Part shown: positions 1-64,000 of the stretch, piece after piece
Layout of the letters: every line of letters starts with the position of its first letter
How positions within the stretch are numbered: the stretch's first letter is position 1
Assembly: GCA_964558645.1 (NCBI GenBank)
Contig: CAZLEV010000002.1
Span: 176,364-240,363, forward strand
From: an uncultured archaeon
GTDB taxonomy: Archaea; Asgardarchaeota; Thorarchaeia; Thorarchaeales; Thorarchaeaceae
Length of the DNA: 64,000 nucleotides
Direction of reading: 5' to 3'
Translations under genes and position numbers: made by a program
Notes under the pieces: model-generated
What the model saw: only the letters and a program-made list of their open reading frames with translations
What the model was told of the DNA's origin: nothing
The model's database searches: none

Positions 1-307
1 AGCTCCCGTTGAGTGCCAGATAGAGTGCCTGCAGCCGCTGTTGACCGTCCAACACTAGTTTCAGGTGTTTCTTGCGGGGATTATCCTCGAATATATGAGG
101 GATATCAGGTTGATAGTCCTTCAGAAACTTCCTGTGGTCGATGTCTTTGAAAGTGTCCCACAGCAGGACGATACCTATAGGGTACCCACGCATCAGGGAA
201 TCAAACAACTTGGTAATCTTGTCTTCATCCCAAACGAAGTCTCTTTGAATTGCAGGTAGTACAATACTTCCGCGTTCAATCTCACCCAGCAACTGCATTA
301 TGGTCAT
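1..307 (-). CDS. DUF262 (GmrSD-type N-terminal, ParB/Srx-like) domain protein; 5' part only, gene runs off the left edge
   Basis: Absent from the ORF track because it has no stop inside the window. My minus-strand translation from the ATG at 305-307 gives MTIMQLLGEIERGSIVLPAIQRDFVWDEDKITKLFDSLMRGYPIGIVLLWD...KLVLDGQQRLQALYLALNGS. The QRDFVW and DGQQR motifs are the DUF262 signatures. Confidence 0.7.
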   Translation of the reverse strand, partial: MTIMQLLGEIERGSIVLPAIQRDFVWDEDKITKLFDSLMRGYPIGIVLLWDTFKDIDHRKFLKDYQPDIPHIFEDNPRKKHLKLVLDGQQRLQALYLALNGS

Positions 308-845
308 TCGCGACCCTCCTATATCACAATCCGGAACTGTACACAGGGTATACTGCTGTCCCATATAAATGGAGATGGTTCTCGACAGTTCTAATCGCAG
401 ATAGTGCCGCCCCGGGACATCTTCCATACCAACAAGCAGAACAGATGTCGGTTTCTGTCAGAGGGGACCTTATGGCTTTCCTCTCTCCTCTTTCTACAGA
501 TCTCTTGTCACAAAAGTGATTCGAATGATTTTCAGCGAATCTTCTATACAGTGGAACGAGGCATAGTTTCTCGTTTAACCGGAGATGGTCCACGGAAGCG
601 CATGCCCGAAATCACATAGGTGGTGGGAGTGGATGGGTAGGAAGGGACGCAGTCCCGATGGCCATAGGTCGGACTCAAAGAACTCAAACAACCCGGCGTA
701 TCAGGAAGCAGTGGACAACAGGGCAAACCAGCTGAACCCGGAGCAGAAAGCATGTCGTTCGTCACGGAAATCGGAAGCGGACGACTCGGATGACGAGTGA
801 TTGGTTTGTGTCACAGGATGAATCGACTACACGTCAGATCCTGGA

Positions 846-868
846 GGGGGCATCATGGCCCCCTTTTT
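846..868 (+). terminator. GC hairpin plus T-tract (gggggc-atcatg-gccccc-ttttt)
   Basis: A 6-bp G/C stem with a 6-nt loop is followed by TTTTT. The paralogous position in the second repeat copy (about 5597-5610) also forms a hairpin (gggtc-ctct-gaccc). It is unclear which transcript it would terminate. Confidence 0.3.
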
Positions 869-1014
869 CCCCTTCTTAATGACCTATATCGAGCAATCCG
901 ACCTTCAGGGATATCAACGACTAAGAAGGGGAACTGGGTCACACGCCTCCCACCTCTTCCATACCAGAGTTCCCGCAAGGGCAAGAACTCATTAGCAAAG
1001 GCGAGCAATGTGTT

Positions 1015-1029
1015 GTGACGCATAGTCAC
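1015..1029. promoter_or_regulatory. Conserved palindrome GTGAC-gcata-GTCAC, 32 nt upstream of the ATG at 1061
   Basis: Perfect 5-bp inverted arms. The same 15-mer recurs at 5769..5783, 31 nt upstream of the paralogous ATG. It lies just upstream of an A/T-rich patch (gaatgtaac / ggatataac). Confidence 0.4.
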
Positions 1030-1060
1030 GTCGAGAATGTAACGACGGAGGTTCAACAGC

Positions 1061-1375
1061 ATGGCGATAATCGTGGGTTATTTCCCACTCCTCACCTACA
1101 TCATCTTGATTTTGACGGTCATATATCTCGTCTACAGGAAAAACTGGATAGAGGATGAAGGCAGTTTTCGAATGAAAGCACTCACCGTTCTTGGCATCAT
1201 CATCGCGTGTTCACTCCTGAACACGATACTATTGACAGCCCCAATTCTCGATGGAACGGGGTTTGCCAGCAGCCTACCTGAACTCGTGATGTGGATATGG
1301 CCTGATCTCCTAGTACTTGTGGTCTTGGGTGCGGACATCATCAGGACCGGCGGTTTCCGTATTTTAAGAGAGTAA
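1061..1375 (+). CDS. Small integral membrane protein (104 aa), paralog A
   Basis: Three hydrophobic segments. Paralogous to 5814..6125: MAIIV.YFPLLTYIILIL.VIYL.YRK.WIE...LTAPILDG...ELVMWIWPDLL. Confidence 0.6.
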   Translation: MAIIVGYFPLLTYIILILTVIYLVYRKNWIEDEGSFRMKALTVLGIIIACSLLNTILLTAPILDGTGFASSLPELVMWIWPDLLVLVVLGADIIRTGGFRILRE

Positions 1376-1760
1376 TGGCTCTACAACCGGGACGAGCTTG
1401 GTTATCAATGAGTGTCAGTTCCAAAGAATGGCACGCAAAAGAGATCGGATTTGAGTGCCTGCCTTTACCACCCTGAGGTGCCGGTTTCTTTCCCTCGATG
1501 AATCCTACAAGCATGAGCCAGTGAACAACCCTGCATCCCTCAACTCCGGGGTGTACCCATCATCTCTACCTAACTACCACTTCGAAAACTGTAGACTGAT
1601 TAGTGATCTTCATCTCTCAGTCTGAATCTGTGGTTATGAGATGGCATCTGAACCGAGATATTGGGAATCACGGAAAGGCCGAGTAGTTCAGACCTCTCCG
1701 TATGACTCCCACACTCGGGAATTCGGCCTCTGAAGCGTCACGTACTGCACACTGACAAGA

Positions 1761-3215
1761 TCAACTGCCAGTCACGCCTTTGGCGATGCGGTCGCCGATT
1801 CCTTTGTCTATGTTGCGCCAGTACTCCAATGCTCGTTCAAGCACCGGCTCTGTTACGCCATTCTTGAGATGTCCAACGACGTTGGATACCAGACGGTCAC
1901 GCTGTGCATCGTTCATGACCTTGCGTATCAACGTTCCGGCCTGCCCCCAGTCATCATCATCTTTTCGCAAGGTATATGCAGCACGGACGAACTCTCCGCT
2001 GGCCTTCCATATCTCAACCTGGGGATAGCGCTCTCCGTCAGCCTTCGGACCTCCCTTCGAGTTTGGTGCGTACACGGGGTCGGAAACGTTGTCGATTCGC
2101 ATCGCCCCGTCCTTACTGTAGCTATGCACAGGAGACTTTGGTCGGTTGACCGGAATCTGGTGGTAGTTGACACCCAAGCGGGCGCGGTGGGCGTCAGCAT
2201 ATGAGAAGAGGCGAGCGAGTAACATCTTGTCTGGGCTGGGGCCGATACCCGGCACGAGGTTGTTTGGTTGGAACGCCGCTTGCTCAATCTCGGTGTGGAA
2301 ATCGGTCGGGTTGCGATTCAGTGTGAGTCGGCCAACCTCATGCAACGGGTAGTCACCGTGCGGCCAGACCTTGGTCAGGTCGAAGGGGTTGAACCGGTAG
2401 GTCTCGGCTTCTTTGAAGGGCATAATCTGTACCTTCAGCGTCCAGCTGGGGTAATCACCTCGCTTGATTGCATCAAACAGGTCTCGCCGGTGGTAGTCTG
2501 CATCCTCGCCAGCGATTCTGTCAGCCTCTTCCTGGGTGAGGATCTCGATGCCCTGGTCTGTCTTGAAGTGATATTTCACCCAGAACCGATCACCTTCTGC
2601 GTTGACCCACATGTAGGTGTGACTTGAATAGCCGTTCATGTGCCGCCAAGTCTTGGGAACCCCGCGATCACTGAACAGTATCGTGACTTGGTGCGCTGAC
2701 TCGGGCGACAGGGTCCAGAAGTCCCATTGCATGTCATTGTCACGCAACCCGCTGTCCGCCCGGCGCTTCTGGGAGCGGATGAAGTGCTGGAACTTCATAG
2801 GATCTCGGAGGAAGAATACAGGTGTGTTGTTGCCCACCATGTCATAATTGCCTTCGGTGGTATAGAACCTCAATGCGAAACCGCGCACATCTCGCCAAGT
2901 ATCGGGGCTGCCGCGCTCACCGGCCACAGTGGAGAAGCGAATGAGGGTATCGGTCTTTGTGTCCGGTTGAAACACCGCTGCCTTGGTATAAGCGCTGACG
3001 TCTTTAGTCACCTCGAATTGACCAAAGGCGCCTGAACCCTTTGCGTGGGGCTGACGCTCAGGGATTCGCTCCCGATTGAAGTTTGCCATCTGCTCGATGA
3101 GGTAAGCGTCCTGCAACAGGATTGGGCCATCAGGTCCAACAGTGAGGGAAAACTCGTCGCTGGCAACAGGAATCCCAGCATCAGTCGTTGTGGGTTTGCG
3201 TTCTTCTTTCTTCAT
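1761..3215 (-). CDS. katA: Monofunctional heme catalase (small-subunit type, 484 aa)
   Basis: Full-length match to the catalase family: [64 protein letters not shown], and the proximal Tyr region [15 protein letters not shown]. Confidence 0.95.
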
Positions 3216-3248
3216 GACTATATCACCATTATAGTTTAGTTCGTAGAC

Positions 3249-3279
3249 AAGCCCATCATTCTATATGCTTGATGGGCTT
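3249..3279. promoter_or_regulatory. 10-bp perfect inverted repeat (aagcccatca-N11-tgatgggctt) 34-64 nt upstream of the catalase start
   Basis: Seen directly in the sequence. The spacer contains ctatat (TATA-like on either strand), so a bound dimeric regulator would overlap the catalase promoter. Confidence 0.35.
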
Positions 3280-3406
3280 AAGGTATGAGTGAACCACAAA
3301 CATGAGGGTCATTGACCTTAAAAAGTCCTCCACCACAATGTTCGTTTCGTCTGATTCTGCCTTCAACATTCTGATCGTAAATTGAGAGGGGTCGTTCCTC
3401 TCTCCG

Positions 3407-3952
3407 TCACTTCTTTTGCACAATTAGCATCCTATAGAGTGAGTTGTTCTTTGGAAATCGCACATACGCATCCTGAAGGTGATTCCAATCTCCCTGTGCC
3501 TCGTCGAATATGGACGCGAGGACAGACTCAGCGGTCTTTGACTTGTTTATCAAGATGCAGAGAACTGCGCCAACTCTCATTTCCCTCATAATACGCTGGA
3601 CCAATGCAACCTCTTTCTCCCTATCCCGCTTGTAGAAATGAAGCATTGAATCAAGCAGGATGAGGTCGAAGCTTGGGTCAATAGGAAAATCGTAGATATC
3701 AGCAATGATGCCCTTCACTTCGAGATCATGCTTCGTGGCTTCTCGCATCATCTGGTCAATACCGACCTTTGAAATATCAACTCCCGTGACCTCATATCCA
3801 AGATGAGCCAGAGCAAGGGCATCTCGTCCCTGTCCACATCCTAGGTCCAGTACACTCCCTCTATCAGGATGCTCAGAGAAGTACTCTACTAGTTCAGAAA
3901 CAGGTTCACCGAAGTGGTGTTCCTCCTCGTAGTACTTGTCATATCTCACCAA
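3407..3952 (-). CDS. Class I SAM-dependent methyltransferase (181 aa)
   Basis: Motif I VLDLGCGQGRDALALAHLGYEVTGVDIS plus a post-I acidic residue, in a TehB-like small methyltransferase layout. The start is TTG at 3952 or GTG at 3949. Confidence 0.8.
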   Translation of the reverse strand: MVRYDKYYEEEHHFGEPVSELVEYFSEHPDRGSVLDLGCGQGRDALALAHLGYEVTGVDISKVGIDQMMREATKHDLEVKGIIADIYDFPIDPSFDLILLDSMLHFYKRDREKEVALVQRIMREMRVGAVLCILINKSKTAESVLASIFDEAQGDWNHLQDAYVRFPKNNSLYRMLIVQKK

Positions 3953-4262
3953 TGTGATTCATTTTGAAGAAGCAACCCCGATTCATAAGCGTCATGGAAC
4001 GGGAGGCCTTCGGACCTGAGTACATGCCGCATCGCGAAGACAAGAAGATGTAGGAGTTGCTCTCCAACCTGGGAGTATAGCCCTTCCTTCGTCATTTCAC
4101 CCATTTGCCGTCCCCATAGATCATCTTACCGCACCGGGGTTATGTCTTCAAGGCACAAGTCGAGTGACTTGGCTATCGGCTGGATGATTCCGGTCAGGAT
4201 GCTCTTTTATGCGCACACATCCTAGCCAGACTAGGATATCATTACGTACCAGGTGAAGGACC

Positions 4263-4802
4263 ATGATTGAAGACCTAGAACTACTACTTGTGATTGCTGA
4301 GATCACCGGGGTCTTTGTGGGCTTTGGTGCCCTCATTGGCCTGAGCCGCCCTAGAGACGTGGATGCTTCGCAAGTAGTCCACGTTCGTGGCGTGGTCTCC
4401 ATCGGGCTCACGGTCTTTGTTGTCGCACTCCTTCCCGTTCTCCTGAACCGGTATGGGGTTGAGGGACATGCCCTCTGGTTCGTCTGTAGCCTCATCTATC
4501 TGGTGCTGAATTGGGGCAGTCTGATCCAGGGGTTCCGAGAGCCTGAGAGCCGAGCCGTGGCAACAACCCAGGCCCGAGCCCGCCCATTTCGTACCCTGTT
4601 CTTCTGGCTCTTGCTTGAGGTGCTTGTGCAGGGTCCGCTGTACCTCATTCTGTTGGGCCTGTCTCCAGACTTGGGGTCTGCGCTCTACACCACCGCGCTG
4701 CTCTTCAACCTGTTTGAGGGCGTGTTTATGCTGGCGCAGCTCGTCTATGGCCATGTCACGCCCTCAGACACCGACCATACGCCCCACGTCATCCATAGCT
4801 AG
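4263..4802 (+). CDS. Multi-pass membrane protein, unknown function (179 aa)
   Basis: Five or six hydrophobic helices and no recognisable motif. Confidence 0.5.
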   Translation: MIEDLELLLVIAEITGVFVGFGALIGLSRPRDVDASQVVHVRGVVSIGLTVFVVALLPVLLNRYGVEGHALWFVCSLIYLVLNWGSLIQGFREPESRAVATTQARARPFRTLFFWLLLEVLVQGPLYLILLGLSPDLGSALYTTALLFNLFEGVFMLAQLVYGHVTPSDTDHTPHVIHS

Positions 4803-5063
4803 GCCATGATGAGGAGAATAAGAGGCACGTTAGTCGGAAGACTACCAACTCGCCAATTGCCCCCATCTCCCCGGTTCTGGTCATACAACAATAGGGTGAC
4901 GAGTCTACCTAGAGTGCTCTGCCCTAGGTCTCATTCAGCCATGCTCCAAGTTTCCTATTTCCTTGTCACTCTTCATGCTCACAGATGATGCCTCCACAGC
5001 CTGGACGCTCCTGAGCAGTAATCCATAAGAGGTGCCTACGGAGTACTCTACAGCGAGAGTAGT

Positions 5064-5384
5064 ATGATGATGCAAGAAGGACAGACCATGTTTGCCTTCA
5101 ATATTCCGTCCATCCTGGCACTGGGATTCATCCTTGCTGTGGTCCTCATGGTGTTAGGCTATCGCGAGAGTCAGACTCCAAGTCGTGCCAATCTGCTCTT
5201 CAGAGCCGGCCTCACGTTTCTTGGTGTGATGATTGCACTCACACCGATGGTATGGTATGTGTACCTGGAGCTCTATCTGACTGGTTTCGTCATGTCATTG
5301 TCTGATATGGCCATCTTTGGATTGGGTATGTTTTCTGGAGGCACAGTCACAGGCGTCGGTGCCACATTCAGGTTGCGGAAGTGA
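5064..5384 (+). CDS. Small membrane protein, unknown function (106 aa)
   Basis: Three hydrophobic segments. Confidence 0.45.
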   Translation: MMMQEGQTMFAFNIPSILALGFILAVVLMVLGYRESQTPSRANLLFRAGLTFLGVMIALTPMVWYVYLELYLTGFVMSLSDMAIFGLGMFSGGTVTGVGATFRLRK

Positions 5385-5768
5385 GGCTTGGCCTAGACTG
5401 ATTCAAGACTTCCTCCGGACTGGAGCAGGCTCCGATACGAGGGTAGTTACAGGCCACCATAGAACAGTGTCTATGGTAGGCGCTGTTAGTGGGTGAACTT
5501 CAGGGGGTTTCAGCGCGCAAACAGAGAAGAGAGCTACAGTCCTGAATACGTCACATTGGGCCGAGAGAAACGGACGTAGCTTCTGTCCAGAAAGCCGGGT
5601 CCTCTGACCCCCTCGTCGTCTTATTCCACTTTACCGCCGGCATCAAGCAATCCAGCCTTCAGGAAGACCAACGCCCAAGAAAGCGACCGGGTTCACAGGC
5701 CTTCTACCTCTTTCGCACCAGAGTTACTACGAGGGCAAGAACTCATTAGCAGAAGTGGGCAATGCATT

Positions 5769-5783
5769 GTGACGCATAGTCAC
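5769..5783. promoter_or_regulatory. Second copy of the palindrome GTGAC-gcata-GTCAC (arms extend to TGTGAC/GTCACA here)
   Basis: Identical 15-mer to 1015..1029, 31 nt upstream of the ATG at 5814. Confidence 0.4.
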
Positions 5784-5813
5784 ATGAGGATATAACGGCA
5801 GGGGTTCATCAGC

Positions 5814-6125
5814 ATGGCAATAATCGTGAGTTACTTCCCGCTCCTCACTTACATCATCCTTATTCTGGGTGTCATATATCTCCTCTACAGGAAACACTGG
5901 ATAGAACAAGGTAGTTTTCGGAGGAAAGCACTCACCGTTCTTGGCATCAGCATCTCGTGTTCACTCCTGAACCTCATATTACTGACAGCCCCAATTCTCG
6001 ATGGAGATGCGTTTGTCAACAGCCTATCAGAGCTCGTGATGTGGATATGGCCTGACCTCCTCATGCTTGCGGTCTTGAGTACTGATATCATCAGGACACC
6101 TGGTGTCCGTGTTCCACGAGAGTGA
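5814..6125 (+). CDS. Small integral membrane protein (103 aa), paralog B
   Basis: Paralog of 1061..1375. Confidence 0.6.
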   Translation: MAIIVSYFPLLTYIILILGVIYLLYRKHWIEQGSFRRKALTVLGISISCSLLNLILLTAPILDGDAFVNSLSELVMWIWPDLLMLAVLSTDIIRTPGVRVPRE

Positions 6126-6238
6126 TAGCTCTTCCACCAGGGCGAGTTTGGTCTTCAATCATCATCGGTTCTTAAGAATGCCACACGAGGTGTCTGACCC
6201 GTGTCGCCTATCCAGATGGGTCTTCTTAGGTCGTCCAG

Positions 6239-7387
6239 CTACAGTGCTCTCTCGATGTCTTCGATTAGATCGTCGATATCCTCGATGCCTACCGAGACCC
6301 GTACAAGATTGTCCTTGATACCAACCTGTTCCCTTGTTTCTCTGGGAATGCTTGCATGGGTCATAGTAGCAGGATGTTCTATCAGTGATTCAACTCCGCC
6401 CAGGCTCTCTGCAAGCAGAAAGACTCGGAGTTTCTTCATGAACTCTCTCACTGCCTGGATATCGCCTTTCAACTCGAAGGAAAGCATTCCCCCAAAGCCT
6501 CTCATCTGTTTCTGAGCAAGTTCATGCTGGGGATGACTTGGAAGACCCGGATAATAGACTTGATCCACTCTATCGTTGTCTTGGAGGTATGTGGCAATCC
6601 TGAGGGCATTGTCTGCGTGTTTCTCCATCCTCAGAGGTAGTGTCTTTATTCCTCGAAGGACCAAGAAGCAGTCGAATGGAGAGGGCACGGCTCCCACAGC
6701 GTTCTGGTTGAACCTGACCTTCTCATGTAGATCATCATCGGACAGCACGACTGCTCCTCCAACTACGTCGCTGTGTCCACCGAGGTACTTCGTGGTACTA
6801 TAGACAACAACATCAGCTCCAAGAGACAGGGGGGACTGGAAATACGGGCTCATGAAGGTGTTGTCCACTGCGGTGATGACTCCCTCTTCTCGTGAGATAT
6901 CTGCAATCTCTCGTATGTCACACATACGCATCAGTGGATTAGTAGGTGTTTCCAACCAGACTAGTTTGGTCTTGTCGGTTATTGCTTGGTGCACATTCTC
7001 AGAGTCTCGTGCATCGACATAGGTAAACTCCACTCCAAACTTGGCCAGAACACTGTCAAACAACCGGCGTGTTCCGCCGTATAGGTCATCAAATGCGACA
7101 ACATGGTCCCCCGCGCTGCAGACTGAGAGGAGCAGGGTGGTCTCCGCTGCCATCCCAGAGGCAAAGGTCACGCTATGCCGAGCATCGTCAAGAGATGCAA
7201 GCCGCGTTTCCAGAGCGTCTCGGGTAGCATTCCCGGTTCGAGAGTACTCATAACCCCCGGTGGGTCTATCCAGTTCCCTTCTGGCAAACGTAGATGCCAG
7301 ATGAATTGGCGTCACAACATCTCCATATCCCCTCTGATTCAGCCTCGGCTCTTCTCCGATGTGAATCGCTTTGGTCGCTATCTTCAT
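6239..7387 (-). CDS. Cystathionine gamma-lyase/gamma-synthase family PLP enzyme (Cys/Met metabolism)
   Basis: MKIATKAIHIGEEP..., YSRTGNATRDALE, and the PLP-lysine region VVYSTTKYLGGHSDVVGG. I prefer the ATG at 7385-7387 because it forms an ATGA overlap with the upstream gene's stop; the ORF track extends to 7438. Confidence 0.9.
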   Translation of the reverse strand: MKIATKAIHIGEEPRLNQRGYGDVVTPIHLASTFARRELDRPTGGYEYSRTGNATRDALETRLASLDDARHSVTFASGMAAETTLLLSVCSAGDHVVAFDDLYGGTRRLFDSVLAKFGVEFTYVDARDSENVHQAITDKTKLVWLETPTNPLMRMCDIREIADISREEGVITAVDNTFMSPYFQSPLSLGADVVVYSTTKYLGGHSDVVGGAVVLSDDDLHEKVRFNQNAVGAVPSPFDCFLVLRGIKTLPLRMEKHADNALRIATYLQDNDRVDQVYYPGLPSHPQHELAQKQMRGFGGMLSFELKGDIQAVREFMKKLRVFLLAESLGGVESLIEHPATMTHASIPRETREQVGIKDNLVRVSVGIEDIDDLIEDIERAL

Positions 7388-8379
7388 ACCGCACATTCCT
7401 CCTCTGTTCCCTCTAGGAGTCCCTGTTCTCTCATCCACTCATCCGAGAAGATCTTGCTGAGATAGTTCCTGCTGGTATCAGGTAGTAAGACCACAAGGAA
7501 TTGGTTCTCTTCCATTCCTTTGGCGACCTGTAGGGCTGCATGCATAGCTGCTCCTGACGACCCTCCTGCCAGGATGCCCTCTTCTCGCACAAGCCTTCTG
7601 GCTGTCAGCAACGCATCCTTGTCACTGACTGTCACAATCTCATCAATGGTCTCCATGTCGAGGGTGTCCGGCATGAAGTCCTCTCCAATCCCCTCTGTCA
7701 GATATGTGTGTGTATCTCCCTTGGTATTGTAGAACTCGTGGTGGTACATTGAACCTTCGGGATCCACTCCTATCACTCTGATCTCAGGATTGTTCTCCTT
7801 CAGGTATCTTCCAGTCCCAGTGATGGTACCCCCCGTACCGATTCCTGCCACGAAGACATCGACCTTTCCATCAGTCTGTCTCCAGATCTCGGGCCCTGTT
7901 GTCTTGTAATGGACAGCCGGATTTGCCATATTGTAGTACTGGTTCATCATGAATGTACGTGGATTCTCCTCAGCTATTCGTTCGGCGACCCTCACATAGC
8001 TCTCGGGATCATCTGGTTCAACATCAGTTGGAGTAACGATCACCTTTGCGCATAGCGATCGTAGGAGCGCGATCTTCTCTTGACTCATCTTATCCGGAAT
8101 GGTTACTATCATCTTGTAGCCCTTCACAACGGCCGCTAATGCCAAGCCAATGCCTGTGTTCCCAGAAGTGGGTTCTACCAGTGTGTCTCCTGGCTTGATC
8201 TTTCCCCTCTTCTCAGCCTCATCGATCATCGCAATGCCGATCCGGTCTTTCACACTACCTCCCGGATTGAAGAACTCGGCCTTCGCGAGAATTGTGGGTC
8301 TTAGGCCCTTGCTCATCCTCTGAATCTTGACCAGAGGAGTGTTTCCAATCGTATCCAAGACGGTTTCATGCACATCCAT
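7384..8379 (-). CDS. Cysteine synthase / cystathionine beta-synthase-like PLP enzyme (fold type II, no CBS-domain pair)
   Basis: TIGNTPLVKI, FFNPGGSVKDRIG, EPTSGNTGIGLA and GIGTGGTITG. The likely start is the ATG at 8377-8379 (MDVHETVLD), preceded by gaaggtgag. The ORF-track extension to 8523 is not credible. Confidence 0.9.
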   Translation of the reverse strand: MDVHETVLDTIGNTPLVKIQRMSKGLRPTILAKAEFFNPGGSVKDRIGIAMIDEAEKRGKIKPGDTLVEPTSGNTGIGLALAAVVKGYKMIVTIPDKMSQEKIALLRSLCAKVIVTPTDVEPDDPESYVRVAERIAEENPRTFMMNQYYNMANPAVHYKTTGPEIWRQTDGKVDVFVAGIGTGGTITGTGRYLKENNPEIRVIGVDPEGSMYHHEFYNTKGDTHTYLTEGIGEDFMPDTLDMETIDEIVTVSDKDALLTARRLVREEGILAGGSSGAAMHAALQVAKGMEENQFLVVLLPDTSRNYLSKIFSDEWMREQGLLEGTEEECAV

Positions 8380-8703
8380 GTTCTTCTCACCTTCATGATG
8401 ACTAAACACTACGCCCCGCAGGGATGACGCACAGAGAGTCACCACGCCAACATAACCATAGTTAATACCATGATATGTATTTCGATTTCTACATCTCCAA
8501 TTGAATACGACCAGTGATGGCAACAGATTATTATGGCATTTAGAAACCTACACCAAAGGTTCAACACCCATCTAAGGGATGTCCAACTCTGTCCTGATTT
8601 TAAGAAACTGCTGAATACCCTGAGAACTTCCAGTACCGCTGGGAGAGTCAGGTTCAGGTTCGGTAGCGACCAGAAGGAGTCTCACCTCTCTATCCATATC
8701 ATT

Positions 8704-9708
8704 CTACTCCAGAGCATCAGCAAGCTCCTGAAGCGACACGCCAGTCACATCCTGAGTTGTCCTGACGACTCTGATAGCATAGTCGCGATACTCGTTCTGA
8801 AACAGGGAGGCTGTTTCCTCGGTCTCGCTCATGATCCGATGATTGAACACAGAAGAGTAGATTCTGAGCAGATTCCAGAGCGATGAGAGCACCATGAAGT
8901 ACTCAAGTTCCTGAACCTTCTTCCCGGAGAGAGACTGGTACTGTGCCACGACTTCCTCCCGCACATCAAATCCCATTGAGCTGAGAAACATGACCGCGAA
9001 GCTCAAGTCGTACCTGCAGTCCCCCAGTCTGGTATTCGCCCAGTCGATGGTTGCAATACCATCAGAGGGTCTCACGAGATTGTTCAGCCCGTGGTAATCT
9101 GCATGCAAGAGGACAGGAGGTCCGACACCCACCTGGTTGGTCTCCATCCAGTCGATAACGGGCAAGAGGGCACCTATCCGATGTTCCTTGATAGTCCTCC
9201 TCGGAGCTGTCAACTCATTGGTGATGAAGAGCTGTGGATCTTCGGCTATGCCCATCCTGTCAAGAAAGCCGAGTCCTTCTGTCCAGTCCACCGAATGTAT
9301 CGCGACAAGATTCCTCACGAACATCTCCACCAGTTCGTTGAATCGGTGTGTGGATTGTGAGGCAAGAAGCTCCTCGGAGAGGAGGGGTCCATCGATGCGT
9401 TCCATGATGATATACGCCCTCCCGGTCACGCTGGACTCTCCATTATAGATATACGGCCGAGGAACACCCACACCCCTCGCGTAGAGATTCTGTAAGACAC
9501 GGAACTCCTTTCTTCCGGTACCAGAGGCCTGAGGGCGGTAGATTCGTAGGATGAAAGGGAGGGAATGGGAATCCGACACGAGATCAAAGCTAAAGATGGT
9601 TGTGTCAGCACCTCCAAGAATCTGCTTGAACGCGCTCAGCCCACAGTCTCGATACTCTGGATACTTCTCAGATACGAGTTCGAGAATCTCATCCCTGTAT
9701 TCACTCAT
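8704..9708 (-). CDS. APH-family phosphotransferase (aminoglycoside/choline-kinase fold)
   Basis: Catalytic loop LLHADYHGLNNLV and IDWANTRLGDCRYDLS (Brenner and DFG-equivalent motifs of the APH family). Confidence 0.8.
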   Translation of the reverse strand: MSEYRDEILELVSEKYPEYRDCGLSAFKQILGGADTTIFSFDLVSDSHSLPFILRIYRPQASGTGRKEFRVLQNLYARGVGVPRPYIYNGESSVTGRAYIIMERIDGPLLSEELLASQSTHRFNELVEMFVRNLVAIHSVDWTEGLGFLDRMGIAEDPQLFITNELTAPRRTIKEHRIGALLPVIDWMETNQVGVGPPVLLHADYHGLNNLVRPSDGIATIDWANTRLGDCRYDLSFAVMFLSSMGFDVREEVVAQYQSLSGKKVQELEYFMVLSSLWNLLRIYSSVFNHRIMSETEETASLFQNEYRDYAIRVVRTTQDVTGVSLQELADALE

Positions 9709-9924
9709 GTTGAGTCCTCCAAATAACTGTCATGCAGTACTGATTCAGGTGTCTGATAGTCATTGTGGCTCATGAAAACTTCGGAGTCGAGTGCCTTTCG
9801 TATCGCCAGGAGCAGATCTAGATGACCAGCTTGGGATTGCGCAGTATCCCTCTCGCTTTCCTTCTGCGACAACAGTTAATATCAGGGGGCACTGCCCTAT
9901 GATTGACACCGATAGGTGAGAGAG

Positions 9925-11217
9925 ATGAAGGCCAAACGGATTCTGCGATATATCTTGCTTCTGCTCTGCTATGCCATCATAGGCCTCTTTGGATTCATCA
10001 CAGTCCTCTACCTCTTCCTTGACTCATCCACGCTCGGCTGGCTCATCACTCTGATCTATCCCAGTGTTGCACCACTCCTCTTCATCCTAGTTCTGACAAG
10101 TGGAGTGATAATCATCAGGTTCTCCTTCATGAGGAAACGAAGAGAGATGGCAGTCGTTGGGGCCATCTGTACCTTCATCTTCATCGGAGCCATCATCCCC
10201 TACCCAGCGATTCCCTTTGGTCTTGCTGAGACCGAGCAGCAGATGTTGTCAGTCTATGGGACACAGTACACCGACCTAGATACTTCAGGAATGAGACCTG
10301 TTCCCTACTCAGTCTTCGACAGCCTGTTCGGGATGCCTATCGATCAGACAGGATTCAATGTCCAACACGACATACCCTATCTCGACAATGGCCAAGACAC
10401 CTTCCGCTTCGACTGGTACTGTCCTGCGGGAGAGGGTCCATTCCCCGTGATCATAGCAATCCATGGTGGTGCATGGGTTCTTGGCAACAAAGGGAGCATG
10501 AACATCCCCCTCTTCAACAAGTACTTCGCGTCGAGGGGATTTGCTGTGTTCGATATTCAATACGGGCTCTTTGACGTCTCAACCCTGCCCGAGAGTTCGT
10601 TCGGTGTGTTCTCCAATCTTGCCTCACTTACTTCCTTCACCTACAATGGGAGCTACAACATTGAGGATCAGGTCGAGAACGTAGGGTATTTCACGAAGAT
10701 GCTCGAACTCAACAGCTCAAGATACAGGGTGGACATGGGCAATGTCTTCGTTGTGGGAAGGTCGGCAGGAGGAAATCTTGCATCTCTCGTGACTCTGGGC
10801 CACAAGAACCCGTTGTTTGCAGGTAACTTCTCCACCACCATGACTGTCAGAGGGGGCATCTGGGTCTATCCGGTGACCAACATCACGAGGGATGAGTCAG
10901 GCTCCTTTGACCCCTTTGTTGAAGGAAACCTCCCTATCGAGGAGCAGTACAAGAAGCTCTTTGCAGCCTCGCTCATCTCGAACAGCACGGTTGTTCCTCC
11001 CATCATGATTGTCCATGGGAGTAAGGATGGACTGGCCGACTATGAGAGTCAGGGAGTGAGATTCTATCGGCTAGCGAATAGCCTTGGGCGCAGATGCATT
11101 CTCATCACCATCCCGTGGGCAGGACATGGCTTTGACTACAACTTCTATGGCTACGGAGGACAGATCTCGACGTACTACATTGAACGTTTTATGGCCGTAG
11201 AACTGGGAGGTGAATAG
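9925..11217 (+). CDS. Membrane-anchored alpha/beta-hydrolase (esterase/lipase, fold-3 type)
   Basis: Three N-terminal TM helices, then the oxyanion motif IAIHGGAWVLG and the nucleophile elbow GRSAGGNLA. The ATG at 9925 is preceded by ggtgagagag; the ORF track starts at a GTG at 9916. Confidence 0.8.
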   Translation: MKAKRILRYILLLLCYAIIGLFGFITVLYLFLDSSTLGWLITLIYPSVAPLLFILVLTSGVIIIRFSFMRKRREMAVVGAICTFIFIGAIIPYPAIPFGLAETEQQMLSVYGTQYTDLDTSGMRPVPYSVFDSLFGMPIDQTGFNVQHDIPYLDNGQDTFRFDWYCPAGEGPFPVIIAIHGGAWVLGNKGSMNIPLFNKYFASRGFAVFDIQYGLFDVSTLPESSFGVFSNLASLTSFTYNGSYNIEDQVENVGYFTKMLELNSSRYRVDMGNVFVVGRSAGGNLASLVTLGHKNPLFAGNFSTTMTVRGGIWVYPVTNITRDESGSFDPFVEGNLPIEEQYKKLFAASLISNSTVVPPIMIVHGSKDGLADYESQGVRFYRLANSLGRRCILITIPWAGHGFDYNFYGYGGQISTYYIERFMAVELGGE

Positions 11218-11219
11218 GT

Positions 11220-11648
11220 GTGCAGGCGATAGAACATCTCACAAGCCGCACAGTGCTGAGGATATACTCGTTCCTGACGTCGTTGATATTGACCCTCAGT
11301 ATTCTTTTGTCTCAATTCGGTACCATGGGCAGTTTCCTGATCCAATCGACCGCGTCGGCAACAATCGTTGTTGGGACCCTTCTCATGCTATTCCAAATCC
11401 TGCTGGCCATTCAGCTAGCAGACAGAAATGACAATGTCGGATGGGTCCTCCATCTGTTCGCATATGTGACATTGTTAGTCATGATATTCTCATTTCTCTC
11501 AGTGGTCGGAGCCACGTTTCTCTCGTCCTTTTCCGTCGTCGGAGGGAATCTCATGGTCATTGCTGTGATTGGGTATACCATGCAGGCCAGCTTTGGAATA
11601 TGCCTTTCAGCAGTCTGCTATCACTTCCTACAGATTGAAGAGGCCTGA
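11220..11648 (+). CDS. Membrane protein, unknown function (142 aa)
   Basis: Four hydrophobic helices. Starts 3 nt after the hydrolase stop. Confidence 0.5.
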   Translation: MQAIEHLTSRTVLRIYSFLTSLILTLSILLSQFGTMGSFLIQSTASATIVVGTLLMLFQILLAIQLADRNDNVGWVLHLFAYVTLLVMIFSFLSVVGATFLSSFSVVGGNLMVIAVIGYTMQASFGICLSAVCYHFLQIEEA

Positions 11649-11803
11649 CAGAAGTAGTCGATAGAAGGCGTCGGATATACTGCAACGAGATTTCTCTCTC
11701 CAAATGTGCTTAGCGGTACAGGAGTATGTTCAGGAACCTCGCGATCGGCCATTCATCCTCTTTGAGGCTTTTCCACCGTGGTTAATCTGCCACATCTGGA
11801 CCC

Positions 11804-12418
11804 TTACGCAGGATAACCAACTGTCTGAGCAAACAGAACCCGCTGAGTGGGACGGAGGTCGAACTCGGCTCTGACACGATCTCTATCGCAGTTATGGAAC
11901 CATGTTGCCAGTCCCTCCAACGCAGCAAAGAGGTGGACGTTCTGCACGATGAATCCAGTATCTGTATAGTAGTACGATTTCTGGACTTCTAGGTCACCAA
12001 TGAGGGGGTCAGGCGGCGCAGGCCCAAGGTCATACCGTGAGAAACCTGCGACATAGAAGATGTTCACAGGGGCGTCCTTGGTGAGCTTTGATGTTCCACG
12101 GTTGATGGACAGCGTGCGAAAGTCCGCGTCAGCAATGGGGATCAGCTGATGAGGAGCTGTCTCATACTGGAGACCGTCCTTCAGAGCGACATAGAGACCG
12201 ACCCCCTGTGAGTTGCTTGCCGATGCAGCCGTGCGGCCGGGTCTGCCAAAAGATGCCTTCTCACGATTCACTCGGAAAACCGCCCAGAGGATGTTTGAGA
12301 GGACCTGTAGTGGAAGTTCTCTTGGACCGATTTTCCGGGTGGTCTGCCTGAGTTGCAGGGTTTCCAGTAGGGGCTTACCACCTCCTCTCTCAGGATCTAC
12401 TAAGATGATTGGATCCAT
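11804..12418 (-). CDS. Nitroreductase-family protein (204 aa)
   Basis: LRQTTRKIGPRELPLQVLSNILWA and a C-terminal FAQTVGYPA, matching the layout of SagB-type / nitroreductase-fold proteins. Confidence 0.6.
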   Translation of the reverse strand: MDPIILVDPERGGGKPLLETLQLRQTTRKIGPRELPLQVLSNILWAVFRVNREKASFGRPGRTAASASNSQGVGLYVALKDGLQYETAPHQLIPIADADFRTLSINRGTSKLTKDAPVNIFYVAGFSRYDLGPAPPDPLIGDLEVQKSYYYTDTGFIVQNVHLFAALEGLATWFHNCDRDRVRAEFDLRPTQRVLFAQTVGYPA

Positions 12419-12426
12419 CGTGCATC

Positions 12427-13257
12427 CTACTCCGCCTCTAGGTCACATTTCTGATAGACAGCGTCGATGCCACCGCCCACAATCTCGATGTCATCTATCT
12501 CTCCCATGCCGGCCTCATGGAGCCAGCGTATATGGCCTGTGGTATAGGAATCGATGCCGTTGCATCTGTGCACCTGTTGCATCTACGGCCACCGGGTCGA
12601 CACAGGCTATGATTGTGTCCATCTTCACCGGTATGCCACTCCATGGCCCCCTGCCGGACTTACCGAAGAAGCCATCGATGAAACTGAGAGTGGGTGGTAG
12701 AGTCTTGCAGATGTTGTAGACGAAGTTGTTGGTTCCGAACTTTTGCATGGCGTATTTGTTACGGGTCGTGGCATACCGAACATGTTCTTCAGACCCATCG
12801 TGATTGTTGTATGACCCAGTGTCTTCATGCTTGGTACAGTGATGATAGCTGACTATACAGCGAGCCGGGCTACGTCGAACCTCTCAATGGCACGATGACC
12901 CTCTACCTCCATTTCGACCGCGTCACCGAGCCTTCCTGTGTTGATGTACTCAGAACCCAGTCGCTCGATAACTTCCATCATACCTGTTTCAACGATTGCC
13001 CCGTCTGGTGATGAGATCCCACCCTCCGTTTCAACCACTATGGCCTTCTTGTCGAGTTCCATGACCTTCATGATCACAGCTTCCACCACTACAGGGTCGG
13101 TTGTTATGCCCCTCTCGAAGGTGTGGTTTGTGATCAGATTCGGTTTCACTAAGACAGTGTCATAGGGGGAAGGAACCTCCCCGAAAGGTATCAGCCCCAT
13201 TGCCCTGAATACGGGTTCAACTCCACGTTCTCCCTTCACAACAGCTACCAGAGACAT
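12427..13257 (-). pseudogene. DUF362-domain protein disrupted by several frameshifts
   Basis: The N-terminal part is intact (12853..13257: VVKGE...VLVKPNL...DPVVVEAV). The rest of the domain is spread over three other frames: 12625..12828 (GLKNMFG), 12515..12748 (GRGPWSGIPVKMDTIIACVDPVAVDATGA), and my translation of 12427..12560 (GIDSYTTGHIRWLHEAGMGEIDDIEIVGGG...*). Confidence 0.65.
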
Positions 13258-13480
13258 GGCACCATTTATAGCGAATCAGGCATTTAAGTCTTGGAAGGGA
13301 TAGAGGATGTTCCTTGTGACAATCCTATGATTCTGGCAGTCTTCTTACATAGATGTGTTCTCTACTGCTGAGAGCTGCAGATGTGATTTCTGGCCGCCAG
13401 ACAGAAATGACAAACTACAAGTTTAACAGCAAAGAAGGTGATAGAAGAATGTCAGAAAGAATCAGGATGGTGGTTTTTCA

Positions 13481-13705
13481 ATGCAAGTAGAATACGACCA
13501 GGTTGCAGATGCCGTCTACTTCAGACTGAGAGGAGAAAAGGTGGTGGAGAGTGTTGAGATTTCTGACGGAGTAGTTGTCGACTACGATGCTAAGGGGGAG
13601 ATCTGTGGTATTGAGATTCTTGCCTTTTCAAAGAAGGAGCTAGATCTCAACAGGCTGGTGAAGCTTCGGGACGAAGAGCTGGTCGCTGAGGTTGCTACGG
13701 CGTGA
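13481..13705 (+). CDS. DUF2283-family protein (putative antitoxin)
   Basis: MQVEYDQVADAVYFRL...VVVDYDAKGEICGIEIL is the canonical DUF2283 pattern. Confidence 0.8.
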   Translation: MQVEYDQVADAVYFRLRGEKVVESVEISDGVVVDYDAKGEICGIEILAFSKKELDLNRLVKLRDEELVAEVATA

Positions 13706-13944
13706 TTGTCTTCACGAAGCATGCCCTCGAGAGAATGAGGCAACGTAGCATCACCAGGGATGAGGTTGTTCTAGTGTTAGCCAAATCAGATGAGAGTTTG
13801 ACTGATAGATCTGGACACTCGATTGCTCAGATGGAGCGCAATGGAAAGATTCTGAGAGTCTTCTTCACTGAGAGAGATGACAACATCATTGTAATCACGG
13901 TCTACAAGACAAGCAAAGAGAAGTACAGAATAGAGCAGACCTAG
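13702..13944 (+). CDS. DUF4258-family protein (putative toxin)
   Basis: FTKHALERMRQRSITRDEV...ILRVFFTERDDNIIVITVYK. A GTGA start/stop overlap with the DUF2283 gene suggests translational coupling. Confidence 0.75.
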   Translation: MIVFTKHALERMRQRSITRDEVVLVLAKSDESLTDRSGHSIAQMERNGKILRVFFTERDDNIIVITVYKTSKEKYRIEQT

Positions 13945-13982
13945 ATTATAGTGGCGTAAGAGGTTTCTGGCTTGGGGTATAG

Positions 13983-14040
13983 CAACAGCTACAGAAAACT
14001 TGGGCAAAGTTGGACATCTCAGACTAGGATTTCAGAGCGA
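13983..14040 (+). repeat. Partial (5'-end) copy of the dispersed repeat family also seen at 19085..19355 and 53637..53830
   Basis: gcaacagctacagaaaacttgggcaaagttggacat aligns with ccaacagctaccgaaaacgtggacagagttgggcat at 53637. Confidence 0.5.
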
Positions 14041-14188
14041 TGTTTTCAGTCAACACTGGAGTACAGACCTGTACTCAGCATCCGGTCGCACTTTTGAAAC
14101 CATCAATGTACTATCAGACGCCAAGACTGCTCGCGCTTCTTGCCTCCTCTCAGGGCTTAAAGACCTTCTATGTCAGCTTCAGCATTCA

Positions 14189-14677
14189 TCAAGACGTTGG
14201 AATGAGGCCGAACCTTGTCACCAGCAGTACCATAGCACCAGCAGCCATGAGTCCAAGCCCAAAGACAATGACATTATTGTTGACACCGAGAGTCGTGAGT
14301 ATCACGTCCATGAATAGCGATTCGTCGGAGTCCGTCACAAACACAAGAGCATAATAACCCGGGGAGGGTATTCCCACTATGTCAACAAACGAGGTTATGT
14401 TCTCAGCAGCAAATAGGGGGGACAGAAGACTTAGTGACTTGTTCTGTACAATGGTCTCGTTGGCGTCCTGCCATGTCACGAGGTACATCGAGAATTCGAC
14501 AGGTCTGAAGGGCTGGGTTGCGTTGACATGGATGTCTTGATTAGTTCCAAACACGAGGCCCTCAGGGGAGCCCCTCTGGACAGAAACATATGTGGGATAG
14601 ACATGTGTACCGTTACCGACTCCTGTCGCTAGGCAGACTAGTCCGACTAGGAACAAGGCGTAAGCTAATCGCTTCAC
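14189..14677 (-). CDS. Bitopic exported protein (162 aa), ABC-cassette accessory, paralog of 18318..18821
   Basis: An N-terminal signal/anchor, a C-terminal TM helix, and the shared core YLVTWQDANETIVQ...PSPGYYALVF. Confidence 0.65.
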   Translation of the reverse strand: MKRLAYALFLVGLVCLATGVGNGTHVYPTYVSVQRGSPEGLVFGTNQDIHVNATQPFRPVEFSMYLVTWQDANETIVQNKSLSLLSPLFAAENITSFVDIVGIPSPGYYALVFVTDSDESLFMDVILTTLGVNNNVIVFGLGLMAAGAMVLLVTRFGLIPTS

Positions 14678-14686
14678 ATCAACACC

Positions 14687-15466
14687 TCAGAACTCTGTCC
14701 TTTTGAAGACCCAGATGCTGACGAAGAGGACTACAAGGCCTAATCCAACAGATACAGCAAGGCCGGTAAGTATGTCAGGAACCGAGATCATGCCATAACG
14801 GCCGGTCAGGAAGCCGAGTGTAGTACTCAGAGGAAGAAGTAACGCCAAAAACATAGGGGCAATTTCCAAGCTCCCCAGTAGGGTGAAGGACACTATCCAG
14901 TAAGCACTCCCTACTACTAGAGTCGATGACACCTTCTTAGTGACGACCGCGATAGGTGTAGACACAGCACAGAGAACGAACACTTGTGCCCATACGCCGC
15001 TGATTACAAGGCCTAGACTCTCCAGAGACGGAAAACCCGGGATGACAAGCCATACTACACACAGAAGAGCTGTTGTGATTGTCGAAGCCAGTAACAAGAC
15101 CATTAGCACCACTTTCGTCAGAACCAGCTCTAGCCTCTTGATGGGATAGGTGAGGAGTGTCCGCACATAGCCGTCCTCTATGGGACCCGCTATTGAAAGG
15201 GCCACTAAGACAGGTACTATGATTCCTAGCCAGATGGCCCATAGACTCATACTCGTTTCCATCACGATTTCTGGTGAAGCGAATATGACCTGGGAGAAGC
15301 GGTCATAGTGTCCGACACCAAAAGGCATCACAGGCCAGACAGTAAATGAGTTCCAAAATGTCCCAAGAAAAATGACGCCTATGACCCCCTCTGCTATTGG
15401 ATATCTGTAAGCGGAACCAGTCTCAATTCTTAGTACAGCTAGGATCCGTTCAGTCCATTCCTTCAT
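14687..15466 (-). CDS. ABC-2 type transporter permease (259 aa)
   Basis: Six TM helices. Paralog of 17539..18321 (YRYPIAEG..., EDGY.RTLLTYP.R). A 17-nt overlap with the ATPase gene. Confidence 0.8.
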   Translation of the reverse strand: MKEWTERILAVLRIETGSAYRYPIAEGVIGVIFLGTFWNSFTVWPVMPFGVGHYDRFSQVIFASPEIVMETSMSLWAIWLGIIVPVLVALSIAGPIEDGYVRTLLTYPIKRLELVLTKVVLMVLLLASTITTALLCVVWLVIPGFPSLESLGLVISGVWAQVFVLCAVSTPIAVVTKKVSSTLVVGSAYWIVSFTLLGSLEIAPMFLALLLPLSTTLGFLTGRYGMISVPDILTGLAVSVGLGLVVLFVSIWVFKRTEF

Positions 15467-16370
15467 AGATTACCTCCTTAAATGCATCTTCTAGGGCAGA
15501 TGACTCCTCAATACTGAAGACCTTCACCCCAGTCCTTGCTGCTTCTTGCTCAATGGTTCCGAGTACGTCCCTGATATCACCTTCAATCTTGATACTGACA
15601 GTATTTGGCCCCATGGTTCGGACGTCGAGTAGCCCCTCTGCACCAGTCAGCTCCTCAGCTAGTGTGTGTGCTTCAGAGCACCTTATGATATACCTGTCCT
15701 TGGTGTATTTCTGGATGAGGTCATAAGTATCACCGTGCTCGACGATAAGCCCTTCTTTGATGAAGGCAATCCTGTTACATACTCGTTGCACTTCTGAGAG
15801 TATATGAGAGGTGATAACAAAGGAAACCCCGGTCTCATTGTGCAGGTCATAGATCAGGTCCAAGACCTTTTCACGTCCCAGGACATCGAGGTTGGAGGTG
15901 GGCTCATCTAGGAACACCAGTTCGGGGTCTCCAGCAAATGCCAGGGCGATGCCCAGCCGCTGCCTCATACCAGCAGACAGGTCTCTTATCCTACGGCCCC
16001 CTATGTCCACAAGCCCGATCATCTCCAGGAGCTGTTTGGGGTTAACTTCACTTCTATAGAAACGCTTTACTTGGTACAGATAATCAATAGGAAGCATATG
16101 AGCAGGAACGACTGTCCGTTCATGAAGCACACCAATCTTCTGCCTAATCTTTAGACTTTCAGTCCTCACGTCCATCCCAAGTACCTCTGCACTCCCTGCA
16201 TCAAAGGGCACGAGGCCAAGTAGAATACGGAGTAGCGTTGTCTTTCCGGCGCCATTTGGACCAATAAGACCAAAAATCCCGGGGGCGATTGTCAAATCAA
16301 TACCATTGAGTGCTTTGACGTCTCCAAACGTCTTCTTGGCATCTGAAACGGAAACGACCAAAGGACTCAT
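15450..16370 (-). CDS. ABC transporter ATP-binding protein (ABC-2/NosF-CcmA-like, 306 aa)
   Basis: Walker A GPNGAGKTT, signature LSAGMRQRL, Walker B LVFLDEPTSNLD. Confidence 0.95.
   Translation of the reverse strand: MSPLVVSVSDAKKTFGDVKALNGIDLTIAPGIFGLIGPNGAGKTTLLRILLGLVPFDAGSAEVLGMDVRTESLKIRQKIGVLHERTVVPAHMLPIDYLYQVKRFYRSEVNPKQLLEMIGLVDIGGRRIRDLSAGMRQRLGIALAFAGDPELVFLDEPTSNLDVLGREKVLDLIYDLHNETGVSFVITSHILSEVQRVCNRIAFIKEGLIVEHGDTYDLIQKYTKDRYIIRCSEAHTLAEELTGAEGLLDVRTMGPNTVSIKIEGDIRDVLGTIEQEAARTGVKVFSIEESSALEDAFKEVIYEGMD
15871..15968 (-). repeat. 98-bp tract perfectly identical (inverted) to 17036..17133
   Basis: Checked base by base: atgaggcagcggctgggcatcgcc...gatgtcctgggacgtga. It covers the signature-to-Walker-B region of both ATPase paralogs. 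Confidence 0.95.
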
Positions 16371-16630
16371 AGTTACATCCCTCTGTATCCAGAATTATGT
16401 GATACAACCACATCAGACTACAACGAAATCCCAGTCAACCTGATGACCGTTGCCCGTGACCACTGACCATCATTACAATAGGGCCAGATACTTATGTCTT
16501 CTGTCGCTCTTGGCCTTGTGTAGAAAATCAATAACGGTGGTCTGGCTGGGACAAGTCACATCATGTCCATGTACGGATCCTAGACCCTATCTCTTCCTTT
16601 GGTAGAAAAGAAGGATAAATGTGATGAAGA

Positions 16631-17542
16631 ATGACACCAAACAAACCGATAGTTATAGATTCCTTGACGAAGACCTTTGATGAGATCATTGCCCTTGATG
16701 ACCTGAGCCTCAGTACAGAGGCAGGTGTACTCGGACTCATTGGCCCAAATGGAGCAGGGAAGACCACACTGCTCCGAACACTGCTAGGGTTGATAGCGCC
16801 AGATTCTGGAAGAGCTATGGTCCTTGGCTTGGACGTGGAAGAGTCTTCATTAGAAATAAGAGGACGTATTGGTGTATTGCATGAGAGGATGGTGTTCCCT
16901 GCACAAATGGAGGCGCGTGAGTATCTGAGTGATGTCGTCGGACTCTATGATGGGGTGCAAGAACCTGACGACCTCCTTGGAATGGTCGGCCTAGGAGCTG
17001 CTGCGGGCAGACAGATAGGCAACTTTTCCGCAGGGATGAGGCAGCGGCTGGGCATCGCCCTGGCATTTGCTGGAGACCCCGAACTGGTGTTCCTAGATGA
17101 GCCCACCTCCAACCTCGATGTCCTGGGACGTGACCAGATACTAGGACTGATTGTTGACCTCTATCAGGAGTCTGGTGTGTCCTTCATCATAGCATCTCAT
17201 GTGCTCTCTGAACTTGAAAGGGTCTGTAGTCATGTGGCCTTCATCGACAGGGGGAGGATACTCGAGCATGGCACTACCAATGGTGTGATCCAACGCCATG
17301 GAGGAAACAAGTTCAGGATACTCTGTTCTGACTCTGACAAGCTACTCTCTTATGTGAAACAAATGGATTCTGTGCGGTTCATCCAGCGGCTCGGGACTAC
17401 GGGGATCCAGGTAGAGATTGAAGACGACCCACAAAGGGTCCTGGAACAGCTGGGTGAGTTCGCTGAGTCTGTAGGGGTGAAGTTCTATGGCCTTGAGAAG
17501 TCAGCAACACTTGAAGACGCATTCAAGGGGGCGATATCATGA
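16631..17542 (+). CDS. ABC transporter ATP-binding protein, paralog of 15450..16370
   Basis: Walker A GPNGAGKTT, FSAGMRQRL, LVFLDEPTSNLD. Confidence 0.95.
   Translation: MTPNKPIVIDSLTKTFDEIIALDDLSLSTEAGVLGLIGPNGAGKTTLLRTLLGLIAPDSGRAMVLGLDVEESSLEIRGRIGVLHERMVFPAQMEAREYLSDVVGLYDGVQEPDDLLGMVGLGAAAGRQIGNFSAGMRQRLGIALAFAGDPELVFLDEPTSNLDVLGRDQILGLIVDLYQESGVSFIIASHVLSELERVCSHVAFIDRGRILEHGTTNGVIQRHGGNKFRILCSDSDKLLSYVKQMDSVRFIQRLGTTGIQVEIEDDPQRVLEQLGEFAESVGVKFYGLEKSATLEDAFKGAIS
17036..17133 (+). repeat. 98-bp tract perfectly identical (inverted) to 15871..15968
   Basis: See the partner entry. Confidence 0.95.
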
Positions 17543-18321
17543 AGTCACGACTGAAACACATGTTTCATCTGGCTAGAGTCGAACTTGCGCTCTATTACCG
17601 TTTTCCTATCGTAGAAGGGCTGGCAGCAACGGTGTTCTTCATTATCCTCTATAACACCTATGCTATAGGTGGACAGAGTGGGAGCATCACAATTGGCGAT
17701 TACGATAGGGTATCGGAATTCATGGGCCAAATAACATCCCGCACACTCAACTCGGGACTGATAGGGTTCTACAACTTGCTGGTCCTCTTTATCCCGTTCG
17801 TTGTCTCGTTTGCCATCGCAAGACCATACGAAGACGGATACTTCCGTACATTGCTGACATACCCTACTAGGAGAAGTCAAGTCTTTATCATGAAAGTCGT
17901 AGTCGCAATCATCATTCCAGCCACACTGGTCACCACAGCCCTCCTCAGCTCAGTGTCTTTCGTGTTTCAGGTAGCTCCAACACTAAACCAGACAGCAGCA
18001 ATCATAGCTGGTATATGGTTGTTTGTGCTAGTCCAGGTGTCTCTGGTCACCTTCGTGGCCACACTGACAGAACGACTCTCTATAACATTGATAGCAAATG
18101 CCGGGTATTGGATTGCGGTCACAGCCCTGGTGGCGAACCCGGGCCTGCATCCGGTACTAATCGGACTCCTCCATCCAATCAGAGCTGCGGCCGGGTATGT
18201 GGGTCTACTCCCGACTCCCTTCACTCTCACAGACCTAGTTGTCGGTGGATTCCTGAACCTAGTCCTCTGTGTGTTCTTACTCGCCTTCAGTCTGTATACT
18301 TTCAGGAGAGCCGAGCTATGA
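17539..18321 (+). CDS. ABC-2 type transporter permease, paralog of 14687..15466
   Basis: Six TM helices. ATGA overlaps at both ends. Confidence 0.8.
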   Translation: MKSRLKHMFHLARVELALYYRFPIVEGLAATVFFIILYNTYAIGGQSGSITIGDYDRVSEFMGQITSRTLNSGLIGFYNLLVLFIPFVVSFAIARPYEDGYFRTLLTYPTRRSQVFIMKVVVAIIIPATLVTTALLSSVSFVFQVAPTLNQTAAIIAGIWLFVLVQVSLVTFVATLTERLSITLIANAGYWIAVTALVANPGLHPVLIGLLHPIRAAAGYVGLLPTPFTLTDLVVGGFLNLVLCVFLLAFSLYTFRRAEL

Positions 18322-38180: not shown

Positions 38181-39788
38181 TCAAAGACTGAGTATCAGCA
38201 TTGACAAGATCAGACCTATCACTCCTAGAAACGCGAATACCCAGTAGTCAACCTCCTTTATTCCAAACCTGAATCGGCCCACCTCCAGTCGTGCTAGTTT
38301 CTCCTTGAGAGAGCGGGCCTTGCTCCGGATAGTCCCTATGATGCCCAGAGGCATGAACAACACGATGAAGACATATATAACACCCAGAGCAACGAGCCAC
38401 AGCTCGCCAGGTAGGTTCAAGACTTCGGTCACGAACTCGACAAGGTTCATCTCCGAATACACAACAACTCCGGCACCAAGCAGCGGACCCAGCAACGTGC
38501 CAAGTCCACCGATGATGGCATACAACATGGCGTTTATTGATACCTCAACCCCGAGAGCAGTCACTGGATCAATGGTTCTGATAAAGGGGGCATAGAGTCC
38601 CCCTGCAAGGCCTGCGATTGCACCGCTGATGACCACCACGACAATCTTGCAGTGGTAGCTGTTGTAGCCCAGCGCCTCAGCACGTTCCTCATTCTGAGCC
38701 ACAGCGACCACCATCCGGCCAAATGGTGAGGCAACAAGACGTCTCACAAAGAGGTAGGTGACTACGAGACAGGTCAGTACGAGGTAATACTGTATTGGAA
38801 TGGTGAAATAGAAAGTATCCGTCTGCTCAAGCCATATCGATATCATCTGAAGAATGTTGGTGCCGAAGGCAACAGACAGCCCTATGAGGGCAACTATCAC
38901 GATACTGAGAGGCAGGATAAGATCAGCGAGTCTGTTTGTGGCTCCTGTTTCTCCAGATTGTGACTGCATCTTCTCAACGTACTGAAGCGGGTCAGATATA
39001 GCTCTTTTACGTTCCATCAAGTACAGGAACACCATGCCAAGAAACGCCACCATCATCAATATCGGTCCAAAGATATTGGCTCCAAGAGCGAGCAGGAGTC
39101 CTACAAAGGCTATCATGGCAGGCGTGAAGAGAATCAGACTGATAGAGCCTCTTCGTTCCTTGATGTACAAGATGATTGTCCCAATGAAAGCAGCAAGAAC
39201 AGTGAATGCAAGAATGACAAAAAGCATGTAGAACGGCGCGTTTCTTAATAGGGCTGGCGAGGGCACCCTTAGTCCTGTTTCTCCCCCAGAGATATCAGGG
39301 GACACTGCAAAGAAGTTGTAGAGAAACATTGCAATCGCCAAGGCAATGAAAGCAAATGCTGTACCTTTCATACGACTTGTTGTCAACCCCATTATGAATC
39401 CCACACCGGCGCCGGCCAACATCGCAAGCAAGATAGTCAGGGGGTAGGGAACAACCGCTATGAGATTGAACGGAAACGGGAGAACAGCGGGGGTAAGTGT
39501 GAATGCCATGACATAGGCAGCCGTGCCGAAAAGGGCAACTTGACCGAAATTGAGAAGGGCAGCTCGTCCCAGTTGCAGGTCGAAGGACATCGCAAGAAGG
39601 CCGAATATCATTATCTTCGTCAAGAGGAAGAGCAGGGCTCTCATGGGAGATGTCCCTGCAGTTGTAGTCAGAGGGAGTAGATAGAAGAATGCAATGACGG
39701 CCAACAGCATTCTATTCCGCGATAGTATTGAGGGGATACTTCGGATCGTGTCCTTCACTTTTTTCTCTAGAATGCCTCCACTGCTCAT
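38181..39788 (-). CDS. livM: Branched-chain-amino-acid-type ABC permease, LivM family (extended, 535 aa)
   Basis: A multi-pass protein with a LivM-type core (LNFGQVALFGTAAY...). A 4-nt overlap with the livH-like gene. Confidence 0.8.
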   Translation of the reverse strand: MSSGGILEKKVKDTIRSIPSILSRNRMLLAVIAFFYLLPLTTTAGTSPMRALLFLLTKIMIFGLLAMSFDLQLGRAALLNFGQVALFGTAAYVMAFTLTPAVLPFPFNLIAVVPYPLTILLAMLAGAGVGFIMGLTTSRMKGTAFAFIALAIAMFLYNFFAVSPDISGGETGLRVPSPALLRNAPFYMLFVILAFTVLAAFIGTIILYIKERRGSISLILFTPAMIAFVGLLLALGANIFGPILMMVAFLGMVFLYLMERKRAISDPLQYVEKMQSQSGETGATNRLADLILPLSIVIVALIGLSVAFGTNILQMISIWLEQTDTFYFTIPIQYYLVLTCLVVTYLFVRRLVASPFGRMVVAVAQNEERAEALGYNSYHCKIVVVVISGAIAGLAGGLYAPFIRTIDPVTALGVEVSINAMLYAIIGGLGTLLGPLLGAGVVVYSEMNLVEFVTEVLNLPGELWLVALGVIYVFIVLFMPLGIIGTIRSKARSLKEKLARLEVGRFRFGIKEVDYWVFAFLGVIGLILSMLILSL

Positions 39789-40900
39789 GTCCCAGTCAGT
39801 CCTCCTGGTTTTACAATAAGAACAACTGCCATAATGATGAAAACGATGATGTTCTGAAGCACTGGCACGAAATAGGCGGTGAACTGCATCGAAAGACCCA
39901 CTATGAGTGCTCCAAAGAAAGTGCCTTCAAAGCGACCGTAATGAGCTCCTCCAACGACCACTATGACAAAAGCGAATATGAGATATGTGAGGCCGTGGCC
40001 GGTATTTGCCCCAATCCAAGGCACCAAAACTGCACCGGAGAACCCTGCAAGACCTGCACCGAGTATGAACACAAGAGTTAGCAGTCTCTTGATGTCAGTC
40101 CCAAGCAACTCGACCATCTCTGAGTCCTCTATTCCTGCCTGAATCTGAAGACCAATCCTCGTCTTTCGGAAGGCAACAAACATTGCACCTGCGACTGCCA
40201 GTCCGAGAAATATCAAGAAGACCCGGTAGATTTCAAACTTGAGGGCACCGCCGAAATCGATAATGCCACTGATGAAGAAATAATTGATCTGCGAACTGGG
40301 AGCAATGAAGTATGTTAGCACCGAGCTACCCCAGATGATCTCGCCAACCTGCATGATTATGAACATGAAACCAACTGTAAGTAGTATCTGGGCAATGGGA
40401 TTGCCGTAGAGCCTTCGGATTGTGAAATACTCAATCCCTCCACCTATGAGGGCCAGAACTGCGGTTGCTCCAAGAGCACCCACTATGAAGCATATGACTG
40501 AGAGAACAAACGGATTAGATGCAAAGGTTCCGTAGAATGGTAGAGTCGGGTCAAGCAGAAGAGCCTCGGTCCCCAGATAGATTTCATACCCCATGAAGCC
40601 ACCCAGCATGAAGAATGCACCGTGAGCGAAGTTGATCACATCACACAGACCGAATATCAAGAAGAAGCCGGACACAATCAAGAAGAGGAGCATACTGAGC
40701 GCAAGGCCATCGACCAATGACTTGCTGGCTCTCACGACGAACTCGTCCCATGAGTAATAGCTAATCCCGGCAATAACCAGTAGAACCCCTATCGCAAACG
40801 TCGTTAACACCATGGTAATCCTCAAGATAGTACGCGCCTGTGGGTTCCTTTCCAGATAGTCCTTCATTGAGAAAATCATCGACTGTATTTGTGACATCAC
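39785..40900 (-). CDS. livH: Branched-chain-amino-acid-type ABC permease, LivH family
   Basis: INFAHGAFFMLGGF... and the LivH family layout. Confidence 0.8.
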   Translation of the reverse strand: MMSQIQSMIFSMKDYLERNPQARTILRITMVLTTFAIGVLLVIAGISYYSWDEFVVRASKSLVDGLALSMLLFLIVSGFFLIFGLCDVINFAHGAFFMLGGFMGYEIYLGTEALLLDPTLPFYGTFASNPFVLSVICFIVGALGATAVLALIGGGIEYFTIRRLYGNPIAQILLTVGFMFIIMQVGEIIWGSSVLTYFIAPSSQINYFFISGIIDFGGALKFEIYRVFLIFLGLAVAGAMFVAFRKTRIGLQIQAGIEDSEMVELLGTDIKRLLTLVFILGAGLAGFSGAVLVPWIGANTGHGLTYLIFAFVIVVVGGAHYGRFEGTFFGALIVGLSMQFTAYFVPVLQNIIVFIIMAVVLIVKPGGLTGT

Positions 40901-41628
40901 TATATGCTAACCCCCAGATATTGTGAAACAAGTCGCTTATCGGTTACCAGCTCTCTCATGTTGTTTCCTTCATGAACTATCTTCCCGTTGTCGAAGATGT
41001 AGTAGTTGTCACCAAGCTTTGACACAGTTCTGAAATTCTGCTCCACCAAGAGGATAGTTGCAAACTCCTTCAGACGCTCAAGAGCTTCAATGAGGTTCTT
41101 TGCCAAGATGGGACTCAGACCCTCAGTTGGTTCGTCTATGAGTAACAAGTCATTGTCATTCATCAACGCGCGTGCCACGGCAAGCATCTGCTGTTGCCCC
41201 CCTGAGAGAGTCCCAGCTCTCTGCTTGAAGGCTCGTTTCATGTCAGGAAATAGGTCGAAGATGAACTCTAGTCGCTCCTCCATCTTTCCTCCGAGGCCAC
41301 CTTTCCGGACTGATACAATCAGGTTCTGTTCAACTGTCAAAGATCCGAATATCCTTCTGGTATCAGGAACATAGCCGATGCCTCTGCGGACTATTTCGTG
41401 GGGAGATAGTTTTGATATCTCTTCATCTTTGAAGAAGATCTTACCTTCTCGAGGGGGGTAGAGGCCAAGTATCGCTTTCATGGTTGTCGTCTTGCCGGAC
41501 CCATTACGCCCCAGTAATAGAGTGACTTCTCCCTTGGGTACAACGAGCGAAATACCTTGTAGAATATAGAACGACCCGATGTATACGTGAGCATCTTGTA
41601 TCTCAAGCAAGTTCTTCATCTGTACCAC
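40900..41628 (-). CDS. livF: ABC ATP-binding protein, LivF family
   Basis: GRNGSGKTT, LSGGQQQMLAVARAL and LLLIDEPTEGLSP. The start may be the ATG at 41619. Confidence 0.9.
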   Translation of the reverse strand: MVQMKNLLEIQDAHVYIGSFYILQGISLVVPKGEVTLLLGRNGSGKTTTMKAILGLYPPREGKIFFKDEEISKLSPHEIVRRGIGYVPDTRRIFGSLTVEQNLIVSVRKGGLGGKMEERLEFIFDLFPDMKRAFKQRAGTLSGGQQQMLAVARALMNDNDLLLIDEPTEGLSPILAKNLIEALERLKEFATILLVEQNFRTVSKLGDNYYIFDNGKIVHEGNNMRELVTDKRLVSQYLGVSI

Positions 41629-42487
41629 CTAGATAAGCAGTCAATACGCGTTCATCTTTCCGAATCTCTGCAGGAGGACCCTTCGCAATTATTCGTCCCT
41701 CTGAGAGAACAAAGATCTCCTCACTGAGTCTCATCACGATGTCCATCTTGTGCTCCACCACCAATAGTGTTAGTTTATCTCCATAGGACTCCTTCACTCG
41801 CAAGATGGCATCAATCACATCTGGTATCTCTTCAATGGCCATTCCAGCTGCTGGTTCGTCAAGCAGCAGGAGTTTTGGCTCTGTGGCAAGAGCCATTGCA
41901 ATCTCCAGCTTCCTCTGTTCGGCATGTGGAATCAGAGCTGCCGGGACATAGAGCCTCGAAGGATCTAATCCGACAATGGTTGCTATGTCAATCACCTTAT
42001 CGTGGAATTCGTTAAACGAGCCCGCCTTCTTCAGCATCCCCAGAAAATTCACTTTTGCTCCACTGCAGCCCTGAGCTGCCAACCTGATGTTTTCGAAGGT
42101 CGTCTGATAGGGAAAGATGTTGGTAATCTGATATGATCTTGATATGCCCTTCCGTGTACGTTGATTCATCGACAGACGAGTGATATCTTCGCCTTCGAAG
42201 TAGATTCTCCCAGATGAGGGCGGAAGTGCTCCTGTGACGAGATTGAAGATTGTGGTCTTTCCAGAACCGTTGGGACCAATGATTGCCTTTATTGAACCTC
42301 GTTCGATGTCAAGGCTGACATCTTTGACTGCAACCAGTCCGCCGAAGCTCTTGGTCAGCTCGCTCGTGCTAAGGATGAACTCGTTAGTTGAGGACAATAC
42401 GGTCTTCTCCTGAACCGATGTGACATAGCTGAAGACGGTTATTGTCGGCCTAGTTCCTTTCGGAGGATAATATACCTTTTGGAACAA
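41603..42487 (-). CDS. livG: ABC ATP-binding protein, LivG family
   Basis: GPNGSGKTT, the LivG-type insert, and LLLLDEPAAGM. The true start is probably downstream of the track start. Confidence 0.9.
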   Translation of the reverse strand: MFQKVYYPPKGTRPTITVFSYVTSVQEKTVLSSTNEFILSTSELTKSFGGLVAVKDVSLDIERGSIKAIIGPNGSGKTTIFNLVTGALPPSSGRIYFEGEDITRLSMNQRTRKGISRSYQITNIFPYQTTFENIRLAAQGCSGAKVNFLGMLKKAGSFNEFHDKVIDIATIVGLDPSRLYVPAALIPHAEQRKLEIAMALATEPKLLLLDEPAAGMAIEEIPDVIDAILRVKESYGDKLTLLVVEHKMDIVMRLSEEIFVLSEGRIIAKGPPAEIRKDERVLTAYLGGTDEELA

Positions 42488-42717
42488 ATCGACATATGGT
42501 TGGATTGTTTTGCTTTGTATTCTGGATGCTACTTGCCCAAAACTTGTTTCATATCATATCCCTCGCGGGTATCTAGACTCTGCGCCAACGCAAGATAAGA
42601 ACTCAGAGTTTATAATCTTGAGAAGCAGGCCGCAATAACTACGCAGCTAGAAGATTCCAAGTCCATCACCAATATACGGAAACTGCAGAATACCTTGACG
42701 GTTATTGAAGATGTATT

Positions 42718-43413
42718 TCAAGAAATGATTGCTCCAATTTCCGGAAGATGTCCTCCAAAGACAAGATATAGAAATCCGATTGCAGACAGAGCTAGCACCA
42801 GGTATGCCAGTTTGTTCCACTTGACAATCTTCTTACCGTCAAAGGGTCCAGCCGGGATCAGGTTAAAGAGCCCGATCCATGCGTTCAATAACACACCATA
42901 AGCCGCCACTGACGAGACCAGTGTGTAAGGCATGAACAGAGCTAGGACTAGAAACACGCCCGCTATCGACAGGCTCCCTGCGACACCGGCCGCTGCTATC
43001 TTGCCGTGACTTTCCTCATCCACTTCTCTTGATATTACAACAGCACCGGGAGCGGCAAACACGAAACCGATGAACGCCATTAAGAGGGCCAGTATCAACA
43101 TCTGATTGGATGCAACGAATGCAGCTCTGTGTCCAAGTTTTTGAGCAGTGTACTTGTGGCAGAGCTCGTGAGCAACAAAACCCAGACCCACCGTGACCAG
43201 TGCAATGAGAAACCCGCTAAGAATCACATTGAGGGATTGTCCACCTGTAGCAATGGCAAAGGCAAGCGAGATAGCGACCAATGCCTTCAGAATATCTATC
43301 AACTCGGTCATGGGGTCCAGTTGCCGTGGTTGTCCATCAGATTCCACGCTCTTGTTGCCTTCACTTTCTTCTTCAGCTAGCAGGTTTCCGTCTTCATTGT
43401 CTGCAAGACTCAT
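42718..43413 (-). CDS. Site-2 protease family (peptidase M50) membrane metalloprotease
   Basis: HELCHKYTAQKLG (HExxH within a TM helix) and LFNLIPAGPFDGKKI (the NxxPxxxxDG motif). Confidence 0.85.
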   Translation of the reverse strand: MSLADNEDGNLLAEEESEGNKSVESDGQPRQLDPMTELIDILKALVAISLAFAIATGGQSLNVILSGFLIALVTVGLGFVAHELCHKYTAQKLGHRAAFVASNQMLILALLMAFIGFVFAAPGAVVISREVDEESHGKIAAAGVAGSLSIAGVFLVLALFMPYTLVSSVAAYGVLLNAWIGLFNLIPAGPFDGKKIVKWNKLAYLVLALSAIGFLYLVFGGHLPEIGAIIS

Positions 43414-43594
43414 GTTCCATCATCCAATCAACGCGCCGTACGAACAGGACTTCAAGCGAAGCCAGACAGGTCACAGTGGTCAATGCCACCATCTCACCTA
43501 TGGATCTGGGCGTATGCGCTTTACACAACACCGGATGGGGGCTCTATTAAGATTGTCGATAGTTAATTCCAGGACCTCCCAGCATTGGTGAACG

Positions 43595-44359
43595 ATGGGT
43601 TTATTCGGAGTTTGTCTCCTGCGTGAAACAACAGTTTCGGAGGAATATAGGCTGGCAAGACGCAAGACAGTTCTACTCACGATTGCCATTATCACAGTCA
43701 TCACTGTGTTTTCTTATGTTGCGGTCGTTGGTTTGCAGTTGGGAATAGATGAACCGGTTCTTGGAATGCCAATCGTGGAGACCGATAGAATAGAGAGACT
43801 ATCACCATATCATGCCCCGGACTGGGGAGAGCCTGGAGTCTTCCATAACGGAATCGATCTGATCATCTCCGATGACGTCACAATCGTTTCCCCCGTGAAG
43901 GGAGTGATTTCCTCCATAACTGAGAGAGTCAATCCCTATGCAGGTAATGTTCTCTTTGCCATCACGATTGCAGTGAATCTGGCATGGGAGGTCAAACTTG
44001 TATTAGAGCCCGGTTTTCTTGATAGCACGAACAATTCTCTGCAGAGCGAGGCGATTGGTGCTGAAGAGGGGCAGAACGTGAATACCGGAGAGGTGCTTGC
44101 AACGCTGCTTCATAGTGAGAGGTATCCACACTTGCACTACATGCTGCTGAACTTTGGATCCGATGTCTGTGCCTACAATTACTCTTCAAGTGCAGCAAAG
44201 TCAACCTTCGAGAACATCGCGGATATCTCCAACAGCACGATTCTGCTTCCACATGAACAATCTAATCCAATGTCAGGCTCAGCTATTGCCGTTCCAATTA
44301 CGATAGTAGGTGCAGAAGTTCTCATCGGTGCCCTGGTAGTTCGTCGGATGAAAGAGTAG
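43595..44359 (+). CDS. Membrane-anchored M23 (LytM)-like metallopeptidase
   Basis: HNGIDLII.DDVTIVSPVKGVI (HxxxD) and EEGQNVNTGEVLATL....YPHLHYML (HxH), with an N-terminal TM helix. Confidence 0.6.
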   Translation: MGLFGVCLLRETTVSEEYRLARRKTVLLTIAIITVITVFSYVAVVGLQLGIDEPVLGMPIVETDRIERLSPYHAPDWGEPGVFHNGIDLIISDDVTIVSPVKGVISSITERVNPYAGNVLFAITIAVNLAWEVKLVLEPGFLDSTNNSLQSEAIGAEEGQNVNTGEVLATLLHSERYPHLHYMLLNFGSDVCAYNYSSSAAKSTFENIADISNSTILLPHEQSNPMSGSAIAVPITIVGAEVLIGALVVRRMKE

Positions 44360-44497
44360 AGCAAAGCAGACGTAAGGCGGTTCTACACTACCGGTTGCAG
44401 ACCAATCTCAACGCGTCTACGCGCCTTATTGGAAAATCTCCTCCGGGAAGAATGCATATTATCTCTCGCGACATAACAATGGTGAGGTCAAATCGCG

Positions 44498-44722
44498 ATG
44501 GTTATTGCAATTGTTCTCATACATGTCACGGGCGGAAAAGCCAAAGAGGTCTACGAAGCACTCGGTAAGCTGAGCGGCGTCAAACAAGTTCATCTTGTGA
44601 CCGGGCCATACGACGTTATTGCATATGTCGATCTTCCGGATCGGGCCGAGTATAGAGGCGTAATTTTTGAGATCCATGAGATTCCGGGAGTCGCACAGAC
44701 AGAGACCTGTATTGCCCTCTAG
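44498..44722 (+). CDS. Stand-alone Lrp/AsnC ligand-binding (RAM) domain protein (74 aa)
   Basis: VIAIVLIHV..GKAKEVYEALGKLSGVKQVHLVTGPYDVIAYVDLPD is the typical RAM-domain pattern. Confidence 0.75.
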   Translation: MVIAIVLIHVTGGKAKEVYEALGKLSGVKQVHLVTGPYDVIAYVDLPDRAEYRGVIFEIHEIPGVAQTETCIAL

Positions 44723-45025
44723 GGCGCTGTATCATTCGAAGGCGGAGAGCCCAAGGTAGACCACTGCCTGTATGGTGTCACAGCATAATCTCTGGCCTAC
44801 AGCACCTGTAGAATGTGGCAGTGAATGCTAGGGCCATGTACAATGCGTATTTTTTCAGACTACTCTCGAAAAAGAAAAAGAGAGAGAAGACTAATATGAT
44901 GTTTCTGCGCTCAATACAAGAGTTGCATCTGGGAGAAGAACGAATACAGCAATCCCCTGGCGGCCATGTTGGGACCGACATTGACTCACATCAAAGGCAC
45001 TCCCATTCAAGGAGAGAGAGTATCA

Positions 45026-48000
45026 ATGGGTTCGAAGAGAAACGCATTCCTGTTCCTAGCATTCGTTGGCGTCCTGACAGTACTACTGAGTGCTACGCCG
45101 ATTCTATCTTCCACCTTAGATATCCGCGAGAATGACCACTGGGAATACCCTGTAGAAAGCAACCCGGAGTCAGGATACTCTGTTTCTGATAGGGAGCAGC
45201 ATTCGCCCATCACGATCACGGGGAACAGTCAATTTGCTTCAATGGCCCAAGAGAATGGATGGCCGGGTTCAGGAGCTGCTGGCGACCCCTATGTGATTAC
45301 AGGCCTAGAGATTGATGTCGGAGGAGAGTGGGGCAGCTGTATCACTATCGAGGCTACCGATGTCCATTTCCAGATATCTGACTGCCTGCTGAAGGGAGCA
45401 AGCATCGGTGATGGATACGGCGAGGGGTGCGGCATCCGACTCGTTGACGTACAGAATGGCGAACTGAGAAATAACATCTTGCCTGGCAACCAAATCGGAA
45501 TAGCCCTGGGCACACCTGACCAGTTCAGTGCGAGTACTGCATCAAGTTTCATTGTCATAGAGGGAAATGATCTTAGTGGCTCTACCGAAGGGATTGTAGT
45601 CCGTGGATCTTCTGACAATACAATAGAGGATAACACATGTAATGGTTGTGCATTCGGGATTCAAGTCGATCACACATATGACGCCATCACTGAGGAGTTA
45701 GTTCGTTCCCAGCGGAACATCATCCGTCGGAATACAATAGGGTTCTCCAGTGATGTCGGTATCATGGTCAGGATATCCGATCAGATATCGATTACTGAGA
45801 ACGTGATACGCCGTGGCCTCGGAAAAGGAGTAAGCATTCAGGATGTGACAAACACAGCTCTCTCAGAAAACATCCTACTGAACAACAAAGTGAACGCAGA
45901 ATTTGGTATCGCCCTGAGCGCGAGCACTGTCGACTCAAACCTCTGGTCAGACTATGATGGTGTTGATGCAGACTATGATGGTATTGGTGACACTCCCTAC
46001 ACAGGACCAGGCTTCGAAGACCACCATCCCAGGATATGGCTCAGCGGCTACCGGCTCCCACTGGTGATTGATGGCGACTCCGATCTTGAAGAACGAGCAC
46101 TGGGAGAGGGTTGGGGCGGGGATGGTAGTTCAAGCAACCCGTACGTCTTTGAGAATTACCGCATTGAGGGCAGCAGTGATGCCTGTGTCAGCATCAATCG
46201 CCTGATATCAAAACATGTTGCCATTCGGAGTTGTCATCTATCGTATGGAACATCCGGGATTCATATTGAAAACGTGAACACATTCGTGACTGTTGAACAG
46301 AACACAATCTCTGAGACCGACCACGGGGTCTTGCTCCAGGCGGACTTGTCAGAACCGTACGCTGAACCATTCGCGAACATCGTTGACAATCAGTTCACGA
46401 ATAATGGTGTTGGAGTCTTTCTCTCACAGGCCGGTTGCTTGATGAGTTTCAATATTATCACGGGCAGCCGAGGTTTCGGAGTCTATGCCGAGAACTCACG
46501 AAATGTGGACATCTCAGACAATAGAATAGCCGAGTCGGAATCAGATGGCATCCACCTGTATAATGTACACGAGTTCTCTCTCAGTTTGAACAACTGCTCT
46601 GCCAATGGGGGGCATGGACTCGTTCTTGAGGACTGTACAGGGTCCGTGGACCCAGATGGAATTGGATGGCTAGAACAGAACATCCTCTCATACAACGAAT
46701 ATGGATTGTATCTTGGTGCAGGTACAGCAGATTGTGGTTTCCGGGGCAATGTTGTCAGGGGGCGTACTGCTGATGCGGTAGACCATGGAACTGGAAACAT
46801 CTTCCAGCAGAATACATGGTGGGGTTACACTGGAGTTGATTTGAACAATGACGGAATTGGTGATACCCCGTATGCATTCACAGGTAACCACGACCCGACT
46901 CCAGTATTCCCGTTGTACTGGGTGACTGCCCCCACTGATCAGCAGATGGAGACTGTCGAGCCGTTCATCTATGACCTCGACGCCGAGTCATCCTGGCCTG
47001 ATCTTACCTGGAGCATCAATGATACTCGGTTCACAGTGAGCAACGACGGAGTCATTGAAAACGCGACTCCGTTGGTTGAGCAGTTCTATCCATTAGAGGT
47101 TACGGTGGAGGGGGGAGGAGTTCTATCCGACACCTTCACTCTTGCGGTCGTACAAGATATTGAACCACCGGAAACCACTGCTGACGTATTGGGGGAGATG
47201 GGGTTGAATGGATGGTATACCTCCGAGGTCACAGTGACTCTCACAGCAGAGGACTATCCAGAAAACACCGGTCTGGGAGTGGACTACATTGAGTATCATG
47301 TTGAGGTGTCTGCTGATACTTCGGGAAGTGGGTCGAGCAGTTCGACAACGATCAAACCTGCAACTATTGCGCCGTTCTGGCAGCTCTACGATGGACCCAT
47401 TCTTGTCGGGGATGAGGGGGCTATTACAGTCTACTTCAGAGCAGTTGACCTTGCCGGGAATGTCGAGGATACCAAGTCTGTCACATTCTACATTGACAAG
47501 AGTGCTCCTGAAACCTCTGCAGCCCTGGCTGGCGACTTTACATCGACAATGTGGTACTATACAGATGTGGAAGTCACCCTCACAGCAACGGATGCATATT
47601 CTGGGGTCTCCAGTATTTTATACAGCTTTGACGGAGAGTCTTGGATCGTCTATACTGGTCCGTTCGTTTTGACAGGTGACGGAACCTATACTGTCTACTA
47701 CTACTCCATTGATATGGCAGGCAATGTTGAAGAAACGAAGTCAATCGGGGTGGGAATCGACACTGAGGCTCCAGAAACATCAGCTGGGATTGAGGGAGTC
47801 AAAGGGAACCAGCAATACTATCTCTCTGAAGTAACCGTGACGATAACGGCCTCAGACGCGACATCAGGAGTTGACAGTATCTGGTATTCGTTCGATCAAG
47901 AGACATGGAGTCTCTATGATGCGCCATTCACCGTGACTATGGAGGGGGAGACTGTGTTCTATTACTGGGCCATTGACAACGCAGGAAATGAGGAACCGAT

Positions 48001-50704
48001 CAAATCGACCACCATAGTCATTGACACATTACCGCCAGTCACAACCGTACAGCTTGAGGGCGAGAGTACAGAGAGCGGGTGGTTTACATCAGAGGTCCTA
48101 GTGACACTATCCGCAACCGACACCGAATCGGGGGTGGAGCAAACTGCATACAGTTTCGATGGCGAGGCCTGGTTGGTATATGATTCACCCTTCACATTTT
48201 CCCTGCCCGGAGTTACAACTGTCTACTACAAATCCATAGATGTTGCTGGGAATACAGAGGTCACAAAGACTGTGGAGATACGGATAGATGGAACACCGCC
48301 GGAAACCTCCATAATACTGACTGGCGCCAAGGGATTGAATGAGTGGTATATCTCGGAAGTAGAGATCTCCCTCATCGCAACAGATGCAGAGGGATCACAG
48401 GTTGTAACCGCCTACAGTTTCGATGGAGAGAGCTGGATCATCTATACCGAGCCTTTCGTGATTTCAACTGAGGGACTCCATATCATCCATTACAACTCTA
48501 CCGATGAGGCAGGGAACGTCGAAGACACTGATACGGAGACCGTCCGAATAGACTTGACACGGCCGGAAGGAAGCATACATCTTATGGGCCAAGAGGGGAC
48601 GAGCGACTGGTATCTCTCGGACGTGGAAGTCACAATCATAGCCACAGATTCACCATCAGGCATCCTTCATGTACGGTACAGTCTGAACAATGGACCGTGG
48701 ATGGACTACAACGGACCCTTCACCATAACAACAGAGGGTTCCAATTGTGTGGAATGGGAGTTGGTTGACCGTGCCGGTTGGATGTTGAATGGCTCGTTCA
48801 GCGCGAGTATAGACAAGACTCCGCCAACTACATCTCTGAGCTACGAGCAGATAAGCGGCATGGGCTCGATTGTGAATCTGACCGCAATCGACTCTGTTTC
48901 AGGGCTGGCCGCCATCAGCTATAGTACAGATGGAGTCACTTGGTCAACATACTCGGAGCCCTTCCTTCTCAGCGAAGGGGGAATCGTGCCGGTCTACTTC
49001 AATGCGACAGATGTGGCTGGTAATGTAGAAGAGCCAAAGATGGGGCTTGTTGAGGTTGATGTCCTTCCACCGGAAACAAGCATCAGCCTTGATGGCGATC
49101 TCGGTCTGGACGGTTGGTACGTTTCTGACGTCATTGTGAGCCTATCTGCAGTTGATGATCTCATGGGTGTTGACCGGATTGCATATAGCTTCGATGGTCT
49201 GGTCTGGATCGAATACTCGAGTCCCTTTGTTATCACAGATGATGGCCTCACGGTCATCTACTTCAATGCAACTGATCTTGTGGGAAACATGGAGGACACC
49301 AAGACAGAGAAGGTTCGCATTGACAAGACTGCACCAACAACGACGCTCACAGTCTCACCAGAACCCTACGGTACGGATCCCATTTTCGTTACCACTCTCT
49401 CTGAGTTCGAGCTTGAAGCATTTGATAGTCTGCCGGGTTCAGGAGTGGAACGGACGGAGTATCGGATAGCTGAGGGTAGCTGGATTATCTACGACAGGCC
49501 ATTCGTTATGGACTCGATCGGGCAGTACGAACTTCATTACCGTAGTATCGATGTGGCGGGGAATGAGGAACGTGTTCAGTCAATCACTATCATCGTCAAC
49601 GGAACGTCAATCCACTATGTAGGGGAAACATCTGGGGTCTATTCAGATCCAGCACACTTGACGGCAACCCTTGTTGACCTCGCTTCGCAGTCTCCGATAG
49701 CGGGAGCCACTGTCTTCTTTTCGATAGGGAACCAAGTCGTCTCGGCCATCACTGATAGCGACGGCAGTGCAAGCGCAGTCCTCATACTTGAGCAACCAGC
49801 AGGGGTGTACACAGCCACGGCGCTGTTTGATGAGGGAGATGTCTATCTTGCTTCTTCAGACCAAACTGACTTCGTCATACATCGCGAGAGCGCTGAAGTA
49901 TACTACACAGGCTCGACTGTAGTACCCTCAACAGCGGAATCGATCTGGCTGAGAGCAACCGTATTTGATGATGACGACGGCTACTGGGGAGATCTGACAG
50001 CTGTATACGTGACATTCTGTATCTATCTCACGACAAACGATGAACTCTCCTTGTTACAGAGTGTCGGGCCATATGCAGTTGAAATGACCAGCATTGAGGG
50101 AGTAGGGACAGCGGTGGGAGAGATACCAAACCTTACAGAAGGCGAATATCTCGTTGTTGTCATCCTCGAAAAGGAGTATAACAGCTACTACGAAGCCCCC
50201 GACTCCGAGGGAGTCAGGGTTACTGTGTTCGAGCCGACCCGCGATTTTGTCACAGGGGGAGGGTGGATCTGGGACGAGAATGAACAACGAAGCCACTTTG
50301 CGTTCGTCATCCGATATGATAAGACAGGCGTGGCAAAGGGGCAGGTTGTTTATACCTATATAGAAGGTGATTGGTTACATATCGTCAAGAGCAGAGCGAT
50401 ATTGGGCCTTGCGATTGAGGAGGAGCATGCATTCTTCGAGGCAACGTGTTTTATCGTCAAATTGAACCTGCGAACCGGCTGCTTGATCTGGACCAATGAG
50501 GAGTACAGGCTCAGAATTGATGTCTGGGATAAAGGCAAACGTGGGAGAAACGATATCTTCCAGATTCGTATCCTTGATCCCAATGGCATAGTCTATCATG
50601 AAAACGGGTTCGATCCCAGTGGAAACCTTGGTGGAGGAAACATCACAATCCATTACAGCGGGAAGAACCAGATGCATTGCTGCAAAAGAAAGAAACGCAG
50701 ATGA
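45026..50704 (+). CDS. Giant secreted surface protein: signal peptide, two NosD-like right-handed beta-helix modules, nine tandem 88-aa Ig-like repeats, C-terminal beta-sandwich domains
   Basis: The ATG at 45026 (MGSKRNAFLFLAFVGVLTVLLSA) is preceded by ggagagagag. The beta-helix repeats (N.I..N..GI.L) each end in DYDGIGDTPY or DLNNDGIGDTPY. Repeat consensus: PPETS..L.G..G..GWY.S.V.VTL.A.D..SGV..I.YSFDG..W..Y..PF.....G...VYY.S.D.AGN.E..K. Confidence 0.85.
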   Translation: MGSKRNAFLFLAFVGVLTVLLSATPILSSTLDIRENDHWEYPVESNPESGYSVSDREQHSPITITGNSQFASMAQENGWPGSGAAGDPYVITGLEIDVGGEWGSCITIEATDVHFQISDCLLKGASIGDGYGEGCGIRLVDVQNGELRNNILPGNQIGIALGTPDQFSASTASSFIVIEGNDLSGSTEGIVVRGSSDNTIEDNTCNGCAFGIQVDHTYDAITEELVRSQRNIIRRNTIGFSSDVGIMVRISDQISITENVIRRGLGKGVSIQDVTNTALSENILLNNKVNAEFGIALSASTVDSNLWSDYDGVDADYDGIGDTPYTGPGFEDHHPRIWLSGYRLPLVIDGDSDLEERALGEGWGGDGSSSNPYVFENYRIEGSSDACVSINRLISKHVAIRSCHLSYGTSGIHIENVNTFVTVEQNTISETDHGVLLQADLSEPYAEPFANIVDNQFTNNGVGVFLSQAGCLMSFNIITGSRGFGVYAENSRNVDISDNRIAESESDGIHLYNVHEFSLSLNNCSANGGHGLVLEDCTGSVDPDGIGWLEQNILSYNEYGLYLGAGTADCGFRGNVVRGRTADAVDHGTGNIFQQNTWWGYTGVDLNNDGIGDTPYAFTGNHDPTPVFPLYWVTAPTDQQMETVEPFIYDLDAESSWPDLTWSINDTRFTVSNDGVIENATPLVEQFYPLEVTVEGGGVLSDTFTLAVVQDIEPPETTADVLGEMGLNGWYTSEVTVTLTAEDYPENTGLGVDYIEYHVEVSADTSGSGSSSSTTIKPATIAPFWQLYDGPILVGDEGAITVYFRAVDLAGNVEDTKSVTFYIDKSAPETSAALAGDFTSTMWYYTDVEVTLTATDAYSGVSSILYSFDGESWIVYTGPFVLTGDGTYTVYYYSIDMAGNVEETKSIGVGIDTEAPETSAGIEGVKGNQQYYLSEVTVTITASDATSGVDSIWYSFDQETWSLYDAPFTVTMEGETVFYYWAIDNAGNEEPIKSTTIVIDTLPPVTTVQLEGESTESGWFTSEVLVTLSATDTESGVEQTAYSFDGEAWLVYDSPFTFSLPGVTTVYYKSIDVAGNTEVTKTVEIRIDGTPPETSIILTGAKGLNEWYISEVEISLIATDAEGSQVVTAYSFDGESWIIYTEPFVISTEGLHIIHYNSTDEAGNVEDTDTETVRIDLTRPEGSIHLMGQEGTSDWYLSDVEVTIIATDSPSGILHVRYSLNNGPWMDYNGPFTITTEGSNCVEWELVDRAGWMLNGSFSASIDKTPPTTSLSYEQISGMGSIVNLTAIDSVSGLAAISYSTDGVTWSTYSEPFLLSEGGIVPVYFNATDVAGNVEEPKMGLVEVDVLPPETSISLDGDLGLDGWYVSDVIVSLSAVDDLMGVDRIAYSFDGLVWIEYSSPFVITDDGLTVIYFNATDLVGNMEDTKTEKVRIDKTAPTTTLTVSPEPYGTDPIFVTTLSEFELEAFDSLPGSGVERTEYRIAEGSWIIYDRPFVMDSIGQYELHYRSIDVAGNEERVQSITIIVNGTSIHYVGETSGVYSDPAHLTATLVDLASQSPIAGATVFFSIGNQVVSAITDSDGSASAVLILEQPAGVYTATALFDEGDVYLASSDQTDFVIHRESAEVYYTGSTVVPSTAESIWLRATVFDDDDGYWGDLTAVYVTFCIYLTTNDELSLLQSVGPYAVEMTSIEGVGTAVGEIPNLTEGEYLVVVILEKEYNSYYEAPDSEGVRVTVFEPTRDFVTGGGWIWDENEQRSHFAFVIRYDKTGVAKGQVVYTYIEGDWLHIVKSRAILGLAIEEEHAFFEATCFIVKLNLRTGCLIWTNEEYRLRIDVWDKGKRGRNDIFQIRILDPNGIVYHENGFDPSGNLGGGNITIHYSGKNQMHCCKRKKRR
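47150..49600 (+). repeat. Nine in-frame tandem coding repeats, period 264 bp
   Basis: The conserved Pro codon of the (P/A)PET motif lies at 47168, 47507, 47771, 48035, 48299, 48563, 48824, 49070 and 49334. The spacings are 339, 264, 264, 264, 264, 261, 246 and 264 bp. Confidence 0.9.
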
Positions 50705-50778
50705 TGCAGATTCGTCATGTCGGAGGCGAGTGTTCCTTCTGAGGAGTCAGAAAAGACCCAGCTCAGATGAGATATTGT

Positions 50779-51198
50779 CTATTCACCAATGACCTTAATC
50801 AAGACCCGCTTTGGTCTCCGTCCATCAAACTCTCCGTAGAAGATTGCCTCCCAAGGTCCGAGATCGAGCCGGCCATTGGTTATAGCAACAACCACTTCAC
50901 GACCCATGACCTGCCGTTTGAGATGGGCATCACCATTATCCTCTCCTGTACGGTTGTGTCGATACTGGCTGATGGGCTCATGGGGAGCGATTTCCTCAAG
51001 CCAGCGCTTATAGTCCTCATGTAGACCACTCTCGTTATCGTTGATGAAGACACTGGACGTTATGTGCATCGAATTCACAAGACAGAGTCCTTCTTGAACC
51101 TCACTCTCGGCAACAGCCTTCTGGACCTTCGGAGTTATGTGGACAAGATCCATGCGCTTTGGAACATTGAATGTTAGGTACTTTGTATGGCTTTTCAT
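50779..51198 (-). CDS. yjbQ: YjbQ/UPF0047 family protein (secondary thiamine-phosphate synthase-like)
   Basis: Full-length family pattern: ...[29 protein letters not shown]...AP....[14 protein letters not shown]....G. Confidence 0.85.
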
Positions 51199-51356
51199 TG
51201 CACCTGCCCACTTGACCTTGTTCGTAAAAGACTTGTCAATTGCCTCAATCGATTGCGCAATACAGACCTGTCTCTATGTTGTCCACAATATCCCTATAAA
51301 GATTCAAAACGATAAGCAATACAGCGCTGCCTTCCACAGAGAAGGAATGAAAGGTG

Positions 51357-52463
51357 ATGAGGAGAAGTCCCCGCAGGCAATTCAAAGTCTGCCTGATAGG
51401 CGACGGTTATGTGGGCAAGACGTCAATCAGGCAGGAGTATCTGGGGAAGGGGTTTAAGGCAAGCTACATCCCCACCCTCGGAGTCGATTTCGCTCAGAAG
51501 TCGTTGATGTACGATGACAAAGAAACGCAACTTGTGATATGGGATATCGCAGGGCAGCCCCTCTTCAAGAGCCTCCGCCAGAAGTACTATCAGGGCTGCA
51601 GCGGCATAATCCTCGTTTATTCTGTTGTGGACAGGAGCTCCTTTGACAACGCCTCAAAGTGGCTTGTTGAGGCCTACGGCTTCATGGGAGAGCTCCCACC
51701 CATAATAGTAGCGGCAAACAAGATAGATCTGCGATCAAACCGGCCAGAAGACGAGATAGTCACTTATGAAGAGGGGAAAGTCTTCGCGGAGAAGTTCAGT
51801 CAGAAACTGAATGCACCGGCCATTTTCATAGAAACGTCTGCACTGACAGGGGAGAACATCGAAGAGGCGTTTCAAGAACTGACAGAAATGATGGTTGAGA
51901 GAGTCGAGAGGCGCCTCCAAGGACTCAGAGAAGAATCGGCATCGACGATGCCAGAACAGGCCGCAGATACTCAAACCAGAGCAGTTGAATCGACAGAGAC
52001 CTCTGCGTCAGGAGATTCAATGGGTTCGACCACTGCAAATACCGCACCCTCTGAGGCGGATTTTGACCCCGTGACCTCACTCATGAGCGACTCACCTCAT
52101 CTACAGGAAGAGCAGATTGGAGAACATATGAGCAGACTGCTCCAGTTGCGTAGTGAACTGAAGAGTGCAGAGGAAGAAATGGCACACCTCACCTCTCAGT
52201 ATGAAACTAGGCTCTTGGAACTCAGAAACACCGTCCATGTCAAGAAGCTGATGTATGAGCACCTCCAGACACAGATCAAGGAAACACGACAGGAGTGGTC
52301 TGATGCCTATGAGGAGTATGTGAAAATAGAGGAACACAAGAACAGAGAGATAACACGACGGGGTAAGCAGATCGAGAGCATCCGAAAAGAAATAGAGCGT
52401 ATAGGAAGGACAATAAGAACGAGGGTCGGCGACCTCGATCTGAGAAAGGTTACTGGGTCATAG
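51357..52463 (+). CDS. Ras/Rab-like small GTPase with a ~190-aa C-terminal linker plus coiled-coil extension
   Basis: G1 GDGYVGKTS, switch I YIPTLGVDF, G3 WDIAGQ, G4 NKID, G5 ETSAL. These are followed by an S/T/A/E-rich linker and heptad-rich sequence (LLQLRSELKSAEEEMAHLTSQYETRLLELRN...). The ATG at 51357 is preceded by aaggtg. Confidence 0.9.
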   Translation: MRRSPRRQFKVCLIGDGYVGKTSIRQEYLGKGFKASYIPTLGVDFAQKSLMYDDKETQLVIWDIAGQPLFKSLRQKYYQGCSGIILVYSVVDRSSFDNASKWLVEAYGFMGELPPIIVAANKIDLRSNRPEDEIVTYEEGKVFAEKFSQKLNAPAIFIETSALTGENIEEAFQELTEMMVERVERRLQGLREESASTMPEQAADTQTRAVESTETSASGDSMGSTTANTAPSEADFDPVTSLMSDSPHLQEEQIGEHMSRLLQLRSELKSAEEEMAHLTSQYETRLLELRNTVHVKKLMYEHLQTQIKETRQEWSDAYEEYVKIEEHKNREITRRGKQIESIRKEIERIGRTIRTRVGDLDLRKVTGS

Positions 52464-52693
52464 GACAGTTCACCGTTTCACTACGAACCATGCAATCACA
52501 CTGATAGAAGAGTGTGGTACTTCCGTGGAATAGCATACGAGCTTCTCTTTGAAACCTATATGGTGCTAGGGCAGACCCATTCTCGGTTCAACGCATGGAT
52601 CTATAGGAGATTCTATCATTCGTCTTAAAGGGGGGTCTCATTGATAACCAGGTTACTTGTGGCTGTCGATAACCTCTCACCGTGCATCAGAAT

Positions 52694-53449
52694 TCAAGTC
52701 CTGGCAACCAAGTAACGCAGCCACATATGCCCACTAAGATCCGTATGCGCCGATATAAGATTGAGCCGCGTTGGTAGCTCTCCTTCTTGGAGATCTGGCG
52801 AGTCGAACAGGCTCGGCGTATCAGTCCCTCCCACAAGACCCGGGACGATTTCGATGTTGACTTCATCAACCAGTCCAGCGCGAAGAAGTGCTCCATTGAG
52901 TTTCCCGCCTGGAGTCGCCAGTATGCATTCAACACCCAATAGCGAATGAAGCTTGTTGAACGTGGCATGCAGGTCAACATGACCATCCCCAGCAAGGAGG
53001 TAAGGGATTCCCTCTCGCTGGAGATAACCGAGGTACTCTCTGGGCGTATGATTACCAACCAGAATCAGGATATGCCATCCGGGCAGGTCATCGAAGGTCT
53101 TCGCCCATCCTCTCATTCTACCTCGGCCATCAACCGCCACACACCAGCCCCTCCGCTCTGGAGAATCAATGACTGAAGAGGGAAGAAAGTCCTGGTACAG
53201 GTCAGAATCTCCGATATCAGTCGAGGGCAGGGGTTCCGGTCTCCGATTCTCCGGAACAAAAGAACCACTTCCCTCCATTATTACGGTCGGCCTGTGGAGA
53301 GATATCAAATACTCTCTAACATTGATCTCGGGAGTTGATGTGATGGTTTCGAATCTATCGTCGCCATCGAACATAGTCTTATTCGGTGCTATTGCTACTC
53401 GTCCGTCTGCAGATGCAACCGTGTACGTTACTACTCGGGGTCGATCCAT
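52694..53449 (-). CDS. RibD C-terminal / dihydrofolate-reductase-like reductase domain protein
   Basis: VTYTVASADGRVA... and GGTDTPSLFD, the layout of pyrimidine-reductase-fold proteins. Confidence 0.55.
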   Translation of the reverse strand: MDRPRVVTYTVASADGRVAIAPNKTMFDGDDRFETITSTPEINVREYLISLHRPTVIMEGSGSFVPENRRPEPLPSTDIGDSDLYQDFLPSSVIDSPERRGWCVAVDGRGRMRGWAKTFDDLPGWHILILVGNHTPREYLGYLQREGIPYLLAGDGHVDLHATFNKLHSLLGVECILATPGGKLNGALLRAGLVDEVNIEIVPGLVGGTDTPSLFDSPDLQEGELPTRLNLISAHTDLSGHMWLRYLVART

Positions 53450-53636
53450 TCAAAACTAGCTCCATGTGCTTTCTATGGGGCATTTCGAGGAGAAATATAA
53501 TTCTGTTTCTCAGACACGACGAGCTTGACCACAACTGGGTGACGATTGGCGAATTACACAGCACTATCTCGTAAGAGATTGCGTATGAGGGTCGAAAAAG
53601 GTGGTCAAAAACCACACTGAGCAGTCTACGGGGCAT

Positions 53637-53830
53637 ACCAACAGCTACCGAAAACGTGGACAGAGTTGGGCATGTCAGCGCAGGAGTTTATGTGCTCCAG
53701 CCCATGAGAGCTGGTCATTTTCACAGTATCGCCGACCACGACAGAAACCACCCACTGCCGTGACCTGAGGGGACAACTCTCTAGTACCAAGTTTGCTCAA
53801 CATACAATGAACGGTTCTGAAGGGAAAGAG
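53637..53830 (+). repeat. Dispersed repeat copy B
   Basis: Aligns with the reverse complement of 19085..19355, and at its 5' end with 13983..14040. Confidence 0.75.
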
Positions 53831-53866
53831 TATTGAGATAGCTCCCCTGATTCTCGGTGATGAACC

Positions 53867-54184
53867 ATGTCCGAACAGGAACCAGAATCAACGAAAGTCA
53901 TTGCCGAACTTGTCATTGCGCCCTTTGGTGTAGGAACAAGTCTGAGCAAGTATGTTCGAGAGTCTGTCAGAGTCATCGATGAATTTCCTGGCATAAGAGT
54001 CCAACACACTCCCATGAGCTCAATCATCGAAGCAGACGATGTTGACAAGGTTCTAGCCGTGACCAAGGCGGCTCACGAGAGGATGTTCGAGGCGGGAGCC
54101 GAGAGAGTTTCCACCTTGCTTCGTATTGACGACAGAAGAGACAAGCCTCGTAGAATGGAGGATAAGGTGGAGTCTATATCGTAA
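53867..54184 (+). CDS. MTH1187/YkoF-family thiamine-binding protein (DUF77)
   Basis: VIAELVIAPFGVGTSLSKYV...HTPMSSIIEAD.VDKVL.V.K.AHE......AERV.T.LRIDDRRDK. Confidence 0.85.
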   Translation: MSEQEPESTKVIAELVIAPFGVGTSLSKYVRESVRVIDEFPGIRVQHTPMSSIIEADDVDKVLAVTKAAHERMFEAGAERVSTLLRIDDRRDKPRRMEDKVESIS

Positions 54185-54309
54185 GGCATGTAGGCTGCGA
54201 ATGTATACACCTTACATCTAGACATGGGTTGCTCTTGAAGAGGTAACCGGGAGTAGTTTCTCCACAGGAGCGAGAGACAGCGCTAACCGAGTAGCCTATA
54301 TCTTTGTGC

Positions 54310-54681
54310 ATGGAAGTAGATACCATGGTAGACAAAGAGGAAATCAAGACTGAGGATGACATCAGACGCGCCTTGAAAGGTTGGAGCGAGTTTGAGAAGG
54401 ATGTTCTCGTTATCACCTCACGGATACCCAAGGGAAAGGTGAGTACCTACGGTCGAATCGCAAAGATGATTGGTCGACCTAGAGCCTATCGTGCTGTTGC
54501 CAACACGCTACACAAGAACCCACTACATCCTGAACCTGTTCCCTGCCACAGAGTTGTCAAGGCCGACGGCGGCTTTGGCGGAGAAAGACAAGCAGCTGCG
54601 AAAAGGAGAAAGCGGGTTGAGGAAGAGGGAGTTCCCGTCGAGAATGACCGGGTCAAGATAAGTGAGGACATCCTATTCTAG
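54310..54681 (+). CDS. MGMT-family protein (methylated-DNA--protein-cysteine methyltransferase DNA-binding/active-site domain only)
   Basis: IPKGKVSTYGRIA...RAVANTL..NP....VPCHRVV; the active-site PCHR Cys is present. Confidence 0.8.
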   Translation: MEVDTMVDKEEIKTEDDIRRALKGWSEFEKDVLVITSRIPKGKVSTYGRIAKMIGRPRAYRAVANTLHKNPLHPEPVPCHRVVKADGGFGGERQAAAKRRKRVEEEGVPVENDRVKISEDILF

Positions 54682-54695
54682 AGACTAGTTGAGTA

Positions 54696-56495
54696 TCAAT
54701 GCTGGAAATAGGGGCTATCTATATCACTCTGGTCTTCGAATCCAACATCATCCAGCATGGAACCCATGGGTTGCGCACCACATGTCCACGATAAGCTGAC
54801 AGTTCCATCTTCCTTGAAATCAAGTACTACATCCGGAAGGTCACCGAAGAGATTATGGTCGGCCTCCAGTACATCCTGATAGGCACCAGTCAAGCCAATC
54901 AGAAAATAGCCAACCTCGGCAGGGTCGGCCACAGGTATGCCGGTGATCACTCTGTTCCTCGAACTCGTTATGAATCGATTGTCCTTGCTTAGTATCGGCT
55001 CATCAGGAGTGTGCCTAACGACAAAGGGAGAGATCTCCCCGTCACTGTCACAGGTCATGTCCACGAGCCGGACCGTTGCTGCAGGGTGTTTGTTGTGTCC
55101 AGAGAGAGGAATGACAGGAAAGTGCTGCTGAACAAAGACATGGTCGAGACAGCTGTTGAAGACACTGAAATTACCTATCGAAATATAGTCCGGCTGCATG
55201 ATCCAAGCGTAGAGATTCGCAGGCACGTGAATCCCTTTTTGCACAATACGTTTTCTAAGGATTGTCTTCAACAGAGTGACGAGTGTCTCGCGTTCAAGTA
55301 ACTCGTCTAAGTCTCCCGTGGGCGTATCTGGTTCAATGATCTCCCGCCAGATTGCATAGATAGCATCTTCACTCTGTGCTGCCTCAATCTTCTCTCTCCA
55401 ACGAGCCAAGAGGGGATCTGACAAGTCAATCTCGGGCAGAAGACGGCGGGTCTCAATCACTTCCACAAGTATCATCGAACTCTGTGCAGTGATGGCTCTC
55501 CCCGCCTCTGTCATGATGTCCGGGTGATCTTCTGCACCCTTCCGCTCACAGACATCCTGGATGGCTCTTAGAACCGTATTGAAATATACTGAAATGGGGT
55601 CCTTCGTAAAGAGACTCTCGTAATCAACCGGGATACCACCACCCAAGTCTATGGTATCGAGCGCCCTGTAGCCCCTCTCCTTGAGAGAGAAGAATACTTC
55701 GGCCATATATTTTCCAAAATCGTGCATGTTTGTCTCAAGGTTGGTCAGCTGCGAGCCAATGTGAGCGTGGATTGTCCGAACATCGTCAAGGAGGCTGTTC
55801 TCTCTGAGGATATCTGTCACTTCGAATAAATCCTGAACTGAGAGTCCGAACTTTGAATACCTACCGCCTGAGTGATGCCAGTGGCCGCTGGACTTGACGT
55901 ATGGTTTGACTCTAAGGGCCAAATCGATATCACCGGGTTCGAAGAAATCAACCGCCAGATGCACTTCAGGAATGCTTTCGAGACAGACAAGTACATTGTG
56001 TCCAGCTTCAGATGCCTTCTTGGAGATGGTGAAGTAGTCTCTGTCTTTAACCCCGTTGCAGAAAATCAACCGATTCTTGTCTTCGCCGATAGCCCTCACG
56101 ACCAAGAGCATTTCAGTCTTCGAGCCTGCTTCCAAGCCGTATCTGATGTCTGAGTTCAAGATGGTCCTGATGCAATCTACCTGCTGGTTAACCTTCACTG
56201 GGTAGAGAGGTTTGTACTCACCCTTGTACCCCTCTCTCAATCTATAGGACTCGAAGGCGTTGTTTAGTCTTCGAATCTTCATTGTTATGAATTGAGGAAC
56301 ACGGAGGGTGAAGGTAGAGGTATACCCCACTTCGGAGGAGTACTTACGGCGGACACGTTCTATCAAGTCTTGAAAAGGGAAGAGCCGGTCATCGAACTTG
56401 AGGCAGAGATTCCCGTCGGAATTGATGTCGAGGAAATCCAAGTCACCACGGCCAACACCATGTATGAACTTGGCGTCCTCAACAGACCACATCAT
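54696..56495 (-). CDS. speA: Biosynthetic arginine decarboxylase (PLP-dependent, Orn/DAP/Arg decarboxylase family 2)
   Basis: SpeA-type N-terminus (W....A.F.HGV..GDL.FLDIN..G), YPVKVNQQ (PLP Lys), HIGSQ and GGG.PVDY; 599 aa. Confidence 0.85.
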   Translation of the reverse strand: MMWSVEDAKFIHGVGRGDLDFLDINSDGNLCLKFDDRLFPFQDLIERVRRKYSSEVGYTSTFTLRVPQFITMKIRRLNNAFESYRLREGYKGEYKPLYPVKVNQQVDCIRTILNSDIRYGLEAGSKTEMLLVVRAIGEDKNRLIFCNGVKDRDYFTISKKASEAGHNVLVCLESIPEVHLAVDFFEPGDIDLALRVKPYVKSSGHWHHSGGRYSKFGLSVQDLFEVTDILRENSLLDDVRTIHAHIGSQLTNLETNMHDFGKYMAEVFFSLKERGYRALDTIDLGGGIPVDYESLFTKDPISVYFNTVLRAIQDVCERKGAEDHPDIMTEAGRAITAQSSMILVEVIETRRLLPEIDLSDPLLARWREKIEAAQSEDAIYAIWREIIEPDTPTGDLDELLERETLVTLLKTILRKRIVQKGIHVPANLYAWIMQPDYISIGNFSVFNSCLDHVFVQQHFPVIPLSGHNKHPAATVRLVDMTCDSDGEISPFVVRHTPDEPILSKDNRFITSSRNRVITGIPVADPAEVGYFLIGLTGAYQDVLEADHNLFGDLPDVVLDFKEDGTVSLSWTCGAQPMGSMLDDVGFEDQSDIDSPYFQH

Positions 56496-57934
56496 TCCTC
56501 CTCCTCTGCTTCATCGATAAGAACATCCATCAGGCTGTCAAATGCCCGGGATAGGTCACCAATCTCGTCACCCCGAGATGTCTGTTTGACGTTGAGTTTC
56601 AGCTCTAACGGTTCAATAGAACTCTTGGTGAACTTCACCACTGCAGCCTTTCGTATTCGTTCCATTATCTCCTGCAATGGTCCTGTCACCGTGCCTGCAA
56701 CCCAATACCCAAGAATGCCTGAGATGATTATACCAACCATCCCCACATACATGATCTGCTCAATTGTGAGTCTTAGAGTGGATGTGATCCGATTCTGAAG
56801 CAATGGAATTGCCTCCAAGACCTCATCGAGGGGGACTATCAGCACACAGATGTATCCGCTCTTGCCGACAGGGGTATACACAAGGAGTCGTTCTTCTACT
56901 CCTCGCCGGTATTCAAGAGAGCCGTCTTCTCCTGAAGTGATTGCATCAATCTGGAGGAGTGTTAGCGAATCTGATTCGACTGCACTGAATTCGGGAAGCC
57001 CCTCTTCATATGCAGAATCGGGTACTTCAGGATGTGCAACTACCAGACCATCGCTTTGAATCAGAGTTGCGTAGCCATTCTCATACACATCTATGTCCAA
57101 GACGCGATTCTTGATGTCTTGGATTGTAATGTCTCCAGCGATGACACCTAGCATCTGATTGTTCTCATGGAACACAGCCTTACCGATCGATATCAGAAGC
57201 ACTTCGTCTATCGGATCATAATATGGTTCTACAAAGACGATGTCCCCATCTCCTGCTGCAATCTCAAGATACCAATCATCAAGAGTGGGATACCAGGGGT
57301 CCAGCTGCCTCTCTGCATCAGTTCCTCCTAGGATACTCCCGGGGTAGTTGATGAACATATCATTGTCTGCGAATGTGAAATAGAGCCATCTGAACTCCGG
57401 AACTCGATCTCGGATAGATCTGAAGATATTGTCCATGTTGGACACAAGGCCAAGGCGTTCTGAAGAGGCGCCTGCGTAGGTTGCCCAATTCGAGCTGTCA
57501 GACCCGGGAATGTACCAGCTGCTATACTCCCAAGAAACATTGATTCCATAGTCCGGGTCAAACTCTATGTCGGCAGGATGCGGACCTTCGGAGGGGTTTT
57601 CGAAGAAATAGTCGTAATAGGTCTCACGGGCGAAATAGGTATTCTCATCACTGAAGAGGCGTTCTATCTCTTCAGCCATGCTGATGACCATTCCTTCAGC
57701 AGTGGTCAGTTTTTGGTTTATCACATTTGATGTGGTGACGCCTGTGGCCAGCATATCATTGATTGCCTGCCCCTTGAGAGCATCTATGCTCCGAGAAGTC
57801 GTTGTGTCACCTATCAACACTCCAAACCCCATTGAGAAAGCAGTTGTCAGAGCAACAGATGCGGTTGTGATTACCAGAAAGGCCACCAGCATTGTTCTCT
57901 TGAAGCTAGTTCCGGTTGTTCTATTCTTTGCCAT
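56492..57934 (-). CDS. Membrane protein: TM - double-Cache-like extracytoplasmic domain - TM - HAMP, with no output domain (480 aa)
   Basis: The Cache core reads DDWYLEIAAG.GDIVFVEPYYDP....LLISIGKAV......MLGVIAGDITIQDI......ENGYATLIQSDGLVVAHP. The HAMP reads GPLQEI...RGDEIGDLSRAFDSL. It ends DEAEEEE. ATGA overlap with speA. Confidence 0.75.
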   Translation of the reverse strand: MAKNRTTGTSFKRTMLVAFLVITTASVALTTAFSMGFGVLIGDTTTSRSIDALKGQAINDMLATGVTTSNVINQKLTTAEGMVISMAEEIERLFSDENTYFARETYYDYFFENPSEGPHPADIEFDPDYGINVSWEYSSWYIPGSDSSNWATYAGASSERLGLVSNMDNIFRSIRDRVPEFRWLYFTFADNDMFINYPGSILGGTDAERQLDPWYPTLDDWYLEIAAGDGDIVFVEPYYDPIDEVLLISIGKAVFHENNQMLGVIAGDITIQDIKNRVLDIDVYENGYATLIQSDGLVVAHPEVPDSAYEEGLPEFSAVESDSLTLLQIDAITSGEDGSLEYRRGVEERLLVYTPVGKSGYICVLIVPLDEVLEAIPLLQNRITSTLRLTIEQIMYVGMVGIIISGILGYWVAGTVTGPLQEIMERIRKAAVVKFTKSSIEPLELKLNVKQTSRGDEIGDLSRAFDSLMDVLIDEAEEEE

Positions 57935-57948
57935 TTGTTTGCCTCCTC

Positions 57949-60693
57949 TTAGAAGTCCACCTGTGTTCCTCCCATCTCGAGTTGAGTTTGCATCTCGTCC
58001 TCGATGCCTTCGAATCTCTGAAGAATTCCTTCCTGTTCTTTGCCAGCCTCTGAAACCGGCAGGTACGTGGCACCTTCAATCCGCTTGCACATTCTCTCTA
58101 GGACCCGTTCGTGATCTGAACTGCACATGACTCCGATGATTCGCAGTTTTATATCACCCTCCAAACGATTGGCGAACCGAACGATAGAGTCTTCATTATG
58201 GGTCCTTGAAGAGTTGTCCTCGCCATCAGTGAGTGCGACAATCCACCGCTCAGCATTCTGTTCGTTGGCAATGTTCATGAGAGCCAGACCGAGTGCGTCA
58301 TAGAAAGCTGTGGCCCCGCCAAGGCGAAGCGCGCGGGCAATCTCCTTCCTTGCAGTAGAATAGTCTGGGCCCAATGGTGCAAGCCTGCGGAGTTCACTGA
58401 CAACAGTGTCGAATGCCAACACACCAACACTATCATCAGGTTGCGCCACAGCATCAACCATCCTCTGAGCACCTGCAACTGCCGCCTTTATTCTACCGCT
58501 CTGCCCCATGCTCCCCGATTTATCGATGACGAAGACGATGGCACGCCGCACTCGATGTCTCACAGTGGAACCCAGAATCTTCTCCGCCTGACGACGGATT
58601 TCATGACTCGGCTCACCCATATCTTCAAGAACATCAGCCAGAAGGGAGAGCGATCTGCCCGCAAGAGGCCACTCCTCATTCTCCTGTGACATGTTGGCAG
58701 CCTCAACAAGATCAGACCGGGCATCTTCGTACATTGCCATCTCGTAGTACATCATACCTCTGTGATAGTACACATAGGATTTTGACCGTTCATAGTATGT
58801 TCCTTCAAGAAGCTCAAGCGCCCGGTCAAACATCTCTCTGGCTTCATCAAACTCCTTCAGGGCCATCTTACAGACCCCGATGGTGTCGAATTGATTGGCC
58901 ATGCCTCGATTGTTTCCCAGTTTCTTGTTGATTTCCAATGCTTCCTCCAGATGGGTCAGGGCCTTGCGGTAGTTCTCCCTCTTTGGTGACATCTCGAGGG
59001 CGCCGAAGTTGTGCATGACATCGGCAATACGCACCTGAGCATCCTTTCTTTCTAGGTCAGTCTTTGCTTCTTTCAGCATCTGACGGGCTAGTCCTTCTGC
59101 AGATTGATACCTCGCCGATGCCTCCTGCAGTTGGCCTCTTTGTCTGTGAACATTTCCAATATTGAGGTCTGCAGCCTGGATGCCTTGAATCACCTTGAAA
59201 TCGACACAGAGTTGTCGAAGCCGAGTATACGTTTCTAGAGCAAGTGCCAAGTTTCCTCTGATGAACTCCTTGTTGCCAGCTCGCATCGAGTCTTGGAGAT
59301 TCTGAATTGCCTCCATGGTGATCTGCAGTTCCTTATACCGCAGGTCATGTATGGGAACCATTCCAGTCAAGTCGCCACGGCTCATATTGATCAAGACATC
59401 TGTGGCTTGTGCAAGTGGTTTGGCCATCTCTTCGCCTTTTCTGGCCGCATATTTCGACGAAACATAGATTGTGACTGCTACACAGCCAACAAGAATCCCG
59501 ATGATTATCAGGCTCTGAAAGCCAATCGCTGCGGAGAGAGCGAGTGCAGCTTCAATCACATCCGTTTCAGGAGTAACCGTACACAGAACCATACCGGTCG
59601 TAGGGACTCTCTCAAATGTTAGATACCATTTTCTGCCTTGCTTCGTATATTCAATCTGGCCACTACTGTTTGTCAGAATGTCAGGGAGAATAGAGGAGAA
59701 TGCATCAGCCTCTGAAGATGCGGAGCCACCAAACTCAGCATCATAGATATCTTGGCCTTCAGCCGTAAACGAGGGGTGTGCTATCAGGCCCCCGGCGGTT
59801 CCAAGAAGGAAAGCATACCCGTTCTCACTAATCTCCTGAGAGAGTACTTCGTTGTTAATTGTGTCAAGAGTCACGTCAGCGGAAACAACACCAATCAGCG
59901 TGTTGTTGTCGAATCGGATGGGCCGGCCCATGGACAATACAAGGCCAGTGGACGGATCACCATAGGGTTCTGTGACAGCAATGGAATCATCCAAGATATC
60001 GGCAGCGTTGAGATACCATTCCTCTGAATTGGGATCATAATCCTCTCCTTCTCCATACCAGTCCAAGAAGTATTCCAGATTGTCATAGGGGTAGTTCCTG
60101 AATAGATGTCGATTCGAGATTGAGAGGTCAAAGCCCATATACAGCCAGATATAGTCCGAACTCATTTCATGAAGCGACTGGAATATGTTGTCCATATTGG
60201 ACGATGTGTCCAAGACATAGCGCATATCATCGTCCCATTGGAATGGGTCGTCGTCAATGTAGTAGTCTCTAGGCATGTAGTAACAACTGACATCAAACGA
60301 TATGCTGTCCGATTCATACTCATCGATGGATTGCAGATTAGGGACTGTATAGCCCGTATTGGCGAGCTCAAGACTGGGATTCCAGAAGTAAGAGTGACGC
60401 GGGCTAGCATCATACCGTTCGTTGAATAGATTCTCGGCATAGTCCTCCATCATGTAGACACCATGGAAGTACTGCTCTATCCGCTCCTCAATGAAGGTGG
60501 CAGTATCAGCTGTTACCCTCTGCAGACTTCCCAGTTCCTCCTTAGTCAAAGCCTCTGCGGCTTCAGCCGTGTTCTGTTCTGACATGAAATACACGCTAGA
60601 AACCATGTATGAAGCAATCAGAAGCACGGAGATGATAACTGAAGCGCTAAGGCCTCTTGTAACTTTCTTTGTAATACTCCAGGTCTCAAACAT
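57949..60693 (-). CDS. Membrane protein: TM - double-Cache-like domain - TM - HAMP - TPR repeats - vWA (MIDAS) domain
   Basis: The Cache core is paralogous to 56492..57934 (EEWYLNAAD...VTEPYGDPSTGLVLSMGRPI...LIGVVSADVTLDTI...ENGYAFLLGTAGGLIAHP). The HAMP reads AKPLAQATDVLINMSRGDLTG. About 250 aa of TPR follows. The vWA reads IVFVIDKSGSMG...GGATAFYDAL...IVALTDGEDNS. The start is ATG 60693 (MFETWS...) or GTG 60714. Confidence 0.75.
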   Translation of the reverse strand: MFETWSITKKVTRGLSASVIISVLLIASYMVSSVYFMSEQNTAEAAEALTKEELGSLQRVTADTATFIEERIEQYFHGVYMMEDYAENLFNERYDASPRHSYFWNPSLELANTGYTVPNLQSIDEYESDSISFDVSCYYMPRDYYIDDDPFQWDDDMRYVLDTSSNMDNIFQSLHEMSSDYIWLYMGFDLSISNRHLFRNYPYDNLEYFLDWYGEGEDYDPNSEEWYLNAADILDDSIAVTEPYGDPSTGLVLSMGRPIRFDNNTLIGVVSADVTLDTINNEVLSQEISENGYAFLLGTAGGLIAHPSFTAEGQDIYDAEFGGSASSEADAFSSILPDILTNSSGQIEYTKQGRKWYLTFERVPTTGMVLCTVTPETDVIEAALALSAAIGFQSLIIIGILVGCVAVTIYVSSKYAARKGEEMAKPLAQATDVLINMSRGDLTGMVPIHDLRYKELQITMEAIQNLQDSMRAGNKEFIRGNLALALETYTRLRQLCVDFKVIQGIQAADLNIGNVHRQRGQLQEASARYQSAEGLARQMLKEAKTDLERKDAQVRIADVMHNFGALEMSPKRENYRKALTHLEEALEINKKLGNNRGMANQFDTIGVCKMALKEFDEAREMFDRALELLEGTYYERSKSYVYYHRGMMYYEMAMYEDARSDLVEAANMSQENEEWPLAGRSLSLLADVLEDMGEPSHEIRRQAEKILGSTVRHRVRRAIVFVIDKSGSMGQSGRIKAAVAGAQRMVDAVAQPDDSVGVLAFDTVVSELRRLAPLGPDYSTARKEIARALRLGGATAFYDALGLALMNIANEQNAERWIVALTDGEDNSSRTHNEDSIVRFANRLEGDIKLRIIGVMCSSDHERVLERMCKRIEGATYLPVSEAGKEQEGILQRFEGIEDEMQTQLEMGGTQVDF

Positions 60694-60697
60694 ATGT

Positions 60698-62158
60698 CTA
60701 ACTCCCTTGCTCACTCAACAATTTGATAATCTCATCAACTACTCTTTCAAGCTCTTCCTTTGACTCGAAAGCGAAGGATTTCGTGTCAATGAACTCGCCT
60801 GCAATCTGCCCTTTGCCACGCAGCAGAATAAGCGCTCTACGTATGGTCGCTGCGTCGAGCTCATGGTCTACATCAGGATCCTGTAGTGCGGCCTTCATAT
60901 CAAGGAGGTCGCCGAACTCGATCTTGTTACCCGAAACCACACTGGATAGTAATTTCCTTGCATCACGTTTTGACATCGACGGGGTGACCAAAGCGCCCCT
61001 CAAGCCAGTGAACACGAAAGTTCTACCATCGTCTTCAAAGTGACCAGATATCATCTCACGTCTAACCATCTCCTGCAGCTGACGGCGTAGGTTGTAGACA
61101 GCGGGACGGGGAAGTGATCGCCTGATGACTCTGTCAAGCTCCCTCAAAGTGATGCGGGGATTTAGTGATGTCACAGACAGTATGGTCTCACTGATGAATT
61201 CATCAATCTGCTGTGGCTGTAATGCATCCAGTATAGCCCCACAACTCGCACAGCTCGGCGTTTCTGGCGACACTGGGGCACCACAATGACCGCATCGAAT
61301 AGCCCTCCGATAGACAGTTTCCTTCGTAGAAGATATCTCCTCGATGACTCGACGAGTGAGTGAAGACATCGCATTGCCTTTGACACGATATATCTCTAGG
61401 GCAGGAAGCCGTGTTCCGATAGCCAAGTAAAGGATGTCACTACGTGGGTGCCGATCTGCGTCAATGGCAAATGGGCGCTCTGAAAGATCCAATTCCTGTA
61501 CCAGACCCCCACCCATATCCCAAATCCTCAGAGTACTCGACTTGTCCCCTGTGGCAAACAGTTTGTCGTTCTCCAAGTTCAGGACTGTACCTACTCGTAT
61601 CTTCGAAGGAACCGTGAACTGTTTCAACAAGTAGCCAGCTGCAGATAGGATGCTGATATTGCCGCTGCGCTCCATCACAACTATCTCATATTCCGGATCA
61701 TCCGTGATGTTCTCTAATCTGACAGAAACAACGGGTGACGGAAACGATCGTGTAAACAGCTTGATGTCATCGTTCCACAAGGACACGGTATTATCGCGCA
61801 TGGCAGCTGCAAACTCGTCCGCATAGTCGCCATCAATATCGGCCGCATCACAGGTTATGACCGGACTAGACTTTGCTATATGGTAGATAATCTGCCCTTT
61901 GTTGCCAATGACTATAACACAGTCCTTCGTCCCTGCAACAATGTCGTCATAACCGTCAGCATCGATATCACCGATGGCTACGGTTCTAACCTTGGAGGTC
62001 CATTTTCGAGAACTTGTTTCTTTCCCGGCAGGAGAGAATACTTTGAGTTTCTCGTCGTAGTCGATAGTGTATATCTCGACGCCCCTCTTTGTGGTTCTGA
62101 CAAAGATGTCGTATATCAGGGACTCTGTATTCCTTATTGATGTACGACTAATCTCCAT
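60698..62158 (-). CDS. Cytoplasmic FG-GAP-like beta-propeller + CxxC...CxxC zinc ribbon + two winged-helix-like C-terminal modules
   Basis: FG-GAP-like Ca-loop motifs IGDIDADGYDDIVAG and AADIDGDYADEF, and repeated strand patterns through about aa 290. Zinc ribbon RCGHCGAPVSPETPSCASCGAIL. Then ITLRELDRVIRR...LRRQLQEMVRREMISGHFEDDGRTFVF and IEFGDLLD...IRRALILLRGKGQIAGEFIDTKSFAF. The ATG at 62158 (MEISRTS) is favoured over the TTG at 62239 by the TATA box spacing. Confidence 0.6.
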   Translation of the reverse strand: MEISRTSIRNTESLIYDIFVRTTKRGVEIYTIDYDEKLKVFSPAGKETSSRKWTSKVRTVAIGDIDADGYDDIVAGTKDCVIVIGNKGQIIYHIAKSSPVITCDAADIDGDYADEFAAAMRDNTVSLWNDDIKLFTRSFPSPVVSVRLENITDDPEYEIVVMERSGNISILSAAGYLLKQFTVPSKIRVGTVLNLENDKLFATGDKSSTLRIWDMGGGLVQELDLSERPFAIDADRHPRSDILYLAIGTRLPALEIYRVKGNAMSSLTRRVIEEISSTKETVYRRAIRCGHCGAPVSPETPSCASCGAILDALQPQQIDEFISETILSVTSLNPRITLRELDRVIRRSLPRPAVYNLRRQLQEMVRREMISGHFEDDGRTFVFTGLRGALVTPSMSKRDARKLLSSVVSGNKIEFGDLLDMKAALQDPDVDHELDAATIRRALILLRGKGQIAGEFIDTKSFAFESKEELERVVDEIIKLLSEQGS

Positions 62159-62182
62159 TTTGATAGATTGTACATTTTGAGC

Positions 62183-62189
62183 ATATAAA
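62183..62189 (-). promoter_or_regulatory. TATA-like box (TTTATAT on the minus strand), 24 nt upstream of the ATG at 62158
   Basis: The minus strand reads gTTTATATgctcaaaatgtacaatctatcaaaATG. The spacing fits an archaeal leaderless or short-leader promoter. Confidence 0.35.
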
Positions 62190-62317
62190 CAATGACTAAG
62201 ATTTTCCAGTTTGAGAGCTGAAGATAGCTCCTGTATCAATGGATATATGATGAATCAGAGCAACGGAAGTTGAATCCGATCATTGTATGTCAGACTAGAG
62301 GACTCGTGAGGTTCAGA

Positions 62318-63136
62318 ATGAAAGAAATAGACTCGGGATCAATCAAGGCATTCCAAGAGAGGGTCATGGGATGGTGGAGCAGCAATGCTAGAGAGCTTCC
62401 CTGGAGGAAACACCCTACTCCCTATCATGTTCTCGTGTCAGAGATGATGTTGCAACAGACGCAAGTCAGTAGAGTGATCCCTAAATATACCGAGTTTCTG
62501 AAGAAGTTCCCCGATCTCAAGGCATTAGCAGAGGCGGATACCAAGCGCCTGCTTCAAGTCTGGAGCGGATTGGGGTATAATAGAAGAGCCTTATGGCTGA
62601 GAGATGCCGCAAGAGCAATAGTAGACAGGGGTGAGTTCCCCCGAAACGAGAAGGAACTCAGAAAGATGAAGGGCATTGGCCCCTACACCTCGCGGTCGAT
62701 TCTGATCTTCGCATTCAATGAGGACTTAGCCGCGATTGACACAAACATTCGCCGAATCCTGATTGCATCCGGATTTGCAGATGAATGCACATCTCGATTA
62801 GAACTACAAGAAGTCGCAGAACACCTACTACTCAGGGGTAGGGCTCGTGACTGGCACAATGCACTCATGGACTACGGGTCGGGGGTATTGACATCCTCAT
62901 CGACAGGTATCAGGCCAACCTCATACCAGAACAAGTTCGAAGGCTCATCACGGCAGCTCAGAGGGGACATCGTACGTATTCTCACGCATTGTGAAGAACT
63001 CTCTCTTGAGGATCTGGTTGCCCACCATGGCTGCAGCGATACGAATGCTGAACGAGTGAGATCCATTGTCAGGAGTTTGACGGAGGACGGCCTCGTTGAG
63101 CGAACCGACGCAAATCGTTTCAGAATTCCACGCTAA
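62318..63136 (+). CDS. MutY/Nth-like HhH-GPD DNA glycosylase lacking the 4Fe-4S cysteines, with a C-terminal winged-helix-like tail
   Basis: ELPWRK..TPYHVLVSEMMLQQTQVSRVIPKY..F...FP....LAEA....LL.VWSGLGYNRRA, HhH MKGIGPYTSR, and catalytic Asp in AIDTNIRRIL. The region aligned to the C-x6-C-x2-C-x5-C loop reads GVLTSSSTGIRPTSYQNKF and contains no Cys. The ATG at 62318 is preferred over the TTG at 62270. Confidence 0.7.
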   Translation: MKEIDSGSIKAFQERVMGWWSSNARELPWRKHPTPYHVLVSEMMLQQTQVSRVIPKYTEFLKKFPDLKALAEADTKRLLQVWSGLGYNRRALWLRDAARAIVDRGEFPRNEKELRKMKGIGPYTSRSILIFAFNEDLAAIDTNIRRILIASGFADECTSRLELQEVAEHLLLRGRARDWHNALMDYGSGVLTSSSTGIRPTSYQNKFEGSSRQLRGDIVRILTHCEELSLEDLVAHHGCSDTNAERVRSIVRSLTEDGLVERTDANRFRIPR

Positions 63137-63224
63137 TATAATAGGGAAGAGATTCAGAATTGACTCAGGACCACAGCAAATCCTTCCGAAAGAGTGAATT
63201 CAGTAAGACTTCGTGTTGACTATC

Positions 63225-64000
63225 ATGTTCGAATGTGTGCCCTTCAACGATGACATACTCAGTCTCAAGACAGCCACAGGCCAGGAGAACGAACCCATCA
63301 TGTGGGCTTATGCATACCAGATAGGGGATGTCTTGATTGATGCAGGGTGCGCGAATGCAGCTGATGAACTTGAACGGTATCTCTCACAGACGTTAATCAG
63401 AAGAGCCCTTGTCACTCATCCACACGAGGACCATTTTGGAGGTCTATCTGTCTTGGGCGATGAAACAATTGTGTATGCACATCCTTCGGCAATTGACCAA
63501 CTTCTGAATCCGCCCAAACTCGATGAGTTCTTCAAGTTCGTATGGGGGCAACCAGAGCCGGTTCATGAGGTCCAGCCAATCCCTGAGAGGCTATCTGTCG
63601 GAGAGTATACATTGGAGGTGGTAGATCTCTCGGGCCACCATAGCAATATGATCGGTTTCTTAGAACGAACAAAGGGTTGGCTCTTTTCGGCGGATGCGGT
63701 ACCTCTACCTTCGAGGAAGTACATAGCTATGCCAGAAGAGGATATCCTTCAAATGATCACAACCATGGAGCGCATTCAGAGAATGGATATCGGAGTTCTC
63801 TTCGACGGACATCTGGGACCGATAGTATCACCACATGAACACATACAGAAACGAATCGACCACCTTAGATCCGTACGTGGTCGAGTGATGGACCTCAGAG
63901 AGCAGGGAAAGTCAGTTTCAAAAATCATCGCAGAGCTGGGGTATGAGCCGCCATGGTATCTCGAGGCCACCAAGGGTAGGTTTTCCATCGAGTTCTTCAT
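63225..64000 (+). CDS. Metallo-beta-lactamase-fold hydrolase; 3' end beyond the window
   Basis: Absent from the ORF track because it has no stop in the window. My translation from the ATG at 63225 gives MFECVPFNDDILS...VLIDAGC...ALVTHPHEDHFGG...DLSGHHSNMIGF... (the HxHxDH motif). Confidence 0.8.
   Translation, partial: MFECVPFNDDILSLKTATGQENEPIMWAYAYQIGDVLIDAGCANAADELERYLSQTLIRRALVTHPHEDHFGGLSVLGDETIVYAHPSAIDQLLNPPKLDEFFKFVWGQPEPVHEVQPIPERLSVGEYTLEVVDLSGHHSNMIGFLERTKGWLFSADAVPLPSRKYIAMPEEDILQMITTMERIQRMDIGVLFDGHLGPIVSPHEHIQKRIDHLRSVRGRVMDLREQGKSVSKIIAELGYEPPWYLEATKGRFSIEFF

Follow-up and report, generated by a model that had tools for sequence, protein, structure and literature searches.

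The gene that we analyzed occupies positions 51357 to 52463 on the forward strand of the window, i.e., of the whole 64,000-nucleotide stretch of DNA under study, and encodes a protein of 368 amino acids (plus stop) in which a Rab-like GTPase is followed by a linker and a helical tail. The open reading frame runs from 51354/51357 to 52463 (+) and is unbroken from 51357 to 52463; the ATG at 51357, with which the starts of the homologs coincide, gives the 368-residue product. The DNA comes from marine sediment metagenomes, no RNA data set with this stretch having been found, and the stretch lies on contig C2 of a genome assembly of 3.63 Mb which is 92.8% complete. The closest homologs carry the NCBI organism name Candidatus Thorarchaeota archaeon, and 28 matches to Ras-family profiles were found in the genome, itself a Thorarchaeota (Asgard) metagenome-assembled genome, as fits the original prediction of a eukaryote-like GTPase of the Asgard type. 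Since the genome is metagenome-assembled and divided into 37 contigs, we also considered that the long open reading frame could stem from misassembly or from a fused gene call. This explanation was rejected, and we deem its probability negligible: the frame is continuous, and the same architecture recurs in some 57 genomes and in more than 120 independent protein clusters drawn from numerous samples.

The flanking genes had been named beforehand as yjbQ and a RibD_C-like gene, and both names are borne out by Pfam. The former (yjbQ/UPF0047) is the divergent neighbor at positions 50779 to 51198 of the reverse strand, and the latter is the convergent neighbor at positions 52694 to 53449, also on the reverse strand. 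Among 32 related loci, i.e., those that harbor a gene for the Rab-like fusion, here referred to as class A, yjbQ is found no more than about 1.5 kb away from the class A gene in 18, placed either upstream and divergent (as here) or downstream and convergent, but never co-directional. This varied placement led us to reject yjbQ as a functional partner, and its proximity suggests retained synteny and no operon with the GTPase gene. The RibD_C-like gene is next to the class A gene at just 2 of these 32 loci and thus does not qualify as a conserved partner. Across the whole genome, profile searches gave 12 Roadblock/LC7 matches and 2 TRAPP matches, whereas RabGAP-TBC gave none. Within the window there is no match to Roadblock, TBC, or TRAPP, in line with the earlier remark that the GTPase gene has no roadblock or GAP neighbor. 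The gene neighborhood, then, points to no partner, membrane link, or regulator.

Features of the Rab-like G domain

The G domain covers residues 8 to 185 (positions 51378 to 51911, forward strand, as are all the features of the gene described below). Its five G motifs had been described as intact and Rab/Ras-like, and in an alignment with 40 homologs they are indeed invariant or nearly so. They comprise the G1 motif or P-loop GDGYVGKTS (residues 15 to 23; 51399 to 51425), the switch I threonine T40 of G2 (51474 to 51476) in the stretch YIPTLGVDF, which contains the RabF1-like LGVDF, the G3 motif DIAGQ (residues 63 to 67; 51543 to 51557), which is invariant in 40 sequences and includes the catalytic Gln67, the G4 motif NKID (residues 121 to 124; 51717 to 51728), and the G5 motif ETSAL (residues 159 to 163; 51831 to 51845).

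In Pfam, the protein matches the Ras family (PF00071) with 144.9 bits against a cutoff of 21.6 (E value, 2.1e-42) over residues 10 to 179, which span positions 1 to 160 of the 162 in the profile. Weaker matches of the G domain were obtained to Roc and, with 55.6 bits, to Arf; the match to MMR_HSR1 (20.6 bits) stays under its Pfam cutoff, and no Pfam match to Gtr1_RagA was detected in the 368 residues. According to sequence comparison with the PDB, the best solved relative is a Thorarchaeota Rab (7ezb; 1.3e-35 over residues 8 to 182), followed by Rab1A, Rab14, Rab2, Rab4, Rab11, Ypt1, and Sec4. Besides the Thorarchaeota Rab, the 60 best matches listed bear Rab, Ypt, or Sec4 names or generic GTP-binding names, and Ras, Rho, Ran, Arf, Rag, MglA, and Era are not named among them. 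The G domain was modeled with AlphaFold2 from a 40-sequence alignment, mostly at pLDDT values of 70 to 91 with the exception of the switch I loop, and when the model was compared with the PDB by Foldseek, the best 50 matches listed were all Rabs, with TM scores of about 0.8 relative to the target and neither MglA nor Era among them. The original assignment to the Rab/Ras-like GTPases is thereby upheld, and a placement with ordinary prokaryotic families such as MglA or Era finds no counterpart in either set of matches.

Pereira-Leal and Seabra reportedly gave, in 2000, the consensus of the Rab-specific motifs RabF1 to RabF5 as IGVDF, KLQIW, RFrsiT, YYRGA, and LVYDIT. Read by eye against this consensus, the corresponding stretches of the present protein are LGVDF (4/5 residues matched), QLVIW (3/5), LFKSLR (2/6), YYQGC (3/5), and LVYSVV (3/6), which amounts to a partial match. 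The protein resembles the eukaryotic Rabs (Rab1, Rab8, Rab11, Rab14, Ypt1, and Sec4) in the motifs G1 to G5, in the catalytic Gln, and in the RabF1-like LGVDF and RabF4-like YYQGC, besides the sequence matches at 1e-25 to 1e-30 and the likeness in fold, whereas RabF2, RabF3, and RabF5 are only partly matched. It further differs from them in lacking a short hypervariable tail with a CC, CXC, or CAAX ending, in being predicted to dimerize through a rod, and in that our search of the genome yielded no TBC GAP. A Cys motif for geranylgeranylation is absent, since there is no Cys beyond residue 81 and hence none in the linker or tail; moreover, the 8 C-terminal residues are free of Cys in each of 120 homologs. 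The statement that the protein has no C-terminal Cys thus extends to these relatives.

In a phylogenetic tree of the Ras-family G domains of the genome itself together with 13 orthologs, the fused proteins group together in a clade with good support (99/97). A short paralog of the same genome, which has no tail (C7:95128-95640), nests within this clade, and another paralog (C1:311807-312316) is its sister. The structurally characterized Thor-Rab (SMTZ1-45; PDB 7ezb, 7ezd, and 7eze) is a single-domain protein with a truncated C terminus (Tran et al. 2024, PMC10933270). It comes from the same phylum, has the same Rab-like fold of the G domain, and, like the present protein, ends without a Cys; it differs in lacking the linker and the 120-residue helical domain, and in the in-genome tree the G domain studied here belongs to a separate clade. 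The best-supported reading is that the gene product is a working Rab-like GTP switch, its GTPase activity being predicted.

The P-loop has an aromatic residue (Tyr or Phe) specific to this family at the position of Ras G13. Such a residue is uncommon there and might affect how nucleotides are handled.

The linker and a conserved tail domain

The G domain is followed by about 188 residues, close to the 190 or so originally claimed for the C-terminal extension. Residues 197 to 234 (positions 51945 to 52058) form a disordered linker with a net charge of −5. It had been called rich in Ser, Thr, Ala, and Glu, and 82% of its residues are in fact S, T, A, E, P, Q, or G; in the AlphaFold2 model, pLDDT is below 50 over residues 197 to 236. 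A word-indexed search detected 547 relatives, and the following figures refer to the best 120 clusters. These are 335 to 456 residues long and nearly all cover 98 to 99% of the query at 50 to 77% identity. Conservation is equally high in the G domain and over the ~134 C-terminal residues, and the segment between them varies in both sequence and length. In 114 homologs, 122 to 239 residues separate G5 from the invariant EW motif of the tail, but only 40 to 67 lie between this motif and the C terminus.

The conserved part begins with a pre-helix motif at residues 235 to 255 (positions 52059 to 52121), which reads [DE]-x-D-P-V-T-x-L-x-x-D-S-x-[YH]-L-x-E-[DE]-x-I-G. Its DPVTxL portion is confined to the GTPase-fused class, and a D[SP]xYLxDxxI pattern is common to all three classes of tail proteins described below. 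The tail domain proper corresponds to residues 247 to 365 (positions 52095 to 52451), which AlphaFold2 renders as one uninterrupted helix; its pLDDT exceeds 90 whether the alignment is supplied or the sequence is modeled by itself. Within it, M258, L261, R265, L268, N291, H302, L303, T310, R311, E313, W314, Y318, and L360 are invariant, and, judging from the alignment, this conservation of polar and aromatic residues exceeds what a generic coiled coil would need. The tail contains 26 acidic residues and has a net charge of −3.

When we searched residues 235 to 368 exhaustively by phmmer against 1.84 billion protein representatives (E values up to 0.001), only 38 proteins were obtained as relatives of the tail. 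For the tail, NCBIfam gave nothing above its cutoffs, the ESM Atlas gave no usable match, and Pfam gave only weak matches of coiled-coil type, namely to MbeD_MobD, LXG, and Golgin_A5. A profile of the domain run against the PDB retrieved generic coiled coils at E values of at least 0.001, such as TRAF7, the ClpC M-domain, IFT57, and the ATPase inhibitor IF1. According to these searches, the tail is a small undescribed domain family, to which no Pfam, NCBIfam, or PDB family corresponds beyond generic coiled-coil similarity. The original prediction can thus be refined, in that the tail is a distinct conserved domain restricted to one lineage and not a generic coiled coil.

The match to MbeD/MobD (PF04899) deserved a closer look, as one homolog is annotated under this name at NCBI. 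We rejected this identity: the score is 23.0 bits against a cutoff of 21.6 and concerns residues 300 to 354, less than half of the domain; the ortholog in genome G320 falls under the Pfam cutoff (20.9); and the corresponding NCBIfam model NF033829 yields 17.9 against 60. What the two have in common is a short, charged helical segment, so that the match is probably compositional and due to the coiled coil, and the name given to the homolog is a probable misannotation.

The distribution of the tail was inspected by a six-frame search in 400 genomes of the phylum (Asgard). The domain is present in 79 of the 85 genomes of the GTDB family to which the present genome belongs (Thorarchaeaceae) and absent from the sister family of the order, for which a single genome was searched; outside the family, only three borderline matches appeared (E values of 3e-4 to 7e-4). 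Since the tail is confined to one family of the Thorarchaeia, it is regarded as a lineage-specific invention and not as the ancestor of a eukaryotic feature. Many genomes hold two to five tail matches, typically 3, and these fall into three architectures, so that the survey of homologs found the tail both conserved across the GTPase-fused proteins and present where there is no GTPase. Class A, the Rab-like fusion, counted as tail matches with an E value below 1e-25, occurs in about 57 of 86 genomes and in 11 of 16 genera; with this tail query it was not found in the other five genera, whose only tail forms are classes B and C. Class B proteins have about 380 to 410 residues and no Pfam match; in them, an N-terminal zinc ribbon (CxxCG...CxRCG) is followed by a helical part that is conserved, then by a linker rich in proline, and finally by the tail. 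The stand-alone tail protein, of about 140 to 180 residues, constitutes class C.

From D245 to L360 the three classes align without a gap, as would be expected if the length of the helix matters. W314 never varies among them, and L268, Y300, and R356 hardly do, although identity between classes amounts to only 22 to 34% in the domain. Conversely, H294, H302, T310, R311, and Y318 are at least 97% conserved in class A but differ in classes B and C. In 11 of 14 genomes fetched, belonging to several genera, the class B gene is convergent with an actin gene (Pfam, 1.2e-132) and lies 0.5 to 6 kb from it.

These observations bear on the idea that the tail serves hetero-oligomerization, by which the class A protein would enter mixed rods with classes B and C as the regulated GTPase subunit of an actin-linked scaffold. 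The co-occurrence of the three classes in many genomes of the family, the identical length of the domain in all of them, and the position of the class B gene speak for such an arrangement. However, the low identity between the classes speaks against it, the proximity to the actin gene is synteny and does not demonstrate interaction, and the genome under study holds an intact class A gene together with a class B-like gene on contig C14 that is split by a frameshift, no class C gene found at its 92.8% completeness, and, on contig C4, an actin gene that has no class B-type neighbor. Class A therefore seems independent of its paralogs, and we regard mixed rods as quite improbable.

A modeled homodimer of the tail

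The tail had been described as strongly heptad-patterned, and this holds as far as the periodicity itself is concerned. The hydrophobic power spectrum peaks at a period of 3.5 residues, and the pattern of a and d positions is clear at the level of the family, more so than in the single sequence. The word "strongly" goes too far, since the peak has a z score of 3.1 and is reached by 81 of 5,000 shuffled sequences, and since we read one stutter near residues 325 to 331 in the column pattern.

Modeling of two copies of residues 235 to 368 gave a homodimer with a score of 0.57, against 0.00 for the best of three controls. Among proteins of solved structure, 20 of 30 that pair with a copy of themselves reach the mark of 0.57, as does 1 of 23 that occur as single chains. 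At least 94% of the contacts are common to the runs, the partner pLDDT is at least 85, and the modeled contacts (342-268, 346-264, 321-289 together with 289-321, and 303-303) are antiparallel, with a two-fold axis near residue 305 and a continuous interface of 3-4 spacing from residue 247 to 363. Hence, a disordered tail, which would have spoken against the original prediction, is not what we find: the tail is helical, shows heptad periodicity, and passes the homodimer test in the model. The model suggests that the tail most likely forms a two-stranded homodimeric coiled coil, the orientation of which is probably antiparallel.

The dimer and its orientation come from one modeling method, and long amphipathic helices are readily laid side by side. 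In a mirror-image test of the family hydrophobic profile, in which all centers were scanned, peaks appeared at residue sums of 660, 621, 582, 561, and 607, and none at the modeled sum of 610.

By our own arithmetic, a helix of 117 residues with 1.5 Å per residue would make a rod of about 17 nm. Antiparallel pairing would, as we read the model, set the best-conserved part of the helix (residues 286 to 321) against itself and let the small residues A271 and A317 face the large I339 and V293. The residues N291, H294, and H302 would be solvent-exposed in the heptad register that we assigned, and the conservation of N291, H294, H302, R311, and Y318 in class A only makes it likely that they mark a binding surface at the center of the rod.

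Proposed role and comparison with known systems

The reading toward which we lean is that of a GTP switch dimerized by the ~17-nm rod, which would act as a bivalent, nucleotide-regulated adaptor placed in the cell through contacts with proteins and not with lipid. A disordered linker of about 40 residues and a helical domain of ~120 residues would here replace the prenylated hypervariable tail of the eukaryotic proteins, and one G domain would be flexibly tethered at each end of the antiparallel rod. The rod and the pre-helix motif would determine where the adaptor is placed, through the proteins that they contact, and lipid insertion would play no part in it. The original prediction had proposed that fusion to a coiled coil implies membrane or partner targeting by oligomerization rather than by prenylation; the dimer model supports oligomerization or the targeting of a partner, but targeting to a membrane receives no direct support.

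The same conserved surface could be explained differently if the tail were a built-in regulator or effector mimic, in which the helix at residues 286 to 321 binds the switch regions of its own or of the sister G domain and the nucleotide state controls an open/closed transition within the molecule or within the dimer. The residues H294, H302, T310, R311, and Y318, specific for class A, would suit such a docking site, H294 and H302 pointing outward in the assigned register; the DPVTxL motif, equally specific, shows isolated beta-bridge marks in the AlphaFold2 model, and many of the best fold matches are Rabs solved with coiled-coil partners. Yet the pTM of the AlphaFold2 monomer is 0.49, which, with the low pLDDT of the linker, indicates no confident docking of the tail on the G domain, and the core residues W314, Y300, R356, and L268 also occur in tail proteins that lack a G domain. 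We therefore consider this kind of autoregulation unlikely.

A third possibility is that the tail is an amphipathic helix that binds membranes or their curvature and so directly replaces prenylation. In its favor, the GTPase-tail protein lacks the membrane anchor on which eukaryotic Rabs depend. Rab-like GTPases are numerous in Asgard archaea, none of them is known to bear a prenylation motif, and such proteins are a recognized hallmark of this group; according to Tran et al. (2024, PMC10933270), it is an unsettled question how they are targeted and localize. However, the many acidic residues and the negative net charge make direct membrane binding by the tail unlikely; no basic or aromatic face is discernible, the hydrophobic residues keep to a narrow stripe of a and d positions, as is usual where helices pack against each other, and the sequence contains neither a transmembrane segment nor a signal for lipidation. 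A membrane-binding tail is thus very improbable, and a nucleotide-regulated adaptor placed by protein contacts remains the reading that we favor.

This adaptor might be part of a wider scheme, which we put forward as doubtful at best. The tail would be a module specific for this Thorarchaeota family, fused to a Rab, fused to a zinc ribbon near actin, or standing alone, and the Rab form would be a nucleotide-gated tether or cross-linker made of a single polypeptide, its heads held about 17 nm apart on the antiparallel rod and linking membrane or cytoskeletal targets. Such a protein would be a prokaryotic functional analog of the eukaryotic pair of a Rab and a coiled-coil tether, arisen independently of prenylation.

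For a Lokiarchaeon, Tran et al. catalogued fusions with roadblock or longin domains (PMC10933270). Our full-text literature searches found no description of a Rab-like-tail fusion or of the tail domain. The class A family would accordingly offer a concrete and conserved candidate for the positioning of a GTPase without lipidation, through a rod for dimerization or docking that is fused to the switch, and the analysis delimits a domain family that is small and as yet undescribed; of its three architectures, one shows synteny with the Asgard actin gene. The tail illustrates the diversification of Asgard GTPases and has no bearing on eukaryotic ancestry.

Fusions of small GTPases to coiled coils exist in eukaryotes, where Arl13b has one at the C terminus and the large Rabs Rab44, Rab45, and CRACR2A have one at the N terminus. 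In these proteins, the coiled coil serves self-association or partner binding, and lipid modification by palmitoylation or prenylation is kept. They are presumably unrelated in sequence to the protein studied here, from which they also differ in the subfamily of the G domain or in domain order. Other coiled coils, such as the GEF domains of Sec2 and Rabin8 and effectors of the Rab11-FIP or LidA type, engage the switch regions of Rabs as partners; they are separate polypeptides and mostly parallel dimers. The domain profile run against the PDB detected no sequence similarity between the tail and Sec2/Rabin8, Rab11-FIP, or LidA. The likeness lies in the long dimeric helical rods which they form, and several of them are the partners present in the best fold matches of the G domain.

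Occurrence of the tail domain outside the GTPase

The helical domain forming the C-terminal tail of the GTPase also occurs in proteins of about 400 aa that carry a zinc ribbon, as in genome G320 (locus L060:6751-7950, +), which holds another orthologue of the Rab-like fusion, with counterparts in the fetched loci L066 to L079. The G320 protein gave no match in Pfam. In these proteins the N-terminal zinc ribbon is followed by a helical piece with the conserved sequence KSEMEKAREAFAKAE..GIVE.RMLRASEV. A Pro-rich linker then leads to the helical domain found in the GTPase tail, which forms the C terminus. An Asgard actin gene lies 0.5 to 6 kb from the gene encoding the zinc-ribbon protein, in convergent orientation, in 11 of the 14 genomes fetched. 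The same helical domain makes up stand-alone proteins of about 160 aa, one of which is encoded in G320 (L061:7693-8175, -) and which include P0152, P0155, and P0158. They share a conserved acidic/basic peptide at the C terminus, ...EEE[KR][KR]RELGI(D), which might serve as a docking motif.

In the genome encoding the GTPase, the zinc-ribbon gene with this tail is located on contig C14 (4449-5361, -; L065:2949-3861) and is split by a frameshift within the helical domain into two overlapping frames of 243 aa and 91 aa; the split marks a pseudogene or else arose from an error in the assembly. This copy also features Tyr in place of a Trp that is otherwise invariant in the domain. A region of contig C12 (85845-89062, -; L064:2845-6062) encodes a 347-aa protein which shares the zinc ribbon and the helical N-terminal module with the tailed proteins but differs from them in its C terminus, where a second CPNCG-type motif is present. 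Two tandem Rab-like GTPase genes follow about 1 kb downstream, with one opposite-strand ORF in between, and a 524-aa coiled-coil ORF is found on the opposite strand about 2.3 kb away.

Short paralogues and the P-loop aromatic residue

The nearest relatives of the fused G domain are two short, single-domain Rab-like paralogues in the same genome, on contigs C7 (95128-95640, +) and C1 (311807-312316, +). The C7 paralogue is positioned inside the clade of the fused proteins and retains their P-loop aromatic residue (GDPYVGKTS), which suggests a duplication followed by loss of the tail. In the GTPase this residue is Tyr18 (window 51408-51410), which aligns with Ras Gly13 and is F in some homologues. 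Eukaryotic Rabs typically have Gly at the equivalent position. The solved Thorarchaeota Rab (PDB 7ezb) instead has Ala (GDGAVGKT). The aromatic residue is a family-specific feature, with a possible effect on nucleotide exchange or GAP access.

Genes flanking the GTPase

The ORF just upstream of the GTPase gene (window 44966-50704, +) encodes 1,912 aa with beta-helix-like repeats and about nine Ig-like repeats of about 88 aa each. Since it ends in the Cys-Cys-polybasic sequence HCCKRKKRR, the sole CC-type C terminus in the neighborhood is that of this surface-type protein, whereas the GTPase lacks one. The region is further flanked by genes encoding a YkoF-type thiamine-binding protein (PF01910; window 53867-54184, +) and a YjbQ/UPF0047 protein (window 50779-51198, -). 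A thiamine-phosphate synthase side activity has been reported for YjbQ family members and, given the nearby YkoF-type gene, the two genes may constitute a small thiamine-related neighborhood unrelated to the GTPase.

Follow-up and report, generated by a model that had tools for sequence, protein, structure and literature searches.

The pairing of a beta-propeller with a vWA domain on a separate chain is found in the integrin head, where the FG-GAP propeller of the alpha-subunit is joined by the I-like vWA/MIDAS domain of the beta-subunit, and in Rea1, whose MIDAS pairs with the propeller proteins Rsa4 and Ytm1; one would expect the partner to contribute an acidic side chain to the MIDAS. Membrane-anchored vWA and TPR proteins of the BatA/BatB type are known together with MoxR ATPases. 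Within one chain, the best-known combination of a MIDAS-VWA with dCache_1 is that of alpha2delta and CACHD1. Among sensors, the Pseudomonas chemoreceptors PctA, PctB, PctC and TlpQ/McpU follow the order TM, dCache_1, TM, HAMP, and TlpQ and McpU bind agmatine and polyamines in a strongly negative pocket, a Tyr-x-Asp...Asp triad holding the primary amine (PMC6234866).

The cluster analyzed here lies in a window of 64,000 nucleotides (the whole stretch of DNA that was analyzed), derived from a Thorarchaeota-like Asgard archaeon, and encodes two membrane proteins of much the same topology as these chemoreceptors, together with a propeller protein and an arginine decarboxylase homologue. We found no account of this four-gene module in the literature and, to the extent of that search, regard it as previously undescribed.

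Organization and Conservation of the Gene Cluster

The ORF list of the window confirmed four tightly packed ORFs, preceded by a TATA-like element:

62183..62189, minus strand, TATA-like box TTTATAT, exactly 24 nt upstream of ATG 62158
60698..62158, minus strand, gene 1, propeller protein, 486 aa from ATG 62158 (the ORF extends to 62239, 513 aa from TTG)
57949..60693, minus strand, gene 2, "long" protein, 914 aa from ATG 60693 (921 aa from GTG 60714)
56492..57934, minus strand, gene 3, "stub" protein, 480 aa
54696..56495, minus strand, gene 4, speA, 599 aa

Direct reading of the sequence placed ATG 60693 of the long gene 4 nt after the TAG stop of the propeller gene, and showed a 14-nt spacer with GAGGAGG ahead of the stub ATG and an ATGA overlap between stub and speA. 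The ORFs and junctions described in an earlier sequence-only reading of this DNA were thereby borne out, as was the TATA-like box that it had placed 24 nt before the first ATG (TTTATAT at 62189-62183). Database orthologues of the long and propeller proteins (P0001 and P0121; 94% identity, 100% coverage) measure 914 and 486 aa, which supports ATG 60693 and ATG 62158 as the starts.

That these genes belong together, as the sequence-only reading had proposed, is backed by a gene order that recurs well beyond the window. The order propeller, long, stub and speA on one strand was found in all Thorarchaeota loci long enough to show it, with the exception of L021, in a set of about 65 (63 species-level loci from genome contigs and two from metagenome contigs). 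The identical order was present in L068 and L069, from a distant lineage related to Hodarchaeales, whose proteins are 22-35% identical to those of the window. In the Hodarchaeales contig L066 the long, stub and propeller genes are present in a different arrangement, and the Hodarchaeales-type contig L070 stops just past the stub; speA is not adjacent in the sequence available from either. The propeller gene thus lies beside both sensor genes in three of four arrangements, the fourth being that of the contig which stops just after the stub. From this arrangement, the four genes evidently form a deeply conserved Asgard-archaeal operon or module. The variable flanking genes (for instance an HDAC-like gene or an HhH-GPD glycosylase gene upstream) could suggest that the four are unrelated neighbors without a shared mechanism, but order and strand stay invariant in about 65 loci while these flanks change, the cluster survives at 30-35% identity in a second lineage and three of the four genes remain together in a rearranged locus, so that we consider such a coincidence extremely unlikely.

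Sequence signals around the genes are compatible with a single transcript. A (C/T)TTATATG element occurs within 100 nt upstream of the gene 1 orthologue at 42 of 55 loci, whereas TATA-like hexamers are rare in the three internal spacers (3/62, 0/57 and 0/47), whose median lengths across loci are 47, 14 and 16 nt in the order of genes 1 to 4; the internal genes are preceded by SD-like motifs. Because the conserved TATA element stands only before gene 1, the internal spacers are nearly free of such hexamers and SD-like motifs occur internally, one transcript fits the data, and TTTATAT at 62183..62189 is likely to be the promoter of the whole cluster. At 24 nt from ATG 62158, it would leave the first gene leaderless or near-leaderless.

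Two Paralogous Membrane Proteins Without a Conventional Output Domain

The long protein is organized as TM1, an extracytoplasmic dCache_1, TM2, a HAMP-like linker, a TPR stretch of about 220 aa and a vWA domain, and finishes with a conserved ...VD[YF] C-terminus. Its cytoplasmic and extracytoplasmic parts map as follows:

59560..60576, minus strand, double-Cache module (long aa ~40-378; Pfam dCache_1 6.9e-19)
59269..59424, minus strand, HAMP-like segment (long aa ~424-475)
58594..59256, minus strand, TPR region (long aa ~480-700; TPR_12 1.7e-15, TPR_1, TPR_2)
58054..58545, minus strand, vWA domain (long aa ~717-880; VWA_2 5.8e-13, VWA 1.2e-10)

The stub carries TM1, dCache_1 (Pfam, 1e-17), TM2, HAMP and an acidic tail (..DEAEEEE) that runs directly into the stop codon, and is, to judge from sequence comparison, paralogous to the sensor half of the long protein (27% identity over ~417 aa, E 4e-32). 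With two TM segments in each protein by hydropathy scan and dCache_1 in both, the paralogous membrane pair first described from the sequence stands. More than 120 full-length homologues of the long protein were collected, at 37-48% identity. PDB sequence matches for the Cache region were led by PctC (7e-11) and PctA (1e-9), and also included CACHD1 (8s7c, E 1.6e-5).

A HAMP domain had been proposed for both proteins, and this holds for the stub, which scored 24.4 bits in the window against a Pfam threshold of 25 bits and 27.9 bits in a distant orthologue. The corresponding segment of the long protein is better described as HAMP-like, since it remained below threshold both in the window (Pfam E 0.12) and in the L068 orthologue (E 0.0011, profile positions 2-52 of 53), and hhalign aligned it with the stub HAMP over AS2 alone (E 0.037). 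The HAMP-like/first-TPR stretch is nevertheless the most conserved of the long protein, with conservation of 0.8-0.9 over aa 426-525.

Profile searches returned only TPR (with a TPR_MalT match spanning aa 480-673) and vWA where these had been placed, and detected no kinase, MCP, GGDEF/EAL, cyclase or defense-system domain in the cluster proteins, in agreement with the claim that a conventional output, including a histidine kinase, is missing. The MIDAS, also called intact before, consists of D724-x-S726-G-S728, T795 and D823; all five residues are invariant in 114 homologues, and the motif is complete in the orthologues from Hodarchaeales and L068 as well. As for the stub tail, the complete Thorarchaeota stubs listed end in a conserved DDEIGELARAFQGMLDSI plus 3-6 acidic residues, the final 8 aa having a median net charge of -3, and the acidic tail noticed in the window is also kept in L068, despite a different linker. 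The L066 stub has a non-acidic tail and a Lys at the key pocket position.

Cache Pockets and Candidate Ligand

Alignment with the PctA and PctC structures identified Y219, E224, W226, Y227, Y244, D246 and D273 as pocket residues of the long protein. Among 114 homologues, Y219, W226, Y227, D246 and D273 are invariant and Y244 is found in 112; in the numbering of PctA, this means invariant counterparts of Y121, W128, Y129 and D173, with Y144 kept in 112/114. Position 224, which aligns with PctA R126, is E in 104, Q in nine and L in one. The stub has E or D at the R126 position in 45 of 49 sequences, and the equivalent residue is acidic in both L068 proteins. The PY-x-D...D pattern is invariant in the long protein, its likeness to TlpQ/McpU being drawn from their published description and from motif spacing.

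Both pockets retain the Tyr/Asp residues that bind the amine, but the Arg that binds the carboxylate is replaced by Glu/Asp. Together, these features argue for a cationic amine as the candidate ligand, for example agmatine or one of the polyamines, an assignment based on one substituted pocket position and on motif spacing. Where amino acids and polyamines had been named together as the usual dCache ligands, the amine part would therefore stand, and amino acids are disfavored by the loss of that Arg.

A Propeller Protein With Winged-Helix-Like Units

The product of gene 1 is predicted to begin with an FG-GAP-type beta-propeller of seven blades, which is followed by a zinc ribbon of the Cys4 type, a tandem pair of winged-helix (wH)-like units and a helix at the C-terminus:

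61373..62119, minus strand, beta-propeller region (gene 1 aa ~14-262) with DxDxDG-like FG-GAP loops
60767..61300, minus strand, zinc ribbon (aa 287-310) and two wH-like units (aa 315-386 and 397-464)

No TM segment appeared in the hydropathy scan, and the protein is presumably cytosolic and soluble. Pfam matches to BBS2_Mid (29.8 bits), FG-GAP_3 and Zn_ribbon uphold the propeller and zinc ribbon of the sequence-only reading. An AlphaFold2 model (m69c94a618654) displays the propeller strand pattern with moderate confidence (pLDDT 64), and the family alignment contains invariant IGD-D-D..D and DIDGD motifs. In Foldseek, the propeller part matched WDR5, G-beta, BBS1N and COPI beta' at E ~1e-11, which are generic seven-blade matches. 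The zinc ribbon (CxxC...CxxC; Zn_ribbon_3/Zn_Ribbon_1, ~1e-4) has four invariant Cys residues and, with the second wH, appears to be a Thorarchaeota-specific addition. As side observations, a relative of this protein on another Asgard contig (P0132) has genes for an Arf/Ras GTPase and for SMCR8_C as neighbors, and a Ras-family GTPase is encoded ~8 kb from the cluster within the window.

A winged helix had been called before, and the fold is indeed modeled, as two tandem units instead of one: the H-S-H-H-S-S topology occurs twice (AlphaFold2 model mba3c2e633545, pLDDT 78). One might suppose that the protein is a nucleic-acid-binding regulator, held or released at the membrane by the TPR/vWA arm and controlling the operon (including speA) or other genes. 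The sensor's lack of an enzymatic output, the two wH-like units with their basic, conserved helix region RRSLPRPAVYNLRR and the retention of the first wH in every lineage, including short versions of 348-369 aa, would suit such a role. However, the Foldseek matches of the wH region, best to tandem-wH proteins, were all non-significant (E >= 0.013) and comprised protein-scaffold wH such as Vps25/ESCRT-II, UFL1, cullin WHB, PCI and Stn1, with no MarR/ArsR-type regulator among them; the second wH of one relative matched the Pfam PCI domain, and profile searches of gene 1 matched no DNA-binding family. The modeled winged helices thus look more like scaffold-type tandem wH than a classic DNA-binding regulator, and we judge this kind of sequestration improbable.

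Alternatively, the membrane-bound TPR solenoid and vWA could pair with the FG-GAP propeller in a structural or trafficking scaffold, much as in an integrin head or in a coat-like assembly, with the Cache domains serving surface attachment and speA as a passenger. All three elements, FG-GAP propeller, vWA-MIDAS and TPR, are modules typical of assemblies, and the GTPase and SMCR8_C neighbors mentioned above would fit; yet no GTPase is conserved beside the cluster in 65 loci and the propeller matches are generic. Moreover, in both paralogues strong purifying selection acts on the pocket residues and the HAMP signature, as expected of a working small-molecule sensor, and a purely structural role seems unlikely to us.

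SpeA and the Proposed Coupling

Gene 4 encodes a protein assigned from its sequence as a SpeA-type, PLP-dependent biosynthetic arginine decarboxylase (agmatine-making), and the earlier speA call holds up well: Pfam Orn_Arg_deC_N matched at 1e-29, and the protein is homologous over most of its length to the structures 3nzq (2e-63), 3nzp and 3n2o. All catalytic motifs line up with those of E. coli SpeA: the catalytic Lys and His are conserved, as are GGG, E-x-GR, CDSDG and GAYQ..HNLFG, and the enzyme is predicted to be catalytically intact. Its scores against NCBIfam PRK05354 (350.6 bits, cutoff 369) and a second equivalog (323, cutoff 624) stayed below cutoff.

We propose a heteromeric receptor, made up of the two Cache proteins, that would bind a cationic primary amine, the best guesses being agmatine, putrescine or another polyamine. 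The ligand signal would pass through the HAMP segments and alter what the cytoplasmic TPR/vWA arm holds, most likely the propeller-wH protein, with the acidic stub tail or SpeA itself as alternative cargo. External amine availability might in this way be tied to arginine decarboxylation and polyamine homeostasis. Any link between SpeA and the Cache domains must be indirect because the enzyme is cytoplasmic and the Cache domains face outward, and the polyamine link is not universal, given that L066 and L070 have no adjacent speA and that the L066 stub has its pocket Lys and non-acidic tail. The couplings of receptor to protein capture and of amine sensing to decarboxylation are what we infer from these parts. 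Neither synteny nor profile searches contradicted the interpretation of the sequence-only reading, which is supported overall; the complete picture of a non-canonical transmembrane sensing complex coupled to agmatine synthesis is tentative, and we give it slightly less than an even chance.

A different use of the same components would make SpeA a signal synthase, its exported agmatine or polyamine being sensed by the Cache pair in an autocrine or quorum-like manner with the TPR/vWA-propeller arm responding, which mirrors bacterial synthase-receptor operons. An intact SpeA is co-encoded with the receptor in Thorarchaeota and one distant lineage, across 30-35% identity, the pockets look amine-type, and L066, the sole contig readable past the stub without speA, differs in stub pocket and tail. 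That correlation comes from one or two Hodarchaeales contigs, however; the cluster encodes no exporter, SpeA-type decarboxylases are ordinary biosynthetic enzymes, and polyamines make poor specific signals because they are abundant housekeeping metabolites. Such self-sensing is doubtful in our view.

Comparison With Known Systems

Compared with bacterial and plant SpeA, the SpeA of the module is homologous over most of its length but divergent, under both NCBIfam equivalog cutoffs, and its position as last gene of a sensor operon is a context of which we found no description for this enzyme. BatA/BatB-type proteins lack the Cache or HAMP sensor of the module, and neither a MoxR AAA+ ATPase gene nor a DUF58 gene is present at any locus examined. 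With the integrin and Rea1 pairs the module shares a seven-bladed propeller and a MIDAS-vWA on separate chains, here cytoplasmic and with a hypothesized contact; we found no sequence relationship with the integrin head or Rea1 beyond repeat and domain families.

In alpha2delta, VWA and Cache are both extracellular, the VWA preceding the Cache domains in the chain or being interleaved with them, and HAMP and TPR are absent, whereas in the module the Cache lies outside and the vWA inside, divided by TM, HAMP-like segment and TPR. A specific kinship closer than common domain families did not emerge. The PctA-type receptors share the pocket scaffold Y, W-Y, PY-x-D, D with the long protein, except that R126 is replaced by Glu/Asp in the module, whose acidic pocket is reminiscent of TlpQ and McpU, sensors of amines, agmatine and polyamines (PMC6234866). 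Where PctA-type receptors carry an MCP domain, the module has no MCP domain or chemotaxis genes and TPR plus vWA as output, and, unlike the PctA/TlpQ chemoreceptors, its proposed receptor comes as an unequal pair of paralogous proteins.

Gene organization and transcription signals of the cluster

The ORF listing placed four genes at the far end of the window, head to tail on one strand:

60698-62239, minus strand: gene 1, propeller ORF, likely start ATG 62158 (486 aa)
57949-60714, minus strand: gene 2, ORF of the dCache-HAMP-like-TPR-vWA membrane protein ('long'), likely start ATG 60693 (914 aa)
56492-57934, minus strand: gene 3, ORF of its dCache-HAMP paralogue ('stub'), 480 aa
54696-56495, minus strand: gene 4, speA ORF, 599 aa

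The starts at 62158 and 60693 are backed by database orthologues of 486 and 914 aa (94% identity, full coverage). Direct reading of the sequence gave the same junctions and the same TATA-like box as an earlier reading made without database searches (the sequence-only reading). The TAG stop of the propeller gene is followed after 4 nt by the ATG of the long gene, the stub gene is preceded by a 14-nt spacer holding a Shine-Dalgarno-like GAGGAGG, stub and speA are joined through an ATGA overlap, and TTTATAT lies at 62189-62183, exactly 24 nt 5' of ATG 62158.

When other loci were compared, 42 of 55 had a (C/T)TTATATG element 5' of their first gene. The three internal spacers, with median lengths of 47, 14 and 16 nt, scarcely contained TATA-like hexamers (3/62, 0/57 and 0/47, respectively) and carried GGAGG-like motifs instead. 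These signals would fit one promoter and a polycistronic mRNA, alongside which promoters within coding sequence may also act. A scan for bacterial sigma-70 promoters and terminators returned 7 promoter-like sites against 9.5 expected, a result that is uninformative because the model is bacterial and the host archaeal. A tRNA scan of the window found none.

Conservation of the gene order

More than 120 full-length homologues of the 914-aa long protein were retrieved (37-48% identity), nearly all from Candidatus Thorarchaeota MAGs and none with a functional name; the database labels of the cluster proteins are only 'TPR protein', 'cache domain-containing protein' or 'hypothetical'. Context look-ups revealed the four genes in identical order on a Thorarchaeota chromosome of 3.16 Mb and also within a Hermodarchaeota-labelled MAG. 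We also surveyed one genome per species, which yielded 63 loci, and compared these with the four proteins by tblastn. The order propeller, long, stub, speA was present on a single strand in every locus whose contig was long enough, with the exception of L021, and two more Thorarchaeota-type metagenome contigs had it too. L021 (CP070658.1, chromosome of Thorarchaeota bin8, ~10876-11244) is the sole Thorarchaeota locus with a broken-looking cluster: its stub match is only 123 aa long, beyond which the ORF runs on into unrelated sequence, and no speA was found within 8 kb downstream.

Recurrence in related archaeal genomes, which the sequence-only reading had proposed as a check, was found in Thorarchaeota and also in L068/L069, two JGI contigs of a distant lineage. 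There the cluster is complete, with a 348-aa propeller protein (P0147) followed by a 919-aa dCache/HAMP-like/TPR/vWA protein, a 518-aa dCache/HAMP protein and a 649-aa Orn_Arg_deC_N protein. These share 22-35% identity with the proteins of the window, and the long and stub proteins are nearest to Hodarchaeales homologues (43-44%). In a Hodarchaeales MAG (L066, 2461-5117), a long homologue (P0277) is followed by the stub and then by a convergent gene for a 369-aa propeller protein with winged helix (wH), with no speA near these genes. The Hodarchaeales-type contig L070 carries the same long-stub pair and ends just past the stub; in the other three arrangements the two sensors and the propeller-wH protein are kept together. 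The linkage to speA is old, being common to two lineages at about 30% identity, yet it is not universal. The module is conserved in essentially all Thorarchaeota sampled and extends to Hodarchaeales-like lineages; the explanation that the four genes are unrelated neighbours can be dismissed.

The flanks of the cluster differ between loci. In most Thorarchaeota loci a class-II HDAC-like gene divergently adjoins the propeller gene (e.g., L001, 5340-6422, minus strand), and the clade of the window has an HhH-GPD glycosylase gene there instead (window 62318-63136). The propeller gene and its divergent neighbour have in common an intergenic region with a conserved TATA box. A second link to polyamines, through an HDAC-like neighbour acting as acetylpolyamine amidohydrolase, was unsupported, since the solved structures nearest to it are those of HDAC6, HDAH and AcuC-type class II deacetylases; it is also weakened by the absence of the gene from the window, its clade and L068.

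The following features were observed elsewhere in the window:

51354-52463, plus strand: Ras/Arf-family small GTPase (Pfam Ras 2e-42, Roc, Arf) with a C-terminal coiled coil of ~190 aa
44966-50704, plus strand: 1912-aa protein with NosD/right-handed beta-helix and Big_13 Ig-like domains
32203-42487, minus strand: Liv-type branched-chain amino-acid ABC transporter genes (Peripla_BP_6, two BPD_transp_2 permeases), in a run with the gene of an AMP-binding (acyl-CoA synthetase-like) enzyme
21479-23968, minus strand: 829-aa protein with a sub-threshold Lamin Tail Domain match (32 vs 34.3 bits)
1761-3215, minus strand: full-length haem catalase (Pfam Catalase 626 bits, and Catalase-rel)

A Ras/Arf-family GTPase with coiled coil is a typical Asgard 'eukaryotic signature' protein; its gene lies ~8 kb from the cluster, in a neighbourhood that is not conserved in other loci. 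The 1912-aa product is likely a giant surface protein. The catalase deserves mention because this lineage is usually described as anaerobic.

Sensor halves and ligand pockets

Both membrane proteins matched dCache_1 (PF02743) above the Pfam cutoff of 45, with 68.8 bits for long and 64.9 bits for stub, and their sensor halves are paralogous throughout (27% identity, E 4e-32). A hydropathy scan placed two TM segments in each, flanking dCache_1, and none in the propeller protein. Both proteins carry Lys/Arg ahead of TM1 and behind TM2, which by the positive-inside rule would put the Cache domain outside and HAMP, TPR and vWA in the cytoplasm.

The best solved-structure relatives of the Cache region are the domains of the Pseudomonas amino-acid/GABA chemoreceptors PctC, PctA and PctB. 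In PctA, we take the carboxylate-binding residues of the amino-acid (AA) motif to be Y121, R126 and W128, and the amine-binding ones Y129, Y144 and D173.

Residues of the window long protein aligned with the PctA motif
PctA Y121: Y219
PctA R126: E224
PctA W128: W226
PctA Y129: Y227
PctA Y144: Y244
PctA D173: D273

Among 114 long homologues, Y219, W226, Y227, D246 and D273 are invariant and Y244 is kept in 112, while position 224 is Glu in 104, Gln in 9 and Leu in one. Stub orthologues keep the remaining pocket pattern and carry Glu or Asp at the position of R126 in 45 of 49 cases; at this position L068 has Asp in both proteins and the L066 stub has Lys. Both paralogues fail the PctA-type dCache_1AA motif at R126, with the other positions kept. 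By these alignments, the Arg that clamps the alpha-carboxylate of amino acids is swapped for an acidic residue in both paralogues, with the amine-binding residues under strong selection.

The dCache_1AM motif of the PctD/PacA/McpX type includes an upstream insertion with an R103/D133-type pair, and among archaea it has been reported only from the phylum Halobacteriota (PMC10589655). In the cluster, the positions that the AM and AA motifs share (aromatic pair, final Asp) are present, and only those could be scored. TlpQ and McpU, also Pseudomonas dCache_1 chemoreceptors, bind agmatine, putrescine, cadaverine, spermidine and histamine with nM-μM affinity in a strongly negative pocket, where Tyr208, Asp210 and Asp239 hold the primary amine (PMC6234866). 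The PY-x-D...D spacing of this triad is invariant in the Cache pockets of the cluster, as judged by motif spacing rather than by direct alignment to TlpQ/McpU. The acidic replacement of R126, the kept amine-binding residues and the TlpQ/McpU-like spacing together point to a cationic primary amine as ligand, agmatine or a di-/polyamine being the best guesses.

The probable arginine decarboxylase

Gene 4 matched Orn_Arg_deC_N in Pfam and showed SpeA homology over most of its length to the E. coli, C. jejuni and V. vulnificus structures, from 2e-63 (3nzq) to 1.5e-53. The SpeA motifs YPVKVNQ (with the Schiff-base Lys), HAHIGSQ, DLGGGIPVDYE, TEAGRAITA, DMTCDSDGEI and GAYQDVLEADHNLFGD aligned, and the scores lay under both NCBIfam equivalog cutoffs, narrowly for PRK05354 (350.6/369) and clearly for the second model (323/624). 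The product is very likely an active arginine decarboxylase by its sequence, with a presumed SpeA-type substrate specificity. A rival to the main reading of the cluster is an autocrine agmatine loop, in which the cluster would sense the product of its own enzyme.

HAMP segments and cytoplasmic arm

The sequence-only reading had assigned HAMP to both membrane proteins, an assignment that stands for the stub and is reduced to HAMP-like for long. The stub scored 24.4 bits against PF00672 in the window (cutoff 25) and 27.9 bits in its L068 orthologue, with a conserved AS2 signature DEIGELARAF; by these profile scores the stub family effectively has a HAMP domain. In long, the segment after TM2 remained sub-threshold, with E 0.12 in the window and 19.6 bits over profile positions 2-52 of 53 in L068, and hhalign against the stub HAMP gave a 17-column match in AS2 only (E 0.037). 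Its pattern, P-x-x-x-L...GDL... followed by a YEEVG...-type AS2, may be called HAMP-like but is not proven HAMP. The best conserved stretch of the long protein is found here, right after TM2 (aa 426-525, conservation 0.8-0.9).

Further on, long has ~220 aa of TPR (TPR_12/TPR_1/TPR_2/TPR_MalT) and then a vWA domain, with VWA_2 (49.8 bits) and VWA (42.3 bits) both over cutoff. The MIDAS residues D724, S726, S728, T795 and D823 did not vary among 114 sequences, so that the TPR repeats and intact MIDAS noticed previously were borne out by profiles and conservation alike; the motif is complete and metal binding is predicted. As that reading had also maintained, neither membrane protein has a conventional output domain: MCPsignal, HisKA+HATPase_c and GGDEF/EAL gave no match in Pfam/NCBIfam at E <= 0.1, the sole matches to NCBIfam MCP/HK models covering the TM/HAMP region with 15-18 bits against cutoffs of 700-900. 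Cyclase, Ser/Thr-kinase and phosphatase domains were likewise absent from the cluster proteins in Pfam and NCBIfam. Membership in a defence system was rejected, since for the four proteins PADLOC gave nothing beyond an unspecific TPR match of 27 bits and noise at 13 bits.

Both proteins end in conserved tails. That of long was tallied in all complete Thorarchaeota-type sequences:

57949-57990, minus strand: long C-terminus, ...(V/T/D/L/I)-D-(Y/F)-COOH

The L068 protein ends in ..IDDY, and conservation reaches 0.88 across the final 14 aa, which suggests a docking peptide. The stub ends in 'DDEIGELARAFQGMLDSI' plus 3-6 acidic residues in all complete Thorarchaeota sequences listed, in L068 there is an acidic end (..DDEEDEDF) past a longer linker, and on the speA-less contig L066 the tail is non-acidic. 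Pocket charge, tail charge and speA linkage may co-vary, on the basis of one or two contigs (L066, L070). TPR grooves and MIDAS sites typically bind acidic peptides, and the acidic stub tail is for this reason a candidate internal ligand of the TPR/vWA arm of long.

The propeller-winged-helix protein

In Pfam, gene 1 gave FG-GAP_3, FG-GAP, BBS2_Mid and zinc-ribbon matches. AlphaFold2 with a shallow alignment modelled a seven-bladed propeller, then a Zn ribbon and helical/strand units (pLDDT 64 overall, 70-90 in blades 3-7). A model of the C-terminal 204 aa alone (pLDDT 78, pTM 0.72) yielded a Zn ribbon together with a pair of H-S-H-H-S-S units and a helix at the end, and the earlier winged-helix call holds at fold level.

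Foldseek against the PDB returned generic propellers at ~1e-11 (WDR5, G-beta, BBS1N, COPI beta'). For the C-terminal region it gave no significant match (best E 0.013); the weak ones were all tandem or scaffold winged helices, namely UFL1/DDRGK1, Odinarchaeota Vps25, ESCRT-II, Stn1, cullin WHB and PCI subunits. In P0132, a propeller-wH relative, the second winged helix passed the Pfam PCI threshold (23.2 vs 22 bits). These models make a scaffold role of the wH region no less probable than DNA binding. Two further rivals to the main reading are sequestration of a wH regulator at the membrane and a structural assembly of integrin or coat type in which speA would be a passenger.

A specific kinship with the BBSome or IFT was rejected. 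The BBS2_Mid match (29.8 bits, cutoff 27) covers FG-GAP-like DxDxDG blades, and the BBS2_Mid/IFT122 signals reflect such blades, common to more than 1000 unrelated repeat proteins; Foldseek placed WDR5 and G-beta level with BBS1N, and no BBSome-type GAE/platform domains were found in gene 1.

Word-indexed searches gave few matches for the propeller and for the cytoplasmic half of long, owing to fast divergence and TPR word swamping, and propeller relatives were taken from an exhaustive profile search and context look-ups. That search returned 1330 proteins, mostly large FG-GAP/VCBS repeat proteins, with the full-length architecture in two 50%-identity clusters only. By these comparisons the propeller protein diverges fast, and its Zn ribbon and second winged helix are Thorarchaeota-specific additions. 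P0132 (456 aa; L067, Logan DRR620298_223, 7122-10512) is encoded with a divergently oriented Arf/Ras GTPase gene on one side and a gene for SMCR8_C (DENN/longin-type) on the other, and neither Cache nor vWA genes lie near it in L067; the family may also work with GTPase regulators.

Proposed mechanism and comparison with known systems

The best-supported reading, in which we place slightly less than even confidence, is a non-canonical amine-sensing complex. The long/stub pair, probably a heteromer, would detect an extracellular cationic amine; the signal would pass via the HAMP segments and alter the binding state of the TPR/vWA-MIDAS arm, whose most likely partner is the propeller-wH protein; and SpeA, presumably co-transcribed in most lineages, would tie sensing to agmatine/polyamine synthesis. 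The architecture, its conservation, selection on the pockets and on MIDAS, and the operon signals are shown by the sequence data; the heteromer, the ligand, the contacts and the physiological output are inferred from them. The autocrine, sequestration and scaffold alternatives differ from one another mainly in what the output does. A bolder version we consider unlikely: a receptor class of the Asgard archaea's own, in which a heteromeric dCache/HAMP agmatine/polyamine sensor, without phosphotransfer or second messenger, switches a TPR-vWA(MIDAS) arm to capture or release an FG-GAP propeller/PCI-like wH partner in the manner of an integrin head, with an autocrine loop via arginine decarboxylase in most lineages. 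If true, the assembly-based signalling typical of eukaryotes (Cache+VWA, propeller+MIDAS, TPR+PCI) would have a precedent among prokaryotes.

Among known lineages, Asgard archaea stand nearest to eukaryotes, and how they perceive their environment is, to our knowledge, hardly understood. The module couples the commonest prokaryotic extracellular sensor to an output made solely of protein-interaction domains (TPR, vWA/MIDAS, propeller, scaffold-type winged helices), with the sensor also tied to polyamine synthesis. Its interest stems from its conservation throughout Thorarchaeota, its Hodarchaeales-like reach and its sharp, testable predictions: that one Arg-to-Glu exchange in the pocket sets an amine as ligand, that long and stub form a heteromer, and that a defined partner is captured through MIDAS or TPR. 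Should these hold, Cache/HAMP receptors would gain a newly defined output logic, and archaeal polyamine metabolism an added layer of regulation.

Full-text literature searches (Asgard/Thorarchaeota with the domains of the cluster, polyamine or arginine decarboxylase) turned up no account of this cluster, in agreement with the sequence-only reading, to which no described system with this combination was known. Its sensor half resembles a PctA/TlpQ-type dCache-HAMP receptor, but the cluster sensors fail the amino-acid motif and are devoid of MCP or kinase output. The other known single chains with Cache and VWA, the eukaryotic alpha2delta and CACHD1, have an entirely different topology, and the FG-GAP propeller and MIDAS recall the integrin head by analogy only. 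A Cache/HAMP receptor is thus of a known kind, and what is new is the putative protein-capture output together with a dedicated set of partners.
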